From the NCBI GenBank assembly GCA_938005475.1, contig CALLNY010000031.1, positions 64,001 through 128,000 on the forward strand: a stretch of 64,000 nucleotides of DNA, given 5' to 3'. Both the position numbers and the translations under genes were made by a program. The notes beneath the pieces are model-generated. The model was not told the DNA's origin and ran no database searches. It was given only the letters and a program-made list of their open reading frames with translations. Of this stretch, positions 1 to 64,000 are shown piece after piece. Source of the stretch: an uncultured Bacteroidia bacterium (GTDB taxonomy: Bacteria; Bacteroidota; Bacteroidia; J057; CALLMJ01). Every line of letters begins with the position of its first letter. The stretch's first letter is position 1.

Positions 1-978
1 CATGTTCAAATAGCACAAAAAGCAGATTTAATTCTAATAGCCCCTGCTACTATGAATACTATCACCAAATTAGCCTGCGGCATTTGTGATGACGCTGTCA
101 CCGCAACCGTTTTTTCTGCTTCCTGCCCCATCTTGATTGCTCCCGCTATGGACAAAGACATGTTCAATTCGCCTCAAAATCAAAAAAACCTTCAAACTCT
201 TCAGGCATTCGGTTACCGTATTCTACCAACAGAAACAGGATTTCTTGCTTCTGGATTATACGGGGAAGGTAGACTTTTAGAACCGGATATTATCGTTGAA
301 CAGGTCCTTTTTACTTTAACTCCTAAATTATTACTTAACCAAAACCTTCTAATCAACGTAGGTCCTACCCAAGAGCCTATAGACCCCGTGCGTTTTATTT
401 CTAATTATTCTACTGGGAAAATGGGAATTGCTATTGCCAAGTGGGCTTATCGTATGGGAGCACAAGTTACGCTTATTGCAGGTGCAATCACTGCTGAGAT
501 CCCTCCCATTCCTATTCAGGTAGTTCGTGTTCAAACCGCTAACCAAATGTTTCAGGCTATGCTAGAACACTTCCCAAAAGCCAGTATTATTATTGGAACC
601 GCCGCAGTAGCCGATTTTAAACCTCAATTTTCTCAAAACCAAAAAATCAAAAAAATAGATAATCAAGAAATAATAAACCTTGTACTCACCCAAAATCCCG
701 ATATATTACTAGAACTGGGTAAACAAAAAAAAACACACCAAAAATTAGTGGGATTTGCACTAGAAACCCATAATGAGCTAGAAAATGCTAAAAAAAAACT
801 TTTAAAAAAAAATTTGGATTGGATTGTCTTAAACTCTACGCAAGAAAAAGGTGCTACCTTCGGGCATGATACTAATAAAGTTTATTTTATTTCCTCTAAC
901 CAGGTTATAGAAACTGAATTATTACCTAAAGAACAAATCGCTATCCAATTATTACAAATCATAGCTTCTATGCACTAA
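1..978 (+). CDS. coaBC: bifunctional phosphopantothenoylcysteine decarboxylase/phosphopantothenate-cysteine ligase (5' partial; frame is open from base 1)
   Basis: Frame 1 reads ...ADLILIAPATMNTITKLACGICDD, the CoaC flavoprotein motif. Downstream is a CoaB-like ligase region. No stop upstream within the window, so the N-terminus lies outside it. Confidence 0.8.
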   Translation, partial: HVQIAQKADLILIAPATMNTITKLACGICDDAVTATVFSASCPILIAPAMDKDMFNSPQNQKNLQTLQAFGYRILPTETGFLASGLYGEGRLLEPDIIVEQVLFTLTPKLLLNQNLLINVGPTQEPIDPVRFISNYSTGKMGIAIAKWAYRMGAQVTLIAGAITAEIPPIPIQVVRVQTANQMFQAMLEHFPKASIIIGTAAVADFKPQFSQNQKIKKIDNQEIINLVLTQNPDILLELGKQKKTHQKLVGFALETHNELENAKKKLLKKNLDWIVLNSTQEKGATFGHDTNKVYFISSNQVIETELLPKEQIAIQLLQIIASMH

Positions 979-981
979 AAG

Positions 982-1854
982 ATGCTCACCCAGCGCAATT
1001 TAATTGGAATTTTCTTCGCCTCAAGACCTATCAACCTCCTCATTACTTGGATTACCTTTTCTGTAGCCGCTTATTTTTCTTATTTGCATCACTTTGATTT
1101 CCTTTATTCTTCTGTATATTGGCTACAAGTAACCTGTATGTTAATTATCACCGCATCAGGATACATCATCAACGATTTATATGACTATAAGATAGACTTA
1201 ATCAACAAACCTCATAAAACTTACGTCAATATTTACGCATCCTCTAAAAAATTTTGGACCTCCTATTGGTTGATGACGTTCGCTGCCGCAATTTTAAGCC
1301 TTTTTTTACCATGGAAATTTTTAATTATCAACTATGGAAGTATGTTCTTGCTCTATTTATACGCTTATTATTTTAAACGCTATGCTATTGTTGGAAATTT
1401 AATTGTGAGTACATTGACTTCCATGGTAGTTATTTCCGGAGGGCTATTAGCTCATATTAAACTCCCTTTGATGTGGATGAGTATTTTTGCTTTTCAAATT
1501 ACTTTAATACGTGAAATTGTCAAAGATATAGAAGATTTAAAAGGAGATTTAAAAAATCAATTAAAAACATTACCCATTATAGCCGGCCTTAAATTAACTC
1601 AAATCGTTTTATTAAGTTTAATGGTTGTTATTATTTTAACGATATTATTACCGTTTCTTGTGTATTACAGTCTTTTCCATGAATTCTTATGGGATTATTT
1701 ATTAAGCAGTATTTTGCTGGTTATTTTTCCTCTTTTCTGGGTAATGAAAATCTTGATGACAAAGGGCTTTTTTTTCTTAAAATATACTAAAACAAGCTTA
1801 TATTTAAAATGGATTATGATTGGTGGAATTATTAGCTGTTTCTTTTTGAAATAA
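982..1854 (+). CDS. UbiA-family polyprenyltransferase (integral membrane)
   Basis: Multi-TM 290-aa protein with an NDLYDYKID (NDxxDxxxD) prenyl-diphosphate binding motif. Subfamily not assignable. Confidence 0.65.
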   Translation: MLTQRNLIGIFFASRPINLLITWITFSVAAYFSYLHHFDFLYSSVYWLQVTCMLIITASGYIINDLYDYKIDLINKPHKTYVNIYASSKKFWTSYWLMTFAAAILSLFLPWKFLIINYGSMFLLYLYAYYFKRYAIVGNLIVSTLTSMVVISGGLLAHIKLPLMWMSIFAFQITLIREIVKDIEDLKGDLKNQLKTLPIIAGLKLTQIVLLSLMVVIILTILLPFLVYYSLFHEFLWDYLLSSILLVIFPLFWVMKILMTKGFFFLKYTKTSLYLKWIMIGGIISCFFLK

Positions 1855-1857
1855 TAC

Positions 1858-3114
1858 TTAAACTTGGATAGTTAAGATTTCATTTAAATGAGTTGTGTAA
1901 CGGGGAGACCTGTACGCTTGTTTCATTTTCCATATGCGTTTATCTTGGGTAGCAAGACGCACTTTTTGTTGCCCATAAATGTTATTAATTTTATCAATTA
2001 CTTGCATTAAAGGGATATGTCGTTCATTACGTTTTTCGAAAAGAGAGCCTTGTGAATAATCAGCTTGTGAAAGGTCTTGTACTATAACACCTGCTTTTTT
2101 GTAAGCATATCCGGGTTTAAAGATGAGTTTTAAAGCTTGTGTAGCAAAAGAAGCTAGTTCTATGTTGGAGTTAGTTGGAAAAGGTAGTTTAATATTGATG
2201 CTTGGATTATATTGGGGTAAATCTTTACGATGTTTGTTAGTACGAAGGAAAACTAATAAAGCATTACAACACGAATTTTGTTTACGTAATTTTTCTGCAC
2301 ATAAAACGGCAAAAGTTGCGATACGTTCTCTCAGTTGTTCCCATTCTGTATAAGAGGACTCAAAACTGCGAGTTGTAGCTATATTTTTTTTGATGGAGGG
2401 TTCTTCTAGTTCTAAAACAGGGTTTCCTTGCAAATCATGTTTTAGTCGTAACCCTACTATGGTCATGAGTTTTCTTACTGTGGTATCATCAAGTTGAGTA
2501 AAATCATAAGCAGTTTTTATGCCCATTGAAGATAGCCGTAGGCTGTGTTGTTTTCCGATGCCCCAAATATCTTCTACTTTAAGCCATTGTAAAGCTTTAA
2601 TGCGTTTTTTTTCGTTATCTATGAGATAAACTCCTTGGGTTTCTTGAGGATATTTTTTGGCTATGCGGTTAGCAACTTTTGCTAACGATTTGGTCGGGGC
2701 TATCCCTATACTGATTGGGATTCCTGTCCATTTCATTACTCTATGGCGCATTTGTTGTCCGTAGTCTTGCAAATTAAAATTGGTAAAGCCATCAAATCTT
2801 AAAAAACATTCGTCGATGCTATAGATTTCGATCTCAGGGGAGAACTCGGAGAGTATATTCATAACGCGGTTACTCATGTCTCCGTATAATTCAAAATTAG
2901 CGGAGAAGACTTGAACTTGGTGTTGCTCGAATAGTTTTTCGTATTCAAATGCAGGAGCACCCATCGGGATTCCTAATGCTTTGGCTTCATTACTTCTTGC
3001 AATTACGCAACCATCATTATTAGAAAGCACTACAACCGGTTTCCCCTTTAAATCAGGACGAAATACTCGCTCGCACGAAGCATAAAAATTATTGCAATCC
3101 ACCAAAGCAAACAT
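1858..3114 (-). CDS. umuC: Y-family translesion DNA polymerase (UmuC / Pol V catalytic subunit-like)
   Basis: N-terminus [45 protein letters not shown] is the canonical UmuC/DinB palm start. 418 aa, immediately downstream of a UmuD-like gene. Confidence 0.85.
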
Positions 3115-3117
3115 AGA

Positions 3118-3564
3118 TTACACCTTTTTGATAACGTAAGTAACAATTCCCCAAATTAAAAAATTTTCATCATTTACCAGAATCGGTTGATAGTTTTCAT
3201 TTTCAGGAAGAAGCCAAATTTTTTTTTGGTTAACCTGAATACGCTTAGCAGTAAATTCTCCATCAATATAACAAACTGCAATTTTACCGTTAGCAGGTTC
3301 TAGACTTCGGTCTATGACGAGTAAATCGCCATCATTTATTCCTGCATTTTTTAGGGATTCCCCTTTGACGCGTCCATAAAACGTTGCAGAAGGATTTTTG
3401 ATTAAATGCCGGTTTAAATCTATCGTTAGGTTAACAAAATCTAAAGCAGGTGAAGGAAAGCCCGCAGAAATTCCTTCTTCTACATAAGGTAATTCTAATT
3501 GCGTTTCTGCACTTACCGAGAAAATGTCTATTATACTGTGTTTAGCTTGCTTGCAAGATTTCAT
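3118..3564 (-). CDS. umuD: S24 LexA/UmuD-like self-cleaving peptidase (Pol V accessory subunit)
   Basis: 148 aa with the S24 core ...GESLKNAGINDGDLLVIDRSLEPANGKIAV... and a 4-nt gap to umuC, the canonical umuD-umuC order. Confidence 0.8.
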   Translation of the reverse strand: MKSCKQAKHSIIDIFSVSAETQLELPYVEEGISAGFPSPALDFVNLTIDLNRHLIKNPSATFYGRVKGESLKNAGINDGDLLVIDRSLEPANGKIAVCYIDGEFTAKRIQVNQKKIWLLPENENYQPILVNDENFLIWGIVTYVIKKV

Positions 3565-3580
3565 TAGGATGTTTAGGTTG

Positions 3581-3588
3581 CAAATCTA
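3581..3588 (-). promoter_or_regulatory. Bacteroidetes sigma-A -7 element (TAGATTTG on the minus strand) upstream of umuD
   Basis: The reverse complement of caaatcta matches TAnnTTTG about 17 nt upstream of the umuD start codon. It is embedded in a GTAGAT-N9-GTAGAT direct repeat. Confidence 0.35.
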
Positions 3589-3669
3589 CAAAAAAAAATC
3601 TACTTATATTATTTGTGATGCGTATTATTCAAAATTCTTAAAATCTTTTCTTTTTATTTATCATTTGTT

Positions 3670-3677
3670 TATATTTG
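3670..3677 (+). promoter_or_regulatory. Bacteroidetes -7 promoter element TATATTTG upstream of the paaC-like operon
   Basis: Exact TAnnTTTG match 22 nt upstream of the ATG at 3700. Confidence 0.4.
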
Positions 3678-3699
3678 CATTATCTTTCCTTAATAGTAT

Positions 3700-4464
3700 A
3701 TGAAGCCAGAAGTTTTGAGTGCATTAAAAAATTATTTATTCCAACTGGCTGATGATGAACTAATTATTGGTCATAGAAATTCTGAATGGACAGGAATAGG
3801 ACCTATCCTGGAAGAAGATATTGCTTTTGCATCTATGGCACAAGATGAAATTGGTCATGCTCAAGCTTTTTATCTTTTAATTCATGAACTTGGTGAACAA
3901 GACCCCGATACGCTCGCTTTCTATAGAAGTTATTCTATGTTTCGTTGTTGTCAGTTGGTAGAGTATCCTATTGGTGAATATGATTTCAGTTTAACAAGGC
4001 ATTTTCTTTATGATATTCAAGAAATGATTCGATTAAAAGCCTTATCGCAATCTAAATATGAACCACTCGCCAATCTGGCTTCTAAACTTATACGTGAAGA
4101 GAAATATCATTACATGCATGCTGTTACTTGGTTTCAACAGCTCACTAATGGTGGGGAAGAAGCCCGCATTCGTATGCAGAATGCTTTTAATTTTACTTAT
4201 CCATTAGCTTTTTCTTTGTTTGAACCTACGGATTACCATACGATTTTAGTTCAAGAAAGTTATATTCCCGCAGAGCAAGAACTAGAAAAGCAGTGGTTAC
4301 AAGAAATTCAAGCTATTACCCAAAAAACTCCTATCGTTATCCCTGAGGTCCCCAATAAAACGCTATATTATGGTGGGAGAGTTTGCAAACATTCTGAACA
4401 CCTCGAACCACTAGTAAACGAAATGTCCGAAGTTTTTGTTATAGATCCAACTGCTAAATGGTAA
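3700..4464 (+). CDS. PaaA/PaaC-family ferritin-like protein (phenylacetyl-CoA epoxidase subunit-like)
   Basis: 254 aa with ...EEDIAFASMAQDEIGHAQAFY... and ...LIREEKYHYMHAV.... Two E...ExxH motifs are consistent with a diiron site. Size matches PaaC. Confidence 0.6.
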   Translation: MKPEVLSALKNYLFQLADDELIIGHRNSEWTGIGPILEEDIAFASMAQDEIGHAQAFYLLIHELGEQDPDTLAFYRSYSMFRCCQLVEYPIGEYDFSLTRHFLYDIQEMIRLKALSQSKYEPLANLASKLIREEKYHYMHAVTWFQQLTNGGEEARIRMQNAFNFTYPLAFSLFEPTDYHTILVQESYIPAEQELEKQWLQEIQAITQKTPIVIPEVPNKTLYYGGRVCKHSEHLEPLVNEMSEVFVIDPTAKW

Positions 4465-4465
4465 T

Positions 4466-4942
4466 ATGATTACCAAAGAAAATATTTTAGAGTATCTTGA
4501 CGAAGTGAAAGACCCTGAAATCCCTACTATTTCTTTAGTAGATTTAGGAGTTATTTCGGATATACAAATTTATGAAAATCAAGAAGTTATAGTAGAAATA
4601 ACTCCTACTTTTGCGGGTTGTCCTGCTATTGAATATATGCGTAAAAACGTTGAAGAGGTGCTTCTAAAAAAAAACGTTCCTGCCAAAGCAGTTATCAATT
4701 ATAATAAAGTTTGGTCTTCGGATTTTATTACTGAAAAAGGATTGAAGCAATTACAAGCATTTGGTTTAGCTAAACCTTCTAAATCTACTGAAGATTTACT
4801 ACAAAGCATGCAAAACGTAGAATGTCCCAAATGTCATAGTAAAAATACTCAACTTCTAAACCCTTTTGGTCCTACTCTTTGTCGTGCTATTTTTCATTGT
4901 CACGATTGTAAAGAAACTTTTGAGCAGTTTAAAACTTTATAG
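4466..4942 (+). CDS. PaaD-like (DUF59/MIP18-type) protein with a C-terminal Cys cluster
   Basis: 158 aa with N-terminal ...VKDPEIPTISLVDLGVISDI... (DUF59) and C-terminal CPKCHS...CHDCK. 1-nt gap after the PaaC-like gene. Confidence 0.6.
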   Translation: MITKENILEYLDEVKDPEIPTISLVDLGVISDIQIYENQEVIVEITPTFAGCPAIEYMRKNVEEVLLKKNVPAKAVINYNKVWSSDFITEKGLKQLQAFGLAKPSKSTEDLLQSMQNVECPKCHSKNTQLLNPFGPTLCRAIFHCHDCKETFEQFKTL

Positions 4943-4963
4943 TCAAAGTATTGCATTTCATTT

Positions 4964-6541
4964 ATGATAAATTTGTTTTTGCGATTTCAACTTTTGGTTG
5001 AATTAGGGGTTGGGGTTTGTTTAGGGAAATGGGCTTACTCTCAAACGTTAGAACCTCCAGATAGCCTTGCGTTCATGCGTTATTCAGGGAAAGAACTTTA
5101 TTCTAAAGAATGTTGGGATACTTTACGTTTTGCATTTATAAAAAAGAAAGTGGAAATAGGATTGATATTTCCTGTATGGCAAGCAATTCATGGGCATGAA
5201 AAATTCACAGTATTAGAGGGAATCGTTTCTACAGAAACCCCTGATAACCCCATACGAGGCCCCCATATATCCGAAGAAGATTTTCCTAACTATCATTACT
5301 CGCACGATTTTTGTTTTAACGTTTTCCCTGATTCAGAATATAAACACTTGTTATGTTACTTTAATACAGCCAATGGGCAATGGGCTTGTAGAAGACACAT
5401 GCACGTAGAATGGGAAATTGGTATGGCGAGTGGTAATAAAACCAACTCTCTGAGAACAGAAATGCAAAAAGGAAATAGCGCAGGTTTTATTAGTTATGGG
5501 CACCAACGACAACAGCCCTTAAAACATCTACCTGCCATCGGTGACTGGGTACACCTGGAAGGAATCTACGTATGGGATAGAGGGCATCCTCCCGCTAAAA
5601 CCGAAATTCACCCTATTTTCTTTATGCTTATCAAAAGAAGAACCCCAGAAATTTATCAACAAAAAAAATCGTTACGATTAGATTTGTTTGCCAATGGTGA
5701 TGGCTCCGCTTTCTATAATAATTTCCCTAACCAACCCCATTTCGTCTTCCCTGTCTTTATGAACCAAAAAGATTATCAAGTTAAAATAAAACTTCCTGAT
5801 TACCTCCAAAATACTGACTTTAATATTGTAATACAAAATGAGCCCGGGCATACGGCTCCGATTTCTTGTTCGGTTCAAAAAATCAATGACCAAGAGCTAT
5901 TAGTTCAAGTGCCTTGGAAATCACAAAATTTACCTAATACCGTTAAATTCCATCAAGTTATTTATATAGTACCCAAAGAAAATATAGATATATCAGACTA
6001 TCAAAATGTTGTTGTAGTCCTACAAGAATTTAAAAGAATAAAAACGGTAGATTTCTTACGAAAACCGCAATTACGTGTATTTGTGAATATTCATCAGAAA
6101 TATTATTTTTTGAATGAGTGGTCTCCGAGTGAAGATATTCTTAATAAGGGCTGGGGAAAATCTTGTAAACGCAAATGGAAATTTCAAATTACTGATACTT
6201 TATTGATTCATAAGGATTCAATTTTTAGAGTTCAGTTCAATGCCTGGGAGGCTGATGGGGTCGATAAAGTTATGGGACAACTACTCAATCAAAATTGTGA
6301 TTGTGAATATAAGACCAAAAAAAACATGGTAAAAAGTTTAGTTCATTTAGGATTATTATTTAAAGGTTGCAAGGATGATGTACTACGAGAGGGATACCAA
6401 TACCATAGAGCTAATGAAATTGTTGGAAAACAAAAATTTATTATTTATAACCAAGGAGAAATTCAAGATGATCCATGCCCTTTTGGTAGATACAACCCTA
6501 CTAAGCGTTTAAAACTTACCTACAGCATTGAAAAACTATGA
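4964..6541 (+). CDS. hypothetical His/Cys-rich protein (525 aa), co-operonic with the PaaC/PaaD-like pair
   Basis: Long ORF 22 nt downstream of the paaD-like gene. The hydrophobic N-terminus is a possible signal peptide. No recognisable motifs. True start may be an internal Met. Confidence 0.45.
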   Translation: MINLFLRFQLLVELGVGVCLGKWAYSQTLEPPDSLAFMRYSGKELYSKECWDTLRFAFIKKKVEIGLIFPVWQAIHGHEKFTVLEGIVSTETPDNPIRGPHISEEDFPNYHYSHDFCFNVFPDSEYKHLLCYFNTANGQWACRRHMHVEWEIGMASGNKTNSLRTEMQKGNSAGFISYGHQRQQPLKHLPAIGDWVHLEGIYVWDRGHPPAKTEIHPIFFMLIKRRTPEIYQQKKSLRLDLFANGDGSAFYNNFPNQPHFVFPVFMNQKDYQVKIKLPDYLQNTDFNIVIQNEPGHTAPISCSVQKINDQELLVQVPWKSQNLPNTVKFHQVIYIVPKENIDISDYQNVVVVLQEFKRIKTVDFLRKPQLRVFVNIHQKYYFLNEWSPSEDILNKGWGKSCKRKWKFQITDTLLIHKDSIFRVQFNAWEADGVDKVMGQLLNQNCDCEYKTKKNMVKSLVHLGLLFKGCKDDVLREGYQYHRANEIVGKQKFIIYNQGEIQDDPCPFGRYNPTKRLKLTYSIEKL

Positions 6542-6547
6542 AATCGG

Positions 6548-6901
6548 TTAATCTATTTTAGTGAATTTTTGATTAACGGTTTGATTACCCGACTGGACAG
6601 TTACCACATAAGTGCCTGCAGGTAAATCACTAACGGAAAATTCGTATCTTTTTGTCCCGTCTAATATAAAAGATTTTAATTTTTGTCCTAACAAATTGTA
6701 AATGGAAATAGAGGTTATGGATTGATCTGATTCTACGAATAATCTATCTTTTGTAGGGTTAGGATAAGCTAGTATTTTGATTGGATTATCTATCTCTTGT
6801 ACATTAGGGATATCTCCAAGATGAAGTTTTAGAGCGGGTTTAGCGTGTATATACCTTACAAGCAAAAAGCTGAACAAAAATAGTATGTATATTTTTTTCA
6901 T
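6548..6901 (-). CDS. minimal T9SS substrate: signal peptide plus type-A C-terminal sorting domain only
   Basis: MKKIYILFLFSFLLV signal peptide, then ...ILAYPNPTKDRLFVESDQSITSISIYNLLGQKLKSF...LPAGTYVVTVQSGNQTVNQKFTKID (Por-secretion CTD). The ORF track extends to 6949 but the MKK start is more plausible. Confidence 0.55.
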   Translation of the reverse strand: MKKIYILFLFSFLLVRYIHAKPALKLHLGDIPNVQEIDNPIKILAYPNPTKDRLFVESDQSITSISIYNLLGQKLKSFILDGTKRYEFSVSDLPAGTYVVTVQSGNQTVNQKFTKID

Positions 6902-7110
6902 AGGAGTATAATTTGCTACAAAAATAAGAATAAAAATTATGCATGTCAAGAGTTAAGTAAAAAATTTTTTTATTTTTTAGAAATTTATTTACAAGCTAAA
7001 AACAAAATTGCAAGAAGTTTAAAATATACTTAATAAAAAAAGGAAACAATTTGATAAACTGCATATTAGTATTAAATTCTTATAAAAAACTTTAATAATT
7101 AAAAAAGTTC

Positions 7111-7118
7111 TATCTTTG
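7111..7118 (+). promoter_or_regulatory. -7 element TATCTTTG immediately upstream of the biotin carboxylase gene (possibly leaderless)
   Basis: Exact TAnnTTTG match ending 4 nt before the ATG at 7123. Confidence 0.3.
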
Positions 7119-7122
7119 CGAC

Positions 7123-9063
7123 ATGATTAAGAAAATATTGATAGCGAATCGTGGCGAGATTGCCTGTCGTATTGTAAGGACATGTAAATCATTAGGGATA
7201 GCTACTGTGGCGGTATATTCTGATGCGGATAAATTCTCTTTGCATGTAAAGATGGCGGATGAAGCGGTATGGATTGGGGAGTCTGCTCCGAGTGCTTCAT
7301 ACCTTAAAATGGATAAGTTGATAGAAGTTGCAAAACAAACTCAAGCAGATGCCATTCACCCAGGGTACGGTTTTTTAGCTGAAAATGCTACTTTTGCCCA
7401 GTTGTGTTGGGATAATGGTATAATCTTTATTGGTCCGAATCCCCAAGCTATTCAGGCTATGGGTTCAAAAAAAGAAGCAAAAGAATTAGTATCTCAATAT
7501 CAAGTACCTACTATCCCTGGCTACAATGGTTCAGACCAAAGTCTTCATAGATTACAATCTGAGGCACAGAAGATAGGTTTCCCATTACTTATCAAAGCGT
7601 CGGCGGGAGGAGGTGGCAAAGGTATGCGTATTGTACGAAGCCAAGAAGCGTTTAATGATGCCTTGAATGCCGCTAAAAGGGAAGCCCTTGCCGCTTTCGG
7701 TGATGATACTGTGCTCCTAGAAAAATATTTTGATACTTCCCGCCATATTGAAGTCCAAATTTTGGGGGATAAACACGGAAATATTATACATTGCTTTGAG
7801 AGAGAGTGTTCCATTCAAAGGCGTTATCAAAAAATTATTGAAGAAGCTCCATCACCCGCTCTAACCCCTGAACTACGAAAAAAAATTACTCAAGCCGCAA
7901 TCAATGCCGCAAAAGCTATTCAATACGATAATGCAGGTACGGTAGAGTTTTTATTAGATGAAGAAGGCTCTTTCTATTTCTTAGAAATCAATACACGTAT
8001 TCAGGTAGAACACCCTGTAACAGAGGCAATTACAAATATGGACTTAATTGCTATGCAAATTCATGTTGCAGAAGGTGGAATGCTACCACAACAGTCAACG
8101 CAATTTCATGGACACGCCATAGAATGTCGTATTTACGCAGAAGATCCCTATGATGATTTTATGCCACGAAATGGTAAATTATTAACTTTTGAAGTCCCTG
8201 ATTTAGTGCGTGTAGATACGGGAGTACAAGCTGGCGATACCATCTCCATCTTTTATGACCCAATGATAGCAAAAATTATTAGCCACGGCAAAAATCGTAA
8301 TGAAGCTATTCGTAAAATGATTTATGCTCTCCAAAATAGTAAAATACAAGGACTAACTCATAATCAAACTTACTTATTACAGATTTTACAACACCCTGCC
8401 TTCCAAAATGCCCAACTCTCTACAGCTTTTATTAAGCAATATGAAAACGATTTAAAATTTAATATTCAAGAACCTTTGTGGTTAGCAGCCGCTTTAATTT
8501 ATCAGTCGTTGAAAACCCCTTTAGCCTTGCCTTTTCTACCCCGTGGTTGGAGAAACAATCCTTACCAATGGAGTTACGAACTTTTCAAACTTCAAGAAAA
8601 AAATTTTAAGGTAGAATATCAATGGCTTGAGGAGGATAGTATTCAAATCAAAATAAAACAACAAGACTACACTATCACTCAAATAACCTTACAAAATCAT
8701 AGTTTAGTTTTCTTTTTAGACAAAGTAAAATATACATTTGAAGTACAAAAGACAAGCAAAGGCTTTGAAGTGTGGTATCAAGGTATCAATTTAGAAATTG
8801 AAACGATAGACAAATTACCTGATGTGGTTCAAGGAGAGAATAAAAATGCTTATGTTGCTCAAATGCCTGGAGAAGTATTAAAAGTTTTAGTACAAGTGGG
8901 AGAGATAGTGGAACCAGGAACTCCTTTAATGGTGTTGGTCTCTATGAAGATGGAAAACACGCTTTATGCGCATAGCAAAGGGATTGTTAAAGAGATTTTT
9001 GTAGCAGAAAAAAGCTTCGTAGAAGCAAATTCACAATTACTGCAAATAGAAAGTTTGAATTAA
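7123..9063 (+). CDS. biotin-dependent carboxylase alpha subunit (biotin carboxylase plus C-terminal biotinyl carrier domain)
   Basis: MIKKILIANRGEIACRIVRT (ATP-grasp biotin carboxylase N-terminus) and a C-terminal ...VLVSMKMEN... biotinyl-lysine motif. No carboxyltransferase gene adjacent. Confidence 0.8.
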   Translation: MIKKILIANRGEIACRIVRTCKSLGIATVAVYSDADKFSLHVKMADEAVWIGESAPSASYLKMDKLIEVAKQTQADAIHPGYGFLAENATFAQLCWDNGIIFIGPNPQAIQAMGSKKEAKELVSQYQVPTIPGYNGSDQSLHRLQSEAQKIGFPLLIKASAGGGGKGMRIVRSQEAFNDALNAAKREALAAFGDDTVLLEKYFDTSRHIEVQILGDKHGNIIHCFERECSIQRRYQKIIEEAPSPALTPELRKKITQAAINAAKAIQYDNAGTVEFLLDEEGSFYFLEINTRIQVEHPVTEAITNMDLIAMQIHVAEGGMLPQQSTQFHGHAIECRIYAEDPYDDFMPRNGKLLTFEVPDLVRVDTGVQAGDTISIFYDPMIAKIISHGKNRNEAIRKMIYALQNSKIQGLTHNQTYLLQILQHPAFQNAQLSTAFIKQYENDLKFNIQEPLWLAAALIYQSLKTPLALPFLPRGWRNNPYQWSYELFKLQEKNFKVEYQWLEEDSIQIKIKQQDYTITQITLQNHSLVFFLDKVKYTFEVQKTSKGFEVWYQGINLEIETIDKLPDVVQGENKNAYVAQMPGEVLKVLVQVGEIVEPGTPLMVLVSMKMENTLYAHSKGIVKEIFVAEKSFVEANSQLLQIESLN

Positions 9064-9246
9064 AGCAGATTTCTTCCCAGTTGTTTTACGAACTGAAATA
9101 ATCTCATTAAGGCTTTTAGATAACGTAGGTCACTTCGTTCGTTTGTTATGACAATATTTTAAGGTTATTGTTTTATAGAGCTGAAGGATTTAGTGGGTCT
9201 TGGTAAAACAAAAATAATTTATTTTCATTTTTTTCTGAAAATACTA

Positions 9247-9254
9247 TATATTTG
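9247..9254 (+). promoter_or_regulatory. -7 element TATATTTG upstream of the ceramidase-like gene
   Basis: Exact TAnnTTTG match. The ORF-track start at 9252 is TTG and falls inside this motif. The first ATG is at 9270. Confidence 0.4.
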
Positions 9255-9269
9255 CATAAAATTTTTTAC

Positions 9270-10994
9270 ATGTACAGAGTAGGCTTTGCTAAAAAAGATA
9301 TAACTGCTTTTCTGAGAGGCATTGGAATGATGGGCTGGTGTAAACCTGGCAACGTAGTGGAAGAGGTTGAATCGAACTTATATGCAAGGGCGGTTGTAAT
9401 TGAATACCAAAACGAGAAAGTAGCGATTGTAGTAACAGAAACTGCTACTATGACGTTGGCTATGCGACAAATGGTACTCAAAAAATTAAAAACTACTTAC
9501 TCCCACTTAGGATTTAGAGAAAAAAATGTGCTTTTAATGGCTACTCATACGCACAGCGCTCCCGGCGGAAACTCCCATTATCTCCTCTATAATTTAACTA
9601 CTCCTGGTTACTCCTATGAAGTCACCGAAACTTATGTAACAGGTATTCTTGAAGCTATCATAGAAGCAGACCAACATAAGCAAAATGCTTTCATTTATTT
9701 TGGAAAATCCGAATTTAATCCTGCTATTCCGGTTGCTTTTAATCGCGCTATTGAAGCATGGAATCAGAATCCCGAAAATGAAAAATATGATGAACAACAC
9801 CGACACCTCGCATTAGACCGTAACGCCTATCAACTTACTTTCCTTAACGAACAATTAGTTCCTCTCGGAATACTCAATTTTTTTGCTGTTCATACTACTA
9901 CTGTCCATTCTGACAAAAAGACCATCAGCTCGGATAACAAAGGCTATGCCGCTAACCAATTAGAAAATCTAATGCGAATACAGAACCCCCATTTTGTTGC
10001 TATTTTTGCTCAAGGCGCCGCAGGGGATGTAAGCCCTAACTTCAAAATCCATAAAGGTGATAAAGAAAAAAGAGGTGAAACCACAGATGACTTCATCAAC
10101 CGTAAAATTAACGGAACTTACCAAATGGAAAAAGCCCAAGAGCTTATGTTTGATGCTAAAAATACTCCCTCTTTGATCCCCGCATTAGATTATGCTCTTA
10201 ATTACTTTGATATGACCCAATCGGTTGTTGACCCTGAATTTGTGCAAGGAAAACAAGGATTAACTACCGCAGACCCTTGTTTCGGTATCTATTTCATTGG
10301 TGGCACCGCCGAAGGACTAGGAATACCCCCTTTCTGGATACGTCTACTCGCTAATTTCGTTTCTAAAAGAAATCAAAAACTGCTCAAAAGAAGCCCCTAC
10401 TATGAACAATTATTCAAAGCGCAAGCTGAAAAAGTTATTTTAATCAATTGCAAAAAAGGAGAATTTGCTGGTACAGGTGCTTTTCATAAATTGCCTATCC
10501 CTGATTTTATAGACCCTTTCCTTGCCGAATTAAGAAGGCTTTCCGCATTGGGAGAAACTCATCTTCCCGCTCAACCGCTCGTCCCGGATATCTTGCCCCT
10601 CCAAATCATAAAAATTGGTGAAATTGCTATTGCCGCCGCCCCCACTGAATTAACTACTACCGCAGGGCTCCGTATCCAAAAACAAATCTTACAAAATTTA
10701 AACGGCGTTAAAGCGGTCATTGTAGCAGGTTACGCTAATGGATATGCCTCCTATACTACCACCCCCGAAGAATACGAAATCCAACATTATGAAGGAGCTA
10801 GTACGCTCTACGGAAAATATACTTTACCCGCCTTCCAAACCCATTTCCAGTCCTTAATCCGTGAACTGAATACCTCCAAGCATTTAAGACCCCTTGAACC
10901 CTCCTTATACCCCTATGAGTTCAAAGAAGAAGACCTCAAAAATCGATTATTTAAACCCTTCCAAAGTGCAGGAATCTTGAGAGTAAATAAATAA
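9270..10994 (+). CDS. neutral/alkaline non-lysosomal ceramidase family protein
   Basis: ...ATHTHSAPGG... and ...GAAGDVSPN... resemble the neutral ceramidase motifs. About 575 aa. Confidence 0.55.
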   Translation: MYRVGFAKKDITAFLRGIGMMGWCKPGNVVEEVESNLYARAVVIEYQNEKVAIVVTETATMTLAMRQMVLKKLKTTYSHLGFREKNVLLMATHTHSAPGGNSHYLLYNLTTPGYSYEVTETYVTGILEAIIEADQHKQNAFIYFGKSEFNPAIPVAFNRAIEAWNQNPENEKYDEQHRHLALDRNAYQLTFLNEQLVPLGILNFFAVHTTTVHSDKKTISSDNKGYAANQLENLMRIQNPHFVAIFAQGAAGDVSPNFKIHKGDKEKRGETTDDFINRKINGTYQMEKAQELMFDAKNTPSLIPALDYALNYFDMTQSVVDPEFVQGKQGLTTADPCFGIYFIGGTAEGLGIPPFWIRLLANFVSKRNQKLLKRSPYYEQLFKAQAEKVILINCKKGEFAGTGAFHKLPIPDFIDPFLAELRRLSALGETHLPAQPLVPDILPLQIIKIGEIAIAAAPTELTTTAGLRIQKQILQNLNGVKAVIVAGYANGYASYTTTPEEYEIQHYEGASTLYGKYTLPAFQTHFQSLIRELNTSKHLRPLEPSLYPYEFKEEDLKNRLFKPFQSAGILRVNK

Positions 10995-11043
10995 TTTGGT
11001 GCTATAACAACTAAAAACCTAATACTGGATTTTTATTTCGCTC

Positions 11044-12291
11044 ATGAATAGCCCTTCTATTGAAATATGGACACTCTCCAATGGCATTCGCGTCATTTCG
11101 CAATATCTCAAAAATTCCTTGATCGTACACGCTGGTATTATAGCTAATGTAGGTACAAGAGATGAAGAACTAACTCAAAATGGAATTGCTCATCTATTTG
11201 AACACATGGCTTTTAAAGGTACTAACAAACGTAAACCTTGGCATATCCTTAACTCTATTGACTCTGTCGGCGGTGAAATCAACGCCTTTACTACCCGTGA
11301 AAAAACTTGTTTTCATACCGTTACCACTAAACAACACCTCAAAAGAGCCATAGACCTACTCTCTGATATCGTTTTCTATTCTAACTTCCCCGAAAAAGAA
11401 CTCGTCAAAGAAAAACAAGTTATCTACGATGAAATGGATATGTATATTGACCTGCCCGAAGAGTCTATTTATGATGAATTTGAACAACTCCTCTTTCCTA
11501 ATCAAACCTTAGGGCTACCTATTCTCGGAACTCGCGAATCCCTAAATGGTATTACTACCAAAGATCTACTACTTTTCAGAAATCATCATTATTCTACTCC
11601 TAATATTGTAGTCAGTATTGTTGGAAACTTTAGAACAGATTTATTAGAAAAATATTGTAAACAGTTTTTAGAGCCTATTGCCTTAAATCCCCAAAAAAAA
11701 TTACGAAAAGCTTTTTATTTTGGGACTCCATTTGAAAAAATCGTCCCTAAATCCATCAATCAAGGACATATCATTGTAGGTGGTAAGGCTTGCTCCTATC
11801 TCTCCAAAGATTTTTACACTTTTTCTTTACTAGTCCATTACCTTGGTGGTGAAACCATGAATAATCTTTTGAACCTGAACATACGTGAAAAATTTGGAAT
11901 TTGTTATCATATCAATACTTTTTTTACTCCCTATGAAGATACAGGAATATGGGGAATTTATGCAGGCTTTGATTTTCATAACCTCAAAAAATTACAAAAA
12001 CTCATTCAAAAGGAACTACAACAAATTATTGATAAAGGAATTTCTACTAACAAATTAGAACGCATCAAAAAACAATTTATTGGACATTTGATTCTTGCTA
12101 ATGAAAGTAAATTTAATCGTCTACAAAGCCAAGCTAAAAATTTATTAGATTTTGGAAGGATAATAGATATTCAGGAAATAATTACTTTGATACAAAAAAT
12201 TACGAACGTTCAAATACAGGAAATAGCTAACTACTATCTCAACCCTCACAACCTTAATACGATTGTCTTTCAACCCATCTTAAAAACTTAA
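11044..12291 (+). CDS. M16 (pitrilysin/insulinase) family zinc peptidase
   Basis: HLFEHMAFKGT inverted zincin HxxEH motif. 415 aa. Confidence 0.8.
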   Translation: MNSPSIEIWTLSNGIRVISQYLKNSLIVHAGIIANVGTRDEELTQNGIAHLFEHMAFKGTNKRKPWHILNSIDSVGGEINAFTTREKTCFHTVTTKQHLKRAIDLLSDIVFYSNFPEKELVKEKQVIYDEMDMYIDLPEESIYDEFEQLLFPNQTLGLPILGTRESLNGITTKDLLLFRNHHYSTPNIVVSIVGNFRTDLLEKYCKQFLEPIALNPQKKLRKAFYFGTPFEKIVPKSINQGHIIVGGKACSYLSKDFYTFSLLVHYLGGETMNNLLNLNIREKFGICYHINTFFTPYEDTGIWGIYAGFDFHNLKKLQKLIQKELQQIIDKGISTNKLERIKKQFIGHLILANESKFNRLQSQAKNLLDFGRIIDIQEIITLIQKITNVQIQEIANYYLNPHNLNTIVFQPILKT

Positions 12292-12366
12292 TATCCATGC
12301 AAACTGACTAGTGAATTATATGTTAAAAAAATATTTATTAGTTACTGCATGTAAGCAAAATATTAT

Positions 12367-12374
12367 TACTTTTG
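12367..12374 (+). promoter_or_regulatory. -7 element TACTTTTG upstream of the TPR-PP2C gene
   Basis: Exact TAnnTTTG match 15 nt upstream of the ATG at 12390. Confidence 0.4.
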
Positions 12375-12389
12375 CGGTAAAGCCTTTTT

Positions 12390-14348
12390 ATGCAAGTCAA
12401 AGAAGTATTAGCGCAATTAGAAAATCTTCAAGATATCAAAGAACAAATTGATTATTTGAATGATATGGCTTATATCCATCGTTTTTCTAATACTTCTTTA
12501 ATGGAAGAACTTTCCAAAAAAGCCTTAGAACTTTCTCTCTCCATCAATGATTTAGCTAGAATTGCTCGCTCTTGGCGAAACATAGGAATTGTTAATATTG
12601 TCTATGGTTTCTTTGAAAAAGCTATGGAGTGCTTGCAAACCTCCTTGAAAATTTACGAAGACATTCACGATGAAGCAGGGCAAGCCGCCGTATCAGGTAA
12701 TATTGGTAGAGTTTACTTTTCTCTCGGGCAACATGAAAGTGCTATCCATTGGTACTTAAAATGTATTGATAAATGTATTCCCATCCATCTAGAAAGAGAT
12801 TTAGGAATTGCTTACGACAACCTCGCAGAAGTTTTTATGGTTCTAACAAACTACAGCCAAGCCTTTGATTATGTCAATAAAGCTATTCCCATTTTTGAAA
12901 AACTTCGTGAATTTTCTTTGTTAGCAGTATCCTATGAAACCCTTGGTGAAATTTATTATAAACAAAACCAATATGAAGAGGCTATGAAATGGCAACTGAA
13001 AGCCATTGAAATTGCAGAAAAAGTAGATGACCACAGCAATATTGCAAGAGGCTATCTCCAAATTGGTAAAATTTACAGAAAAAAAAGAAACTACAAAGAA
13101 TCATTAAAAGCTTTTCTTCGGGCATTAAGCATCGCTGAACCTATTCATAACAAAGATACTGTAGGAACTGCTTGTTTGCAATTAGCCATTTTATCCTTTG
13201 ATGCGGATGAGTTAGAGGAAGCTCATAATTACGCCCAAAGATGTTTAAAAGTCGCTATTGAAACAGGTATGAAACATTTAGAAGCTAATGCTTACAGAAT
13301 ATTAAGCAATATTGCCGAAGAAAAAAAAGATTTTAAAACAGCACTAGAATTTTATAAACAATTTGAAAAAGTTAAATCAGAAACTATTCAACTTTCTTCT
13401 GAACAAACCATCAAAAATATCACGATTGCCGCTAACGTAGAAAAATCAGAAAAAGAAAAAGAAATCTTCCGTTTAAAAAATACCGAATTAGCAGAAGCAA
13501 ATTATAAAATCCAAAAACAAAAAGAACGTTTAGAAAATGCCCTCAAAGAAATTGAAGCTACCAACAAAGAATTAGAAGAAAAAAATCAAGATATTTTAGA
13601 AAGTATCCAATATGCACAAAGAATACAAGAAGCTATTCTATGCACCGAAGCTGATGTCAAAAAATTGTTACCTAATTCTTTCATTTTTTTTAAGCCTAGA
13701 GACATAGTATCAGGGGATTTTTTTTGGATAGCTGAAAAAGAAGGAAAAATACTTGCGGCAGCTTGTGATTGTACAGGGCATGGCGTTCCTGCCGCTATCA
13801 TCTCTGTTATCGGCAATAATCTCCTCAATGATGTTGTCCTTAATAAGAACATTATTGACCCCGGCAAAATCCTTACTCAACTCCATAAAGGTATGCAAGC
13901 CATCTTAAAACAAAATCAAACTTCAGACAATGAAACTCGCGATGGAATGGACATATCGCTCATATGTATCGATAATCTTGCTAAAAACATTAAGTTTTCA
14001 GGGGCTTTTAGTAATCTTTTTATAGCCTCTAAGGGAATATTAGATGAAATAGCAGGCGATAAATATGCTATCGGCGGCTCACAAGACGAAATGTTTAGAT
14101 TATTTACTACACATACCATAGAATTCTATGGCGGTGAAATGATTTACCTTGCCACAGACGGTATCCCTAACCAAATTGGAGGAAAAGAAGGTAAACGTTT
14201 CCGCTCTAAACAATTTAAAGAACTCCTTGATACCGTTTCTACCCTTGACCTCGAAAAACAAAAACAAATCATACAAAACCGCTTTCAAGAATGGATGAAT
14301 GGATATGCACAAATTGATGATGTATTAGTATGGGGAATCCGTTTATGA
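12390..14348 (+). CDS. TPR-repeat protein with coiled coil and C-terminal PP2C/SpoIIE-type serine phosphatase domain
   Basis: N-terminal TPR-like helical repeats, K/E-rich coiled coil, then ...IVSGDFFWIAEK...AACDCTGHGVPAAIISVIG...ATDGIPNQ...DDVLVWGIRL (SpoIIE/RsbU-like). Confidence 0.75.
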   Translation: MQVKEVLAQLENLQDIKEQIDYLNDMAYIHRFSNTSLMEELSKKALELSLSINDLARIARSWRNIGIVNIVYGFFEKAMECLQTSLKIYEDIHDEAGQAAVSGNIGRVYFSLGQHESAIHWYLKCIDKCIPIHLERDLGIAYDNLAEVFMVLTNYSQAFDYVNKAIPIFEKLREFSLLAVSYETLGEIYYKQNQYEEAMKWQLKAIEIAEKVDDHSNIARGYLQIGKIYRKKRNYKESLKAFLRALSIAEPIHNKDTVGTACLQLAILSFDADELEEAHNYAQRCLKVAIETGMKHLEANAYRILSNIAEEKKDFKTALEFYKQFEKVKSETIQLSSEQTIKNITIAANVEKSEKEKEIFRLKNTELAEANYKIQKQKERLENALKEIEATNKELEEKNQDILESIQYAQRIQEAILCTEADVKKLLPNSFIFFKPRDIVSGDFFWIAEKEGKILAAACDCTGHGVPAAIISVIGNNLLNDVVLNKNIIDPGKILTQLHKGMQAILKQNQTSDNETRDGMDISLICIDNLAKNIKFSGAFSNLFIASKGILDEIAGDKYAIGGSQDEMFRLFTTHTIEFYGGEMIYLATDGIPNQIGGKEGKRFRSKQFKELLDTVSTLDLEKQKQIIQNRFQEWMNGYAQIDDVLVWGIRL

Positions 14349-15037
14349 AAAAGAATATTGTTATCACCGGAATTACTAAAGGAATTGGTAGAGCTATCGC
14401 CCTAAAATTTAAAAATGAAAACTTTCATTTAATTGGTTGCTCCTCTAATATCCTAAATATTCAAAACTTCCTAAAAGAATTTCCCGAAGCCGATACTCAA
14501 CAAGTGAACCTTGCTAACAAAAATGAAGTTCAAAACTGGGGCAATTATATCCTAGAAAAATATTCTACCATAGAAATCCTTGTAAATAACGCAGGGAAAT
14601 TTATTCCCGGTCAAATTCATAACGAAGAAGACGGCGTATTTGAACACCTGTTACATGTTAATTTGCATTCCGCTTATCATCTCACAAGAGTTTTATTACC
14701 CCTATTCATGAAACAAAAAAGTGGTACTATCTTTAATATTTGTAGTACCGCAAGCATCAAACCTTATCTAAATGGGGGTTCGTATTGTATATCAAAATTT
14801 GCTTTATTAGGATTAACGAAACTTCTTCGTCACGAAATGAAAAACTTTGGTGTTCGCATTGTAGGCATCTTACCCGGTGCCACCCTCACCGACTCCTGGG
14901 CTGGCGTAGACCTCCCCGCAAACCGATTCCTCCAACCCCAAGACCTCGCTAATTTAGTTTTTTCTATCTATCAACTCCCTCCTAACACCCTCGTAGAAGA
15001 AATCATTATTCGACCTTTATTAGGTGATATAGAGTAA
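14345..15037 (+). CDS. short-chain dehydrogenase/reductase (SDR)
   Basis: VITGITKGIGRAIA Rossmann motif, NNAG and YCISKFA (YxxxK). ATG overlaps the upstream stop (ATGA). Confidence 0.75.
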   Translation: MKKNIVITGITKGIGRAIALKFKNENFHLIGCSSNILNIQNFLKEFPEADTQQVNLANKNEVQNWGNYILEKYSTIEILVNNAGKFIPGQIHNEEDGVFEHLLHVNLHSAYHLTRVLLPLFMKQKSGTIFNICSTASIKPYLNGGSYCISKFALLGLTKLLRHEMKNFGVRIVGILPGATLTDSWAGVDLPANRFLQPQDLANLVFSIYQLPPNTLVEEIIIRPLLGDIE

Positions 15038-15094
15038 CTTTTATTTTTACCTTCTTTATTTTTTTTATTATCTTTGTATTGAATTACTATCGCC

Positions 15095-17278
15095 ATGAGA
15101 AGGTTTTTATTTTTTTTATTTCTATACTTAAATACTATTTCCCTCGCTCAACTGCCCAGTAACGCATTTAAGGTAGTTCATGGCTTGGATACCCTCGCTT
15201 TCCCCTGGACAGGCGGTTGGGATAACCCCCGATTTAATAATATTGACCTCAACCAAGACAATAAAATGGATTTAGTCATTCTAGATAGAAAAGACCAAAA
15301 AATTTTAACTTTCTTACATATTGGCAATGTTGGTACAACGCAATTCCGTTTCGCTCCCGAATATATCCCTATCTTTCCAAAAGAAATTCGTAACTGGATG
15401 CTAATATTAGATTACAATTGTGATAACCAACCCGATATATTTTGTGGTAATGAACTTAATAATTTAGTAACAGTTTATAAAAATACTACTCTCCAAAAAG
15501 GATATTTAAGTTTTGAATTAGCTTTTGATACGCTTTGGGCTGATAATATGTTTAATACCTTCTATCCTTTAAGTACGAACGATATTCCAGCTATCGCAGA
15601 CGTTGATTTTGATGGAGACATAGATTTTTTAGTTCAAGATGGATTAGGTTCAAGATTAGAATTTTATCGTAATGAAGCTATGCTCTGCGGAGATTTTGAT
15701 TTGAAACTTCATTCTTTGTGTTGGGGGCACTTCAATGAATTCTCCGATACCTTCGCAAGTGTTTTATTAAATCAACCTTGTTTCAATGAATACAAAACTA
15801 TGCACCAAGGCGGAGCCTACCTTGCTCTACAATTAAATGGTGATACTTTAATCGATTTAATTTTAACCGATGATGGACCCACTAATGCGGTCGCTTTGAT
15901 CAATGGTGGTTCGCGAAGAATTGCTCATATCACTCAAAAAGATACCGCTTTCCCAAGTTATAATATACCTATTAATTTACATTATTTCCCTGCTCTTTAT
16001 CATGTGGACGTAGACGGCGACCAAAAAAAAGATTTAATTGCCGCTGTTAACGGATTAGATTTTCCCTCTCCCTCGAATCCCACCTATGTACTGAACTGGG
16101 GCCAAGCCGCTCACTTCTACAAAAATATCGGTAATAACCAATCCCCAAACTTCCAACTACAAAAAAAAGATTTCTTCTTTGACCATACTATTGATGGGGG
16201 AAGTTATGCTAATCCTATCCTTTTGGATGAAGACCAAGACGGTGATCTAGATTTACTTATCCTCATTGAACAAAAAACTATATGGACAGGCATCCATTAT
16301 GCACAACGTAAAGAATGGCGTTTCTATGAAAATATAACCAACAATTATAATCCCGTTTTCAAGCTTGTCACTTCTAATTACAATGGTTTCAATAACCTTA
16401 CCCTTTTAGATAATCTCAAAGTACCACACCCAACCGTAGCGGATATAGACAATGATGGTGATTGGGATTTGTTTGTTGGTCATAACGGAGGAAAAATCGT
16501 ATTTTTTGAAAACATAACTACCGGCGGCTCTGCTAATTTTCAGTTAGCTTCCATAGATTATCTCAGCTTAAATTTATCCGGAAAAGGTTGCTTTCCCCAT
16601 TTCGCAGATGTAGATAACGACAATGATTTAGACCTAATCATAGGTAGAGAAAATGGAACACTTACTTTTATAGAAAATACAGGAACTCCCAGTATGGCTA
16701 ACTGGGCTAATCCAATTTATAATTGGGGAGGGGTTGATGTTTCGGATTATTTAAATCCTTTTATTTCTAACGCTAAACCCTTCTGGTTTGATTATAATCA
16801 AGATGGGAACTCCGAACTGCTCGTTGGAAATTTGCAAGGTGAAATTCATATTTACGAGCCTAATGGAACTCCGAATTTTACTTATAAGGGAATGTTATTT
16901 AATGAAAGAATAACCGAGGCGGCATCTCCCTTTATCGTAAAGTTTCATAGTCAAGACAGCATTACGATTTGGGTAGGCTCTAGAAAGGGGGGAGTTTATC
17001 TATTCAGAATACCTCAGGGTTTTACTACTGCTCAACAGCCCATCTTAAAATTAGATTGCCATGTTTTCCCTAATCCCGCATCCTCTGAACTCTTTATTCA
17101 AACTAATTGCCCGCATTTTGAATGCTTTTTTTATAATTTGCAGGGACAAAAAATGCTCTATCATTCCTCCTCCCAACCTAAAACGATTCTCAATATTAGC
17201 GATTTACCCGCAGGATTGTATTTCGTGAAAATCAATACCGATGAGCATGTTCAAATTGTTAAAGTGGTTAAACAGTAA
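15095..17278 (+). CDS. FG-GAP/VCBS-repeat protein with T9SS type-A C-terminal sorting domain
   Basis: Repeated DxDxDGDxD Ca-binding loops (FG-GAP-like) and a signal peptide. C-terminus ...FPNPASSELFIQTN...LPAGLYFVKINTDEHVQIVKVVKQ. Confidence 0.7.
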   Translation: MRRFLFFLFLYLNTISLAQLPSNAFKVVHGLDTLAFPWTGGWDNPRFNNIDLNQDNKMDLVILDRKDQKILTFLHIGNVGTTQFRFAPEYIPIFPKEIRNWMLILDYNCDNQPDIFCGNELNNLVTVYKNTTLQKGYLSFELAFDTLWADNMFNTFYPLSTNDIPAIADVDFDGDIDFLVQDGLGSRLEFYRNEAMLCGDFDLKLHSLCWGHFNEFSDTFASVLLNQPCFNEYKTMHQGGAYLALQLNGDTLIDLILTDDGPTNAVALINGGSRRIAHITQKDTAFPSYNIPINLHYFPALYHVDVDGDQKKDLIAAVNGLDFPSPSNPTYVLNWGQAAHFYKNIGNNQSPNFQLQKKDFFFDHTIDGGSYANPILLDEDQDGDLDLLILIEQKTIWTGIHYAQRKEWRFYENITNNYNPVFKLVTSNYNGFNNLTLLDNLKVPHPTVADIDNDGDWDLFVGHNGGKIVFFENITTGGSANFQLASIDYLSLNLSGKGCFPHFADVDNDNDLDLIIGRENGTLTFIENTGTPSMANWANPIYNWGGVDVSDYLNPFISNAKPFWFDYNQDGNSELLVGNLQGEIHIYEPNGTPNFTYKGMLFNERITEAASPFIVKFHSQDSITIWVGSRKGGVYLFRIPQGFTTAQQPILKLDCHVFPNPASSELFIQTNCPHFECFFYNLQGQKMLYHSSSQPKTILNISDLPAGLYFVKINTDEHVQIVKVVKQ

Positions 17279-17285
17279 GCTAACC

Positions 17286-18842
17286 TTACATCACTGTAAT
17301 ATAAGACGGGTATTTATACGATTTATAACAATTTTCATTGACGAAGACCGTCAGGGTTACATAATAAAAACCGGGTAGGTGATATGATTTAATGGGGTTT
17401 TTTTCTGTGGAATATGTGCCATCCCCAAAGTCCCATAGAAATCGTTCTCCGTAATTGGATTGGTTTTGGAAGCGAATGGGAGTATCCATTTTTTCGAAGT
17501 TATTTTTGATATCCATAGTAAACATGGGTTTCACAAACTCGCAATCTATTTCATGAATGGATAGTAACCAAAAATCATTTTCTTTTTTTAATTCGTTTTT
17601 TTCAAAGTGATTATGTTTTTCGGCTAGTACAAAAAATTCGTGAGGTTTATATTCAATGACATCGATTCCTTTTTCATAGGTGGGACCACCGTAGGTTTTT
17701 TGCCATAGGATATCACCGAAGCCATCGGTTCGAATAACCCAACAATCATATCCCCCTTTTATGTAGGGATTTTCAAGGTTTTCGTAATAAGAATATCCTG
17801 TTAGAATGAGTCCACCGTCGCTGGTTGGATAAAGTGAAGTTAAAACTTCATGTCCTTTATCGCCCCATTTACGATTAAATAGTGGATTGCCAAGTGCATC
17901 TAACTTGACTAACCAGAATTGGTAACCTTTTCCTTCTACGAAAGAAGTTCCACAAGCATAAATAAAACCATATTTATTCTCAATGACTTTATAAAGATGG
18001 TCTTCATAGCTTTCTTTGAATATTCTTTCCCAAACTTTTGTACCAGCAAAATCTAATTTGGTTATCCAAGCATCTCCATTGATGCGTCCTTGGGATTGGT
18101 CTAATTCTTCTGAGTTAGTGAAACCGACAACAATATATCCACCATCTTTGGTTTTAGAGATATGATTAGCCCAGTCATTCTTTTTACCACCATATTTAAA
18201 TTCGCGAATAAGTTCTCCATTTTTACTGACGATAGTAAGCCAAGCATCGTTTGCGCCGAAATGAGGCGAAGATGCATCAAAATCTTTGGACCATGTAGCC
18301 CCAACCGCTATAGCACCTCCGTAGGGAGAAGTTGTAATACCGTTTGCCATGTCTTGGTAAGTGCCTCCTATTATTTTTTTCCAATGTAGATTACCGTTAG
18401 GATGGATTTTCCCGATTAAAAAATCTGCGGTTTCTAGTGTATCCGCAAATTCGGGATGTTTAAACGTAGAACCTGAGATTCCACAGAAGAGTATTGTAGA
18501 GTCAGGTGCCGCGGCTAATGAACGTATCTCATCACAACCGATTCCCCCGATGGTTTGGCTCCATAAAAGACTACCCTGTGGATTAATCTTAAACAAAATT
18601 CCGTCTGTACAATCTTTTGTATTTTTAGCAATAAAGTTTCCTGCAACATATAAATTAGAGTCTAAGCCCATTACAAGCGCAGTTGCTTGGTCATTTTGTG
18701 AAGAGCCATAGAATTTTTGGAACTTTAGTTCAGGGAAATACATCTGGCCATAGAATGTTAATGGTAAGATAAAAAATACCATCCAATGATGTAATATTGG
18801 GTTTGAGAGAGGTATAGGGATTAAGGACATGAAGTAATACAA
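17286..18842 (-). CDS. SBBP beta-propeller repeat protein with C-terminal PKD domain (secreted)
   Basis: Repeating ...GG..DAW...DGGYI.VGFTNS... units (Bacteroidetes SBBP repeat). C-terminal ...FLWDFGDGTYSTEKNP...YYVTLTV PKD motif. The start may be the internal MVFFILPL signal-peptide Met. Confidence 0.6.
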   Translation of the reverse strand: MYYFMSLIPIPLSNPILHHWMVFFILPLTFYGQMYFPELKFQKFYGSSQNDQATALVMGLDSNLYVAGNFIAKNTKDCTDGILFKINPQGSLLWSQTIGGIGCDEIRSLAAAPDSTILFCGISGSTFKHPEFADTLETADFLIGKIHPNGNLHWKKIIGGTYQDMANGITTSPYGGAIAVGATWSKDFDASSPHFGANDAWLTIVSKNGELIREFKYGGKKNDWANHISKTKDGGYIVVGFTNSEELDQSQGRINGDAWITKLDFAGTKVWERIFKESYEDHLYKVIENKYGFIYACGTSFVEGKGYQFWLVKLDALGNPLFNRKWGDKGHEVLTSLYPTSDGGLILTGYSYYENLENPYIKGGYDCWVIRTDGFGDILWQKTYGGPTYEKGIDVIEYKPHEFFVLAEKHNHFEKNELKKENDFWLLSIHEIDCEFVKPMFTMDIKNNFEKMDTPIRFQNQSNYGERFLWDFGDGTYSTEKNPIKSYHLPGFYYVTLTVFVNENCYKSYKYPSYITVM

Positions 18843-19613
18843 TTATTCAAAACGAAGATGTTTAACGGAGTCTCCTCTATTTTTGATTTCGTTAAGAGCG
18901 TCAATACCGATTTGCAAATGTTTTTCTGCGAACAAGGCAGTAACTTTTTGGTCGGAGGTTTGGGTTTTGATACCTTCGGGGATCATGGGTTGGTCTGATA
19001 CCAGGAGCAAGGCACCACGTGGAATTTCATTTTTAAATCCCGTAATAAAGAGCGTAGCAGTTTCCATATCGATAGCCATGACGCGGATTTTTTCTAAATA
19101 TTTTTTAAATTCTTCATCATGCTCCCATACTCTACGGTTAGTGGTATAAACCGTGCCTGTCCAATAATCTAGTTCGTATTTTTTTATCATTGAGGATACA
19201 GCACGTTGTAGTTGGAAAGAAGGTAAGGCAGGCACCTCAGGGGGCAAGTAATCATTAGAAGTTCCTTCGCCGCGAATAGCGGCAATCGGCAGGATAAGGT
19301 CTCCAATTGCTGTTTTCTTTTTAAGTCCTCCACATTTACCTAAAAATAAAGCGGCTTTAACTTCAATTGCAGTAAGTAAATCCATAATTGTAGCTGCCAT
19401 GGCAGAGCCCATCCCAAAATTGATAATGGTTATGCCTTCAGCAGTAGCGGACTGCATCGGTTTATCCATTCCAAACACTGAAACCCCAAATTTTTGTGCG
19501 AACATATCAACATAGTTGATAAAATTCGTAAGCAGTATATACTGCCCAAATTCTTCTAATGGTCTTCCTGTATATCTTGGTAACCAATTTTTTACAATTT
19601 CTTCTTTTGTCAT
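18843..19613 (-). CDS. PNP/UDP-type nucleoside phosphorylase family protein (short AMP nucleosidase-like)
   Basis: ...TIINFGMGSAMAATIMDLL...FLGKCGGL...ILPIAAIRGEGTS... fits the phosphorylase-I fold. 256 aa. Confidence 0.55.
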   Translation of the reverse strand: MTKEEIVKNWLPRYTGRPLEEFGQYILLTNFINYVDMFAQKFGVSVFGMDKPMQSATAEGITIINFGMGSAMAATIMDLLTAIEVKAALFLGKCGGLKKKTAIGDLILPIAAIRGEGTSNDYLPPEVPALPSFQLQRAVSSMIKKYELDYWTGTVYTTNRRVWEHDEEFKKYLEKIRVMAIDMETATLFITGFKNEIPRGALLLVSDQPMIPEGIKTQTSDQKVTALFAEKHLQIGIDALNEIKNRGDSVKHLRFE

Positions 19614-19616
19614 AAA

Positions 19617-20207
19617 TTAACCATGAATAAGTTCAGATTTACCATAGTTCTGAATAATTTTTCCTTCAAATGTAAGAATATCGTTCCAACGTTTTTCTAC
19701 GTCAATTGTTTGCGAGTATTTTCTAGCAAAACCCATGAATAGGGTATAATGATTAGCTTCGCTGACCATAAGTTCATAGTAAAAATCAGCGATTTGGGGG
19801 TCTTTGGAATGGAAGTGTTCGGAAAGTACTTTAAAACGTTCACAACTGCGGGCTTCAATCAATGCCGCTAATAACAGTTTGTTAATCAAATATTCTTCTC
19901 GGCTGTAACCGGATTGAATACAAAAATGAGTTAATTCATTGACGTATTCGTCTTTACGTTCTTTTCCTAGTTGAAAGCCTCTTTTTTGGAGTAGTTGATG
20001 TACTTTGTTGAAGTGCTCAATTTCTTCTTTAACGAGGTCTACCATAGCCTGAACTAGTTCGGTTTTATCGGGGAATTTGGAGATGAGAGAGGTAGCCGTA
20101 GAAGCGGCTTTCAGTTCACAAAAAGCGTGGTCAGTTAAAACTTCGGATAAATTTTTTTCTGCGATATTAGCCCAGCGGGGATCGGTGGGTAATTTTAATT
20201 TGAACAT
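19617..20207 (-). CDS. miaE: tRNA-(ms2io6A)-hydroxylase MiaE-like ferritin-like protein
   Basis: 196 aa. LKLPTDPRWANIAEKNLSEVLTDHAFCELKAASTA matches the MiaE N-terminal diiron-helix region. Confidence 0.55.
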   Translation of the reverse strand: MFKLKLPTDPRWANIAEKNLSEVLTDHAFCELKAASTATSLISKFPDKTELVQAMVDLVKEEIEHFNKVHQLLQKRGFQLGKERKDEYVNELTHFCIQSGYSREEYLINKLLLAALIEARSCERFKVLSEHFHSKDPQIADFYYELMVSEANHYTLFMGFARKYSQTIDVEKRWNDILTFEGKIIQNYGKSELIHG

Positions 20208-20315
20208 AATGCAAAATTATGACTTTTTTAGATTTATTCAGTGCAATAAATCTAAAAATTTTTTGGTTAGATAGACAAAAATATAGATATTTGCGAACTG
20301 AATCAATCGTAAATA

Positions 20316-21296
20316 ATGCGAATAATACAATTTAGAGAGGCTCTTCGGGAAGCTATGCAGGAGGAGATGCGTAGGGATCCTAACGTTTTTTTAATGGGGG
20401 AGGAAGTTGCGGAATACAACGGAGCTTATAAAGTAAGTCAAGGGATGTTGGAGGAGTTTGGTTCGAAAAGGGTCATAGATACGCCGATTTCGGAGTTAGG
20501 TTTTGCAGGGATTGGGGTAGGTGCGGCAATGGCGGGGCTACGTCCTATTATAGAATTTATGACTTTTAATTTTTCTTTGGTGGCTATTGACCAAGTCGTA
20601 AATAGTGCAGCGAAAATGCTTTCTATGAGTGGTGGTCAGTATAATATTCCTATTGTGTTTAGAGGTCCTTCAGGAAATGCTGGACAACTCGGGGCTCAGC
20701 ATTCTCAATGTTTTGAAAATTGGTATGCTAATTGCCCTGGGCTTAAAGTCGTAACCCCTTCTAATCCTTATGACGCTAAAGGATTATTAAAAACTGCTAT
20801 CCGTGATAATGACCCTGTTATCTTTATGGAGTCCGAACTTATGTATGGCAATAAAGGAGAAGTCCCTGAACATGAATATTTAATTCCCATTGGAAAAGCA
20901 GATATTAAAAAGCAAGGCTCTGATGTTACCATTGTTTCTTTCGGTAAAATGGTAAATTTATGTTTGGAGGCTTGCCAAGCATTAGAAAGTGAAGGAATTC
21001 AAGCGGAGATGATTGATTTGATGTCTTTAAGACCTATTGATTACGATACGTTAGTACAGTCTGTAAAGAAGACGAACCGATGCGTAATTGTGGAAGAGTC
21101 ATGGCCATTGGCGGCTATTGCAGGAGAATTGACCTACATGATTCAAAAGCGTGCTTTTGATTATCTTGATGCTCCTATTTTGCGAGTTACAGGTTCGGAT
21201 GTTCCCCTCCCTTATGCCCCCACTTTGATTGAAGCTTATTTGCCTAATGTTAAAAAAATTGTTCATGCTGTTAAGCAAGTAATGTACAGAAATTAA
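20316..21296 (+). CDS. pdhB: alpha-ketoacid (pyruvate) dehydrogenase E1 component beta subunit
   Basis: 326 aa with transketolase-like Pyr and C-terminal domains: ...EEVAEYNGAYKVSQG...VIDTPISE... Confidence 0.8.
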   Translation: MRIIQFREALREAMQEEMRRDPNVFLMGEEVAEYNGAYKVSQGMLEEFGSKRVIDTPISELGFAGIGVGAAMAGLRPIIEFMTFNFSLVAIDQVVNSAAKMLSMSGGQYNIPIVFRGPSGNAGQLGAQHSQCFENWYANCPGLKVVTPSNPYDAKGLLKTAIRDNDPVIFMESELMYGNKGEVPEHEYLIPIGKADIKKQGSDVTIVSFGKMVNLCLEACQALESEGIQAEMIDLMSLRPIDYDTLVQSVKKTNRCVIVEESWPLAAIAGELTYMIQKRAFDYLDAPILRVTGSDVPLPYAPTLIEAYLPNVKKIVHAVKQVMYRN

Positions 21297-21308
21297 TAAA
21301 TAAGTAGA

Positions 21309-21440
21309 ATGGGTGACCTATACCCCAAACTAAAAAATTGGCTCAAAAAAATAAGTATCGCAGGATTTCTGTTTTTTGGGGTTAAAGGGTTAATATGGAT
21401 TGCTATCTTTTTATGGGCTAAATATCAATTGATGGATTGA
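21309..21440 (+). CDS. small predicted membrane protein (43 aa), not in the ORF track
   Basis: ATG at 21309 gives MGDLYPKLKNWLKKISIAGFLFFGVKGLIWIAIFLWAKYQLMD* with one hydrophobic helix. It fills the gap between pdhB and the lipoprotein gene. Confidence 0.3.
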   Translation: MGDLYPKLKNWLKKISIAGFLFFGVKGLIWIAIFLWAKYQLMD

Positions 21441-21466
21441 TTTTGAATTTTTTGTATTTTTGTGTA

Positions 21467-21931
21467 ATGATGAAAGTTTTAGGAATTCTTCTGATGATGG
21501 GTATAATGATAGGTTGTGGTTCTAACGAGCCTGTTTTCCCAATTGTGCCAAAGATAGAATTCCTTTCTATTAGTAAAACAGAAGTCAAAGAATTTGAGGA
21601 TATAGATATAGTGATTAAATATCAAGATGGAGACGGAGATATAGGCAATGAAATTTCCGATAGTTTAAATTATGATTTATTTTTATTAGACCAACGCCCA
21701 GGATTACCGACACCTTTTTACGATGGAATTATTCGTTACAATCTACCGAATTTAACGACAGAAACTCGCAAACCTTCGATACAAGGTACCATTAAAATTA
21801 ATGTACAAGGGTTAGTCCGTTTAAATCCTTTGTTAGCGCGTGAAAATTGTGCTTTTGGTATTTATTTAAAAGACCGTGCGGGGCATCACAGCGATACGGT
21901 TTTTACCCCTAAATTTGTTATTATTCCTTAA
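21467..21931 (+). CDS. hypothetical lipoprotein
   Basis: MMKVLGILLMMGIMIGCGS lipobox-like signal. The ORF-track start at 21437 is TTG. Confidence 0.45.
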   Translation: MMKVLGILLMMGIMIGCGSNEPVFPIVPKIEFLSISKTEVKEFEDIDIVIKYQDGDGDIGNEISDSLNYDLFLLDQRPGLPTPFYDGIIRYNLPNLTTETRKPSIQGTIKINVQGLVRLNPLLARENCAFGIYLKDRAGHHSDTVFTPKFVIIP

Positions 21932-21942
21932 TTGGAATTAGC

Positions 21943-22491
21943 GTGAAAAAGTTACTGATTTTAATAATATCCGTATTATTAACAAGTTGTAACGAAAAAG
22001 ATAAAACAATACCGAGAGATTTTGAGAAGGTTCGTCAGTCTTTACCAGTTCAAGAAGGTAAGAATGTTCGTTATTATTATACCGAGCATACGCTACTGAA
22101 AGCGGTTTTAGAGGCACCGTACTTCCGTGAAATATTAGATACGAATCGTCAAAGCATCGTGTATTTTGATAGTAGTTTCAAGATAATTTTTTTTAATGAA
22201 ATAGGAAAAAAGGAATCCGAATTGACAGCCAATCGTGGAATGTATTATAATCGAAAGGGGTATGCACAAGCCAAAGGTAAAGTTATTGTATTAAATGAAA
22301 AAAATGAAAAATTAGAAACAGAGCAATTGTTTTGGTATAAAAATACTGATAAGTTAAGCACCAATGCCTTTGTAAAAATTACTCGGCAGGATGAAATTTT
22401 ATTTGGGGATTCGTTGGTATCGAATACTTCTTTTACTAATTACAAGATATATAAGCTCAAAGGGAGGATTGCTAATCCCAAAGATTTTTAG
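21943..22491 (+). CDS. OstA/LptC-like periplasmic lipoprotein (hypothetical)
   Basis: GTG start. MKKLLILIISVLLTSC lipobox. About 180 aa, the size and beta-rich character of LptC-like proteins. Weak call. Confidence 0.3.
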   Translation: MKKLLILIISVLLTSCNEKDKTIPRDFEKVRQSLPVQEGKNVRYYYTEHTLLKAVLEAPYFREILDTNRQSIVYFDSSFKIIFFNEIGKKESELTANRGMYYNRKGYAQAKGKVIVLNEKNEKLETEQLFWYKNTDKLSTNAFVKITRQDEILFGDSLVSNTSFTNYKIYKLKGRIANPKDF

Positions 22492-22540
22492 TTAGATAGG
22501 TTATCAAATAAAATCTTTTAATTTTGCGTTTTTATTTTGA

Positions 22541-23782
22541 ATGGAGTTAATTAATAAAAGGTATCAGATTCAAGGATTAGATTTATTAAAACTGTCAGAA
22601 AAATACGGCACACCGGTTTATATTTATGATGCAGAAATTATCCACCGACAAATAGAAAGTTTAAAAAAAAGTTTTGAGGCTGTAAATTTAAAGATAAAAT
22701 ATGCGTGTAAAGCGTTGAACAATATTTCTATTTTGAAGTTGTTCAAGTATTATGGTACTGGTTTAGATACGGTTTCTATTGAGGAAGTACAATTAGGCTT
22801 GATGGCAGGATTTGAGCCTTCCGAGATAATTTATACGCCTAACTGCGTAGATTTTCAAGAAATTAAGCGGGCAGTGGAATTGGGGGTGGTCATTAATATA
22901 GATAACATATCTATTTTAGAGCAATTTGGGCATGAGTATAAAGACAGCGTTCCTTGTTGTATTCGGTTGAATCCGCATATTATGGCAGGGGGTAACTATA
23001 AGATATCTACGGGGCATATTGATTCTAAGTTTGGGATTTCTATTTTGCAGATGCGTCATTTACAAAGAATTATCAAGAATGATAATATTCAAGTGATTGG
23101 TTTGCATATGCATACAGGCTCGGACATTGTGGATATAGAGGTTTTTTTACGTGGAGCGAACATTCTTTTTGAGGTAGCTATGGAATTCCCTAATTTACAG
23201 TTTATTGATTTAGGAAGTGGTTTTAAGGTTCGATATAAAGAAGACGATTTAATTACGGATGTACCCTTACTTGGGGAGAAATTAAGTAAAGTATTTCAAG
23301 ATTTTTGTAAAGAATATGGAAGGGAGTTAGAATTGTGGTTTGAGCCGGGTAAATATTTGGTGAGCGAGAGTGGTTTATTATTGACCAAAGTAAATGTAGT
23401 AAAGACAACACCAGCGACGGTGTTTGCGGGGGTTAATTCGGGTTTAAATCATTTAATACGCCCTATGATGTACGATGCCTATCATGAGATAGTCAATTTA
23501 ACGAATACCGAAGGACCAACAAGGCTTTATACGGTGGTAGGTTATATATGTGAAACGGATACTTTCGGGTGGGACCGTAAAATAGATGAAATCATTGAGA
23601 CGGATATTTTAGCGATTAAGAATGCGGGGGCTTATGGTTTTACTATGTCTTCCCATTATAATGCCCGATTAAGACCTCCTGAAGTACTCATCTATAAAGG
23701 GAAAGATTATCTGATTAGGGAAAGAGAAAAAATTGAAGATTTGCTTCGTAACCAAATAGAATTAGATTTTCATAATTTATGA
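22541..23782 (+). CDS. lysA: diaminopimelate decarboxylase
   Basis: YGTPVYIYDAEIIHRQIESLKKSF...KIKYACKALNN is the type III PLP (alanine racemase-fold) decarboxylase N-terminus. 413 aa. Confidence 0.75.
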   Translation: MELINKRYQIQGLDLLKLSEKYGTPVYIYDAEIIHRQIESLKKSFEAVNLKIKYACKALNNISILKLFKYYGTGLDTVSIEEVQLGLMAGFEPSEIIYTPNCVDFQEIKRAVELGVVINIDNISILEQFGHEYKDSVPCCIRLNPHIMAGGNYKISTGHIDSKFGISILQMRHLQRIIKNDNIQVIGLHMHTGSDIVDIEVFLRGANILFEVAMEFPNLQFIDLGSGFKVRYKEDDLITDVPLLGEKLSKVFQDFCKEYGRELELWFEPGKYLVSESGLLLTKVNVVKTTPATVFAGVNSGLNHLIRPMMYDAYHEIVNLTNTEGPTRLYTVVGYICETDTFGWDRKIDEIIETDILAIKNAGAYGFTMSSHYNARLRPPEVLIYKGKDYLIREREKIEDLLRNQIELDFHNL

Positions 23783-24654
23783 AATTAGTTATTTTCGGTA
23801 AGCTTACACAACGTTCTGATATTAAAGCACTTCAAAATTTTTTTGATTTTCTTGTTCACAAAAATATAACATTTTATATTCACGAGAGTTATTTTAGATT
23901 TCTTAAAAATTTTGTTTTTATAAGTAATCCAATTTTATTCAGTAAAATAGAGGAGGTTATTAGTTGTGATTATTTATTTTGTTTTGGGGGCGACGGTACT
24001 ATTATAGATGCAGTGCATTTTATAGGGAAATATCACTTACCGATTTTGGGGGTGAATGTAGGGAGATTAGGTTTTTTAGCGAATGCTAATTTGTGGGATT
24101 TAGTAAATATAACAGAGCAATTATTACATAATGCGGGAAAGATAGAAGAGCGAACCATGTTAGAGGCTATAACGGAGCCAGATAAAATTCAGGATATAAT
24201 TCCTTATGCTATAAATGAGGTTACTATTCATAAAAGCCAATCTATGGAAATGATTACGTTACATACTTATGTAAATGGAGAGTTTTTGAATTCGTATTGG
24301 TGTGATGGGGTAATGATTTCTACTTCTACGGGTTCTACGGCGTATTCGTTAGCTTGTGGGGGACCTATCATCATGCCTACTTCGGGGGTTTTTGTGATAA
24401 CTCCGATTGCGCCTCATTCCTTAACCGTTAGACCTTTCATCATTCCTAATGATGTGGTAGTTTCTTTTGAGGTGGAGTCGCGTTCAGGAACGGCTTTTCT
24501 GGCTTTAGATAACCGAACGATTGAAATTGATAACTCCGTAAACATTGCTATTAAAAAAGCAAAACATTCTGCAAAGTTCGTATCATTACCAGATAATCAC
24601 TACTTTAAAATACTACGTACACGATTAAACTGGGGTTTAGATGCAAGGAATTAG
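23779..24654 (+). CDS. nadK: NAD+ kinase
   Basis: GGDGTIIDAV motif. 291 aa. Overlaps the lysA stop by 4 nt. Confidence 0.8.
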   Translation: MKLVIFGKLTQRSDIKALQNFFDFLVHKNITFYIHESYFRFLKNFVFISNPILFSKIEEVISCDYLFCFGGDGTIIDAVHFIGKYHLPILGVNVGRLGFLANANLWDLVNITEQLLHNAGKIEERTMLEAITEPDKIQDIIPYAINEVTIHKSQSMEMITLHTYVNGEFLNSYWCDGVMISTSTGSTAYSLACGGPIIMPTSGVFVITPIAPHSLTVRPFIIPNDVVVSFEVESRSGTAFLALDNRTIEIDNSVNIAIKKAKHSAKFVSLPDNHYFKILRTRLNWGLDARN

Positions 24655-24662
24655 TGTGTGAT

Positions 24663-25652
24663 TTAGTCCATAGACTCGTTGATGGTATAGTAATTTTTTT
24701 TAATTTTAGTAAATTCGTCAGCAGATAAATCGGAGAAGAAGTAGTCTATAGGGTCAATAGGTTTAAAATTTTTACGTACTTCGTAATGTAGATGGGGTCC
24801 TTTGACGATGCCCGTTTTTCCTGATTTTGCAATTATTTGTCCTCTTTTCACTTGTGCATATCTCGGGACTAAAATTTTGGATAAGTGGGCGTATTTTGTG
24901 GTATAACCAAACCCATGATTGATAATGATATACAGTCCTGATGCATCATTAGGGTTATTTCCGATTTCCATTATATAACCATCACCTGTTGCCATTACGT
25001 TAGTTCCTTCGTTGGCTTTAAAATCTATGCCTTGATGGTGGGCTTCTTCTTTTCTTATAGGGTGTATACGAGTACCAAAACCGCTAATGATTTCAGAAGG
25101 TATAGGTCTTATAGACGGAATAGCTTTGATTTCTGCTTTTTTTTCTGTTGCTAATTGATAGAGCATAGATTGGTTATTTGTTTGGTCATAAATTTTTTCA
25201 CGTAGTTTTTTGATTTCTTCTTCCAACTTTTCCCAAGAGGCATCTTCTTTTAAGGTCAGGCTATCTATATCGTTGCTGGTAGTATCTTCTTCATAATCAG
25301 AACCTAAAATCAATTTATAAACTACTTTGTTTTTTTCTGTAAGGGTGTCTAAAAGTGTTTTTATTTCTTGGATAGCTTTATGGTTTTTCGCAATTTGAGT
25401 TTGTAATTGTTGATTTTTTTGTTCGATTTCTAATACGGACGAGTCGTTATAGAGTACTAAGAAGAGATAGATAGAAAGTATAGTAACAAAGAGGGTAGTT
25501 ATACCTAATACCCAATACGTTCGCAGATAATAAAGCAAGTTTTTAGGTTCTTTTTTATAGGAGAAAGTTTCTTTATCAAAGTAATAGAATTCTTTATTGT
25601 TTTTAGTTTTCATATTTTTGTAGTTGTAAGGCAATCCAACCGTTCTCATCAA
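24663..25652 (-). CDS. M23 family metallopeptidase (murein endopeptidase-like) with N-terminal TM and coiled coil
   Basis: C-terminal ...HQGIDFKA...GKTGIVKGPHLHYEV... (HxxxD and HxH motifs). Confidence 0.75.
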   Translation of the reverse strand: MMRTVGLPYNYKNMKTKNNKEFYYFDKETFSYKKEPKNLLYYLRTYWVLGITTLFVTILSIYLFLVLYNDSSVLEIEQKNQQLQTQIAKNHKAIQEIKTLLDTLTEKNKVVYKLILGSDYEEDTTSNDIDSLTLKEDASWEKLEEEIKKLREKIYDQTNNQSMLYQLATEKKAEIKAIPSIRPIPSEIISGFGTRIHPIRKEEAHHQGIDFKANEGTNVMATGDGYIMEIGNNPNDASGLYIIINHGFGYTTKYAHLSKILVPRYAQVKRGQIIAKSGKTGIVKGPHLHYEVRKNFKPIDPIDYFFSDLSADEFTKIKKNYYTINESMD

Positions 25653-26439
25653 TTCGTTTTACGAAAGAAAATCCGAGTTGGGAATAACGTTCTAGAATAT
25701 TTTTTTCGTCAAAATCAAAGAATCCACTTAGAAATACTGTTCCATTCGTTTTTAGATGTTTGGAATAAGTTTCTGCGTGGAGTAATAAAATATTTTTTTG
25801 GATGTTAGCGAGTATTGCGTCGAATTTTCCTTGAATGGCGAGGTGGTCTCCGCATATAACTTTTTGTTCGGTTAACTGATTAAGTTTTAGGTTATCCTTT
25901 ATGTTTTCTACGGCCCATTTTTCGATATCAATAAAGGTTACTTTTTTGGCTTTTTTGAGTAGAGAAAAGATACCCAGGATTCCTGTTCCAGCGCCCATGT
26001 CTAAAAGTATTTTGTTTTTGCAGTTCCATTCGTTTAAGAGCTTAATCATCAATTGAGTAGTATGATGATGACCAGTTCCGAAAGACATTTGAGGTTGAAT
26101 TTGTATAGAATAAGGTTGAGAGAAGGTAGGCTTATGATGCGAAGCATAAATTTCACAAATACCATCTATCGTAACCATTGGGAAGTTTTTTTCCCATTCT
26201 TGGTTCCAATTATAGGGGGGGATATTTTCTATTTGGTAGTTATAATTTTTAAGAATGGGGATTAAACTCATTTCAGAGAAGTTTTGGAATTGGAAATAGG
26301 CTTTTAATTGGTTAAGCATTTGTTCAAAACCTTCAGCTCCATGTTCTGATAGTGTATAAATTAAACATTCCTGTTCCTGTTCGGGAACTTGAATCGTTAA
26401 GCAGATATAATTTTCCAATTTATTTAGGGTGTAATTCAA
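25603..26439 (-). CDS. prmA: ribosomal protein L11 methyltransferase
   Basis: ...LLDMGAGTGILGI... SAM-binding motif in a PrmA-like 278-aa protein. Confidence 0.75.
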   Translation of the reverse strand: MNYTLNKLENYICLTIQVPEQEQECLIYTLSEHGAEGFEQMLNQLKAYFQFQNFSEMSLIPILKNYNYQIENIPPYNWNQEWEKNFPMVTIDGICEIYASHHKPTFSQPYSIQIQPQMSFGTGHHHTTQLMIKLLNEWNCKNKILLDMGAGTGILGIFSLLKKAKKVTFIDIEKWAVENIKDNLKLNQLTEQKVICGDHLAIQGKFDAILANIQKNILLLHAETYSKHLKTNGTVFLSGFFDFDEKNILERYSQLGFSFVKRIDENGWIALQLQKYEN

Positions 26440-26815
26440 GTGCTACAAAAGTAGTTTGGTTTTTAATTACGCCTACTTGGGCGGAGTCGTACAGAATAGT
26501 ATCAAAGGGGACGGTGCAGTCCACATACCAAGAACCGGCAGGAATTTTTTTAAAAGATACTAATCCATTATTATCTGTTTTACCGGATGCATAAGGAATT
26601 TTGTTAATAAATTGATTTTCACTGATGTAGATATGTACTAACATGTTAGGTCCTGGTCCGGATATGGGTCTTGTAACCGAAACATCTAGATTTCCTTCGA
26701 AATTGGTAGTATTTTTATCAGGTAGTTCTTCCGATGGGTTACAACTGAAAAGAATTCCTATTATCAAGGATTTGATAGCGAACTTTTTTAACATGAGACA
26801 AGAATTATGTAACAA
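26420..26815 (-). CDS. lipoprotein with carboxypeptidase-regulatory-like (transthyretin-like) domain
   Basis: LIIGILFSC lipobox, then ...TDNNGLVSFKKIPAGSWYV..., resembling a CarbopepD_reg-like fold. Confidence 0.4.
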   Translation of the reverse strand: MLHNSCLMLKKFAIKSLIIGILFSCNPSEELPDKNTTNFEGNLDVSVTRPISGPGPNMLVHIYISENQFINKIPYASGKTDNNGLVSFKKIPAGSWYVDCTVPFDTILYDSAQVGVIKNQTTFVALELHPK

Positions 26816-26828
26816 AATTACAAAGATT

Positions 26829-27290
26829 TTAGTATTTAATACCTATGCTTCTGTAAATAAATCCTAATAACCACATAGGACCAACTAAAAGAAATTTCAA
26901 ATCTTCAAAAAAAGAAGGTTTTTTTCCTTCAATTTTGTGCCCAATAAACTGTCCGACCCATGCAACAAAGAAAATAATTAAACTTATTTGTAGGAGGTAA
27001 TCAGTGTTTTGTGAAAGTAAATAATTTCCATACAACATAGTTCCACCAACGAATAGCATTCCTAATGCTAATGGAACGGATAGTTTTAAGTAAAATATCA
27101 TAGCTCCTATTATCAAGAGGGTACCCAAATTTATCAAAGGATGAACCTGAATGGTAGGCGGTAAAGGAACGCTCCACAGCATGCCCATTAAACTGAACAT
27201 GATTAAAGGAATACATATCCAGTGAATTATTTTATTTATGCTATTCTGATGGCTTTCGCCGTATTTTTCAAACCATTCATGCACAGTCAT
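26829..27290 (-). CDS. DUF962/Mpo1-like membrane protein
   Basis: MTVHEWFEKYGESHQNSINKIIHWICIPLIMFSL... is typical of the DUF962 family. Four TM segments. Confidence 0.5.
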   Translation of the reverse strand: MTVHEWFEKYGESHQNSINKIIHWICIPLIMFSLMGMLWSVPLPPTIQVHPLINLGTLLIIGAMIFYLKLSVPLALGMLFVGGTMLYGNYLLSQNTDYLLQISLIIFFVAWVGQFIGHKIEGKKPSFFEDLKFLLVGPMWLLGFIYRSIGIKY

Positions 27291-27673
27291 AATTTATTAT
27301 TTATTTTGGTTTGCAAATAAAAATAATTTTTCGTGTAATAGCAAGTTTTTTTACAATTTTTATTATATCATGCAGAAATTGATTTTTTAGTCATTTGAAA
27401 ATTTTCGGTAAAATTTATTTTCCGTTTTAAAGTAAACTAAACTGTAAATACTTGTTATAGAATAAGATTATTAGCTTCTTATACTTAATTTATTTATAGA
27501 CAATTAGTTATATTGCATAGCAAAATTTTGTTTAATTATTTTTTCTTTATGAGATTACCAAATTAAAAATGTTCGAGCCATTGTTTTAATAATGGTCTAA
27601 ATAGTTAATTATCTGAAAATCAATATGTTTTTGTTTTATTTGTAAGGTTTCATGAGAATTACCTGTGTGAAGT

Positions 27674-28177
27674 CTATTGTTTATTTTGAACGATTTTTTC
27701 ATGATTTTGTAAAGGTTTTAAATGGATAGCAATATTTTTGAGGGCTAAATTCAGGAGATAACTATTCATATAATCGGGTAACCATTCAATTTGCCACGCT
27801 TCATGGTATTCAATTTCGGAGTAAATTCTATATTGTTCAGTTTTTAAGATTCTTACGGTAATGATTTTGTTGAAGTTAAATTTAGGGATTAGATTTGGTA
27901 GTTCTTGAAAAAGCCCATTCGGAAAAACATTGGTAATCCATAAATCAGGCTTAAAGTCATGAATTAAATTGAGTAAGATACGAAGAATCATAGACACATT
28001 TCGTGGATAAATCCATTGAATAGTCAAATTTTTAAGGAGGGAATCAGGGATTTTTTGGTAGGACGCAATGATTTTAGTTTGATTTTTAGGGTAAAGTTGA
28101 TTTAGGTATTGAGTGATTTTGAAGGTTCAGGGGAGGTGTCCAAGCCCCCCTCCTAAACAATAGATAAGTGTTTTCAT
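27674..28177 (-). pseudogene. glycosyltransferase N-terminal (Alg14/MurG-N-like) fragment interrupted by an in-frame TGA
   Basis: Minus-strand ATG at 28177 gives MKTLIYCLGGGLGHLP-TGA-TFKITQYLNQLYPKNQ...LTIQWIYPRNVS..., in frame with the 117-aa ORF 27674..28027. Single in-frame stop at codon 17. The reading frame is only about 166 codons. Confidence 0.5.
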
Positions 28178-28227
28178 GAAGTATAAGTGCAAAGATAAAA
28201 AAATTTTGCAAATTGGTTGATATAGTA

Positions 28228-28235
28228 TAATTTTG
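28228..28235 (+). promoter_or_regulatory. -7 element TAATTTTG upstream of rpsP
   Basis: Exact TAnnTTTG match 27 nt upstream of the ATG at 28263. The ORF-track start at 28233 is TTG inside this motif. Confidence 0.45.
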
Positions 28236-28262
28236 CGATTTCATAAAGATGTACCCAAAAAT

Positions 28263-28730
28263 ATGGTTAAATTAAGATTAAGAAGGGATGGAAGAACACA
28301 TCGTCCATTTTATCATGTAGTAGTGGCGGATGCTCGTTCTCCAAGAGATGGGCGTTTTATTGAAAAAATTGGATATTATAATCCTATGCAGGAGCCTGCG
28401 GAAGTGGTTTTAGACCATGAATTAGCATTAAAATGGCTGAAACAAGGTGCACAACCTACCGAAACGGTAAGGTCTTTGCTTTCAAAAGAAGGTATCTTAC
28501 TAAAATTTCATTTAATAAAGAAAGGGAAAAGTTCTGAAGAGATTGAAAAAGCATACCAAGAGTGGAAAGTACAAAGTGATGCTAGAAAAGAAAATGCTTT
28601 AAAAGTTTTGAATGAGAAAAAAGCAAAAGTTAAACAAGCGTTATTAGAAAAAGAAAAAGAAAAAAGGGCTAAAATAGAGTCTAGAATTCAATCTAAAAAA
28701 TCAGCATCTGCGGACAACTCTGAAAATTAA
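28263..28730 (+). CDS. rpsP: 30S ribosomal protein S16 with Lys/Glu-rich C-terminal extension
   Basis: [41 protein letters not shown] is the canonical S16 N-terminus. About 70 extra charged C-terminal residues. Confidence 0.9.
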
Positions 28731-29257
28731 TGCCTGAGCGTAGTGATTATTTTTTGGTAGCTTCCATAACTAAAATTCACGGAATCAAAGGAGAGTTCAA
28801 AATTTCCTTTGATTCTGACAATCATTTAAACTATCTAAATAAAGAGTTTTTTTATGTAGAAAAAAATGGACAATTTTTTTCTTTTCATGTAGATTATATT
28901 AGACCCTTTCAGAAATCTTTTATTATTAAGTTTAACGAAATTCAAGATAGGACCTCTGCTGAAGCGTTTTTACATGCAAAATTGTATTTGCCTATATCGG
29001 AGTTACCACAATTAGAAAAAGATACTCAGTTTTATTATCATGAGATTGTATCGGCAACCGTTGTAGATGAGTATTATGGAGAAACGGGTATAGTTAAGGA
29101 AGTAGTCCAGATGCCTGCACAGGATTTGATTGTTATCTTGTATAAAAATAAAGAAATTTTATTACCTATTACTGATGAAACGATTGTAAGATGGGATAGA
29201 AATCAGAAAAATTTGTATACTAAATTTCCTAAGGGGCTTAGAGAGATTTATCTTTGA
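28730..29257 (+). CDS. rimM: ribosome maturation factor RimM
   Basis: ...VASITKIHGIKGEFKI... RimM N-terminal motif. Immediately follows rpsP. Confidence 0.8.
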   Translation: MPERSDYFLVASITKIHGIKGEFKISFDSDNHLNYLNKEFFYVEKNGQFFSFHVDYIRPFQKSFIIKFNEIQDRTSAEAFLHAKLYLPISELPQLEKDTQFYYHEIVSATVVDEYYGETGIVKEVVQMPAQDLIVILYKNKEILLPITDETIVRWDRNQKNLYTKFPKGLREIYL

Positions 29258-29276
29258 TATTTTGAAGGTATTGAAT

Positions 29277-29933
29277 TTATTGGGATTGTTTAGGTTTATT
29301 GAGACTATCAACAGGCAATAATAGTTTAGATTGCATGTCTAAAAATTTACCGTTTGTTTGGATTTGGTAAATTAATTTGGTAGGTGGTATATCCTCAACT
29401 TCTAATACTTTGGATAAGAATTGATAGGTTAGATGGAGTTCATTGGAATTGGGTATTACGCATTCTAATATTTCGGAACCATTTTCTTTTTTACGGATTT
29501 TAGCAACTTCAAGAGCATCAATCCATTTTCCTGTACTTTTCTCAAAGCTAACAACATAGAATTCTTGAAGTTCTCCATTGTATAAAATAAAGCCTATTAC
29601 TGATTCAGAGATTTTAAATTTACCGATATAATAAAAGGAAGTGCTTCTAGCATCTTTTATATGAATGGTTTCAATATTTCCTTCTTTGACCTGCACTTTT
29701 TGTCCATCTAAAAATTTTTTTACATAATCAAATTCAATAGCACCTTTGAAATAAGTAGAAGCATTGATTGAATAGGGAAAAGTTATCATAGGGACAACGT
29801 TGTAGAGAGAGTCCCAAACTACAGGTTTGACAATGCTTTCAGCAGAAACTTTTTTTTTATGTTTAGGTTTGGGTTTTTGTCTTTGACAATGAATAAAGCA
29901 TAAACCGATTAGGACTAATAACAATAGTCGCAT
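29277..29933 (-). CDS. hypothetical lipoprotein
   Basis: MRLLLLVLIGLCFIHC lipobox-like signal. No recognised domain. Confidence 0.4.
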   Translation of the reverse strand: MRLLLLVLIGLCFIHCQRQKPKPKHKKKVSAESIVKPVVWDSLYNVVPMITFPYSINASTYFKGAIEFDYVKKFLDGQKVQVKEGNIETIHIKDARSTSFYYIGKFKISESVIGFILYNGELQEFYVVSFEKSTGKWIDALEVAKIRKKENGSEILECVIPNSNELHLTYQFLSKVLEVEDIPPTKLIYQIQTNGKFLDMQSKLLLPVDSLNKPKQSQ

Positions 29934-30058
29934 AATAATTGTTTATCACGCAAATTTACTTAAAATTTTAATTGTAAAAACTTCTTTAACTTATTAAGTT
30001 GATATTTTTCTGAAAGCATTGAAAAATTTTTTTATTTGCTTCTTGAATTTAAACTACA

Positions 30059-30066
30059 TAACTTTG
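30059..30066 (+). promoter_or_regulatory. -7 element TAACTTTG upstream of kynA
   Basis: Exact TAnnTTTG match 22 nt upstream of the ATG at 30089. Confidence 0.4.
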
Positions 30067-30088
30067 TAATAAATTTACAAGAATAAAT

Positions 30089-30988
30089 ATGGATTGGCAA
30101 AAAGAAATTAAGAAAAAATATCAAAATTTAGGGCAAGATTTTAATACTTATTTAGCGGGTTTATATTATGCGAAGCCAATTACTTACTGGGATTATATCG
30201 AGGTGGATACTTTGCTTTCTCTTCAAAAGCCTAGGACGGATTTCCCTGATGAGTTTATTTTTATTGGTTATCATCAAGTTACAGAGTTAGTTTTACGATT
30301 AGCTATTCATGAGTTACAACAATTGGTTTGTTCGGAAGATATTGAAGTTTTTGAAATCAAAATATTGCGAATCAATCGTTATTTAGATTTACTAATATCT
30401 TCATTTACAGTGATGAATCAAGGAATGGATTACGAACAGTATAATCAGTTTCGTTTAACGCTTACCCCTGCAAGTGGCTTTCAGTCTGCCCAGTTTCGTT
30501 TTTTTGAACTTTATTGTACGGATTTAATACAGTTAGTTCCTGAAAAGTTTAGAGAACAATTTGTTGATAATCCCAAATTAGAGGATATGTTTGAATATGT
30601 TTATTGGCAAGCCGCAGGTAAGGATTTTCAAACGGGTAAGAAATCACTGACTTTATCTTTATTTGAAGAAAAGTATTTAAAATCGCTTATTGATTTAGCT
30701 TATCGAAATCAATTTAGTAATTTGCGTCAAAAAGTTAAATTTTTTCAAAAGAAGGGAAAATTAACTGAATCATTAGAAGAGCTATTTAGAACTTTGGACA
30801 GGAAATTTAATATAGACTGGCCGATGGTTCATTTACAGACGGCACATACGTATTTAGGAACTGGGCAATCTGAAAAAGCCGCAACGGGTGGAAGCCAGTG
30901 GGAAAAATATTTACATCCCAAATACCAAAGAAGAATATTCTTCCCTGAACTTTATTCTCAACAGGAATTAGCGCACTGGGGCGAATAG
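30089..30988 (+). CDS. kynA: tryptophan 2,3-dioxygenase
   Basis: ...ITYWDYIEVDTLLSLQKP...FIGYHQVTELVLRLAIHEL...TPASGFQSAQFRFFE... matches TDO family signatures. 299 aa. Confidence 0.6.
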   Translation: MDWQKEIKKKYQNLGQDFNTYLAGLYYAKPITYWDYIEVDTLLSLQKPRTDFPDEFIFIGYHQVTELVLRLAIHELQQLVCSEDIEVFEIKILRINRYLDLLISSFTVMNQGMDYEQYNQFRLTLTPASGFQSAQFRFFELYCTDLIQLVPEKFREQFVDNPKLEDMFEYVYWQAAGKDFQTGKKSLTLSLFEEKYLKSLIDLAYRNQFSNLRQKVKFFQKKGKLTESLEELFRTLDRKFNIDWPMVHLQTAHTYLGTGQSEKAATGGSQWEKYLHPKYQRRIFFPELYSQQELAHWGE

Positions 30989-31127
30989 CTTCTCATATTG
31001 ATGTTTAAACTTTTGTCGCTGGGTAAGAGTTTTTTAGTAGTTTTAAATGGGCAATGGTAATAATGGGGAAAATTTATTTTTTGTTTTTCCTATTTTTTCT
31101 ATAATTTTGAAATTCTTTTTTTAATCA

Positions 31128-31988
31128 ATGAATAACCTTAATTTTGCTTTATTACTATTGTTGCTTTGGGGTATTAGTGAGGAAATAACTGCTCAAAGGC
31201 GTCATAATTATTTTTCTTTTGGTCCTACTCTCGGTGCTACGAATTACAAGGGAGATTTAGATGATAATAATACTTTAAAATTTACAAAGCCAGGAGGAGG
31301 ATTTATAGCTAATTATCATTTTAATCCGCACATGTATTTAAGGTTAGGTTATTTATATGGTAGATTAGGGGCGGCAGACTCTCTTGCAACAGATGAAAAA
31401 AGAAAAAATAGAAATCTTCATTTCAGAAGTGAAATCAATGAGTTTCAAGTTAATTTAGTTTATGATTTTATAGGTTCTTTTGGTCGTTCAATTTTTAGGC
31501 CTATTTTCACACCCTATGTATTTGCGGGATTAGCTATTTATCGATTTAATCCACAAGCACAATTAGAGGGTAAATGGTATAATTTGCAACCTATTGGTAC
31601 GGAGGGGCAATACTTAAAAGGTGTTGAGGGTACTCCCAAACCTTATAAATTAACGCAACTGAACATTCCTTTTGGTGGAGGGTTTAAATTTAGGATGGGA
31701 GAACGGTGGGATTTAGCAATAGAATTAGGTGCCAGAAAATTATTCACGGATTATTTAGATGATGTCAGTGACCGTTATGTTGATCCACAAGAAATGTTAC
31801 GGCAACAGGGTGCTATCCCTATGCAACTTTCCGATAGAAGTGTATTTACGGATTTTGGTGCTAACTATTCTTACAGTGCTTATCGTGAAAATGTAATGCG
31901 TGGTTTTAAAAATCAAAAAGATTGGTACTTTTATACGGGTATAATTCTTACTTATGTAATTGAAGCAAAGGATAAATGCCCTAAATAA
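31128..31988 (+). CDS. outer membrane beta-barrel protein (hypothetical)
   Basis: Signal peptide, alternating amphipathic beta-strands and aromatic-rich turns. C-terminal ...YTGIILTYVIE... Confidence 0.4.
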   Translation: MNNLNFALLLLLLWGISEEITAQRRHNYFSFGPTLGATNYKGDLDDNNTLKFTKPGGGFIANYHFNPHMYLRLGYLYGRLGAADSLATDEKRKNRNLHFRSEINEFQVNLVYDFIGSFGRSIFRPIFTPYVFAGLAIYRFNPQAQLEGKWYNLQPIGTEGQYLKGVEGTPKPYKLTQLNIPFGGGFKFRMGERWDLAIELGARKLFTDYLDDVSDRYVDPQEMLRQQGAIPMQLSDRSVFTDFGANYSYSAYRENVMRGFKNQKDWYFYTGIILTYVIEAKDKCPK

Positions 31989-31999
31989 ATCTTTTTATC

Positions 32000-32851
32000 A
32001 TGTTTTTTTTGTTGGGTTCCGTTATCACCTCTTGTTGGTTGGTGATACTTTTTCGTTTATTTCAAAAAAGAAACATTGAACTTGTTCAAGCTATTACGGT
32101 GAATTATGGGGTTTGTGTAGTTTGTGGTATTCTCTATAACCAAAATATATTTAGGCATATGCTCCATTTAGACTTAGGAGCCTATGGATTAGCTATTTTA
32201 CAAGGTTTTTTATTTATTTTTATGTTTTTTCAAATTGGAAAATCCTCACAAGAAATAGGATTAAGTTATACTGGTTTATTTGGGAGGATTTCTGTGGTAG
32301 TTCCTGTAAGTGTATCTGTATTATTTTTTCAAGAGAAAATCACCTTTCTGCAAGGGATAGGGTTATTATTTGCTTTATGGGCTATTTATTTTCTCAATTC
32401 CTCAAATTTTCAAGAAAAGTTAGAAAGTAAAAATCTATTGAAGCGAGGAATTATTTTATTTGTAGGAAATGGTATAATTGATACTGTTTTTAAGGTATTT
32501 ACAGTTTATTATGCTTTTTCTGTACCACAAGATGTTTTTACGATTATGGTTTTCGGTACAGCAGGTATTTTGGGGCTTACTTATTTAATTTCTCATAAAA
32601 AAATTGTACAATTAAAAAATATTATAGCAGGGATTCTTTTAGGGATTCCTAATTTTTTTTCATTAATTTTTATGTTAAGTGCTTTAAAACGCATGGATGC
32701 ATCAAAATTTTTTCCAATGAATAACATAGGAATTATAATTTTTCTTACTTTTGTAGGAATTTTATTTTTTAAAGAAAGAATTTATTTGAGAACGTGGATT
32801 GGGCTTGCTTTAACTATTATTGCTATTATCTTAATATCTGAATTAATTTAA
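32000..32851 (+). CDS. polytopic membrane protein, possibly EamA/DMT-family transporter
   Basis: About 8-10 predicted TM helices in 283 aa. Confidence 0.35.
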   Translation: MFFLLGSVITSCWLVILFRLFQKRNIELVQAITVNYGVCVVCGILYNQNIFRHMLHLDLGAYGLAILQGFLFIFMFFQIGKSSQEIGLSYTGLFGRISVVVPVSVSVLFFQEKITFLQGIGLLFALWAIYFLNSSNFQEKLESKNLLKRGIILFVGNGIIDTVFKVFTVYYAFSVPQDVFTIMVFGTAGILGLTYLISHKKIVQLKNIIAGILLGIPNFFSLIFMLSALKRMDASKFFPMNNIGIIIFLTFVGILFFKERIYLRTWIGLALTIIAIILISELI

Positions 32852-32865
32852 TTAAAATTATTGAG

Positions 32866-33699
32866 ATGAAAACAGAATTCATACAATCAAACGGATTAAA
32901 GCTATTCACAGTTTCCAATATAATATCAGAGGAATCGCCTACGATATTATGGGTTCATGGTTTTGCGGAGCATTGTTTACGATTTACAGAAATTATAAAC
33001 TACTTTGGGCAAAAAGGCTATAATTCTATCTCTTTTGATTTAAGAGGACATGGTAAAAGTGAAGGGATTAGAGCCTTCATTCGGTATTTTAATGAGTATC
33101 TACAGGACTTGAACGCTGTAAGAAATTATTATGAGCAGAAATACCCTAAAACGAAGTGGTTCTTAGTTGGGCATTCTATGGGAGGGCTGATAGTGATTCG
33201 ATATCATCAAACAATGTTTGAAAAAAATATATGGCAAATGAAAGTGGTTTCTTCTCCTTTGTTAGGAGTTGCGGCTCCTGTTCCAGTTTGGAAAAAGATA
33301 CTCTCAAAATGGATTGTCAATATTTGTCCGCAAATCTCTATCCCTTCTGGATTAAATCCAGACCATCTTTCGCATGACCCTAAAATCGTTGAAAATTATA
33401 AAAATGATAAACTTGTTTTAAAAAATGCAACGGCAGGTTGGTACGAAGCTACTATGCAAGCCATTCAAGATGCCTTTCAAGAAGTAAAAAAAATGCAACC
33501 CGGAATCCATTTTTTGATTGCAGGTGATGACAAACTCGTAGACCCCCATGCTACCCAAAAATTTTATGACCTAATTCCAAAAGAAAATCATTCCAAATTT
33601 AAAATTTATCCCAACATGTATCATGAGATTTTTAATGAAGTAGAAAAAAAAGTTGTATGGGAAGATTTATTGAACTTATTTGTTCATGGTAATTTTTAA
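32866..33699 (+). CDS. alpha/beta hydrolase (lysophospholipase/monoacylglycerol lipase-like)
   Basis: ...ILWVHGFAEHCLRF... and a GHSMGG nucleophile elbow. 277 aa. Confidence 0.7.
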   Translation: MKTEFIQSNGLKLFTVSNIISEESPTILWVHGFAEHCLRFTEIINYFGQKGYNSISFDLRGHGKSEGIRAFIRYFNEYLQDLNAVRNYYEQKYPKTKWFLVGHSMGGLIVIRYHQTMFEKNIWQMKVVSSPLLGVAAPVPVWKKILSKWIVNICPQISIPSGLNPDHLSHDPKIVENYKNDKLVLKNATAGWYEATMQAIQDAFQEVKKMQPGIHFLIAGDDKLVDPHATQKFYDLIPKENHSKFKIYPNMYHEIFNEVEKKVVWEDLLNLFVHGNF

Positions 33700-33963
33700 A
33701 AATATTCTTATAATTACTAACCTAATGAGAGATTGGTGTTACTTATCATTATAGAATAGAACAAAATTTAAAGTTTAAGTTATTTATTTGTAAATCAAAA
33801 AAATAGATTTTTCTAAATAATTATTTTAGAACAAAAAATTGAAAAAAAGTAATTTGTTTTGGTAGATAAAAAATCTTTTCTTGTATATTTGCCAAGTTCT
33901 TTAGAGAAATTGTAAGTAAGGAAATATAATGATATGATAAGTATAAAATACAGGAACTATATG

Positions 33964-36900
33964 TATAAACGACTGCAATACTTGATATTATTACTTTTGA
34001 TTAGTAGTAGTTTTTTATTTGGGCAAGATGCCGCAAAGATTAAGGGGGTCGTTAGAGATAATGAAACCAAAGAAACCCTTCCTTTTGCAACGGTAAAAAT
34101 TTATTTGAACGGAATTTTGAAGGGGGGAATGAATACTGATGATAAAGGAGAGTTTAGTTTTTCTCCAGTTGCTCCTGGTACTTATGATATTGAAGTTTCA
34201 TACTCTGGTCAAATTACAACGATTAAAGGTGTGGTTGTGGGTCCTGGAAAAACTGTGGTTCGGGAAATTTTTGTGGGGGCAGTAGTAGAAATGGGTACTG
34301 TTGAAATTACAGGAGAAAAATTGATTGAAGCAGACCAAACTGCCTCTGGGAACACGCTCACTAAACAGGATTTAGATAAATTAGCTTCAAGAAGTCTTTC
34401 CTCAAACATAGCAACGAGTGCGGGGATAGTGCAAGTAGATGATCAAAGGGGATTCAATGTGAGAGGTGCTCGTGCAGAAGGGCAAGAATATTTCGTAGAT
34501 GGAGTTCGTTTGAGTGGAAGAATAGCTCTACCACGTGCCGCCATTTCTCAATTATCAGTTATTACTGGAGGTACGCCAGCAGAATATGGTGATGCAACGG
34601 GAGGTATCATTCAAATTACTACTTCTGCTCCCAGTGCCGAACACACAGGATCTGTGGAAGCAATTACCTCCGAAGTTTTCGATAAATACGGATACAACTT
34701 AATCGCAGTGTCAGGTTCTGGACCCCTCATCAGTAAAAAAGACTCCACAGGTAAAAAAGTTACTACGAAATTAGGTTACTTTGCAGGTTTTGAGATGGAA
34801 TCCCAAAGAGACGCAAGCCCCTCTGCTGTTGGTATCTATAAAGTAAAACCTGAAATCCTTAAAGACCTTAAAGAAAATCCATTGACAACCTCTCCTGATG
34901 GTACCTTCTTCATCAATAGAGCTAACTACCTAACTAAAAATGATATTATTAACGAAAAATGGAAAGATGGTGCCTTAAATCGTGCAATTAGAGCGAATCT
35001 GCGCTTAGATTATCAATTAGGTAAAAACTCTTTCATTAAAATTGGGGGTAATTACGACAATACCAACCAAAAAATATGGAGTTTAACGAACTCCCTTTTA
35101 GCCCAGGAAGCCTTTGAAAGAAGAAAAGATTATACCGCTCGTGGTTACGTCCGTTTCCAACAGGTATTCCAAGACTCAGGTTCATTCATAAAAAATTTAT
35201 TTTACACTATCCAAGCAGATTACCAAGTGTTCAATCAAAATAGAATGGATGATAGACATCGCGATAAAATATTTAATTATGGGCATTATGGTAGTTTTAC
35301 TTCTAATTTTGCTGAAATTTTGTTCCCTATTACTCCGGGTTCTGAGTTCCACGACCCTTCCATCTCCCAAAGTACTTATTTAGGAACGATTGGGTTTACT
35401 GATACCAGCTATGTTTTTAGTGCTGATAATACTAGTAATCCTTTGATGGCTAACTACCTCAAAAATATCTACTCTTATTTAAGAGAAAACCCCAGAGAAG
35501 TTTTTGATTTCACTACCTTTTCAATTAGAACTACTAATACGGTTACTTCTCAAACCGATTTGCTTATTTTAGGGGGTATTCGTAACGGTGATGTCCCTCA
35601 AAATATTTATTCTCTCTATAATCCACAGGGAACAATATTTGGGATTTATTCTAAATATAATGAGCAAATGTATCGTTTGACAGGGCAGGCTACTGCTGAA
35701 ATTGGTAACCATAACTTTAAGTTAGGCTTTGAATTTCAACAAAGAACACAGCGTTATTGGGGGATTGCTTCTCGCGCTATATGGAGCATTATGAGGCAGT
35801 TAGCAAATAAACATTTAACTACTATCGATTATGACAACCCGATGCCAGTTTATGTGAATGGAGTTTTCCAAGACGTAGTTCATTATGACAGAAAATATGA
35901 ACCCACTAATCAATCTAATTTTGATATCAATTTGAGAAAGGCTTTAGGTAAACCAATTGATGGTACAGAATTCCTACAAATTGATGCTATGGACCCCAGC
36001 ACGTTTAGTTTAGATATGTTCAACGCAGATGAGTTGCTTAATAACGGTGCATCTTTTGTTACCTATTATGGTTATGATTTCAGAGGAAATAGAGTAGGTC
36101 GTAAGGCAGATAGTGAATTCTTCACAAACAAAGACTTCAGACACCAAAACGCTTACTCCCCTTCTTATTTAGCGGTATACTTGCAAGACAAGTTTGAAGT
36201 AAATAAAATGATTTTCAATATTGGTGTACGCGTTGACCGATTTGATGCTAATCAGAAAGTTTTAAAAGATAAGTTTATAATGCGTGATTTTTATAATGCA
36301 GGTGAAGCAGCGAATTTACTTGGTGTCAGTTTACCATCCAATGTTAATCCTAATTGGGCACCATACGTGGATAATATCAATAATCCAAGTAGAATCATAG
36401 GTTATCGTGATGGCTCCATTTGGTATGATGCTACAGGGAATCCTACTGATCCACGCCTGCTCGCCGCAAGTGGTAAAGTACAGCCCTACATCAAAACGGA
36501 TACTTTAAGTATTGACGCTTTCACAGATTACAAACCTCAAGTAAATATTATGCCTCGTATCTCTTTCTCTTTCCCTATCTCTGATGAAGCTTTGTTTTTT
36601 GCCCATTATGATGTACTTACTCAACGCCCTAAAGCCGCAGAAGTGGGGCAGTTCACAAATTATCTATACATTAACCAAAATGCAACCGAATCTATCACTA
36701 ACCCTAACCTAAAACCTGAAACCACCATAGATTACGAAGTAGGTTTTAAACAGGCTATCGGTGATAAAATGGCTTTAACTTTAACGGCTTTTTACCGTGA
36801 GATGCGTAATATGATCCAGATTTTACGTAACAATTATGCGTATCCTATTACCTATGATTCTTATGAGAATTTAGATTTCTCCACAGTAAAAGGTTTCTCA

Positions 36901-37674
36901 GGATCTATTGAAACTCGTAGAATGGGTCCTGTCAAGATGCGTGCCGCATATACTTTACAATTCGCAAGTGGGACAGGTTCCAGCTTCAATTCCTCCAGAG
37001 CTACTTTAGGTTCCATTGAAGGTTTTGCTGTGTTAAGAACTTTGTTACCTTTATCCTTTGACCAACGGCATACTATTACAGGTAATGTGGATTTCCGCTT
37101 CACAGGTGATCAAGTAAAACCTGGCAAGTATTTGAACGGTCCCGGTTTCGGCGGCAATGACTCCACAGGAAAAAGATTTTATCCTTTCAAAAACTTTGGT
37201 GCAAACTTAACCTTTAATTTAGGTTCTGGTACCCCTTATACTCGTAACTCTTTACCTAATACTGCTGATGTGCAATTTGGTATAAATGCTAACAATCAAA
37301 CTGCAGGTACTCCGATGGGTTCCAGATTACCATTCAATCTACGTTTTGATTTAAGAATTGATAAAGATTTCTTCTTTGGTGGTAAAGAAAAAGTCAATGA
37401 AGAAACAGGCCAAAAATCACGCACAAGAGAGTATTCTATGAATGTTCATATTTTATGTTTGAACTTATTGAATACCAAAAACATTATAGGGGTTTATACG
37501 TATTCGGGTTTGCCTGATAATAATGGATTTTTACAATCTGGCATTGGTCAGCAAACGATTGCAACGCAGTTTAGTCCTGCTTCATTTGTGGATTTATACA
37601 CAATTAAAGCGAATAGTCCATTTAATTTTAGTTTACCAAGACGTTTAAGATTAGGAATTATTTTTAACTTTTAA
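33964..37674 (+). CDS. large outer-membrane TonB-dependent-receptor-like protein with N-terminal carboxypeptidase-regulatory-like domain
   Basis: Signal peptide MYKRLQYLILLLLISSSFLFGQ, ...KIKGVVRDNETKETLPFATVKIYLNG... (CarbopepD_reg) and a plug-like ...NVRGARAEGQEYFVDGVRLSG...TGGTPAEYGDATGGIIQITT.... About 1236 aa. A -7-like TATATTTG lies at 33883-33890. Confidence 0.6.
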   Translation, partial: YKRLQYLILLLLISSSFLFGQDAAKIKGVVRDNETKETLPFATVKIYLNGILKGGMNTDDKGEFSFSPVAPGTYDIEVSYSGQITTIKGVVVGPGKTVVREIFVGAVVEMGTVEITGEKLIEADQTASGNTLTKQDLDKLASRSLSSNIATSAGIVQVDDQRGFNVRGARAEGQEYFVDGVRLSGRIALPRAAISQLSVITGGTPAEYGDATGGIIQITTSAPSAEHTGSVEAITSEVFDKYGYNLIAVSGSGPLISKKDSTGKKVTTKLGYFAGFEMESQRDASPSAVGIYKVKPEILKDLKENPLTTSPDGTFFINRANYLTKNDIINEKWKDGALNRAIRANLRLDYQLGKNSFIKIGGNYDNTNQKIWSLTNSLLAQEAFERRKDYTARGYVRFQQVFQDSGSFIKNLFYTIQADYQVFNQNRMDDRHRDKIFNYGHYGSFTSNFAEILFPITPGSEFHDPSISQSTYLGTIGFTDTSYVFSADNTSNPLMANYLKNIYSYLRENPREVFDFTTFSIRTTNTVTSQTDLLILGGIRNGDVPQNIYSLYNPQGTIFGIYSKYNEQMYRLTGQATAEIGNHNFKLGFEFQQRTQRYWGIASRAIWSIMRQLANKHLTTIDYDNPMPVYVNGVFQDVVHYDRKYEPTNQSNFDINLRKALGKPIDGTEFLQIDAMDPSTFSLDMFNADELLNNGASFVTYYGYDFRGNRVGRKADSEFFTNKDFRHQNAYSPSYLAVYLQDKFEVNKMIFNIGVRVDRFDANQKVLKDKFIMRDFYNAGEAANLLGVSLPSNVNPNWAPYVDNINNPSRIIGYRDGSIWYDATGNPTDPRLLAASGKVQPYIKTDTLSIDAFTDYKPQVNIMPRISFSFPISDEALFFAHYDVLTQRPKAAEVGQFTNYLYINQNATESITNPNLKPETTIDYEVGFKQAIGDKMALTLTAFYREMRNMIQILRNNYAYPITYDSYENLDFSTVKGFSGSIETRRMGPVKMRAAYTLQFASGTGSSFNSSRATLGSIEGFAVLRTLLPLSFDQRHTITGNVDFRFTGDQVKPGKYLNGPGFGGNDSTGKRFYPFKNFGANLTFNLGSGTPYTRNSLPNTADVQFGINANNQTAGTPMGSRLPFNLRFDLRIDKDFFFGGKEKVNEETGQKSRTREYSMNVHILCLNLLNTKNIIGVYTYSGLPDNNGFLQSGIGQQTIATQFSPASFVDLYTIKANSPFNFSLPRRLRLGIIFNF

Positions 37675-37678
37675 AAGT

Positions 37679-40600
37679 ATGGCTCAGAAAGTAAAAAAAC
37701 AGTTAATTTGGATATGCTTGATGTGGTTGGGATTAAGCATACAAGCGAAAGAAAATGTGCCTGGTGGTCCAAGGAAGACGGGCGGGGTAGCGAAAACTGC
37801 GGCTGGCTGTGTGCCTTCCAGTGCTTCCGCTCAATTAGATATCAATAACGTAAGAACGTTGTTGCACAATGGTGGTGATATGTGGTGGGATTTAGTGGGC
37901 AATCCCCGCTATGAAGTTCCCAAGGGTTCGGGTAAGCATTCTGCTTTTGCCGCCTCGTTGTGGATTGGTGGGTACGACCAAGCGGGGCAGTTAAGAGTTG
38001 CCGCCCAAACCTATCGGCAAAGTGGTAACGACTTCTATCCAGGTCCTTTAAAGGTTTCCCCCGGTCAAAATTACGGACCTGCTTCAACGGATGATGCTAT
38101 CTGTAAGCAATGGGATAGAATGTACAAAATTACCCGTGCTGAAATCAATCAGTTCAGAGCAGATTTTGCTTCCGGTACAGTAGATTTTTCTAAATATCCT
38201 ACTATTAAAGAATGGCCTGCTATGAATAATGATCCCGACTTCGAAACCTACCTCGCTCCTTTTGTAGATTTTAATAATAATGCTATTTATGACCCTGAAA
38301 CTGGTGGTGATTATCCCAAAGTAGATGGCGATCAAGCAATATGGTGGGTCATAAACGATAAAGGAAATATTCACACGGAATCCGGTGGAGAACAAATTGG
38401 CCTTGAAATTCAAGTGTTAGCTTTTGCATTCGTTGCATCTAACCAATTAAACGATATGACTTTCTATAAACAAAAAGTCATCAATCGTTCAACAAATACT
38501 ATTTTTAACACTTATATTGGGCAGTGGGTAGATGCTGATTTAGGGAATTATTCGGATGATTATGTAGGTTGTGATACGATTAGAGGTTTAGGTTACATCT
38601 ATAACGGGGATAACAATGATGAAACAGCACAAGGTTATGGGACTGTAATACCTTCGTTTGGAGTAGATTTCTTTCAAGGACCTTTGGCAGACCCCAATGA
38701 TGGTATTGACAATGATAAAGATGGCATTGTTGATGAGCCCGGCGAGCGAATCGGCATGGCTAAATTTGTTTATTATGATAATGATTTCACTCCTTATGGG
38801 AATCCATCAAGTCCTAATCATTTTTATCAATATCTGACAGGTTTTTGGAAGGATGGTTCTCCCATGACGGCAGATGGGCAGCGTGGACGTTCTCCTGAAT
38901 CTTCTGCAACTCCGAGAACAGACTACATTTTCCCGGGTTGGCCAGGGGGACCTTGTGCCGCTCCCTCAGGTTGGACCGAAAAATCCGCAGGAAATCCTCC
39001 TTTTGACCGACGTTTCTTAATGTCAGCAGGTCCTTTCACTTTAACTCCTGGTGCTGTCAATGAAATCGTTGTAGGTGCTGTATGGGCGCCCGGCTCTCCT
39101 AATGATGAAGTTGCTTCTTTATGTAAGTTGTTAAAAGCTGATGACATCGCTCAAGCGCTATTTGACAATGATTTCCAGGTTCTTAATGGTCCTGATGCTC
39201 CCGATTTAGTTATCAATGAATACGATAGAGAATTGTTATTAACTTGGGATTATTCTAAAATTGGTTCTATCTCAAATAATTATTTTGAAAATTACTCCGA
39301 AAAAGACCCTGTCTTAGCAAGTTCAGTGCTTCCACCAGGCAAATCCCCATTCTTCAAATTTCAGGGCTACATCGTTTACCAATTGATTGATAGTACGGTG
39401 TCTGCATCAGAACTAACCAATACTGATAAAGCGCGTATAGTATTACAATGCGATATTGAAGATTCTATTAGTACGATAGTTAATAGGACCTCAGAATTAG
39501 TAGCGGGATTATCTGATCCTGTGATTGTTGACCAAATCATGGTTCAAGGGGCAAACAAAGGAATTGTGCGTTCCGTAAGAGTAACAGAAGATTTATTTGC
39601 AGAAGGTACAGACAAACGTTTAGTTAATTATAGACCTTATTACTATACTATTATTGCTTACGCTTATAACGATACTTCTGCGGATGGTAGAAAATTCGTT
39701 CCTGGGAATGGAAATTTCAAGAGGTACAAGGGCACTGCTCATAAAGTAGAGTTTGAAAAATTCGGTACTCGTTTAAATTCTCAATACGGTGATGCCCCCG
39801 AAGTTACTCGTATTCAAGGTAATGGTACAGGAAATAGATTTTTAGATTTAAAAGATGAAGTTAGAAATAATATTTTAACGGGTTCAGTTAACAATTTGGT
39901 CTATCAATCAGGTTTTGCTCCCTTTGATATTAAAGTAGTAAATCCAAAAGAGGTACAAGCCAAGGAGTATATGTTAAGACTTACGGTAGATTCACTAGTA
40001 GAGGATAGAGGGGCAACGCAAGTTCGTGCTGATTGGGTTTTATATGCTAAATCGAATAATGCATGGCAAGAGATTTATAAATCTACTTATGTTTATGATG
40101 TGGCAACGGGCATATCTAATCCTGCTCCTTTAAATGGTGTTGAAAAGGTAGTCAATGGTCATGGGATATCTATTGCAGTGAAGAATCCATTAGATCCAGG
40201 GAATTGGCAAACTGACCGTACAAATGGTTTTATAGGAGCATCTATTGAGTATAGTGACCCTTCAAAGCCTTGGCTTTCGGGGTTAGAAGATTACGAAACT
40301 AATACAATAGACCAATGGAACTGGATTTTGTGTGGTAATGCGCATAAAACCAGTGGTAATCCTAATGTTACAGAGGATTATGGTGCTGAAGGTGCACAAG
40401 CTCCTATGCAATTTTATAGAGATTATAAGGCTTATGACCCTAATGAAGTGTATGAAAAGATTTTAGATAGAACATGGGCTCCCTATATTATGACACGTTC
40501 CTATAATATCAATACGGGGGTTGTTGGTCCGAGAATATCTTACGGTTCCTCTACTAACAACAATGAAGCGTTTATTGGTGATGCAGTGACGCTGGATAAA

Positions 40601-41635
40601 CTTCCAAATGTGGATATTGTTTTAACGAAGGATAAGACTAAATGGTCTCGCTGTGTTGTAATTGAGTCTTCACCAACAAAATCATTAGCGAATGCGGGTC
40701 AGGGAGGTTCTCATCCTATGACGGCGCGTTGGGCAATCTCTAAAGATATTAACGGGAATGAGGAGTCTTCAACATTGGATATCACGACACAAGGTATGTC
40801 TTGGTTTCCGGGTTATGCTATCAATGTTGAAACGGGTAAGCGATTAAATATTTTATTTGCGGAGGCATCATGGTATGCAAACCAGAATGGAGCAGATATG
40901 TTATTTAATCCAACGGCATCTCTCGGCTCCGATTTTAATGCAGTTGGTGGGCGTCATTATATTTATGTAAGTAACACGGAGTATGATGGATGTGCAACGT
41001 TAGCTCAAAGTTTAAGGGTGGGAACTTCCAATGTGGCAACTGGTGCAGATAATGGACATGTCTTTCCTAATGTACCTGGCGTTGGTTCTGTCTCGATTAG
41101 TAGTGCTCACAATACTTTTGCTTGGGTTACTATTGCTATGTTAAGTGATGCTAAATATGCGTTCAAGAAACCCGAAGATATGCCCTGTGATGTTACTATA
41201 AAATTAAGAGTCAATAAAAAATTCTCTAATGACAATCCAATTTATATTTTTGATACGAACAAGTTAGCGGCAAATTTGAATCAGACGGGAATAGCAAAAG
41301 ATGCATTAGAGACAATTCGTGTGGTTCCTAATCCTTATTATGGGCGTTCAGGAACGGGAAAATATCGTTATGAAAATTCCCAAATAGATTCTCGTGTCAA
41401 GATAACGAACTTGCCCCAAAAATGTACTATCAAGATATTTACTTTGAATGGTACTTTAGTAAGGACGTTCAAAAAAGACTCAGAGGTGCCCAATATTGAA
41501 TGGGATTTAAAGAATTCAAGTGGGGTGCCTGTGGCAAGTGGTGTTTATATAATCCATGTAGATGCAGGAGAGTTAGGTCAGAAGGTTGTTAAGTTCTTTG
41601 GTATAATGCCTGAGGTAGATTTAACTGCATATTAA
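37679..41635 (+). CDS. large secreted protein (1318 aa) with T9SS-type C-terminal sorting domain
   Basis: Signal peptide. 4-nt gap from the upstream gene. C-terminus ...IRVVPNPYYG...ASGVYIIHVDAGELGQKVVKFFGIMPEV resembles a type-A CTD with insertions. No other domain recognised by eye. Confidence 0.5.
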   Translation: MAQKVKKQLIWICLMWLGLSIQAKENVPGGPRKTGGVAKTAAGCVPSSASAQLDINNVRTLLHNGGDMWWDLVGNPRYEVPKGSGKHSAFAASLWIGGYDQAGQLRVAAQTYRQSGNDFYPGPLKVSPGQNYGPASTDDAICKQWDRMYKITRAEINQFRADFASGTVDFSKYPTIKEWPAMNNDPDFETYLAPFVDFNNNAIYDPETGGDYPKVDGDQAIWWVINDKGNIHTESGGEQIGLEIQVLAFAFVASNQLNDMTFYKQKVINRSTNTIFNTYIGQWVDADLGNYSDDYVGCDTIRGLGYIYNGDNNDETAQGYGTVIPSFGVDFFQGPLADPNDGIDNDKDGIVDEPGERIGMAKFVYYDNDFTPYGNPSSPNHFYQYLTGFWKDGSPMTADGQRGRSPESSATPRTDYIFPGWPGGPCAAPSGWTEKSAGNPPFDRRFLMSAGPFTLTPGAVNEIVVGAVWAPGSPNDEVASLCKLLKADDIAQALFDNDFQVLNGPDAPDLVINEYDRELLLTWDYSKIGSISNNYFENYSEKDPVLASSVLPPGKSPFFKFQGYIVYQLIDSTVSASELTNTDKARIVLQCDIEDSISTIVNRTSELVAGLSDPVIVDQIMVQGANKGIVRSVRVTEDLFAEGTDKRLVNYRPYYYTIIAYAYNDTSADGRKFVPGNGNFKRYKGTAHKVEFEKFGTRLNSQYGDAPEVTRIQGNGTGNRFLDLKDEVRNNILTGSVNNLVYQSGFAPFDIKVVNPKEVQAKEYMLRLTVDSLVEDRGATQVRADWVLYAKSNNAWQEIYKSTYVYDVATGISNPAPLNGVEKVVNGHGISIAVKNPLDPGNWQTDRTNGFIGASIEYSDPSKPWLSGLEDYETNTIDQWNWILCGNAHKTSGNPNVTEDYGAEGAQAPMQFYRDYKAYDPNEVYEKILDRTWAPYIMTRSYNINTGVVGPRISYGSSTNNNEAFIGDAVTLDKLPNVDIVLTKDKTKWSRCVVIESSPTKSLANAGQGGSHPMTARWAISKDINGNEESSTLDITTQGMSWFPGYAINVETGKRLNILFAEASWYANQNGADMLFNPTASLGSDFNAVGGRHYIYVSNTEYDGCATLAQSLRVGTSNVATGADNGHVFPNVPGVGSVSISSAHNTFAWVTIAMLSDAKYAFKKPEDMPCDVTIKLRVNKKFSNDNPIYIFDTNKLAANLNQTGIAKDALETIRVVPNPYYGRSGTGKYRYENSQIDSRVKITNLPQKCTIKIFTLNGTLVRTFKKDSEVPNIEWDLKNSSGVPVASGVYIIHVDAGELGQKVVKFFGIMPEVDLTAY

Positions 41636-41649
41636 ACGAAGCACAAGCA

Positions 41650-42717
41650 ATGAAAAATATAGCAATAATTATTTTGGGGGTGATATTAAGTTCTCCGTTT
41701 TTAAAAGCTGGTAATCCCGAAAGGGCGGGTCAGGCGGGAGCAACGCAATTACTGATAAATCCATGGGCTCGTAACACGGGCGTACATGGTATCAATACGG
41801 CTAATGCTTATGGGATTGAGTCTGTGATTAATAATCCTGCTGGATTAGCAAAAACTAAGAGAACAGAACTCATATTTTCTCATACTAGGTATTTGGTTGG
41901 ATCTGACATCAATTTAAACACATTTGGTATATCTCAAGGTCTTAAAAAGGGGGGAGTACTTGGTTTATCGGTTGTTTCCTTTGATTTGGGGGAATTTGAG
42001 CGAACTACTATAGATCAGCCGGATGGTACTTTAGGTACTTTTAGGCCTACTTTCTTAAATATAGGTATATCATATGCAAAAACTTTCGTAGAGGATAGGA
42101 TTTATGTAGGTTTTACTACAAGACTTATACATGAGTCTATAACAGATGTTTCTGCGAATGGTGTTGCATTTGATGCGGGAGTGCAATATACTGATAAGGA
42201 TGGTAAATTTAGAATAGGTGTTGCATTAAAGAATGTGGGTCCTGAAATGCGATACTCGGGGGATGGTTTAACGCAAAGAGCTAATTTAGGGGGTCCTAAT
42301 AGCAGATTTACAAGTAATGTTTCTACGATAGCATCTAAATTTGAGTTACCTACTCAACTCAATATCGGGGCTTCGTATGAATGGAGTTTGGGTGGGGATT
42401 CTGTTTCAACTATTCATACAATTTTACCAATGATAAATTTTACTGCGAATGCATACGCAAGAGATCAAATTGGTGCGGGTGCGGAGTATCGTTTTAAGAA
42501 ATATTTTATGTTTAGAGCGGCATATGTGTGGGAAAAAGGAATAACTAATCCAGAGGAGAGAATAAATGTCTATACAGGTATTGCTTTTGGTGCTACGGTT
42601 GAAATTCCGTTCAAATCGGGGGATGGGCGTTATTCTTCTTTTGGATTGGATTATAGTTATAGAACAACAAATCCTTTTCAAGGTACACATTCTATTGGTT
42701 GTAGAGTAAATTTATAG
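41650..42717 (+). CDS. T9SS-associated outer-membrane beta-barrel protein (PorV/PorQ or PorP/SprF-like)
   Basis: Signal peptide, ...NAYGIESVINNPAGLA... (the NPA motif region seen in PorP/SprF and PorV families), beta-barrel-like alternation and aromatic C-terminus. 14-nt gap after the CTD protein. Confidence 0.45.
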   Translation: MKNIAIIILGVILSSPFLKAGNPERAGQAGATQLLINPWARNTGVHGINTANAYGIESVINNPAGLAKTKRTELIFSHTRYLVGSDINLNTFGISQGLKKGGVLGLSVVSFDLGEFERTTIDQPDGTLGTFRPTFLNIGISYAKTFVEDRIYVGFTTRLIHESITDVSANGVAFDAGVQYTDKDGKFRIGVALKNVGPEMRYSGDGLTQRANLGGPNSRFTSNVSTIASKFELPTQLNIGASYEWSLGGDSVSTIHTILPMINFTANAYARDQIGAGAEYRFKKYFMFRAAYVWEKGITNPEERINVYTGIAFGATVEIPFKSGDGRYSSFGLDYSYRTTNPFQGTHSIGCRVNL

Positions 42718-42726
42718 TTTATAGTT

Positions 42727-43200
42727 ATGTCAGAGATATATTACTTAACGAAGGAAGGGTACGATAAATTGGTTCAGGAATTACATGATTTAAAAACAAA
42801 AGAACGAGCAAAGATTGCTGCGGCAATAGCGGAAGCAAGAGAAAAAGGGGACCTTAGCGAAAATGCTGAATACGATGCGGCAAAAGAAGCTCAAGGTCTC
42901 CTTGAGCTTAAAATTTCTAAATTGGAAGAGATGTTAATCAATTCCAGAATACTTTCAGATGATGAAATTGATACATCGAAAGTTTATATTTTAAGTACTG
43001 TGAAATTAAAGAACCTCTCCCAAAATGATATTTTTACCTATACTTTAGTTTCACAAAGAGAAGCTAATATAAAAGAAGGAAAAATTTCTGTTGAATCACC
43101 GATTGGTAAAGCTTTATTAGGGAAATCGGTTGGGGATATTGTAGAAATAAAGGCTCCTGTTGGTATTTTAAAATTTGAAATATTAGAAATTACAAGATAA
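42727..43200 (+). CDS. greA: transcription elongation factor GreA
   Basis: ...GYDKLVQELHDLKTKERAKIAAAIAEAREKGDLSENAEYDAAKEAQ... is the canonical GreA coiled-coil. Confidence 0.9.
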   Translation: MSEIYYLTKEGYDKLVQELHDLKTKERAKIAAAIAEAREKGDLSENAEYDAAKEAQGLLELKISKLEEMLINSRILSDDEIDTSKVYILSTVKLKNLSQNDIFTYTLVSQREANIKEGKISVESPIGKALLGKSVGDIVEIKAPVGILKFEILEITR

Positions 43201-43201
43201 A

Positions 43202-43600
43202 ATGGCAACTATATTTTCTAAAATTATTTCAGGTGAAATTCCTTGCTATAAAATTGCAGAAACTAATGATTATCTTGCTTTTCTTGATATCAATCCCGTT
43301 AAAAAAGGTCATGTTTTGGTAATTCCAAAGAGAGAAATAGATTATTACTTTGATTTGGATGATGAGCTTTTTATTGGCTTGAATCTATTTACTAAATTAG
43401 TTGCTGATGCTATTAAAAAAGCTATTCCGTGTAAAAAAGTTGGAGTTGCCGTTGTTGGACTGGAAGTTCCACATGCTCATGTTCATTTAATACCTATTGA
43501 TTCGGTCAATGATATTTATTTTTCTGGTCCTAGATTAAGTATTGCTCCAGAAGAATTAGATATTATTGCACAAAAAATAAGAGAAAAGTTGCAAGTCTAA
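43202..43600 (+). CDS. HIT-family (histidine triad) protein
   Basis: ...VPHAHVHLIP... HxHxHxx motif. 132 aa. Confidence 0.85.
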   Translation: MATIFSKIISGEIPCYKIAETNDYLAFLDINPVKKGHVLVIPKREIDYYFDLDDELFIGLNLFTKLVADAIKKAIPCKKVGVAVVGLEVPHAHVHLIPIDSVNDIYFSGPRLSIAPEELDIIAQKIREKLQV

Positions 43601-43611
43601 TAAATATATTG

Positions 43612-43619
43612 TAATTTTG
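43612..43619 (+). promoter_or_regulatory. -7 element TAATTTTG upstream of rpmG
   Basis: Exact TAnnTTTG match 22 nt upstream of the ATG at 43642. Same octamer as upstream of rpsP. Confidence 0.45.
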
Positions 43620-43641
43620 CGTTTCTAAAAAAGTATTAGCA

Positions 43642-43827
43642 ATGGCTAAAAGTAAAGGAAATCGTATTCAAGTTATTTTGGAATGCACGGAGCATAAAGC
43701 GAGTGGATTACCAGGTACTTCAAGATATTATACAGAAAAAAATAAAAAAAATACTCCGGGTAGATTGGAACTAAAAAAGTATAATCCAATTTTGAAAAAA
43801 ATGACTATTCACCGCGAAACAAAATAA
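43642..43827 (+). CDS. rpmG: 50S ribosomal protein L33
   Basis: [61 protein letters not shown]. 61 aa, L33 signature. Confidence 0.9.
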
Positions 43828-43842
43828 AATTTATAATGAGTT

Positions 43843-44013
43843 ATGGCAAAGAAAGTTGTAGCAACGTTAAAATCAAAAGAGAAAGCAGTAGCGATGACTA
43901 AAATAATTTCTGCTTATAGAAAAGCTAAAACAGGGTCTTATGCATTCAAAGAAGAAATTGTATTAGCGGAGGATGCTCCCAAAATAATACAGGAGCGCCT
44001 AAAAAATTTATAG
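43843..44013 (+). CDS. DUF4295-family small protein (56 aa), not in the ORF track
   Basis: ATG at 43843 gives MAKKVVATLKSKEKAVAMTKIISAYRKAKTGSYAFKEEIVLAEDAPKIIQERLKNL*. This small basic protein typically follows rpmB/rpmG in Bacteroidota. Confidence 0.6.
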   Translation: MAKKVVATLKSKEKAVAMTKIISAYRKAKTGSYAFKEEIVLAEDAPKIIQERLKNL

Positions 44014-44023
44014 TATTTTAATC

Positions 44024-44046
44024 GGCTGCAATTGCAGCCTTTTTCT
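44024..44046 (+). terminator. rho-independent terminator after the rpmG/DUF4295 unit
   Basis: GGCTGC-AATT-GCAGCC stem-loop followed by TTTTTCT. The TTG ORF-track start of aroA at 44032 sits inside it. Confidence 0.55.
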
Positions 44047-45300
44047 ATGATTGATATCTTACTTCCTTTCTCTAAAAGTGAAATCAATCGTTTATTTATA
44101 TTAGCATTTCAAGCAAAGCGCCCTTTTGTAATATCTAATTTTTCTTTTTGTGATGATACAAAAGTAATATATGATTTTTACAATCAGTTACAGGTAGATT
44201 TGAAATTAGTGGATAATGATTTGATTGTAGATGCAAGTAATGTCAAATTTACTGATACGAATCTTGTAAATGTTTATCAGGCGGGTACAGCTTTTAGATT
44301 TTTAATATCTTTATGTTCTACGCTACCTTATCATTTTCGGTTTATTGGACATGAAGCTTTATCCAAAAGACCTATTTCTTCCTTAACAGAAACTTTATCT
44401 CAATTAGGTATCATTTATTGTTTTGAAAATCCCAATCAATCTTTACCGCTAACTTTTCGGGGTAAGCATATCATAAATTCTCAATTAGAGTTTGATAAAG
44501 CTATACTTTCTTCTCAATTCATTTCCTCTATATTATTGTTAGCACCTTCTTTACCGCTAAATTTTAATTTGAAATTTAGGAATACCATTATATCGGATTC
44601 TTATGTTAACTTAACTTTAAGAATGCTAGAAAAGCTAGGTATATTATGGGTTTATAACCGAGATAATCAGACATTTACATTACAAAATAATACATTTACA
44701 AGTTATCAATATTTTGTTTCAGCAGATTGGACGAATGCATCTTATTTTATTGCATTATCTGCTTTATTAAGGGTGCCTATAAGGTTACCTAATCTTACTA
44801 TTTTATCCTATCAGCCCGATGTAGGGCAGTTATCACTATGGATAGAATTGGGAGTTCAGTTTTGTTTTGATAATGAAATAGATTTGGTAGTAAATCCATC
44901 CAATTTTGAAATGCGAGAGTGGGATTGGGATTTTTCTTCTATTCCTGATTTATTTCAAACTTTTGCGGTTTTAACTGCTTATCATAAGGGCATTTATCGT
45001 TTTGTGGGATTACAATCTTTGCAATATAAGGAAACTCATAGACTTATGGCTGTAAAAAATGAACTTCAAAAGATAGGTATTGAGGTTTCTTTTGATGAAT
45101 ACAAGGGAGAGTGCATTATTCGTAATGATGTAAATAGATATCCTGAAAATGTTGTATTTAAAACTTACAATGACCATAGAATGGCTATGGCGTTTTCTTT
45201 ATTAAAGCCTTTAATTACGCATATAGAATTTGATAATCAAGATGTTGTAAATAAATCATTTCCTAATTTTTGGTGCGAATATTCTCGTTTATTGGCTTGA
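44047..45300 (+). CDS. aroA: 3-phosphoshikimate 1-carboxyvinyltransferase (EPSP synthase), divergent
   Basis: MIDILLPFSKSEINRLFILAF... (AroA LPGSKSxSNR-like start) and C-terminal ...DHRMAMAFSLL.... The ORF-track TTG start at 44032 was moved to the ATG at 44047. Confidence 0.65.
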   Translation: MIDILLPFSKSEINRLFILAFQAKRPFVISNFSFCDDTKVIYDFYNQLQVDLKLVDNDLIVDASNVKFTDTNLVNVYQAGTAFRFLISLCSTLPYHFRFIGHEALSKRPISSLTETLSQLGIIYCFENPNQSLPLTFRGKHIINSQLEFDKAILSSQFISSILLLAPSLPLNFNLKFRNTIISDSYVNLTLRMLEKLGILWVYNRDNQTFTLQNNTFTSYQYFVSADWTNASYFIALSALLRVPIRLPNLTILSYQPDVGQLSLWIELGVQFCFDNEIDLVVNPSNFEMREWDWDFSSIPDLFQTFAVLTAYHKGIYRFVGLQSLQYKETHRLMAVKNELQKIGIEVSFDEYKGECIIRNDVNRYPENVVFKTYNDHRMAMAFSLLKPLITHIEFDNQDVVNKSFPNFWCEYSRLLA

Positions 45301-45366
45301 TAATCCAACAGATTTGATTTTTTTGCTATTTTTTAATAACATAATTTGTTGTTATGAAAAAATCAT

Positions 45367-45374
45367 TATTTTTG
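45367..45374 (+). promoter_or_regulatory. -7 element TATTTTTG upstream of acpP
   Basis: Exact TAnnTTTG match 30 nt upstream of the ATG at 45405. Confidence 0.4.
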
Positions 45375-45404
45375 CAAACTAGTTTAATTTTAAATAGGTA
45401 AGAT

Positions 45405-45644
45405 ATGGCAAGTATTTTAGAAAGAGTACAATCCATTATTGTAGATAAGTTAGGTGTAGAAGCGAGGGAGGTTACTCCAGAAGCAAGTTTTGCAAATGAT
45501 TTAGGTGCTGATTCTCTTGATACGGTTGAGTTGATAATGGAATTTGAGAAAGAATTTAAGATTACTATTCCAGACCAAGATGCTCAAAAAATTTCCACGG
45601 TGGGTGATGTTATCAAATATCTAGAAGCGAGAGTTAGTAATTAA
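45405..45644 (+). CDS. acpP: acyl carrier protein
   Basis: ...[17 protein letters not shown]... phosphopantetheine attachment site. 79 aa. Confidence 0.95.
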
Positions 45645-45645
45645 A

Positions 45646-46908
45646 ATGAAGTTTCAACGAAGAGTAGTTGTAACTGGAATAGGTGCAGTAACTCCTGTTG
45701 GTATTGGTATAAACTCGTACTGGAATGGGTTGATTTCTGGTACGAGTGGAGCCGATATGATTACACGTTTTGATGCTTCAAAATTTAGAACACGTTTTGC
45801 TTGCGAAGTCAAAAATTTTGATGTACAGAACTATTTGGATAAAAAAGAAGCAAGGCGTATGGATCTTTTTTGTCATTTTGGTATTGCAGCCGCTACGGAA
45901 GCAGTTTGCGATGCTGGATTAGATAAATTGGCATCCATTTCGACCATTGATCCCTTTAGAGTAGGTGTTGTGATGGGTTCAGGAATTGGGGGTCTTGAGA
46001 CTTTTATTAAGGAAGTAGGGGATTTTGCAAGAGGAGATGGTACTCCAAGATTTAATCCTTTCTTTATTCCCAAAATGATTATAGACATATTGCCAGGTCA
46101 TATATCCATGCGGTATGGGTTTAGAGGGCCTAATTATTCTTGTGTATCTGCATGTGCAACATCCTCTAATTGCATAGCCGATGGTTTTTTGTTAATTCAG
46201 AGTGGGCTGGCAGATATTGTTATTACAGGAGGTGCAGAAGCCGCTATCAATGCAGCAGGAGTGGGAGGTTTTAATGCTATGCATGCGTTGTCTGAAAGAA
46301 ATGATGATCCTAAAACAGCAAGTCGTCCTTTTGATAAGGATAGAGATGGTTTTGTGTTAGGAGAAGGTGCAGGTTGTATTGTGTTGGAATCTTATGAGAG
46401 TGCGGTTGTTCGAGGTGCTAAAATGTATGCAGAACTGTTAAGTATTGGATTGACTGCGGATGCTCATCATTTAACCGAGCCTGACCCCGATGCTAAGGGA
46501 GTTATTGCGGTTATGAAAAATGCTTTACTTTCAGCAGGATGTAATCCAAGCGATATTGACCACATCAACGTTCATGGAACTTCTACCCCAAAAGGAGATA
46601 TAGCCGAAACAAAGGCAATTAAATTTGTTTTTGGTGACCATGCTCCCAAAATATCAATTTGTTCTACCAAATCCATGACGGGGCATTTATTGGGAGCCGC
46701 AGGTGTAATTGAGGCAATTGCTACCGTTTTAACCGTAAAAAATGATTTAGTCCCACCTACTATTAATCACTTCACCGATGACCCAGAATGCGATTTAGAT
46801 TATACCTTCGGAAACCCTAAATCTAGGACAGTAAATTATGCTATTTCTAATACTTTTGGTTTCGGTGGGCATAACTCTTCTCTCTTATTTAAAAAAATAG
46901 ATTTATAG
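45646..46908 (+). CDS. fabF: 3-oxoacyl-ACP synthase II
   Basis: RRVVVTGIGAVTPVG... and the active-site C (CATSSNC), H...H (NVHGTSTP, GHLLGAAG) pattern. 420 aa. Confidence 0.9.
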   Translation: MKFQRRVVVTGIGAVTPVGIGINSYWNGLISGTSGADMITRFDASKFRTRFACEVKNFDVQNYLDKKEARRMDLFCHFGIAAATEAVCDAGLDKLASISTIDPFRVGVVMGSGIGGLETFIKEVGDFARGDGTPRFNPFFIPKMIIDILPGHISMRYGFRGPNYSCVSACATSSNCIADGFLLIQSGLADIVITGGAEAAINAAGVGGFNAMHALSERNDDPKTASRPFDKDRDGFVLGEGAGCIVLESYESAVVRGAKMYAELLSIGLTADAHHLTEPDPDAKGVIAVMKNALLSAGCNPSDIDHINVHGTSTPKGDIAETKAIKFVFGDHAPKISICSTKSMTGHLLGAAGVIEAIATVLTVKNDLVPPTINHFTDDPECDLDYTFGNPKSRTVNYAISNTFGFGGHNSSLLFKKIDL

Positions 46909-46910
46909 TT

Positions 46911-47663
46911 TTGAAAATATTTTATCCCATAAAAGTATTTTTAGCTTATTATAATTTCTTTTTTCATCATGAAAAAGATTTTATAAAGAAAATAAAACTG
47001 TTAACTGGGATTATGCCACATGACTATAAACTTTATAAACAAGCATTTAGTCATAGTTCTGTTGTTAAGAATACAAAGAATAATGCACAGGAGTGTAATG
47101 AAAGATTAGAATACCTCGGTGATTCAGTTCTTGGAATGGTTATTGCTGAATATCTATTTAAGAAGTACCCCAATAAAGATGAAGGTTTTTTGACAGAAAT
47201 GCGTTCTAAGATAGTTAGTAGAAATAGTCTAAATGAAATTGCATTGAAGTTAGGTTTTGATGGCATGATGTTTTTTGATTATAAAATTATTGCTAATCCT
47301 AATCCTTCAATTTACGGTAACGCGTTAGAAGCTTTTATTGGGGCATTATTTTTGGATAGAGGATTTATATATACAAAAAATTTTATTTATAAAACCATTA
47401 TCCACGGGCATTTGGACATCTCTGAATTAGAAAAGACGGATAATAATTACAAAAGTAAACTTCTTGAGTATGTTCAAAAGAAAAAAATATCATCAATTTC
47501 GTATGAAGTACTTCAAGAAGAAAATAGAGGGAGTCATCGTGTTTATACGGTTGGTGTGAAAATAGGGAATAAACTATTAGCGCAAGCAACTGATGTAAAA
47601 AAGAAAAATGCTGAACAAAAAGCTTCTGAAATTGCATTGGAAATTCTTCAACAACAATATTAG
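46911..47663 (+). CDS. rnc: ribonuclease III
   Basis: ...ERLEYLGDSVLG... RNase III signature and a C-terminal dsRBD. The N-terminal 20 aa are atypical, so the start is uncertain. Confidence 0.8.
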   Translation: MKIFYPIKVFLAYYNFFFHHEKDFIKKIKLLTGIMPHDYKLYKQAFSHSSVVKNTKNNAQECNERLEYLGDSVLGMVIAEYLFKKYPNKDEGFLTEMRSKIVSRNSLNEIALKLGFDGMMFFDYKIIANPNPSIYGNALEAFIGALFLDRGFIYTKNFIYKTIIHGHLDISELEKTDNNYKSKLLEYVQKKKISSISYEVLQEENRGSHRVYTVGVKIGNKLLAQATDVKKKNAEQKASEIALEILQQQY

Positions 47664-47665
47664 TT

Positions 47666-48532
47666 ATGTATTCTGTTAGAAATTTTTATTTTCGAATTCC
47701 TTTAAGGTTGTTACCTGAGAATGATATTGATGTTTTTAGTTTTTTCCCATCCAAGAATTTGATTTTATGGAATAAGACCCCTGATACTTTATCAATAGGT
47801 TTTCAAATGGATTGGGTATCTTGGCAGAAATCATTATTTGAGTTTTTGACAAAATTTTTTCAGCCTAAGCTTTTTCAGGTGATTACCTATGTTGCTCCTA
47901 TACGAAGAGAGCCTTGCCATACTTCTGAAATGATTTCTCAACTACTTAGAGGAGAAACTTTTACTGTTTTTTTTGTGCAGGAAGATTTTGCTTTTGGTTG
48001 TGGGGAAGATGGTTATTTTGGTTATGTATCTATTCATCAAATTGAACGTTTTGAAAAAGAGTATTATCGTATTTTTGGATGGCATCGTGAATATCCATTA
48101 GGATCAAAAGTTCTAGAAAAACCCATGAGTTTCAATTATAATCAATTGATAATGGATTTATTAGAGTCTCCATATTTATGGGGAGGTCGTTCAAATTGGG
48201 GAATAGACTGCTCTGGACTTACTCAAATATTTATGCTTGCTCGGAATATTTTCTTACCAAGGGATGCCTATCAGCAAGCGGATTTTGGCGAAACTATACC
48301 ATATAGAAAACATAAGAAGGGCGATTTAGCTTTCTTTGGTGATTCTATTGATAGTATTACACACGTTGGTTATATATTGGATAGACATATTATTTTCCAC
48401 GCTTATGGTGAAGTAAGAATTGATAAACTTAAATCAGGTGGTATTTTTCATAATGGTTATCATAAAATTACTCACAAATTGCTTGTTATTAAAAGGTATT
48501 CTGACTCTTTTGATTTTAGGAAATGCTTGTAA
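47666..48532 (+). CDS. NlpC/P60 (C40) family peptidase
   Basis: ...WGGRSNWGIDCSGLTQ... catalytic Cys motif with downstream His (...ITHVGYIL...). Confidence 0.75.
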   Translation: MYSVRNFYFRIPLRLLPENDIDVFSFFPSKNLILWNKTPDTLSIGFQMDWVSWQKSLFEFLTKFFQPKLFQVITYVAPIRREPCHTSEMISQLLRGETFTVFFVQEDFAFGCGEDGYFGYVSIHQIERFEKEYYRIFGWHREYPLGSKVLEKPMSFNYNQLIMDLLESPYLWGGRSNWGIDCSGLTQIFMLARNIFLPRDAYQQADFGETIPYRKHKKGDLAFFGDSIDSITHVGYILDRHIIFHAYGEVRIDKLKSGGIFHNGYHKITHKLLVIKRYSDSFDFRKCL

Positions 48533-49355
48533 CCCTGCACTGGAAAAAAATAATATCCCTATAAGTTTTTCTTTTCGTTTGGATAATGATTTTGATTATG
48601 ATTTGTTTATTCGTGATGTTTACTATTTAAAGCAATTAGGAGTTCACCATTTTTCTGTTGAGTTAATTTTAAAAAATGATAGTAATAATACGCCTTATTT
48701 AGAAAATATACAATCGCTTAATGCAGTTCTTTACAAACTCGATTCTTTGAATTTTTATGTTCATTTAATAATTTCAAAATGGAATGCTAGGTCTATTCTA
48801 GTTTCGGATACACTGTTAGAAAAATGGAATTTGCTTTATCAACAGTTACTGGATACTTTTATACTTCAATTGCAACCATTTAAGATAGTTAGTTTGGTTT
48901 ATGGTGTTGATTTTGAGAACATTGAAAAGAGAAAAGAACTTTATTCTGATTGGTTATTTAAAATACAAAGTAAGGTTTCCTATCCTATTTTTTACAGTTC
49001 TTCTTTGTTTCATACGATAGATTGCCAATTACATGAATATTCAGATTTTATCGGAATTTTTTACGAACAAGCCTTTGATGATAGATATAAAAAATTGGCT
49101 CGAGAGTTACACCCAAAAATTTCACAAAAGTTTAAAAATAAGAAAATTATAATTACTCATGCAAATATACAAGGAAAAGATGCCAAGTTGCAATTTCAAA
49201 ATTTACTGCGTTTTTGGGTTGAAGATAATATCCAACTAATAAACATAAATTCTATTTATAATCAAAGTGTTATGAGTAGGAATAGCGTATATTTTAGTCT
49301 AAAGGAAGCTCAATCTTTTAAGGAATATTTATCCGACTATCTGACATATCATTAA
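48453..49355 (+). CDS. hypothetical secreted/lipoprotein-like protein
   Basis: Starts in a different frame inside the NlpC/P60 tail (MVIIKLLTNCLLLKGILTLLILGNAC...). No ATG occurs after 48532, so an 80-nt overlap is required, or a frameshift/fusion is present. Confidence 0.4.
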   Translation: MVIIKLLTNCLLLKGILTLLILGNACNPALEKNNIPISFSFRLDNDFDYDLFIRDVYYLKQLGVHHFSVELILKNDSNNTPYLENIQSLNAVLYKLDSLNFYVHLIISKWNARSILVSDTLLEKWNLLYQQLLDTFILQLQPFKIVSLVYGVDFENIEKRKELYSDWLFKIQSKVSYPIFYSSSLFHTIDCQLHEYSDFIGIFYEQAFDDRYKKLARELHPKISQKFKNKKIIITHANIQGKDAKLQFQNLLRFWVEDNIQLININSIYNQSVMSRNSVYFSLKEAQSFKEYLSDYLTYH

Positions 49356-49441
49356 AAATTTTTATTTTCTGCAATAAATTTTTTACACAATTTATTTTTG
49401 TAAAATGAAGTTTTATAATTTGCAAGCTAATAATTGAATAT

Positions 49442-52400
49442 ATGATGAAGGCTTGTCTAATTCTAAAGCTATCTATATTGATTATAGGAATAGTTCATTC
49501 GCAAAACAGTTTTTATACTAAACATTTTAATCCAAAAGAATATAATGCGGCACCAATAATATGGAATATTCAACAAGATGCAAGGGGGCTATTATTTATG
49601 GCTAATAATAAAGGAGTTCTGATTTTTGATGGTTCCTGGAAGCTCATACCTACTCCAACACCAGTACGTTCCTTGTTTATTACTAAGAGTAATCAAATTT
49701 TAGTGGGTTGCAAATCGGATTTTGGTATTCTCGATTATCAGAAAAATGGTTCTTATTACTATAAATCTTGGCGAACTTTTCTGAATAAACAAGACCAACT
49801 TCTCATTAAAGATGTAGAAAAAATTTATCAAAATGCGGATGCTACGGTTTATATTACGGATAATGTGGTTTTTCGTGCGGTGGATAATGGGCAGATTAAG
49901 AACTTTCAGAAATTTGTTTTAGAGGATAGAGTGTTAGGATCAGGAATGGTTAATAATAAAATATGGATTAACATCAATGGTAAGGGTTTGCATGAGGTGG
50001 ATAGAGAGTTAAAACCTGTGCCTGGTGGGGGTATCTTTAAAGACCAAGAGATTTCTGGAATAACCCAAAATATCAGTGGGAATTATTATATTGCTACTTA
50101 TGAAGGGAATTTATACGTTTATGATGGCAATTTTCGTGTTATCAACACCAGTGCAGATGCCTATTTAAAAGTAAATAAAATTTACGATATAACTGCAGTG
50201 GGAGATAATATAGGGATTGCTACCATGAAGGGTGGTGCTGTCTATGTAAATAGAAAGGAAAATTTAGCTTATTTTTTTAATAAAGAAAATGGTTTCCCAG
50301 ATAATGATATGTATTCTATCTTCTCAGATAGAGAAAACAATTTGTGGTTAGGACATGGAAAAGGGCTTTCGAAAGTTGGGATTGATATTCCCGTCAAGGT
50401 TTATACTGCTTTGCATGGGTTACAAGGGAGAATATCTGATATTTTACATGTAAATGGTATTACTTATGTTTCAACTTCGCAGGGGGTATTTTATATAAAG
50501 AATAACAAAGTGGAGCGAGTAGGTGGAATTACGAGTGAGGCGTGGTATCTACTTAATCTTAATAATAGTGTTTTAGTAGCAACGAATCAAGGGGTTTTTG
50601 ATATCACAGGAGGCAGTACAAAACCTGTTGTGTCCAATGATTACACCGTAAAAATTATACCTTCTGTCCAGAATAATTATGCTTATGTTTTAGCTTTACC
50701 GGGACTTTATAGAATCAAAAATGAAGCAGGTTGGAAACAAGAAAAAAAATTTAATGAAGTAAAAATGGAGTTGAACTCGGTTGAAGAGGAGAGTGAGGGT
50801 AAATTATGGGCAGGAACAGCTGTTCAGGGGGTTTTTTTACTTGAAATAAGTGATGCCGTTAAAATTTCTCGGTATGACACCAGTGCAGGTCTTCCTGAAG
50901 GTAGTATATCCGTTTTTAAGTATCAATCTAAAATTTATTTTAAATCTAAAGCAGGAATTTATCATTTTCAAAATAACCGCTTTCAGATTCATAATGAGTT
51001 AACCAATTTATTGAAGGATTTTGATTTTGATATTGTTAATGATAAAATATGGATAAAAAATGATGCGGGTTATATTGCATTGAATAATGGGCAACTAGAT
51101 TCTATAGGTTATCATAACATACTACAACAAAAACCTGATATCGGTTTTGCAACAGATAATATGGTTTTTCTGGGGTTTGCAGACGTATTATTGATTGCTC
51201 AAAAACAAAATTCCATTTCTAGTACTTTCCAGTGTTTTATTAGAGAGGTTAAAATTGGTAAAGATTCTGTATTCTTTGGAGGTAACTACCTTAACAAAGA
51301 GGGTTTATTTCAGACTACACAACAAGATAACTTTAAGCCTTCTATTCTATATTCTCAAAATCAAATTCATATAGAACTCGGTACGAATAGTTTTATCAAT
51401 GAATCTGCAAATCGTTACAAATACATTATAGAAGGATTAGGAGAATGGTCTGATTGGCAGGCATCACCTATTATACAGATAAGTGGTATTAGTGAAGGGA
51501 ATTATATTTTAAAAGTTATAGCCAAAAATGCCTATGGGCAAATTAGTGAACCGGTGGTTTTTGAGTTTAAGGTTTTGCCTCCGTGGTATAGGAGTATATG
51601 GACTTATTTGCTGGCGGCATCCTTATTAGCTTTTGCAGTTTATTGGATTATACGTTACAATAGTAAACGATTGGAGGCAGAAAATAGACGTTTGGATAAC
51701 ATTGTAAAAGAAAGAACGGCACAAGTAGAAAAACAAAAACAAGAAATAGAACAGGCTTATAATACGCTCAAGTCTACGCAAGAACAATTAGTACAGTCTG
51801 AAAAAATGGCTTTTTTGGGTCAGTTAGTAGCTGGGATAGCTCATGAAATCAATACGCCTATTGGTGCAGTGAATGCCTCCGCAACTAATATCAATAAAGT
51901 ATTGCCATTAACGATTAGTAAACTGCCTGAAGTCCTCAAAACATTAAATGAAGAAGAGTTAAAACTCTTTAATCAGATGACCGAGCAAATTTTAGGGTTC
52001 AATACTACGCTGACCTCTCGTGAAGAAAGGCAGTTTAAAAAAGAACTTTCACAAAAATTAGAAACAATGGGAGTAGATACTAATTTATCTGCAGAATTAG
52101 TAAAAGTAGGCTTGATTGAGAATATTGAAAAATATAAAGACCTATTTAGTCATCCTAAAGGAGTAGAAATTGTTAATGCAGCGGCGAATTTGGGGAAAAT
52201 CAAGAAAAACGTAGATACTATTGAAACGGCGGTAGCCAAAACTCAAAAGATTGTCTTTGCTTTAAAATCTTATTCTTATAAATCTCATGATGAACAAGCT
52301 GTTGAAATTGATGTTGCTGAAAATATGAGAACAATTCTGACCATTTATGGTAATCAGCTCAAGCATGGTGTAGAGTTAATAACAAACTTTGAGGAGAATC

Positions 52401-52735
52401 TACCGATGATAAAAGGCTGGCCTGATGAATTAAGTCAAGTATGGACGAACATCATTCATAATGCATTGCAAGCAATGGACAATAAAGGGAAACTCCAAAT
52501 AGATATTCTAAAAGAAAATAACGGTATTTTAGTGAAAATAACCGATTCAGGACCGGGTATTCCAAAAGAAATTCAAGATAAAATTTTCCAACCTTTCTTT
52601 ACTACCAAAAAACAAGGTGAGGGTTCTGGTTTAGGGTTAGATATTTGTAGAAAAATCGTTGAAAAACATAAAGGTAAAATATGGGTAGATTCCGAACCTG
52701 GTAGAACTACCTTTTTAGTTTGGTTACCTTTATAA
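49442..52735 (+). CDS. hybrid-architecture sensor histidine kinase with periplasmic two-component-regulator beta-propeller/Y_Y_Y domains
   Basis: Signal peptide, long propeller-like extracytoplasmic region, TM (...YLLAASLLAFAVYWII...), coiled coil, HisKA (...AGIAHEINTPIG...) and HATPase_c (...DSGPGIPKE...GSGLGL...). 1097 aa. Confidence 0.8.
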   Translation: MMKACLILKLSILIIGIVHSQNSFYTKHFNPKEYNAAPIIWNIQQDARGLLFMANNKGVLIFDGSWKLIPTPTPVRSLFITKSNQILVGCKSDFGILDYQKNGSYYYKSWRTFLNKQDQLLIKDVEKIYQNADATVYITDNVVFRAVDNGQIKNFQKFVLEDRVLGSGMVNNKIWININGKGLHEVDRELKPVPGGGIFKDQEISGITQNISGNYYIATYEGNLYVYDGNFRVINTSADAYLKVNKIYDITAVGDNIGIATMKGGAVYVNRKENLAYFFNKENGFPDNDMYSIFSDRENNLWLGHGKGLSKVGIDIPVKVYTALHGLQGRISDILHVNGITYVSTSQGVFYIKNNKVERVGGITSEAWYLLNLNNSVLVATNQGVFDITGGSTKPVVSNDYTVKIIPSVQNNYAYVLALPGLYRIKNEAGWKQEKKFNEVKMELNSVEEESEGKLWAGTAVQGVFLLEISDAVKISRYDTSAGLPEGSISVFKYQSKIYFKSKAGIYHFQNNRFQIHNELTNLLKDFDFDIVNDKIWIKNDAGYIALNNGQLDSIGYHNILQQKPDIGFATDNMVFLGFADVLLIAQKQNSISSTFQCFIREVKIGKDSVFFGGNYLNKEGLFQTTQQDNFKPSILYSQNQIHIELGTNSFINESANRYKYIIEGLGEWSDWQASPIIQISGISEGNYILKVIAKNAYGQISEPVVFEFKVLPPWYRSIWTYLLAASLLAFAVYWIIRYNSKRLEAENRRLDNIVKERTAQVEKQKQEIEQAYNTLKSTQEQLVQSEKMAFLGQLVAGIAHEINTPIGAVNASATNINKVLPLTISKLPEVLKTLNEEELKLFNQMTEQILGFNTTLTSREERQFKKELSQKLETMGVDTNLSAELVKVGLIENIEKYKDLFSHPKGVEIVNAAANLGKIKKNVDTIETAVAKTQKIVFALKSYSYKSHDEQAVEIDVAENMRTILTIYGNQLKHGVELITNFEENLPMIKGWPDELSQVWTNIIHNALQAMDNKGKLQIDILKENNGILVKITDSGPGIPKEIQDKIFQPFFTTKKQGEGSGLGLDICRKIVEKHKGKIWVDSEPGRTTFLVWLPL

Positions 52736-52767
52736 ATTTTTATTTGACAAAATGAAATTTTTTCCTT

Positions 52768-52775
52768 TATATTTG
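52768..52775 (+). promoter_or_regulatory. -7 element TATATTTG upstream of the response-regulator gene
   Basis: Exact TAnnTTTG match 19 nt upstream of the ATG at 52795. Confidence 0.4.
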
Positions 52776-52794
52776 CAATCCAAAGATAAATATA

Positions 52795-53208
52795 ATGGCG
52801 AAAGTAAAAAAAGCTATTCTTTGTGTAGATGATGAGAAAATTGTTTTAGATAGCCTTCAAGAGCAACTTCACGTAGCTTTTGGAGATACATTTCAATATG
52901 AAATTGCAGAGAGCGTGGATGAGGCGTGGGAAGTAATTGATGATTTAGTCAATGAAGGATACGAAATGGTTTTAATCATATCAGATTGGTTAATGCCTCG
53001 TGTAAAAGGTGATGAATTTCTAATTGATGTGCATGAAAGATATCCCGCAACTGTAACGGTTATGTTAACTGGGCAAGCTGACCCTGAGGCTATACAAAAT
53101 GCTTATCAAAATGCTAATTTATATGCGTATATTAAAAAACCCTGGAAAGAAGAAGACTTAATCGCAAAAGTTAAGGAGGCTTTTGGTAAGTTAGGAATGG
53201 ATGTTTAA
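52795..53208 (+). CDS. single-domain response regulator (CheY-like receiver)
   Basis: ...ILCVDDEKIVLDSLQ...LIISDWLMP...TGQADP...KPW... receiver-domain landmarks. 137 aa. Confidence 0.8.
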   Translation: MAKVKKAILCVDDEKIVLDSLQEQLHVAFGDTFQYEIAESVDEAWEVIDDLVNEGYEMVLIISDWLMPRVKGDEFLIDVHERYPATVTVMLTGQADPEAIQNAYQNANLYAYIKKPWKEEDLIAKVKEAFGKLGMDV

Positions 53209-53217
53209 TCATGCTGA

Positions 53218-54915
53218 ATGAAAAAACTAAATATCCTTTGCGTTGACGATGAAAAAATTATTTTAGATAGTCTACAAGAGCAAATTGTTAATCGTCTCGG
53301 AAAAGAATTTGATTGCGAGCTTGCAGAGGGGGGAGAAGAAGCATTGGAATTAATACAGGATATTCTTTCGGATAAGGGGGATATTGCTGTGGTTATCTCC
53401 GACCAACTCATGCCAGGTATGACAGGTGACGAGTTTTTGATTAAAGCTCATGCTCTTATACCTAATACTCCCAAGATATTGCTTACGGGTCAAGCAGGTA
53501 TTGATGCAGTAAAAAATGCTATCAATAAAGCAAGACTATATCGCTATGTAAATAAACCATGGGAAGAAAATGATTTAATGCTTACTATTGAAGAAGCCGC
53601 AAGAGCATATCAAAGACACTTACAAATGCAGGAGTATAATAGGCTTCTTCGAAATCTTAACAAAGCAAGCCAAGAAATCTCCGGAGAAATTGATTATCAA
53701 TTGTTAGTGAATAAACTTATGACTAATGTGGTCCTAACAATTGGTACTGAAACGGGTTATTTGCTTACTAGTAATAATCAAAAATTGAAATTAGAAGCCG
53801 CTTATGCTCTCTCTCATAAAGAATTTGAATGGATTTCTAATGAAATAAAAAATAATTATGAAGAATTTAATCATCAAATAAGCCAAAAGTTAGTTAAGTT
53901 GATTGAAGGTGATGCCCCTGAACATACTTTTGTTGCTCCGATAACCAAGAAAGGTAAAAATCTAGGATTTATATTATTAGAAAATAAAAACACAAAAACT
54001 GCTTTTAATGCTTATCAAAAGGAGGTTATACAGATGCTTGCTTCTCAAGCCGCAATTTCACTTGATAATTCCACTCTTTACAAGCGAATTGAAGAGCGTA
54101 ATAAGCAATTGGAGGAAACCAAGAAAATAATTGAAGAAAAAAATAAAGATATCCTTGACTCCATACGATATGCAAGGAGAATTCAAGAGGCTATAATGCC
54201 TGAAAAAGAATTACTGAACATTTACTTTCCAGAATCTTTTATTTTTTATCAACCTAAAGATATAGTATCAGGAGATTTTTATTGGTTTTTAGAAAAGTAT
54301 CATAAATTTTTTATTGCCGCTGTAGATTGCACGGGACATGGCGTGCCGGGTGCCTTTATGTCGGTAATCGGTAGTAATTTATTAAATCAAATCTTGAATG
54401 AATATTCTATTTTAGAGCCAGAAGCTATTTTAGATCATCTCAATTTTAGGGTACAAGCCGCCCTTAAACAAGACCAAAACGCAGAAACAAAAGATGGAAT
54501 GGACGTTGCCTTTTGTAGTATTGACCAAGAGAATGATTTATTACAATATGCAGGAGCTAATCGTCCTTTATGGCTTGTAAGAAATGGAGAAATAATTAAG
54601 TATGAAGCAGATAAAATCCCTATTGGTGGAGGGCAATTTGGGCATATGTCATATAAGGGGCATACTATACCCGTACAGGAAGGAGATATCATTTATATTT
54701 TTACTGACGGTATCGTAGACCAATTCGGCGGTGAACAAAATAAAAAATTTACTTCTAAGCGTTTTGCGGATTTAATTCTTTCTATTAGCCATCTTTCTAT
54801 GCAAGAACAAATGCAAAACATAAAAAATACTTTTATGGAATGGAAAGGAAAAGAAGAGCAAACCGATGACGTGCTAGTTATAGGTATTCGATATAATTCT
54901 TCTTCAAACGATTAA
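53218..54915 (+). CDS. response regulator receiver fused to GAF-like region and PP2C/SpoIIE-type serine phosphatase
   Basis: N-terminal receiver (...ILCVDDEKIILDSLQ...VISDQLMPGMTGDEF...) and C-terminal ...IVSGDFYWFLEK...AAVDCTGHGVPGAFMSVIG...TDGIVDQFGG...DDVLVIGIRY, closely paralogous to the PP2C domain at 12390-14348. Confidence 0.8.
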   Translation: MKKLNILCVDDEKIILDSLQEQIVNRLGKEFDCELAEGGEEALELIQDILSDKGDIAVVISDQLMPGMTGDEFLIKAHALIPNTPKILLTGQAGIDAVKNAINKARLYRYVNKPWEENDLMLTIEEAARAYQRHLQMQEYNRLLRNLNKASQEISGEIDYQLLVNKLMTNVVLTIGTETGYLLTSNNQKLKLEAAYALSHKEFEWISNEIKNNYEEFNHQISQKLVKLIEGDAPEHTFVAPITKKGKNLGFILLENKNTKTAFNAYQKEVIQMLASQAAISLDNSTLYKRIEERNKQLEETKKIIEEKNKDILDSIRYARRIQEAIMPEKELLNIYFPESFIFYQPKDIVSGDFYWFLEKYHKFFIAAVDCTGHGVPGAFMSVIGSNLLNQILNEYSILEPEAILDHLNFRVQAALKQDQNAETKDGMDVAFCSIDQENDLLQYAGANRPLWLVRNGEIIKYEADKIPIGGGQFGHMSYKGHTIPVQEGDIIYIFTDGIVDQFGGEQNKKFTSKRFADLILSISHLSMQEQMQNIKNTFMEWKGKEEQTDDVLVIGIRYNSSSND

Positions 54916-54916
54916 A

Positions 54917-55576
54917 TTATATAGTAGTATTATCAATTGGGTTTGTTTTAGATTTTATATTCAGTAGGGGTTTTGTTTGTTTTTCATTTTTGGGGTTTTG
55001 TGGGGAAGAATCGTTTTGTATTGCATTTAATTTAGCTTGTTTTTTAGCTAACTCATATTCTTGCCATTCTTTTCTTTTTATTTCGGCTTGTTCTGCGGTA
55101 ATGTTTTCCCAATGAAAATTCATTTCTGATAATTGGGTGGTCGGATAGTCATAATTTGAGGTCATAACCAGGCATTCTGTTGGGCAAACTACGGTACAAA
55201 GACCACAAAAACAGCATTTAGCCATATCTATATCAAATTTGGGTAAATACAATTTCTTTTTTGTTCCATCAGAAGTAACTCCTAAATCTTCAATGGAGCG
55301 AATAGTTTCAATTGTAATGCAATTAACAGGGCATATTCTTGCACATTGATCACAGCCTATACAATCTTCAATATCCAGATGTAACTGATATCTACCAATA
55401 TCCGGAACAGGAATTTGCTCTCTTGGATATTTAATGGTTACTAAACCTTCTTTTTCTTGGAAGAAGTTTGGGCTTTCTATGGAACTTGGTGCTTTTCTGG
55501 TATTCAGTTTTTTTAGATGCTGAAAAGTTAATAATAGCCCTGACCATAGCTTAGAAAGGTAACTTAGCCATTTCAT
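54917..55576 (-). CDS. nuoI: NADH-quinone oxidoreductase subunit I (2x[4Fe-4S]) with C-terminal K/E-rich extension
   Basis: ...VTIKYPREQIPVPDIGRYQLHLDIEDCIGCDQCARICPVNCI...CCFCGLCTVVCPTECL... gives the NuoI N-terminal motif and two ferredoxin-type Cys clusters. Confidence 0.7.
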   Translation of the reverse strand: MKWLSYLSKLWSGLLLTFQHLKKLNTRKAPSSIESPNFFQEKEGLVTIKYPREQIPVPDIGRYQLHLDIEDCIGCDQCARICPVNCITIETIRSIEDLGVTSDGTKKKLYLPKFDIDMAKCCFCGLCTVVCPTECLVMTSNYDYPTTQLSEMNFHWENITAEQAEIKRKEWQEYELAKKQAKLNAIQNDSSPQNPKNEKQTKPLLNIKSKTNPIDNTTI

Positions 55577-56685
55577 ATTTTGGGATGCTTTACGATATAA
55601 TTTACAATCCAGTCTTTAAGTTCATTTACATGGATATTTTCAAGAGTAGAAATGAACATTTTGTCTATGCAAGGGATAGCGTTTGTGAGGATTTCTATAT
55701 CTGCTATTTGTTCAGGGGAAAGCAAGTCAGTTTTATTAAGCACAAGCAGGATAGGTAGAGTATGAGCATCTAAACTTTGTAGTGTTTTTTGAACGGTTTC
55801 TATATGTTGCATCCAATTAGGATGACTGATATCTACTACATGAAGTAATAGGTCTGCATTTTTGACTTCCATTAAAGTACTTTTAAAGGATTCTATAAGA
55901 TGGTGAGGTAGTTTTTTGATAAAACCGACCGTATCCGATAAAAGAAATTCAGTTTGTTTCCAAACTACTTTTCTTGTTGTGGTATCTAATGTTGCGAATA
56001 ATTTATTTTCTGATAGTACCTTTGATTTGGCTATTAAGTTCATTAGAGAGGATTTTCCTGCATTCGTATAACCTACCAAAGTAACACGAAATTGGCTTTC
56101 TCTTTTTTTTCGTTGAACTTCCGAAATTTTCTCAATATTTTTAAGTTCATTTTTTAGTTGAGCTATCCGATTGCGAATTAAACGTTTATCAGTTTCTAGT
56201 TCTTTTTCTCCTGCACCTGATTTAGAACCTATACCTCCTCTTTGCCTTTCTAGGTGTGTCCACATACGAGTTAATCGGGGTAACATGTATTGTAATTTCG
56301 CTAACTCAACTTGTACTTTGGCTTGGGAGGTTTTTGCATTATTAGAGAAAATTTCAAGAATTAAAAGGCTTCTATCCATAATTTTACATTTCAGTACTTT
56401 TTCAAGATTTTTGGTTTGAGAAGGAGTCAAGTCATCATCAAAGATGCTGATATCAACTTGATTTTCTAAAATAAATTGAGCGATTTCTTTGGATTTTCCT
56501 TTACCAATATAAGTTTTTACATCTGGAACTTTTAGGGTTTGAAGGAATTCTCGTAATACTTTTGCTTGATACGTTTCTACTAATTGTTTTAATTCTTCTA
56601 AATCTTCATTGGCTTTTTGTATATCTGGATTCACTGTGATGAGTATAACTTTGGGTAGTTTTGGGGAGTTATCAATCATATTCAA
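55573..56685 (-). CDS. hflX: GTPase HflX
   Basis: HflX N-terminal domain and G-domain ...VTLVGYTNAGKSSLMN...DTVGF...LNKTD... Confidence 0.8.
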   Translation of the reverse strand: MNMIDNSPKLPKVILITVNPDIQKANEDLEELKQLVETYQAKVLREFLQTLKVPDVKTYIGKGKSKEIAQFILENQVDISIFDDDLTPSQTKNLEKVLKCKIMDRSLLILEIFSNNAKTSQAKVQVELAKLQYMLPRLTRMWTHLERQRGGIGSKSGAGEKELETDKRLIRNRIAQLKNELKNIEKISEVQRKKRESQFRVTLVGYTNAGKSSLMNLIAKSKVLSENKLFATLDTTTRKVVWKQTEFLLSDTVGFIKKLPHHLIESFKSTLMEVKNADLLLHVVDISHPNWMQHIETVQKTLQSLDAHTLPILLVLNKTDLLSPEQIADIEILTNAIPCIDKMFISTLENIHVNELKDWIVNYIVKHPKI

Positions 56686-57073
56686 AATGAATGATTTGTT
56701 GAATTTCGGGGGATAAACTTTTTGCTACGGGGCAGTTTCGTGCCGCATTTTCTAGGATAATTTTTTGTTTATCCGTTAAATTTCCTGTGATTTTGATTTT
56801 TGCATGAAGCTCACCTATTCTTCTTGGCTCTGCATACATAATTTTAGTTACTTCACCGTTAATTTGGGCTTCAATAGAATGTTTTTTCATAATTATTCCC
56901 ATAATAGTAAACATACAGGATAACCAAGCCGTTGCAACTAAATCGGTTGGAGAGAATGATTCACCTTTACCCTGATTATCAAGTGGTGCATCTGTAACAA
57001 TCTCGTTACCAGAGAGTACATGCATGCAGATTGTTCGTAAATCTCCTTGATAAACAACTTGTGCAGTAGGCAT
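56672..57073 (-). CDS. OsmC/Ohr-family protein
   Basis: 133 aa ...FSPTDLVATAWLSCMFTIMG...NCPVAKSL.... Typical OsmC-like fold with conserved Cys. Confidence 0.7.
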   Translation of the reverse strand: MPTAQVVYQGDLRTICMHVLSGNEIVTDAPLDNQGKGESFSPTDLVATAWLSCMFTIMGIIMKKHSIEAQINGEVTKIMYAEPRRIGELHAKIKITGNLTDKQKIILENAARNCPVAKSLSPEIQQIIHFEYD

Positions 57074-57076
57074 TTA

Positions 57077-57472
57077 TTAGTTAATGAAAGCAGGGCAAGA
57101 CATAGTAAATTCTGGAATTTTAACGATAAATGTTTTAGCGGTATGCAGATTAATCATTTTATAAATGCCTTCCATCTTACCGAAGGGAGTTTTAAAATGG
57201 GAACCACTGATGTAGGTATATTTTTGATTAGGTTGAAGAATAGGTTGTTCTCCTACTACGCCTAGTCCACTTACATGCCTTTTGTTGAAAAGAGCATCAG
57301 TTATAATCCATTTTCGTGATAGGAGTTGTATAGGAAAGTCATTATGATTTTCAATGGTTATCTCATAAGCAAAAACGAAATTATTTTCATCGATGTTAGA
57401 TTGTTCAGGGACGAAAATAGATCGTACTTGAATGGTTACGCCATTCGTTGTGAGAGTATCTAGATGATTCAT
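57077..57472 (-). CDS. apaG: ApaG (DUF525) domain protein
   Basis: ...[15 protein letters not shown]...[12 protein letters not shown]...[12 protein letters not shown]...[11 protein letters not shown]... matches ApaG. Confidence 0.8.
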
Positions 57473-57951
57473 GCTTTTAATACAGAATGTTCTTTAATAA
57501 TTTTTTCTTGTAAGGTCATTAGAGCGTGGAGGACGGTTTCGGGTCTTGGAGGGCAACCGGGGATATAAATATCTACGGGAATGATGTTGTCAATTCCTTG
57601 CATAACACCATAAACTCTGTGCATACCTCCTGTTGAAGCGCAGGCTCCCATGGCAATACACCATTTAGGGTCAGGCATTTGATCCCATATCCTTTTAACA
57701 GCATGAGACATCTTGTAGGTAGTCCAACCGGCTACTATCATCACATCGGCTTGACGTGGCGAGAAACTGAAACGCTCTGAACCAAAGCGTGCAACATCAA
57801 ATTTAGGACCTGCAAAGGACATCATTTCAATTGCGCAGCATGCTAATCCCATAGGCATCGGCCACAAAGCATTAGCTCTTGCCCAATTCGTGATGGTGTC
57901 TATTGTTGTTGTTATAAAACTTCCCTGTGATAAAACTTTATCTAATGACAT
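57469..57951 (-). CDS. nuoB: NADH-quinone oxidoreductase subunit B
   Basis: ...[13 protein letters not shown]...GACASTGGM...IPGCPPRPE... NuoB [4Fe-4S] N2 cluster motifs. Confidence 0.9.
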
Positions 57952-57976
57952 AACAATCTCTATCTAATTTAATAAT

Positions 57977-58402
57977 TTAATTCCAATCTAAACCACCTTT
58001 TTTTACAACGTAAATATACCCAACAAATAAAATCAACACAAAAGAGAACATTTCAATAAAACCGAATATCCCTAATTGTTTATATTGAACAGCCCAAGGA
58101 TACATAAAGATAATTTCTATATCAAAGAGTATAAAAAGCATAGCTATTAAATAGAACTTAATAGAAAAGCGGTCTCTTGCTGTACCGACTGGGTCCATCC
58201 CACTTTCATAAGGCATTACTTTTCTTTCTGTAAAACGTTTTCTTATCAATATGTTTTGTAAATTGCTTAATATCAAGGCTAAACCTAAACCTATTGCAAT
58301 CATGATGAACGCGCCGTAGTACTCTTGCATACGTTTTGAAAATGGTGCTAAATTATAATTCAAACATGGGTTTTGCAAATATTGTTCAAAATAATTTTTC
58401 AT
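57977..58402 (-). CDS. nuoA: NADH-quinone oxidoreductase subunit A
   Basis: Three TM helices with ...YESGMDP... and ...ILFDIEIIFMYPWAV... signatures. Confidence 0.85.
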   Translation of the reverse strand: MKNYFEQYLQNPCLNYNLAPFSKRMQEYYGAFIMIAIGLGLALILSNLQNILIRKRFTERKVMPYESGMDPVGTARDRFSIKFYLIAMLFILFDIEIIFMYPWAVQYKQLGIFGFIEMFSFVLILFVGYIYVVKKGGLDWN

Positions 58403-58476
58403 ATACGTTCAAATTAATTTTAATCTATTGATTTTTAATTTATTACAAATAATATAACATTTTTTAATATTATATT

Positions 58477-58512
58477 GTTGCAAATGCAAATAAGTTGCAT
58501 TATTTTTGCAAC
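58477..58512. promoter_or_regulatory. inverted repeat GTTGCAAA-N20-TTTGCAAC in the nuoA/lipoprotein divergent intergenic region (candidate operator). Overlaps a TATTTTTG -7 element at 58501-58508.
   Basis: Direct reading: 8-bp perfect inverted arms. The inner sequence is also partially symmetric (TGCAAATGCAA / TTGCATT). Confidence 0.3.
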
Positions 58513-58529
58513 AAAATATCACAAATCTT

Positions 58530-59342
58530 ATGAATAAAATTTTCATTTTAGCGTTATTTTTAGGGATAGTATTAGGAGCCTGTAAAAAAGAAAAGAAAGA
58601 AGAGGTGGATACTCAAAAACCCTCTATTACTATCATTAAACCGTCAGAAAATGCCACAGTAACGGGAGGACAAACTCTTCAATTAGAAGTAAAATTTACG
58701 GATAATATGAATTTATCCCAATACAAGTTAGAAGTACATCCCAATTTTGATGGACATACTCATGGTAAAACCAACGAAGAAATGCCAACTCCTTGGGAAT
58801 GGGATACTATCGTGAATATAAATGGAAAGGAACATACCGCAAAATTTAGTATTAGTGTACCCAGTAATGTAAAAGCAGGAAATTATCATTTGATGGCGAT
58901 GTGTACAGATGCGGCGGGATATGAAGCTCCTATTAAATTCATAAATATTAAAGTTTTAAACCCTGATGATACAGTAAATCCTGTTCTAACTCTAACTAAA
59001 CCTTCTATTACAAATGAAAACTTAATACAGTTTGCAACTAACGAAAATGAAAAAGCTATTATTTTTGAGGGGACGTTATCAGATAATAAACGTGTCAAAG
59101 GAATTAAAATTCAGCTCATTGAACATAGACATTCAAAAACTCAACATGGAGAGGATAAAGTAATTTATGAGTACCAAAACTTTAATTTGAATGGGACTTC
59201 TTTTGATTTATCTAATATCACTTTCAAAATCTATCGTGAGGATATGGAAGATAACGGAGAATACGAATTAAAAGTGGTAGGTTACGATTTAGTAGGAAAT
59301 TCCGCAGAAAAAATCGCTGTAATACGAACAAAATTATTTTGA
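58530..59342 (+). CDS. hypothetical lipoprotein (Ig-like beta-rich)
   Basis: MNKIFILALFLGIVLGAC lipobox. The ORF-track start at 58506 is moved to the signal-peptide Met. Confidence 0.45.
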   Translation: MNKIFILALFLGIVLGACKKEKKEEVDTQKPSITIIKPSENATVTGGQTLQLEVKFTDNMNLSQYKLEVHPNFDGHTHGKTNEEMPTPWEWDTIVNINGKEHTAKFSISVPSNVKAGNYHLMAMCTDAAGYEAPIKFINIKVLNPDDTVNPVLTLTKPSITNENLIQFATNENEKAIIFEGTLSDNKRVKGIKIQLIEHRHSKTQHGEDKVIYEYQNFNLNGTSFDLSNITFKIYREDMEDNGEYELKVVGYDLVGNSAEKIAVIRTKLF

Positions 59343-59381
59343 TAATAACTGCTTAATAATAGCAACTTCATTTGTAGTATT

Positions 59382-59408
59382 AAGGCTATCTTAGGATAGC
59401 CTTTTTTA
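59382..59408 (+). terminator. rho-independent terminator after the lipoprotein gene
   Basis: AAGGCTATC-TTAG-GATAGCCTT perfect 9-bp stem followed by a TTTT run. Confidence 0.6.
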
Positions 59409-59443
59409 TTTGTTTATGGGAAACTAAGAAAAGAGAAAAATAC

Positions 59444-59451
59444 TATTTTTG
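59444..59451 (+). promoter_or_regulatory. -7 element TATTTTTG upstream of the cystathionine beta-synthase gene
   Basis: Exact TAnnTTTG match 13 nt upstream of the ATG at 59465. Confidence 0.4.
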
Positions 59452-59464
59452 CAATAAAAATTTT

Positions 59465-60829
59465 ATGTGGTATAAGAACATATTAGAAACTATGGGGAAT
59501 ACCCCCTTAGTAAAAATCAATGCAGTAGCATCGCATGTAAAGCCAACCATATTAGCGAAGGTGGAATATTTCAATCCTGGGAATAGCATAAAGGATAGAA
59601 TTGCTCTTAAAATGATTGAAGACGCAGAGAGAGCCGGTCTTATTAAGCCAGGAGGTACAATCATTGAAGGAACTTCAGGTAATACAGGTATGGGTTTAGC
59701 ACTTGTAGCCGCTGTTAAAGGATATCGTTGTATTTTCGTTATTCCGGATAAGCAATCTAAAGAAAAAATGGATATTCTACGGGCTGTAGGTGCAGAAGTC
59801 ATAGTTACGCCCACTGATGTAGAACCTGATGACCCACGTTCTTACTACTCCGTAGCGAAACGCTTATCCAAAGAAATACCCAATTCCTATTATCCTAATC
59901 AATATGACAACTTATCCAATCGTCAAGCTCACTATGAAACCACTGGACCGGAAATATGGCAACAAACCGAAGGTAAAATTACGCATCTCGTTGCAGGTAT
60001 GGGAACTTGTGGTACTATAACAGGCGTATCCCAATATTTAAAAGAAAAAAATCCTAATATTAAAGTGATAGGCGTAGATACGTATGGTTCTTTATTTAAA
60101 AAATATCATGAAACCGGGCAAATTGATATGGAAGAGGTTTATAGTTACCTTACAGAGGGAATCGGGGAAGACTTTGTTCCTCAGAACTATGAGCGTTCCT
60201 TGATTGACCATATCCTAAAAGTGACCGATAAAGACGCCGCTATTATGACCCGCAAACTTGCAAGGTTAGAAGGTTTATTTGTGGGATGGAGTTGTGGTTC
60301 CGCTATGCATGGTGCATTAGAGTATGCCAAAAATTTATCACCTAACGATGTTGTGGTCGTTATTCTTCCTGATCATGGTACGCGATACCTCGGTAAAATT
60401 TATAATGATGCATGGATGAGTGAACGTGGGTTCTTAGAAGCCAGCTCTATGGTTACCGCTAAAGATATCCTTCAAAAACGAAAAAATGCACCGCTAATTG
60501 CTGTAAAACCCACCGATACGCTTTCTGCGATTATCCAATTGATGCGTGAAAAAGATATTTCCCAAATTCCTATTATTGACAATGGAAATGTTGTCGGTTC
60601 TATCAATGAAACACGTATCTTAAATGCTTTGTTAGATAATCCCAGTCTAAAAGAAGCCCAAGTACAAACCATTATGGCTGACCCCTTCCCCTTCGTTCTT
60701 CCTTCCACCAAAATTACTCTGCTCTCTAAGATGATAACCAAAGAAAACCCCGCTGTCCTAGTCCAAAATGAAGACGGCTCTCATGAAATTATTACAAAAT
60801 CGGATTTACTGGAAGTTTTAGCACAATAA
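59465..60829 (+). CDS. cystathionine beta-synthase (PLP fold-II with C-terminal CBS pair)
   Basis: ...GNTPLVKINAV...KVEYFNPGNSIKDRIAL...SGNTG... and a C-terminal CBS tandem. 454 aa. Confidence 0.75.
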   Translation: MWYKNILETMGNTPLVKINAVASHVKPTILAKVEYFNPGNSIKDRIALKMIEDAERAGLIKPGGTIIEGTSGNTGMGLALVAAVKGYRCIFVIPDKQSKEKMDILRAVGAEVIVTPTDVEPDDPRSYYSVAKRLSKEIPNSYYPNQYDNLSNRQAHYETTGPEIWQQTEGKITHLVAGMGTCGTITGVSQYLKEKNPNIKVIGVDTYGSLFKKYHETGQIDMEEVYSYLTEGIGEDFVPQNYERSLIDHILKVTDKDAAIMTRKLARLEGLFVGWSCGSAMHGALEYAKNLSPNDVVVVILPDHGTRYLGKIYNDAWMSERGFLEASSMVTAKDILQKRKNAPLIAVKPTDTLSAIIQLMREKDISQIPIIDNGNVVGSINETRILNALLDNPSLKEAQVQTIMADPFPFVLPSTKITLLSKMITKENPAVLVQNEDGSHEIITKSDLLEVLAQ

Positions 60830-60833
60830 TCTT

Positions 60834-62297
60834 ATGGAAACCCTACAAAAACTTTATAAGCACCTAGAAAAAATTTATCATTTCAATTCTGTTGTTTCCT
60901 TGCTTTCCTGGGACCAAGAAACCTATATGCCCGAAAGAGCCTTTGAACACCGTTCTCAACAAATGGGGCTTATGGCAAGCCTTATCCACCAACTCAAAAC
61001 TACTGAACTCCAAGAAATCCTTAAAGATATTAACCTAAACGAATTGCAAAGAAGAGATTTCTTGATTGTGAAACGAGTAAAACAAGACCTTGATAAATGG
61101 TCTAAAATCCCTGAAAAATTAGCCGTTCAACTTACAGAAGTAACCTCGCAAGCCCAGTATTATTGGGATAAAGCTAAAAAGAATGACGATTTTGATACTT
61201 TTGCTCCGTATTTAGAAAAAATAGTATCTTTAAAAATTGAAGAAGCTCATTGCTTGGGATTTGAACAAAACCCTTATGATGCGCTTTTAGAAGATTATGA
61301 AAAAGGCTTAAAAGCTTCTGACTTTGAGAAAGTCATTAGACCTATCGTTGAGGAATTTTATCAAAAAAAATCTAATTCTGTTCTTACAACAAACCCGTTT
61401 AAGTGTACTATTCCTGCCTATGAGCAATTAAAATTTGCTAACCAATTTATCCAAGACTTAGGGTTTGATTTTCGTAGAGGACGTCAAGATATATCTTCGC
61501 ATCCTTTTTCCAACGCAATCAGTATACATGATATCCGAATTACCACACGCATCATGGAGGAGGATTTGCAATATATGTTATACTCTACGATACATGAAAC
61601 AGGGCATGCTCTTTATGAAATGGGCTTAAATACAGAATTATTAGGTACTCCTTACTCCGAAACATGCTCCTTAACAATTCACGAATCACAATCTCGTTTT
61701 TGGGAAAACAATATCGGGCGAAGCTTGCCTTTCTGTAAGTTTCTTGCCTCTAAATTACAAGAATATCTACCCCAATACTTCTCAGAAGTATCTCCCGAGG
61801 CGTTATTTTATACTTTAAATGAAGTAAAACCCAATTTCATTCGTACAGAATCCGATGAAGTTACCTATCATTTGCATATTGCTCTTCGTTTTGAATTAGA
61901 ACGTGATTTAGTTAATCAGGTTATACAAGTAAAAGACTTACCAACTCTTTGGAAAGAAAAAATGCAAAGTTATTTAGGTATCATCCCCCCTAATGATAGC
62001 CTGGGAGTCTTGCAAGATGTGCATTGGTCTGCAGGTCTAATAGGATATTTCCCTACTTATTCATTAGGCAGTTTTTATGCCGCTCAAATCTATTCTCACC
62101 TAAAATCTTTATATCCCGATTTTGATTTTCATATCGAAAAAGGAAATTTTGATTTTATTCATCAATGGCTCAAAGAAAATATCTTTTCCAAAGGAAGAAT
62201 GTTTTATTCCCATGAAATTTTACAACAAGCAACCGGTAATCCCTTGTTGCCTAACGCCTTTAAAGACTATATTACCTCTAAACTTGAGTTAGTGTAA
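60834..62297 (+). CDS. M32 carboxypeptidase (Taq-like)
   Basis: ...IHETGHALYE... HExxH motif and a DxRxxxxE-like region (...DIRITTRIMEED...). 487 aa. Confidence 0.75.
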   Translation: METLQKLYKHLEKIYHFNSVVSLLSWDQETYMPERAFEHRSQQMGLMASLIHQLKTTELQEILKDINLNELQRRDFLIVKRVKQDLDKWSKIPEKLAVQLTEVTSQAQYYWDKAKKNDDFDTFAPYLEKIVSLKIEEAHCLGFEQNPYDALLEDYEKGLKASDFEKVIRPIVEEFYQKKSNSVLTTNPFKCTIPAYEQLKFANQFIQDLGFDFRRGRQDISSHPFSNAISIHDIRITTRIMEEDLQYMLYSTIHETGHALYEMGLNTELLGTPYSETCSLTIHESQSRFWENNIGRSLPFCKFLASKLQEYLPQYFSEVSPEALFYTLNEVKPNFIRTESDEVTYHLHIALRFELERDLVNQVIQVKDLPTLWKEKMQSYLGIIPPNDSLGVLQDVHWSAGLIGYFPTYSLGSFYAAQIYSHLKSLYPDFDFHIEKGNFDFIHQWLKENIFSKGRMFYSHEILQQATGNPLLPNAFKDYITSKLELV

Positions 62298-62361
62298 AAA
62301 TTTTTTTCTAGTTATAGGAACTCAAAGGTTATGATAAATGTTCTGTAAAATGATAATCGTA

Positions 62362-62373
62362 ATATTGCAATAT
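62362..62373. promoter_or_regulatory. perfect 12-bp palindrome ATATTGCAATAT upstream of arsR (candidate ArsR operator)
   Basis: Direct reading. Centred about 25 nt upstream of the arsR ATG. ArsR/SmtB repressors bind dyads overlapping their own promoter. Confidence 0.45.
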
Positions 62374-62392
62374 CATATTGAAGAATTAGGTA

Positions 62393-62725
62393 ATGGGTAT
62401 CACTAAAACAGAACATTTCAGTGAAAATCAAAATACTATCGCAAAACTATTAAAAGCACTAGGTCATCCTGCGCGTATTGCTATCATAGAATATTTACTT
62501 AAAGTAGAGACTTGTATTTGCGGTGATATAGTTAATGAACTACCACTCGCTCAACCTACCATCTCACAACATCTTAAAGAACTAAAAAACGCAGGGTTAA
62601 TCAAAGGGACTATTGAAGGTAACACTATTTGTTACTGCATAGATGGGAATGCTATTCAATATCTTAAAAATTATTTGGAGGATATCTACAAGATACTTCA
62701 ATCACAAAAGAAGAATTGTTGTTAA
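62393..62725 (+). CDS. arsR: ArsR/SmtB-family metalloregulatory transcriptional repressor
   Basis: ...CICGDIVNELPLAQPTISQHLKELKNAGLI... HTH with metal-binding Cys. 110 aa. Confidence 0.85.
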   Translation: MGITKTEHFSENQNTIAKLLKALGHPARIAIIEYLLKVETCICGDIVNELPLAQPTISQHLKELKNAGLIKGTIEGNTICYCIDGNAIQYLKNYLEDIYKILQSQKKNCC

Positions 62726-62736
62726 TAAAAATAGAA

Positions 62737-63201
62737 ATGAAACTATCTGAAGTTAAAGCAATTTTACCGAGATTAGAAAGCGTAACGTTTAAATTACCTA
62801 ATGGAAATTTCGTTCCTGAACATTTTCATGTAACAGAAGTGGGCATAATCCAAAAAAAATTTATTGACTGCGGCGGTACTATCCGTAACGAGTATAAGAT
62901 AAACTTTCAATTGTGGTATGCCCAAGACTTTGAACACCGCCTAAGTGCCTCTAAACTGCTCAAAATTATTGAACTTTCCGAAAAACAACTGGATATTCAA
63001 GATGGTGAAATAGAGGTGGAATATCAAGGAGAAACCATAGGAAAATATGATTTAAGTTTTGATGGAAAACATTTTGTATTAGTTAGTAAGCATACTAATT
63101 GTTTGGCATTAGGGTATTGTATACCAAACGTTAAACCAAAAATCAAATTATCGGATTTAAATAAAACGAAGCGTTGTAATCCTAACACAGGTTGTTGTTA
63201 A
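62737..63201 (+). CDS. arsenic-operon-associated hypothetical protein (DUF6428-like) with C-terminal Cys cluster
   Basis: Sits between arsR and the ACR3 gene, as DUF6428 proteins do in Bacteroidota ars operons. C-terminal ...KRCNPNTGCC. Confidence 0.45.
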   Translation: MKLSEVKAILPRLESVTFKLPNGNFVPEHFHVTEVGIIQKKFIDCGGTIRNEYKINFQLWYAQDFEHRLSASKLLKIIELSEKQLDIQDGEIEVEYQGETIGKYDLSFDGKHFVLVSKHTNCLALGYCIPNVKPKIKLSDLNKTKRCNPNTGCC

Positions 63202-63217
63202 TTAAAAATACAAAAAA

Positions 63218-64000
63218 ATGGGAAAATTTGAAAAATATCTAACTTTATGGGTTTTAATATGCATTATAGCAGGTATATTGATAGGGAATGTAGCGGGAGA
63301 AAGTATCGCCACAATCAGTAAATGGGAGTTTTATTCTGTGAACATACCTGTTGCTATACTGGTTTGGTTGATGATATACCCAATGATGGTACAAATAGAT
63401 TTTTCTTCATTGAGGAATGTATCAAAGAATTGGAGAGGTCTTGGCTTGACAGTTACAGTGAATTGGTTAATTAAACCTTTTACGATGGCATTCTTTGCAT
63501 GGCTCTTTTTTAGCAAGCTATTTGCTGCATTTTTAAATCCAGAACTAAGTGAACAATATATTGCAGGGGCTATTTTGTTAGGTGCCGCTCCCTGTACGGC
63601 TATGGTCTTTGTTTGGTCTTATCTTACGAACGGTGATGCTAATTATACCTTGGTGCAAGTATCGGTTAATGATTTAATTATTTTGATAGCATTTATTCCT
63701 ATTGTAAGATTTTTATTGGGGGTTACTAATATAGAAATTCCCTATGGTGTTTTAAGTACCTCGGTTGTTGTTTTTGTTGTAATTCCTTTGATAGCAGGTT
63801 TTTTATCTCATAAGCTACTCATAAAATATAAAGGAGAAACATGGTTCAAAACGCAATTTTTAACTGCTCTTAAACCATTATCTATTGTAGCCTTACTAAC
63901 CACTTTAATTTTGATATTTGCTTTTCAAGGGAATAGAATCACCCAAAAGCCTATAGATATTTTGTTGATAGCAGTTCCTTTGACACTTCAAACGTATTTT
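63218..64000 (+). CDS. arsB: ACR3-family arsenite efflux transporter (3' partial; runs off the window)
   Basis: ATG at 63218 gives MGKFEKYLTLWVLICIIAGILIGN...LLGAAPCTAMVFVWSYLTNGD... (ACR3 signature with conserved Cys). Not in the ORF track because no stop occurs in the window. Confidence 0.8.
   Translation, partial: MGKFEKYLTLWVLICIIAGILIGNVAGESIATISKWEFYSVNIPVAILVWLMIYPMMVQIDFSSLRNVSKNWRGLGLTVTVNWLIKPFTMAFFAWLFFSKLFAAFLNPELSEQYIAGAILLGAAPCTAMVFVWSYLTNGDANYTLVQVSVNDLIILIAFIPIVRFLLGVTNIEIPYGVLSTSVVVFVVIPLIAGFLSHKLLIKYKGETWFKTQFLTALKPLSIVALLTTLILIFAFQGNRITQKPIDILLIAVPLTLQTYF

Follow-up and report, generated by a model that had tools for sequence, protein, structure and literature searches.

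Why should a TonB-dependent transporter, a large secreted protein, and a small outer-membrane barrel be encoded side by side among the housekeeping genes of a Bacteroidia bacterium? In many communities of the gut, soil, fresh water, and sea, Bacteroidota are the dominant bacteria, and they owe much of their success to outer-membrane complexes for nutrient capture and import. To our knowledge, the partners of their TonB-dependent transporters have so far been surface lipoproteins, and the known barrel-anchored proteins of the T9SS (PorZ, PorU, and the type B adhesins) come without a transporter. The three genes considered here lie in a stretch of 64,000 nucleotides (the window, to whose forward strand all coordinates below refer), and a first-pass annotation had suggested that they might form a module of a T9SS cargo and its dedicated partners in the outer membrane. 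Family models, two structure models, and conserved synteny support that idea, and the function proposed below is what we infer from them. Our literature search found no description of the trio.

Results

Organization and composition of the locus

The trio consists of three forward-strand open reading frames (ORFs), at 33934 to 37674 (gene 1, 1246 aa), 37679 to 41635 (gene 2, 1318 aa), and 41650 to 42717 (gene 3, 355 aa). Their close packing had been noted before, and the ORF coordinates reproduce it exactly, with 4 nt between genes 1 and 2 and 14 nt between genes 2 and 3. A further 9 nt separate gene 3 from greA, which together with a HIT-family gene (42727 to 43600; Pfam and NCBIfam) is probably cotranscribed with the trio; our scan found no terminator-like site upstream of position 44024. 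These two genes are conserved downstream neighbors, and we make no assumption that they contribute to the function of the trio. On the 5' side of gene 1, an AT-rich gap of 234 nt holds a weak candidate for a Bacteroidota-type −7 promoter element, TATATTTG (33884 to 33891), which was read directly from the sequence and has a TTTG ~22 nt upstream of it. The consensus of this element in Bacteroidota is TAnnTTTG. A sigma-70 promoter scan was uninformative here, its model not being applicable to Bacteroidota.

The neighborhood of the trio in the window is made up of housekeeping genes and contains no mobile-element genes. Bacteroidota nutrient-uptake loci usually carry a regulator and catabolic or periplasmic uptake genes, none of which are present at the trio locus. 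The source organism does possess a T9SS, and an ordinary cargo protein with a canonical C-terminal domain (CTD) is encoded at 15095 to 17278. Gene 2 is indeed more GC rich than its surroundings, as the first-pass annotation had remarked (0.398 versus a mean of 0.345, with a standard deviation of 0.034, over the 48 ORFs of the window). Its GC3 is ordinary (0.297 versus 0.272), and the excess sits in GC2 (0.416 versus 0.320); it reflects amino acid composition and is uninformative on origin. We rejected a foreign origin of gene 2 on these GC3 and GC2 values, and the housekeeping neighborhood and the lack of mobile-element genes there point the same way.

Gene 1 encodes a TonB-dependent transporter

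The product of gene 1 has the domain order of Oar-type proteins: a signal peptide, a CarboxypepD_reg extension, a plug, and a barrel. The N-terminal extension (residues 36 to 109; 34039 to 34260) matches PF13620 with 46 bits (cutoff, 32.3), the plug (residues 134 to 225; 34333 to 34608) matches PF07715 with 34.4 bits (cutoff, 23.9), and the TonB_dep_Rec_b-barrel model PF00593 scores 61.3 bits (cutoff, 27). Directly before the plug, a sequence pattern marks a candidate TonB box, TVEITGEKLI (residues 122 to 131; 34297 to 34326), which is moderately conserved among 53 homologs with the family consensus TVEIVEYKLI. The barrel spans residues ~238 to 1246 (34645 to 37671), as judged from DSSP of the AF2 model, Foldseek, and conservation; DSSP assigns it about 22 to 24 long strands, and in the model ~450 extra residues appear to be located in loops. 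Family members range from 1210 to 1270 aa, and they share an invariant C-terminal Phe within a conserved RLGxxFNF ending.

The AF2 model of residues 115 to 1246 (pLDDT, 87.1; pTM, 0.84) is matched end to end in Foldseek by PhuR, Cir, PfeA, BtuB, and XusA, with E values of 1e-23 to 4e-27 and target TM scores of 0.6 to 0.8. Because the extension, the plug, and the barrel all exceed their Pfam cutoffs and the model matches classical transporters, gene 1 encodes a true, regular TonB-dependent transporter that has long loops. The CarboxypepD_reg and plug features that had been read from the sequence are thus borne out by Pfam, but the impression of an odd, merely plug-like giant gives way to a classical transporter fold. 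Nor is the protein far larger than SusC-type receptors, as had been claimed: the excess is modest, since these receptors run to about 1000 to 1100 aa. We also considered a SusC/RagA transporter with a SusD partner and rejected it, as no SusC/RagA-named model appears among the NCBIfam matches of gene 1 at an E value of ≤0.01 and gene 2 has neither a SusD domain nor a lipobox.

Gene 2 encodes a secreted protein of an undescribed family

Gene 2 encodes a protein composed of a signal peptide, four mostly beta domains, a predicted T9SS CTD, and a conserved tail. Its N-terminal Sec signal peptide, MAQKVKKQLIWICLMWLGLSIQA, followed by KEN, was read from the sequence, and no lipobox is conserved across the family. 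More than 6,900 full-length homologs share 37 to 52% identity with it, and a single-sequence search of a representative library (E value of ≤1e-30) resolves the family into 2,839 clusters at 50% identity. Nearly all of the homologs among the matches listed carry no precomputed Pfam domain. Searched as four segments, the body of gene 2 has no Pfam match even at an E value of ≤10, and Peptidase_C25 and other catalytic domains were rejected on the same search.

The AF2 model (pLDDT, 82.8; pTM, 0.67) covers residues 25 to 1210 and ends before the CTD, and the domain borders, which were read off its secondary structure string, are approximate. Domain 1 (residues ~49 to 499; 37823 to 39175) is a galactose-mutarotase-like beta-supersandwich. 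It is the most conserved domain of the body and contains motifs resembling calcium sites (WVDADLG..DD and DNDKDGIVDE). Structural relatives of gene 2 were sought in the PDB, and the matches listed are all supersandwich-containing proteins, with no peptidases among them; the fold is no proof of sugar binding. Domains 2 to 4 (residues ~504 to 690, 704 to 874, and 880 to 1200; 39188 to 41278), delineated from AF2 secondary structure and invariant columns, comprise beta-sandwich domains and one mixed domain, have no Pfam or PDB sequence match, and carry the conserved motifs KWSRCVVxE, GMSWFPGYAINVxTGxRLN, and GGRHY.

The CTD of gene 2 and its tail

The predicted T9SS CTD occupies residues ~1210 to 1305 (41306 to 41593). 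It scores 22.5 bits against TIGR04183, the type A CTD model (cutoff, 23), and 20 bits against PF18962 (cutoff, 27), and its match to the PorZ model of NCBIfam, over the C-terminal 70 residues, has an E value of 9e-11. Across the family, 28 of 35 members match TIGR04183 (E < 0.01), 32 of 35 match the PorZ C terminus, and several homologs are named “T9SS type A sorting domain-containing” by NCBI. The sole PDB sequence match of gene 2 is to the solved CTD of PorZ (5m11_A, residues 686 to 754). By sequence, the gene 2 CTD appears closest to that of PorZ. The protein as a whole is not PorZ, for it scores 40.9 bits against NF052228 (cutoff, 260), and the match covers model positions 686 to 751 only. 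The T9SS-like ending that the first-pass annotation had described is supported by the PorZ model match, and the insertions it noted are real: one stretch, YYGRSGTGKYRYENSQIDSR, separates the first strand of the CTD from the second.

Conservation is especially high in this region. Mean pairwise identity is 0.62 in the CTD, 0.50 in the whole protein, and 0.38 in domains 3 and 4, and the CTD is conserved as strongly as the best-conserved body domain, which is not expected if the CTD serves just as a signal to be removed. An alignment of 57 homologs further reveals a conserved 13-residue tail after the CTD (GIMPEVDLTAY; 41594 to 41632), with the family pattern MPxxDLxx[FY] and an invariant D1314; PorZ (5m11_A) stops about 4 residues past the aligned CTD in the HMMER alignment.

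Gene 3 encodes a barrel of the PorV/PorQ family

Gene 3 (41650 to 42717) scores 144.2 bits against NF033709, the PorV/PorQ family model (cutoff, 90), over model positions 3 to 325 of 326, and all 35 homologs sampled match this model. An INNPAGLA motif lies at residues 60 to 67. None of the other assignments that we tried survives: PorQ (NF033711) scores 73.9 bits versus a cutoff of 220, with a best E value of 6e-23 among the 35 homologs; PorV (NF033710) scores 60.8 versus 250; and PorP/SprF scores 19.7 versus 90.55 (TIGR03519) and 19.9 versus 22.3 (PF11751). The 35 homologs all behave alike, passing the family model and not the equivalog models. Gene 3 therefore belongs to a separate PorV/PorQ subfamily that is not PorV, PorQ, PorV2, or PorP/SprF, and of the two likenesses first suggested for it, the one to PorV stands at the level of the family but the one to PorP/SprF does not. 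The family profile matches PorV (6h3i_F) with an E value of 1e-16 and, weakly, the FadL-family proteins TbuX and TodX (E values of 0.006 to 0.013), the latter hits being in keeping with a putative FadL-like barrel of 14 strands.

Conservation and covariation of the trio

Across 80 other species-level genomes, the transporter adjoins gene 2 upstream in 65 of 72 testable loci and the barrel adjoins it downstream in 71 of 76, so that the adjacency is not a matter of chance. In 64 of 71 loci, greA follows no more than 2.2 kb downstream, and ~90% of testable loci, across orders, keep the full series of transporter, big protein, barrel, greA, and HIT gene. The synteny of the trio holds at 33 to 59% protein identity, its intergenic gaps are mostly <70 nt, and its genes are single copy and conserved like housekeeping genes. 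The homolog of gene 2 occurs without the other two genes in 3 to 4 of the 80 loci (L022, L046, and L048). At least 586 species-level genomes carry the trio. The carriers of gene 2 among the matches listed are almost all metagenome-assembled genomes, the exception being “Pontibacter sp. G13”; strain G13 (CP134696), with a complete genome, is one carrier of the trio. One member labeled KSB1 (P0298) has the same Bacteroidota-like gene context, and its label could be a binning or labeling issue.

Pairwise distances within the trio correlate at 0.75 to 0.92 (transporter and barrel, 0.92), mirror-tree values that are not independent of each other and carry no significance test; in the same comparison, the trio proteins correlate with greA at 0.5 to 0.7. 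When greA and the other domains of gene 2 are controlled for, the partial correlation with the barrel is 0.34 for the CTD and 0.37 for domain 2, versus 0.08, 0.02, and 0.15 for domains 1, 3, and 4. The covariation of the trio may arise from a shared outer-membrane environment alone.

Discussion

We tentatively propose, at somewhat less than an even chance, that genes 1 to 3 form one outer-membrane assembly, in which a T9SS-delivered protein, docked by its uncleaved CTD on a PorQ-like barrel, serves a TonB-powered transporter. The gene 2 CTD would escape cleavage and stay bound to the adjacent, dedicated PorV/PorQ-family barrel, and this docking would hold the large protein on the cell surface. 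Such retention on a cognate barrel is suggested by the high conservation of the CTD, its residual covariation with the barrel, and the adjacency of the genes; in PorZ and PorU, likewise, the CTD is retained, and PorQ and PorV, respectively, serve as their anchors (PMC10947112, PMC10202324, PMC12365241). Thus anchored, the gene 2 protein would act as the extracellular partner of the adjoining transporter, a partnership that we propose because the genes are linked and covary. Its supersandwich domain, which is of a carbohydrate-binding type, might capture and perhaps process a ligand that gene 1 would then move across the outer membrane with TonB energy. This role would parallel that of the lipoproteins SusD, BtuG, and XusB, with arrival by the T9SS and a barrel in place of the lipid anchor. 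PorV of C. hutchinsonii copurifies with CHU_1606, a PorF homolog (PMC8564354), a precedent for the binding of a transporter-like barrel by a PorV-family barrel. A role in envelope maintenance fits single-copy conservation beside housekeeping genes as well as uptake does.

More guardedly, the trio may represent an unrecognized outer-membrane machine, widespread in Bacteroidota, in which the partner protein would keep its PorZ-like CTD and dock by it on a PorQ-like barrel of its own. Should the three proteins form a single complex, the T9SS and TonB-dependent transport, two hallmark systems of Bacteroidota, would be linked in it, and it would offer a further way, beside lipoprotein lids, to build complexes of transporters and surface proteins. 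The trio also provides a concrete, testable gene set around a central family that lacks any recognized domain and comprises about 2,800 clusters at 50% identity.

The trio could instead serve the T9SS itself, with the big protein either binding a surface glycolipid or glycan and passing it to the sortase or otherwise processing or anchoring other cargo, and with the transporter-like barrel in the role of PorF. We consider this unlikely, though it accords with several observations: the gene 2 CTD is most similar to that of PorZ, the PorQ model gives gene 3 a slightly better score than the PorV model does (74 versus 61 bits), and the trio is single copy and conserved in the manner of housekeeping genes. 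The T9SS depends for its function on PorF (PG0534), a TonB-receptor-like barrel (PMC5445135), whose homolog in C. hutchinsonii is the protein that copurifies with PorV (PMC8564354). PorZ, moreover, binds the glycan A-LPS (PMC8545088), and the fold of domain 1 is of a sugar-binding type.

That the big protein is an ordinary T9SS cargo, such as an enzyme that degrades or binds glycans, is secreted or anchored to LPS, and has its CTD cleaved, beside neighbors that are merely inherited or loosely related, strikes us as quite improbable. The type A CTD model is matched by 28 of 35 members, cleavage is the rule for most cargo of type A (PMC10202324), many glycoside hydrolases and lyases have the supersandwich fold, and the three loci named above do carry the gene 2 protein by itself. 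An ordinary cargo, however, sits poorly with the adjacency and short gaps that ~90% of loci retain in different orders, with covariation that is far stronger within the trio than with greA, and with a CTD that is among the most conserved parts of the protein; furthermore, no catalytic domain emerged by sequence, and structure searches of the PDB gave only the supersandwich match.

We give still less weight to a transporter working outward in the manner of Oar and PopC, exporting a polymer or protein that the anchored big protein would assemble or modify on the surface. The domain order of gene 1 (CarboxypepD_reg, plug, barrel) equals that of Oar (PMC6434023), uptake and catabolic genes are absent from the locus, and conservation is housekeeping-like, but only one example of a transporter of this kind acting in export is known, the locus encodes no candidate exported substrate or synthesis pathway, and the same architecture is commonest among Bacteroidota importers (PMC6434023). 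Finally, the first-pass alternative of a porU-porV pair, a T9SS sortase with its shuttle barrel, is scarcely credible: sizes and order are similar (~1300 aa with a CTD and then a PorV-family barrel) and 10 of 35 members match the PorU CTD weakly, but the family models refute it (PorU NF033707, 16.3 bits versus 420, in the CTD only; PorV, 60.8 versus 250), Peptidase_C25 has no match at an E value of ≤10, and the structural matches listed are supersandwich proteins, not peptidases.

Set beside known systems, the proposed assembly shares something with each of several. It resembles PorZ-PorQ and PorU-PorV of Porphyromonas gingivalis in pairing a T9SS-exported CTD surface protein with a PorV/PorQ-family barrel, but the body of gene 2 is unrelated to PorZ and PorU, with no match to either model outside the CTD; gene 3 fails the equivalog models of both PorQ and PorV; and the trio includes a TonB-dependent transporter and a conserved tail after the CTD. 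The arrangement follows the logic of the type B CTD systems SprB-SprF and PG1035-PorP, in which a cargo gene precedes one for a carrier or anchor barrel dedicated to it (PMC9143113, PMC12618676), whereas the gene 2 CTD appears to be type A, or PorZ-like, and not type B, and gene 3 fails the PorP/SprF model. In the BAM complex of Bacteroidota, the BamG-BamH pair has a FadL/PorV-like barrel, of 14 strands, that holds a surface-exposed protein beside a larger barrel (PMC12578637, PMC12611786); unlike in the trio, the protein held (BamH) is a lipoprotein and the larger barrel is BamA, and only 2 of 35 gene 3 homologs touch the BamG model, and then weakly.

On the transporter side, gene 1 shares with Oar of Myxococcus xanthus a CarboxypepD_reg extension, a plug (preceded in gene 1 by the candidate TonB box), and a large barrel (PMC6434023), a likeness of architecture; Oar acts in the export of the protease PopC and is not known to have T9SS-type partners. 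PorF (PG0534) and CHU_1606 are likewise transporter-like outer-membrane barrels linked to the T9SS and to a PorV-family barrel, but published descriptions set PorF, at ~92 kDa and reportedly plugless, apart from gene 1, with its 1246 aa and its plug (PMC5445135, PMC8564354). In SusC-SusD, BtuB-BtuG, and XusA-XusB, as here, a transporter gene is followed by that of a large surface-exposed partner with a ligand-binding-type domain, and the XusA fold is among the Foldseek matches of gene 1. Unlike these partners, the gene 2 protein is not a lipoprotein, is unrelated to SusD, and carries a predicted T9SS signal, while a third gene would supply a barrel anchor at a locus devoid of regulator and enzyme genes. 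On our preferred reading, the trio would combine anchoring of the PorZ/PorQ type with the pairing of a transporter and a surface partner.

Organization and conservation of the locus

The locus comprises three plus-strand open reading frames (ORFs): gene 1 (33934-37674, 1246 amino acids [aa]) encodes a TonB-dependent transporter, gene 2 (37679-41635, 1318 aa) a type IX secretion system (T9SS) C-terminal domain (CTD) protein, and gene 3 (41650-42717, 355 aa) a PorV/PorQ-family barrel. Each part of this trio is of a known kind. The positions match exactly those of the first-pass annotation, and the ORF coordinates bear out its spacers of 4 and 14 nt. The greA gene starts 9 nt past gene 3, and a terminator scan found no terminator-like sites between the trio and 44024. 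Upstream of gene 1 lies an AT-rich gap of 234 nt, within which TATATTTG fits the Bacteroidota −7 promoter consensus.

The genes surrounding the trio are housekeeping genes by the window annotation, and no mobile-element genes were found among them. Gene 2 is, as was remarked at first pass, GC-richer than its surroundings (0.398 versus a mean of 0.345, standard deviation 0.034, for 48 window ORFs), but it is not unique in this, as several further window genes have similar GC. Its GC3 is normal (0.297 versus 0.272) and the excess falls at the second codon position (0.416 versus 0.320), so amino-acid composition is the source of its GC. The normal GC3, the housekeeping surroundings, and the lack of mobile-element genes among them give no sign of a foreign origin.

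Relatives of gene 2 occur in at least 586 genomes (scanned with one genome per species). The synteny counts rest on tblastn with the window proteins in the best 80 of these at least 586 genomes, whose labels are Bacteroidota or unspecific save two with evidently wrong genus labels. A recurrent module is what the comparison reveals: order is kept, with the transporter directly upstream of the gene 2 homolog at 65/72 testable loci, the barrel directly downstream at 71/76, and greA at most 2.2 kb downstream at 64/71. Homologs share 33-59% identity across loci, and the intergenic gaps are mostly below 70 nt. The same order is found in a complete genome labelled Pontibacter sp. G13 (accession CP134696), in a 4.2-Mb contig, and in a KSB1-labelled contig with a Bacteroidota-like context. 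Few loci depart from this order: two (L034 and L063) are rearranged, and three (L022, L046, and L048) carry the gene 2 homolog alone, without transporter and barrel. The homolog at L022 is an additional copy, since its MAG also has the syntenic locus L014, and a histidine kinase precedes the homolog at L046.

The transporter homolog of the KSB1-labelled locus (P0298, "candidate division KSB1," locus L085) stands in a trio-greA-HIT-ruvC context. Because this is the context of the Bacteroidota loci, the label suggests a binning or labelling error and not presence in another phylum. Past greA-HIT, ruvC lies on the opposite strand at all three of L001, L084 (the 4.2-Mb contig), and L085, and a GT2 glycosyltransferase follows it immediately in L084 and one gene later in L001; the window has rpmG, a DUF4295 gene, and aroA after greA-HIT. 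Two genes upstream of the trio, the window also encodes a 286-aa DUF6089/OMP_b-brl outer-membrane beta-barrel (31128-31988, +), which is not conserved at the other loci whose gene tables were inspected.

Distance matrices within the trio correlate pairwise at 0.75-0.92, with the peak (0.92) between transporter and small barrel, versus 0.5-0.7 between the trio proteins and greA. With greA and the other domains controlled for, partial correlation with the barrel is kept by the gene 2 CTD (0.34) and domain 2 (0.37) and by none of domains 1, 3, and 4. As pairs are not independent, these figures are no more than suggestive.

The transporter

Pfam detects three domains in gene 1, each scoring above its cut-off: CarboxypepD_reg at 36-109, Plug at 134-225, and the barrel of TonB-dependent receptors. 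This upholds the first two domains as originally read. An AlphaFold2 model of residues 115-1246, built with 53 homologs, is confident (pLDDT 87.1, pTM 0.84), and its end-to-end Foldseek matches are PhuR, Cir, PfeA, FhuA, BtuB, and Bacteroides XusA (E 1e-23 to 4e-27, target TM-scores 0.6-0.8). These matches to classical transporters mark it as a regular plug-in-barrel transporter, in whose modeled loops the approximately 450 extra residues appear to be situated. "Far larger than SusC" was an overstatement; none of the SusC/RagA-named NCBIfam models matches it. The family spans only 1210-1270 aa, its C-terminal Phe is invariant among aligned homologs, and the homolog alignment places a candidate TonB-box-like stretch, TVEITGEKLI, ahead of the plug.

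The large protein and the barrel

The gene 2 family is, judged by sequence, very large and well conserved and without a described domain. Clustering at 90% identity leaves more than 6,900 clusters, most of them full length, and clustering at 50% identity leaves 2,839 (E<=1e-30); the best matches share 45-52% identity. In source annotations the members are either "hypothetical" or named as "T9SS type A sorting domain-containing." Searches of the body in four segments brought no Pfam match at a threshold as loose as E<=10, and no PDB relative of the body was found by sequence. In the structural model, a galactose-mutarotase-like supersandwich match is assigned to N-terminal domain 1 (residues ~49-499), the best-conserved part of the body, which bears calcium-site-like motifs. 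Beta-sandwiches and a domain of mixed type, with motifs that are strongly conserved, make up the remainder; no catalytic domain is recognizable.

The T9SS-like C-terminus proposed at first pass is supported, with the type A model (TIGR04183) falling just short at 22.5 bits (cut-off 23). Its best match is the final stretch of the PorZ model (70 residues, E 9e-11), and among 35 family members the C-terminus matches PorZ in 32, TIGR04183 in 28, and PorU in 10. The PorZ CTD (5m11_A residues 686-754) is the sole PDB sequence that either the family profile or the C-terminus on its own matches. Pairwise identity averages 0.62 in the CTD, 0.50 in the whole protein, and 0.38 in domains 3-4; in conservation the CTD equals domain 1. 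After its CTD, gene 2 has a 13-residue tail (41594-41632, +) with a family-wide MPxxDLxx[FY], an invariant D1314, and an aromatic last residue; PorZ ends approximately 4 residues after the aligned CTD. The gene 2 tail may contact the gene 3 barrel.

A 727-aa protein with FG-GAP repeats (15095-17278, +) has a canonical type A CTD (Por_Secre_tail, 44 Pfam bits), and therefore the organism has a T9SS. In contrast to this cargo, the gene 2 CTD appears to be of a divergent, PorZ-like kind. Adjoining the cargo on the opposite strand is a 518-aa ORF (17286-18842, −) whose sole match is a PKD domain near its C-terminus.

Gene 3 aligns to positions 3-325 of 326 in the curated model of the PorV/PorQ family and scores 144 bits (cut-off 90), which sustains the PorV side of the original "PorV/PorP-like" label, and the PorP/SprF side falls (19.7 bits, cut-off 90.55). 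PorQ (74 bits, cut-off 220) and PorV itself (61 bits, cut-off 250) are likewise rejected. All 35 homologs tested show this pattern, some matching a "PorV2" model weakly. The family profile matches Flavobacterium johnsoniae PorV (6h3i_F) at E 1e-16, with weak matches to FadL-family TbuX and TodX. Since the family model is passed and the equivalog models fail, gene 3 represents a separate subfamily of PorV/PorQ-type barrels.

Other features of the window

A 580-aa neutral/alkaline ceramidase homolog (9252-10994, +; Pfam 356 bits) may be connected with sphingolipid metabolism. A 1097-aa sensor (Reg_prop, Y_Y_Y, HATPase; 49442-52735, +) is followed by a response-regulator-SpoIIE phosphatase (53218-54915, +), and a second SpoIIE protein, TPR-SpoIIE, lies at 12390-14348. 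ORFs at 4964-6541 (+, 525 aa), 29277-29933 (−, 218 aa), and 48420-49355 (+, 311 aa) lack Pfam matches at E<=1e-5; because the last overlaps the end of an NlpC/P60 gene (47666-48532) by ~110 nt, its true start is probably further downstream.

Proposed function and comparison with known systems

In Porphyromonas gingivalis, the T9SS exports PorZ and PorU without cleavage of their CTDs, and the PorQ and PorV barrels serve as their anchors (PMC10947112, PMC10202324, PMC12365241); type B cargo is held likewise by cognate PorP/SprF barrels encoded alongside (PMC9143113, PMC12618676). Genes 2 and 3 fit PorZ/PorU anchoring because the CTD is PorZ-like and unusually conserved and a PorV/PorQ-family barrel adjoins it. 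By this analogy, the gene 2 CTD probably remains uncleaved and docks on gene 3 as its private barrel, the best-supported step of our proposal. Linkage and co-variation bind the transporter to the set as tightly as they do the other two members, and the simplest reading would be one three-protein outer-membrane complex in which anchored gene 2, with its sugar-binding-type domain, would act as extracellular receptor or cap for the TonB-powered transporter. Drawn from homology, folds, and gene linkage, the complex with gene 2 serving the transporter is a tentative proposal that falls just short of likely. A classical nutrient locus is disfavored because the trio locus holds no regulator or catabolic gene and shows single-copy, housekeeping-like conservation.

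That the trio instead assists the T9SS, its members acting like PorF, PorZ, and PorQ, seems unlikely. In favor of this reading, PorF is a TonB-receptor-like T9SS component (PMC5445135) and a Cytophaga hutchinsonii PorF homolog copurifies with PorV (PMC8564354). We find it quite unlikely that gene 2 is ordinary cleaved cargo with unrelated neighbors: neighbors on both sides are kept at most loci. Outward, Oar-like transport by gene 1 is very unlikely; the Oar subclass shares its domain order, which is also the commonest in Bacteroidota (PMC6434023). The porU-porV reading of genes 2 and 3, offered at first pass, is refuted by the family models.

A literature search that covered part of the journals turned up no account of a conserved set in which a transporter is paired with a partner delivered by the T9SS and anchored by a barrel. 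The trio is a large, well-conserved, uncharacterized outer-membrane module, and the hypothesis it raises is clear and can be tested. The role proposed for gene 2 is likened to that of the SusD, BtuG, and XusB lipoproteins elsewhere in the phylum. With PorZ-PorQ and PorU-PorV the trio shares the pattern of a CTD protein and a family barrel; the new element here is the transporter.

Follow-up and report, generated by a model that had tools for sequence, protein, structure and literature searches.

Gene content of the block

The window, a stretch of 64 kb of DNA, contains a block of six co-directional genes on the minus strand at positions 54917-58402, arranged in the order nuoA-nuoB-apaG-osmC-hflX-nuoI. 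Six open reading frames of these families had been predicted in the original analysis. All of them were found at the expected positions, and their family identities were determined from Pfam and NCBIfam profile scores in comparison with the curated cutoffs. The genes and the region preceding them are as follows:

58331..58505, no strand assigned: AT-rich intergenic region separating nuoA from a divergent DUF4625 gene, presumed to contain the promoter of the six-gene unit
57977..58330, minus strand: nuoA, membrane subunit A of Complex I, 117 aa (PF00507, 124.7 bits, cutoff 23.3)
57469..57951, minus strand: nuoB, Complex I subunit B carrying Fe-S cluster N2, 160 aa (TIGR01957, 221.8 bits, cutoff 142.7)
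57077..57472, minus strand: apaG, DUF525/ApaG-domain protein, 131 aa (NF003967, 142.9, cutoff 106; PF04379, 107.3 bits)
56672..57073, minus strand: gene for an OsmC-family protein, 133 aa (PF02566, 48.3 bits, cutoff 27.5)
55573..56679, minus strand: hflX, ribosome-associated GTPase, 368 aa (TIGR03156, 427.9 bits, cutoff 216.75)
54917..55576, minus strand: nuoI, Complex I subunit with two [4Fe-4S] clusters (N6a and N6b), 219 aa (TIGR01971, 90.8 bits)

The upper limit of nuoA, and thereby of the block, depends on the choice of the start codon. The longest nuoA reading frame reaches position 58402, which had been taken as the end of the gene, while the ATG at 58330 gives a protein of 117 aa. NuoA proteins of 117 aa are encoded on contigs L002, L171-L180, and L188 of the same lineage and align from about residue 21-25 of the long reading frame. 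Because the lineage relatives all have a NuoA of this length, the ATG at 58330 is probably the true start, and 58402 probably lies too far upstream.

Intergenic gaps within the block do not exceed 25 nt. All genes had been described as overlapping or abutting, which is correct for the three junctions that overlap but not for nuoA-nuoB, with a gap of 25 nt, and apaG-osmC, with a gap of 3 nt. The nuoB/apaG and hflX/nuoI junctions are ATGA overlaps, in which the start codons of apaG and nuoI overlap the stop codons of nuoB and hflX, respectively. The overlap of osmC and hflX amounts to 8 nt if hflX starts with the ATG at 56679, which yields the 368-aa form used by gene callers, or to 14 nt with the alternative TTG at 56685. 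Judging from the gene spacing, the six genes are probably co-transcribed as one unit, and this unit is probably in part translationally coupled. Its promoter would be located in the divergent region 58331..58505. A scan for sigma-70-type promoters gave 16 matches compared to 21.6 expected, which is no excess over chance. Four terminator-like sites were detected (3.0 expected by chance), none of them between the genes of the block, and an Rfam search of the window yielded no match.

Complex I subunits encoded in the block

NuoA, a small three-helix membrane protein, passes the cutoff of the Oxidored_q4 domain (PF00507) and stays below the narrow cutoffs of the NCBIfam equivalog models. Its dN/dS is 0.05-0.07, with dS of at least 1, in comparisons with the lineage relatives on L002 and L003; for L171, the ratio was not computable due to saturated dS.

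NuoB scored above the cutoffs of two further profiles (NF005012, 224.8 versus 116; PF01058, 101.4 versus 27) and is 55% identical to NuoB of E. coli. The ligands of cluster N2 are complete and identical to those of E. coli, C38, C39, C104, and C133 corresponding to C63, C64, C129, and C158. Among four sampled members of the lineage, NuoB identity ranges from 97.5 to 99.4%, and it is still 94% in L188, the most divergent one, whereas the proteins neighbouring NuoB are only 55-80% identical in the same comparison. Synonymous change in nuoB is saturated (dS of at least 1) and dN/dS is as low as 0.009-0.023. Such near-identity would be expected if NuoB is buried within a complex of several subunits.

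NuoI misses the TIGR01971 cutoff (90.8 versus 113.05 bits), but NuoI proteins of relatives encoded in complete nuoHIJKLMN operons score alike (L033, 89.8; L008, 84.9; L083, 84.0). The shortfall is a property of the clade and results from an insert that separates the two Fe-S motifs and was present in all 13 aligned clade proteins. The two CxxCxxCxxxCP motifs themselves, CIGCDQCARICP and CCFCGLCTVVCP, are invariant in an alignment with 12 relatives and E. coli, and all eight cysteines serving as N6a and N6b ligands are conserved. Together with the N2 ligands of NuoB, this confirms the earlier impression that the cluster ligands are intact. A Lys/Glu-rich C-terminal tail of NuoI, noted before, does exist, but its length is about 60 aa rather than about 70, and it is no peculiarity of this protein, being common to most of the 13 aligned clade proteins; at the same position, NuoI of L004, L005, L011, and L033 have just about 15-20 residues. 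The best matches of NuoI, 45-58% identical over nearly the full length, are Cytophagales proteins whose nuoI genes have nuoH and/or nuoJ-N as neighbours. For NuoI, dN/dS is 0.11-0.13 with dS of at least 1.

Genes located between nuoB and nuoI

Purifying selection was detectable on all six genes of the block, including the three that are placed between nuoB and nuoI, with dN/dS of about 0.11 for ApaG and 0.09-0.14 for the OsmC-like protein. The latter retains both cysteines, in the motifs LSCMF and RNCPV, and is probably a thiol peroxidase or redox protein. It missed the cutoffs of the OsmC/Ohr subfamily models (TIGR03561, 27.8 versus 88.85; TIGR03562, 22.5 versus 85.8). Since the general PF02566 domain alone passes its cutoff, the protein can be placed in an uncharacterised subfamily of the OsmC fold. 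The translation of hflX contains the GTPase motifs G1 (GYTNAGKS), G3 (DTVGF), and G4 (NKTD).

Conservation of the block

Comparison with related genomes, suggested in the original prediction, revealed that the six-gene order recurs throughout the lineage. It was detected on at least 14 further contigs, each assembled independently (L001, L002, L003, L084, L171-L180, and L188), usually with the same flanking genes. These contigs are from Logan, ENA, JGI, and GenBank genome (MAG) assemblies and represent different samples and assemblers. The GC content of the block-bearing lineage varies from 30 to 40%, and the block is kept although identity falls to 55% for ApaG and to 62% for HflX. Conservation down to this level of ApaG identity is more than a recent chance juxtaposition would predict and is compatible with a functional or regulatory connection.

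To define the contexts outside the lineage, the 78 closest NuoI loci, mostly from Cytophagales, were used as an outgroup set. No apaG, osmC, or hflX gene was found within 8-10 kb of these loci, nor within 8-10 kb of the 80 outgroup NuoB loci among the matches listed. Lineage members were absent among the listed NuoB metagenome matches, so that the listed loci represent outgroup contexts. The next-closest HflX, P0148 on L189 (57% identity), is encoded in an unrelated gene context. The association of nuoAB and nuoI with apaG-osmC-hflX is confined to one lineage.

Arrangement of nuo genes in the Cytophagales-like clade

The original prediction started from the view that Bacteroidota normally encode the nuo genes contiguously. 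In the Cytophagales-like clade this is not the case: a contiguous nuoH-I-J..LMN arrangement was present in 11 of the 78 outgroup NuoI loci, and in most of them nuoI lacks nuoH, nuoJ-N, or both as neighbours. An insert of about 2 kb separates nuoH and nuoI in 14 loci, no nuoH is detectable within 5 kb or more upstream of nuoI in 31, and no nuoJ within 3 kb downstream in nine. Rarer arrangements are nuoD following nuoI (three loci) and the order I-J-H (two loci), and at some loci nuoI stands alone or is accompanied by nuoJ only.

Similar variation was seen for the other nuo genes. The closest JGI relative of NuoB among the matches listed is encoded by a nuoAB pair standing alone, and a solitary nuoAB pair is located on L091. 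On the Bacteroidota-like contig L094, whose NuoB is 74% identical, nuoABCDEFGH are still contiguous. Solitary nuoH genes are present in related metagenomic lineages. Raineya orbicola (L057) has nuoI-nuoD without nuoH or nuoJ nearby; this species is a strictly aerobic isolate, and its genome has been reported to contain an NADH dehydrogenase including NuoE and NuoG (PMC5982127). Dispersed Complex I gene clusters have been described for many prokaryotes, so that a full inventory of the subunits requires the entire genome (PMC3144371). Gene order in the clade is highly fluid, and a lineage-restricted adjacency is expected by drift.

Search for the remaining subunits

In tblastn searches of the 64-kb window with 12 E. 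coli proteins (NuoB-NuoN; NuoA was absent from the query set) and Adhaeribacter NuoH-N, nuoB and nuoI were the only matches. Apart from nuoA, nuoB, and nuoI, the window contains no nuo gene, which agrees with the predicted lack of nuoCD, nuoH, and nuoJ-N around the block. Other nuo genes were also not detected in the 10-kb flanks of the lineage contigs, nor in the 1-2.5 kb beyond the window ends that could be reached by look-up of exact proteins. The window accounts for 64 kb of a contig of 129 kb. The nuoC, D, H, and J-N genes of the lineage were not recovered. For nuoH, the search was carried out with NuoH of L005 as query, and AT-rich amino-acid composition, identity profile, and data source served to rank the candidates. 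P0118 led to L083 (37% GC), a contig with a HIJKL-TA-MN operon of its own. Two solitary nuoH genes, P0041 (42% GC) and P0017 (41-43% GC), and P0061, with nuoH followed by nuoI (41% GC), stem from other lineages or lie on contigs that could not be linked to the one studied here. P0063, again solitary (34-37% GC), comes from samples different from those of the lineage and was not linkable with a tetranucleotide correlation of 0.75 to the window. For the best candidate, L190, the tetranucleotide similarity of 0.75 to the window is not discriminating.

The genes of the window were also inspected with respect to the character of the genome. Their products include large sensor kinases, cargo of type IX secretion (T9SS), a TonB-dependent receptor, and O2-dependent enzymes. 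Because of the O2-dependent enzymes and of genes typical of free-living Bacteroidota, the genome does not look reduced, and genome reduction, one of three explanations considered originally, is disfavoured. A UbiA-family gene of the window was tried as a menaquinone prenyltransferase, which would be evidence for respiration, and rejected, as it matches DGGGP-synthase-like models instead.

Interpretation of the locus

Taken together, NuoA, NuoB, and NuoI are very probably genuine subunits of a Complex I specified by a dispersed set of nuo genes. They would serve a proton-pumping NADH:quinone oxidoreductase whose subunits NuoC, D, H, J-N, and probably also E, F, and G are encoded at other chromosomal sites. 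As the clade routinely scatters its Complex I genes, the subunits that appear to be missing are most likely encoded elsewhere. By rearrangement in the lineage, nuoAB has probably come to lie upstream, and nuoI downstream, of apaG, the osmC-like gene, and hflX, three unrelated housekeeping or stress genes. The arrangement is most likely an ordinary lineage-specific gene order. Among the three original explanations, the evidence supports a rearranged or split operon.

Other readings have to be weighed against a dispersed Complex I. The contig is derived from a metagenome, and an artefact of assembly or binning could have joined unrelated fragments. Identical order and junctions on at least 14 contigs from different samples exclude a chimeric assembly at the block, and the composition shows no break across 54-59 kb, making an artefact of either kind extremely improbable. 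Loss of the remaining Complex I is another reading, with NuoA, NuoB, and NuoI as remnants or as parts of a different, smaller complex. It could draw on the lack of further nuo genes in the window and in the 10-kb flanks of the lineage contigs and on the unsuccessful search for a lineage nuoH, but in the clade a scattered arrangement of nuo genes is the rule, and the three sequences have not diverged from clade orthologues in full operons. A dN/dS of 0.01-0.02 and near-identity of NuoB across species are incompatible with a relic, and the same extreme purifying selection, along with the intact cluster ligands, argues against the repurposed trio that had been proposed. Structural knowledge points in the same direction. 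In every known member of the superfamily of Complex I and group-4 hydrogenases, the NuoB-type subunit carries its cluster at the contact surface with a NuoD-type partner and is itself docked to a membrane subunit of the NuoH type. No role of NuoA outside Complex I is known. A relic or a repurposed complex is accordingly considered very unlikely.

A functional module would imply that ApaG, the OsmC-like protein, and/or HflX cooperate with NuoB and NuoI, be it in assembly, repair, or protection from oxidative stress of the Complex I module that reduces quinone, or in biogenesis, repair, or stress-coupled expression of the two Fe-S subunits, and that selection holds the six genes together as a translationally coupled operon. 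Order and tight spacing maintained at 55% ApaG and 62% HflX identity and across 30-40% GC, the two ATGA junctions, and purifying selection on the six genes are consistent with this possibility. However, the association is limited to the lineage and was not encountered near the 78 NuoI or the listed 80 NuoB outgroup loci, the next-closest HflX resides in an unrelated context, and a literature search at the level of titles and abstracts gave no link between ApaG and NADH dehydrogenase. Where gene order is as fluid as in this clade, drift is expected to produce lineage-restricted adjacencies, and a functional module is regarded as unlikely.

With a dispersed Complex I as the preferred reading, the locus is one more example of the free dispersal of Complex I genes in Cytophagales-like Bacteroidota and of small biological weight. 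It also serves as a warning: in this clade, neither lone nuo genes in a window nor failure at the TIGR01971 cutoff indicates that Complex I has been lost. One point alone is of potential interest, namely that the gene for the uncharacterised ApaG stably accompanies those for Fe-S subunits of Complex I; if functional, this co-location would offer a first handle on ApaG.

Comparison with known systems

Contiguous nuo operons are known as a 14-gene type, nuoA-N, in E. coli and Flavobacteriia and as an 11-gene type, nuoABCDHIJKLMN, in Bacteroides. NuoA, NuoB, and NuoI of the window are orthologous to the respective subunits of nuoA-N operons, but operon integrity has been lost in the lineage of the window, while it is kept in L094. 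Group-4 membrane-bound [NiFe] hydrogenases and Mbx/Ech-type modules share the superfamilies of the NuoB-like and NuoI-like Fe-S subunits. In contrast to these systems, the best NCBIfam matches at the locus are NuoB and NuoI models and not those of hydrogenase small subunits or HycF/HyfH, and nuoA is present without an adjacent gene for a NuoD-type or large subunit; hydrogenases are not known to have a gene for NuoA.

A classic example of a dispersed Complex I gene set is provided by the cyanobacterial ndh genes. The dispersed sets of the Cytophagales Raineya orbicola, Thermoflexibacter ruber, and Flexithrix dorotheae resemble the locus described here in that canonical subunits are distributed over several loci and nuoI is detached from nuoH and nuoJ-N. 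The NuoI insert, in all aligned proteins, and the Lys/Glu-rich tail, in most of them, are common to both. Unlike in these Cytophagales, nuoI of the window adjoins none of nuoH, nuoJ, or nuoD, and only here do nuoAB and nuoI compactly flank apaG-osmC-hflX, an arrangement not seen outside the lineage.

Organization of the six-gene block

Six open reading frames follow each other on the minus strand, and both the ORF list and Pfam and NCBIfam profile searches support the order nuoA-nuoB-apaG-osmC-hflX-nuoI. The block and the genes converging on it are:

49442-54915, plus strand: hybrid sensor kinase (Y_Y_Y/Reg_prop type, 1097 aa), stand-alone receiver, receiver-SpoIIE phosphatase (565 aa)
54917-58402, minus strand: nuoA, nuoB, apaG, osmC, hflX, nuoI

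Profile matches of the six predicted proteins (all minus strand)
NuoA: PF00507, 124.7 bits
NuoB: TIGR01957, 221.8 bits (cutoff 142.7)
ApaG: NF003967, 142.9 bits (cutoff 106)
OsmC-fold protein: PF02566, 48.3 bits (cutoff 27.5); does not reach the cutoffs of the Ohr and OsmC subfamilies
HflX: TIGR03156, 427.9 bits (cutoff 216.75)
NuoI-type 2x[4Fe-4S] protein: TIGR01971, 90.8 bits (cutoff 113.05)

NuoA has 117 aa in every relative, so the ATG at 58330 is almost certainly the true start of nuoA, which was originally placed at 58402. All six genes had been described as overlapping or abutting. Junction sequences bear this out for nuoB/apaG and hflX/nuoI (ATGA in both cases) and for osmC/hflX (8-14 nt), whereas gaps of 25 nt and 3 nt separate nuoA from nuoB and apaG from osmC, respectively. 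The unit is probably co-transcribed. An AT-rich stretch of about 100-175 nt lies upstream of nuoA and is shared with a divergent DUF4625 gene. At the other end, the stop codons of nuoI and of the convergent response regulator/SpoIIE gene are one base apart. The three convergent signalling genes are syntenic with the block wherever contigs of the lineage extend that far, the shortest ending earlier. When the whole 64-kb window was searched by tblastn with 12 E. coli Nuo proteins (NuoB-NuoN) and NuoH-N of Adhaeribacter, only nuoB and nuoI were matched, in agreement with the original observation that other nuo genes are missing near the block.

Recurrence of the gene order

The exact window proteins were found on Logan contigs from several runs (L001, L084), and two GTDB MAGs (L002, L003) carry the identical order with 71-99% protein identity. 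Ten contigs from ENA, JGI and Logan (L171-L180), whose NuoB variant falls into the same cluster at 90%, also have it; where these are long enough, they are flanked by DUF4625 on one side and by response regulator-SpoIIE, response regulator and histidine kinase genes on the other. A more divergent contig, L188 (GC 40%), retains the order with identities to the window of 94% for NuoB, 70% for NuoI, 62% for HflX, and 55% for ApaG. The next-closest HflX (P0148 on contig L189, 57% identity) is found in an unrelated gene context. From this distribution, the arrangement is judged to be stably maintained within one distinct lineage, of approximately genus-to-family depth. A chimeric assembly, considered possible beforehand, is refuted by the same order on independent contigs and MAGs; GC content is also level across the locus.

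nuo gene order in related genomes

A NuoI scan of 185,579 species genomes returned 80 loci, including the two lineage MAGs. The other 78, mostly from Cytophagales and unclassified Bacteroidia, showed 45-58% identity, and their flanks were annotated by tblastn with reference Nuo proteins. Contiguity, assumed to be the rule in Bacteroidota, fails for this clade.

Context of nuoI in the 78 related loci
Contiguous H-I-J..LMN: 11
Insertion of about 2 kb between H and I: 14
nuoH absent for 5 kb or more upstream: 31
nuoJ absent within 3 kb downstream: 9, including Thermoflexibacter ruber (L040) and a 3.1-Mb Spirosomataceae contig (L080)
nuoI followed by nuoD: 3, including Raineya orbicola (L057)
Order I-J-H: 2 (L004, L005, both among the closest outgroups)

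Related metagenomic lineages repeatedly showed nuoH standing alone, which is further evidence of nuo scattering. On L181-L186, L190-L194 and L087-L090, such a nuoH immediately follows a DUF5686/CarboxypepD_reg gene or is placed between ruvC and a Y1-transposase-like gene. In L083 (10001-18071), a DUF6364/PIN toxin-antitoxin-like gene pair breaks the nuoHIJKL cluster before nuoM-nuoN. The closest JGI NuoB relative among the matches listed (L091, 80% identity) has nuoAB alone on a 136-kb contig. On a Bacteroidota-like contig (L094), nuoABCDEFGH are together. R. orbicola is a strictly aerobic isolate containing menaquinone-7. An NADH dehydrogenase with NuoE and NuoG among its subunits was reported from its genome (PMC5982127), so that in this organism a working complex exists alongside a detached nuoI.

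Conservation of NuoA, NuoB, and NuoI

The cluster ligands are intact, as had been supposed. In the alignment of NuoB, C38, C39, C104, and C133 fall on C63, C64, C129, and C158, the N2 ligands of the E. coli protein. When NuoI was aligned with 12 relatives and the E. coli sequence, neither of its CxxCxxCxxxCP motifs varied. An insert between these motifs is common to all aligned clade members. The low TIGR01971 score of NuoI is a clade property, since NuoI proteins from complete nuoHIJKLMN operons score 89.8 (L033, Adhaeribacter), 84.9 (L008), and 84.0 (L083).

The Lys/Glu-rich NuoI tail is present but not special: such tails are widespread in the clade, short (about 15-20 residues) in four aligned relatives (L004, L005, L011, L033), and far longer and repetitive in the NuoI proteins of Flexithrix dorotheae (468 aa) and Imperialibacter (342 aa). 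The 302-aa NuoI of a Spirosomataceae MAG also has a long, repetitive C-terminal extension. The repeats are of the KPVFRPKM/KPKFRPKIRPKIKPK type (L013 7956-~9400; L018 8001-~9030; L080), and the 60-aa window tail is a short version.

Pairwise Nei-Gojobori comparisons among the window, L002, L003, and L171 yielded dN/dS values of 0.009-0.023 for NuoB, 0.05-0.10 for NuoA, 0.08-0.13 for NuoI, and 0.04-0.14 for ApaG, OsmC, and HflX, with synonymous change essentially saturated (dS at least 1 in most pairs). NuoB is 97.5-99.4% identical among these four and 94% in L188, its neighbours 55-80%. Such conservation would be expected for a subunit touching several partners in a large complex, not for a relic.

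Remaining subunits and genome character

For nuoH of the lineage, a protein database was searched and five candidates were looked up by exact sequence, the choice resting on their composition, identity profile and source of the data. All came from other lineages or could not be linked to that of the window. The best, P0063, is a solitary nuoH on contigs L190-L194 (GC 34-37%); its nearest relatives, L004 and L005, are also those of the window NuoI, and none of its samples is one where the lineage was seen. Its tetranucleotide usage correlates with that of the window at 0.75, a measure on which lineage members and non-members score alike. Walking past the window ends added only 1-2.5 kb. We infer that nuoC, D, H and J-N are present in this genome and that a second nuoA/B/I set is absent.

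Other window genes are:

982-1854, plus strand: UbiA-family prenyltransferase
12390-14348: TPR-SpoIIE protein
19617-20207, minus strand: MiaE
30089-30988, plus strand: tryptophan 2,3-dioxygenase
33934-42717, plus strand: TonB-dependent-receptor-like ORF (1246 aa), 1318-aa ORF, PorV-like ORF
62393-64000, plus strand, extended by contig L085: arsenic-resistance cluster (ArsR-type HTH, DUF6428, ACR3/SBF-family transporter, low-molecular-weight phosphatase-type ArsC)

MiaE and tryptophan 2,3-dioxygenase are O2-dependent and indicate an aerobic lifestyle. Together with T9SS cargo, a TonB-dependent receptor and large sensor kinases they argue against a reduced genome, one of the explanations initially offered; the window looks like the chromosome of a free-living aerobic Bacteroidota member. 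The UbiA-family protein has its best matches among archaeal-type (di)geranylgeranylglyceryl-phosphate synthase-like models (NF009513, 155.9 bits, short of the 288 cutoff) and does not match those for MenA, UbiA or CtaB; it may belong to the ether-lipid-like pathway known from some Bacteroidota. The 1318-aa ORF had no Pfam match, only its last ~70 aa resembling a T9SS PorZ/sorting region, and the genes at 33934-42717 may form a T9SS-associated surface module.

Interpretation of the nuo gene arrangement

The persistence of the block over considerable divergence could indicate a functional link of ApaG, OsmC or HflX to the Fe-S subunits of Complex I. This is improbable, as none of these genes occurs near any of 158 outgroup nuoI or nuoB loci (for nuoB, among the matches listed), and a literature search of titles and abstracts yielded nothing relevant. 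That the trio is a relic, or has been repurposed as initially suggested, is very improbable; both the selection data and existing knowledge of NuoB-type subunits speak against it.

A rearranged or split operon, supported by the fluid nuo order among the 78 related loci, is by far the favoured explanation: NuoA, NuoB, and NuoI are very probably normal Complex I subunits with partners encoded elsewhere. A local rearrangement, in a clade of very fluid nuo order, would have packed nuoAB and nuoI around apaG-osmC-hflX, resulting in one compact, probably co-transcribed unit. The gene order is real, had been described correctly, and is ordinary for the clade. Dispersed Complex I gene clusters are found in many prokaryotes, and the whole genome is needed to count all subunits (PMC3144371). 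Split sets of Complex I genes are thus a class already known, and the window locus is a new member of it.
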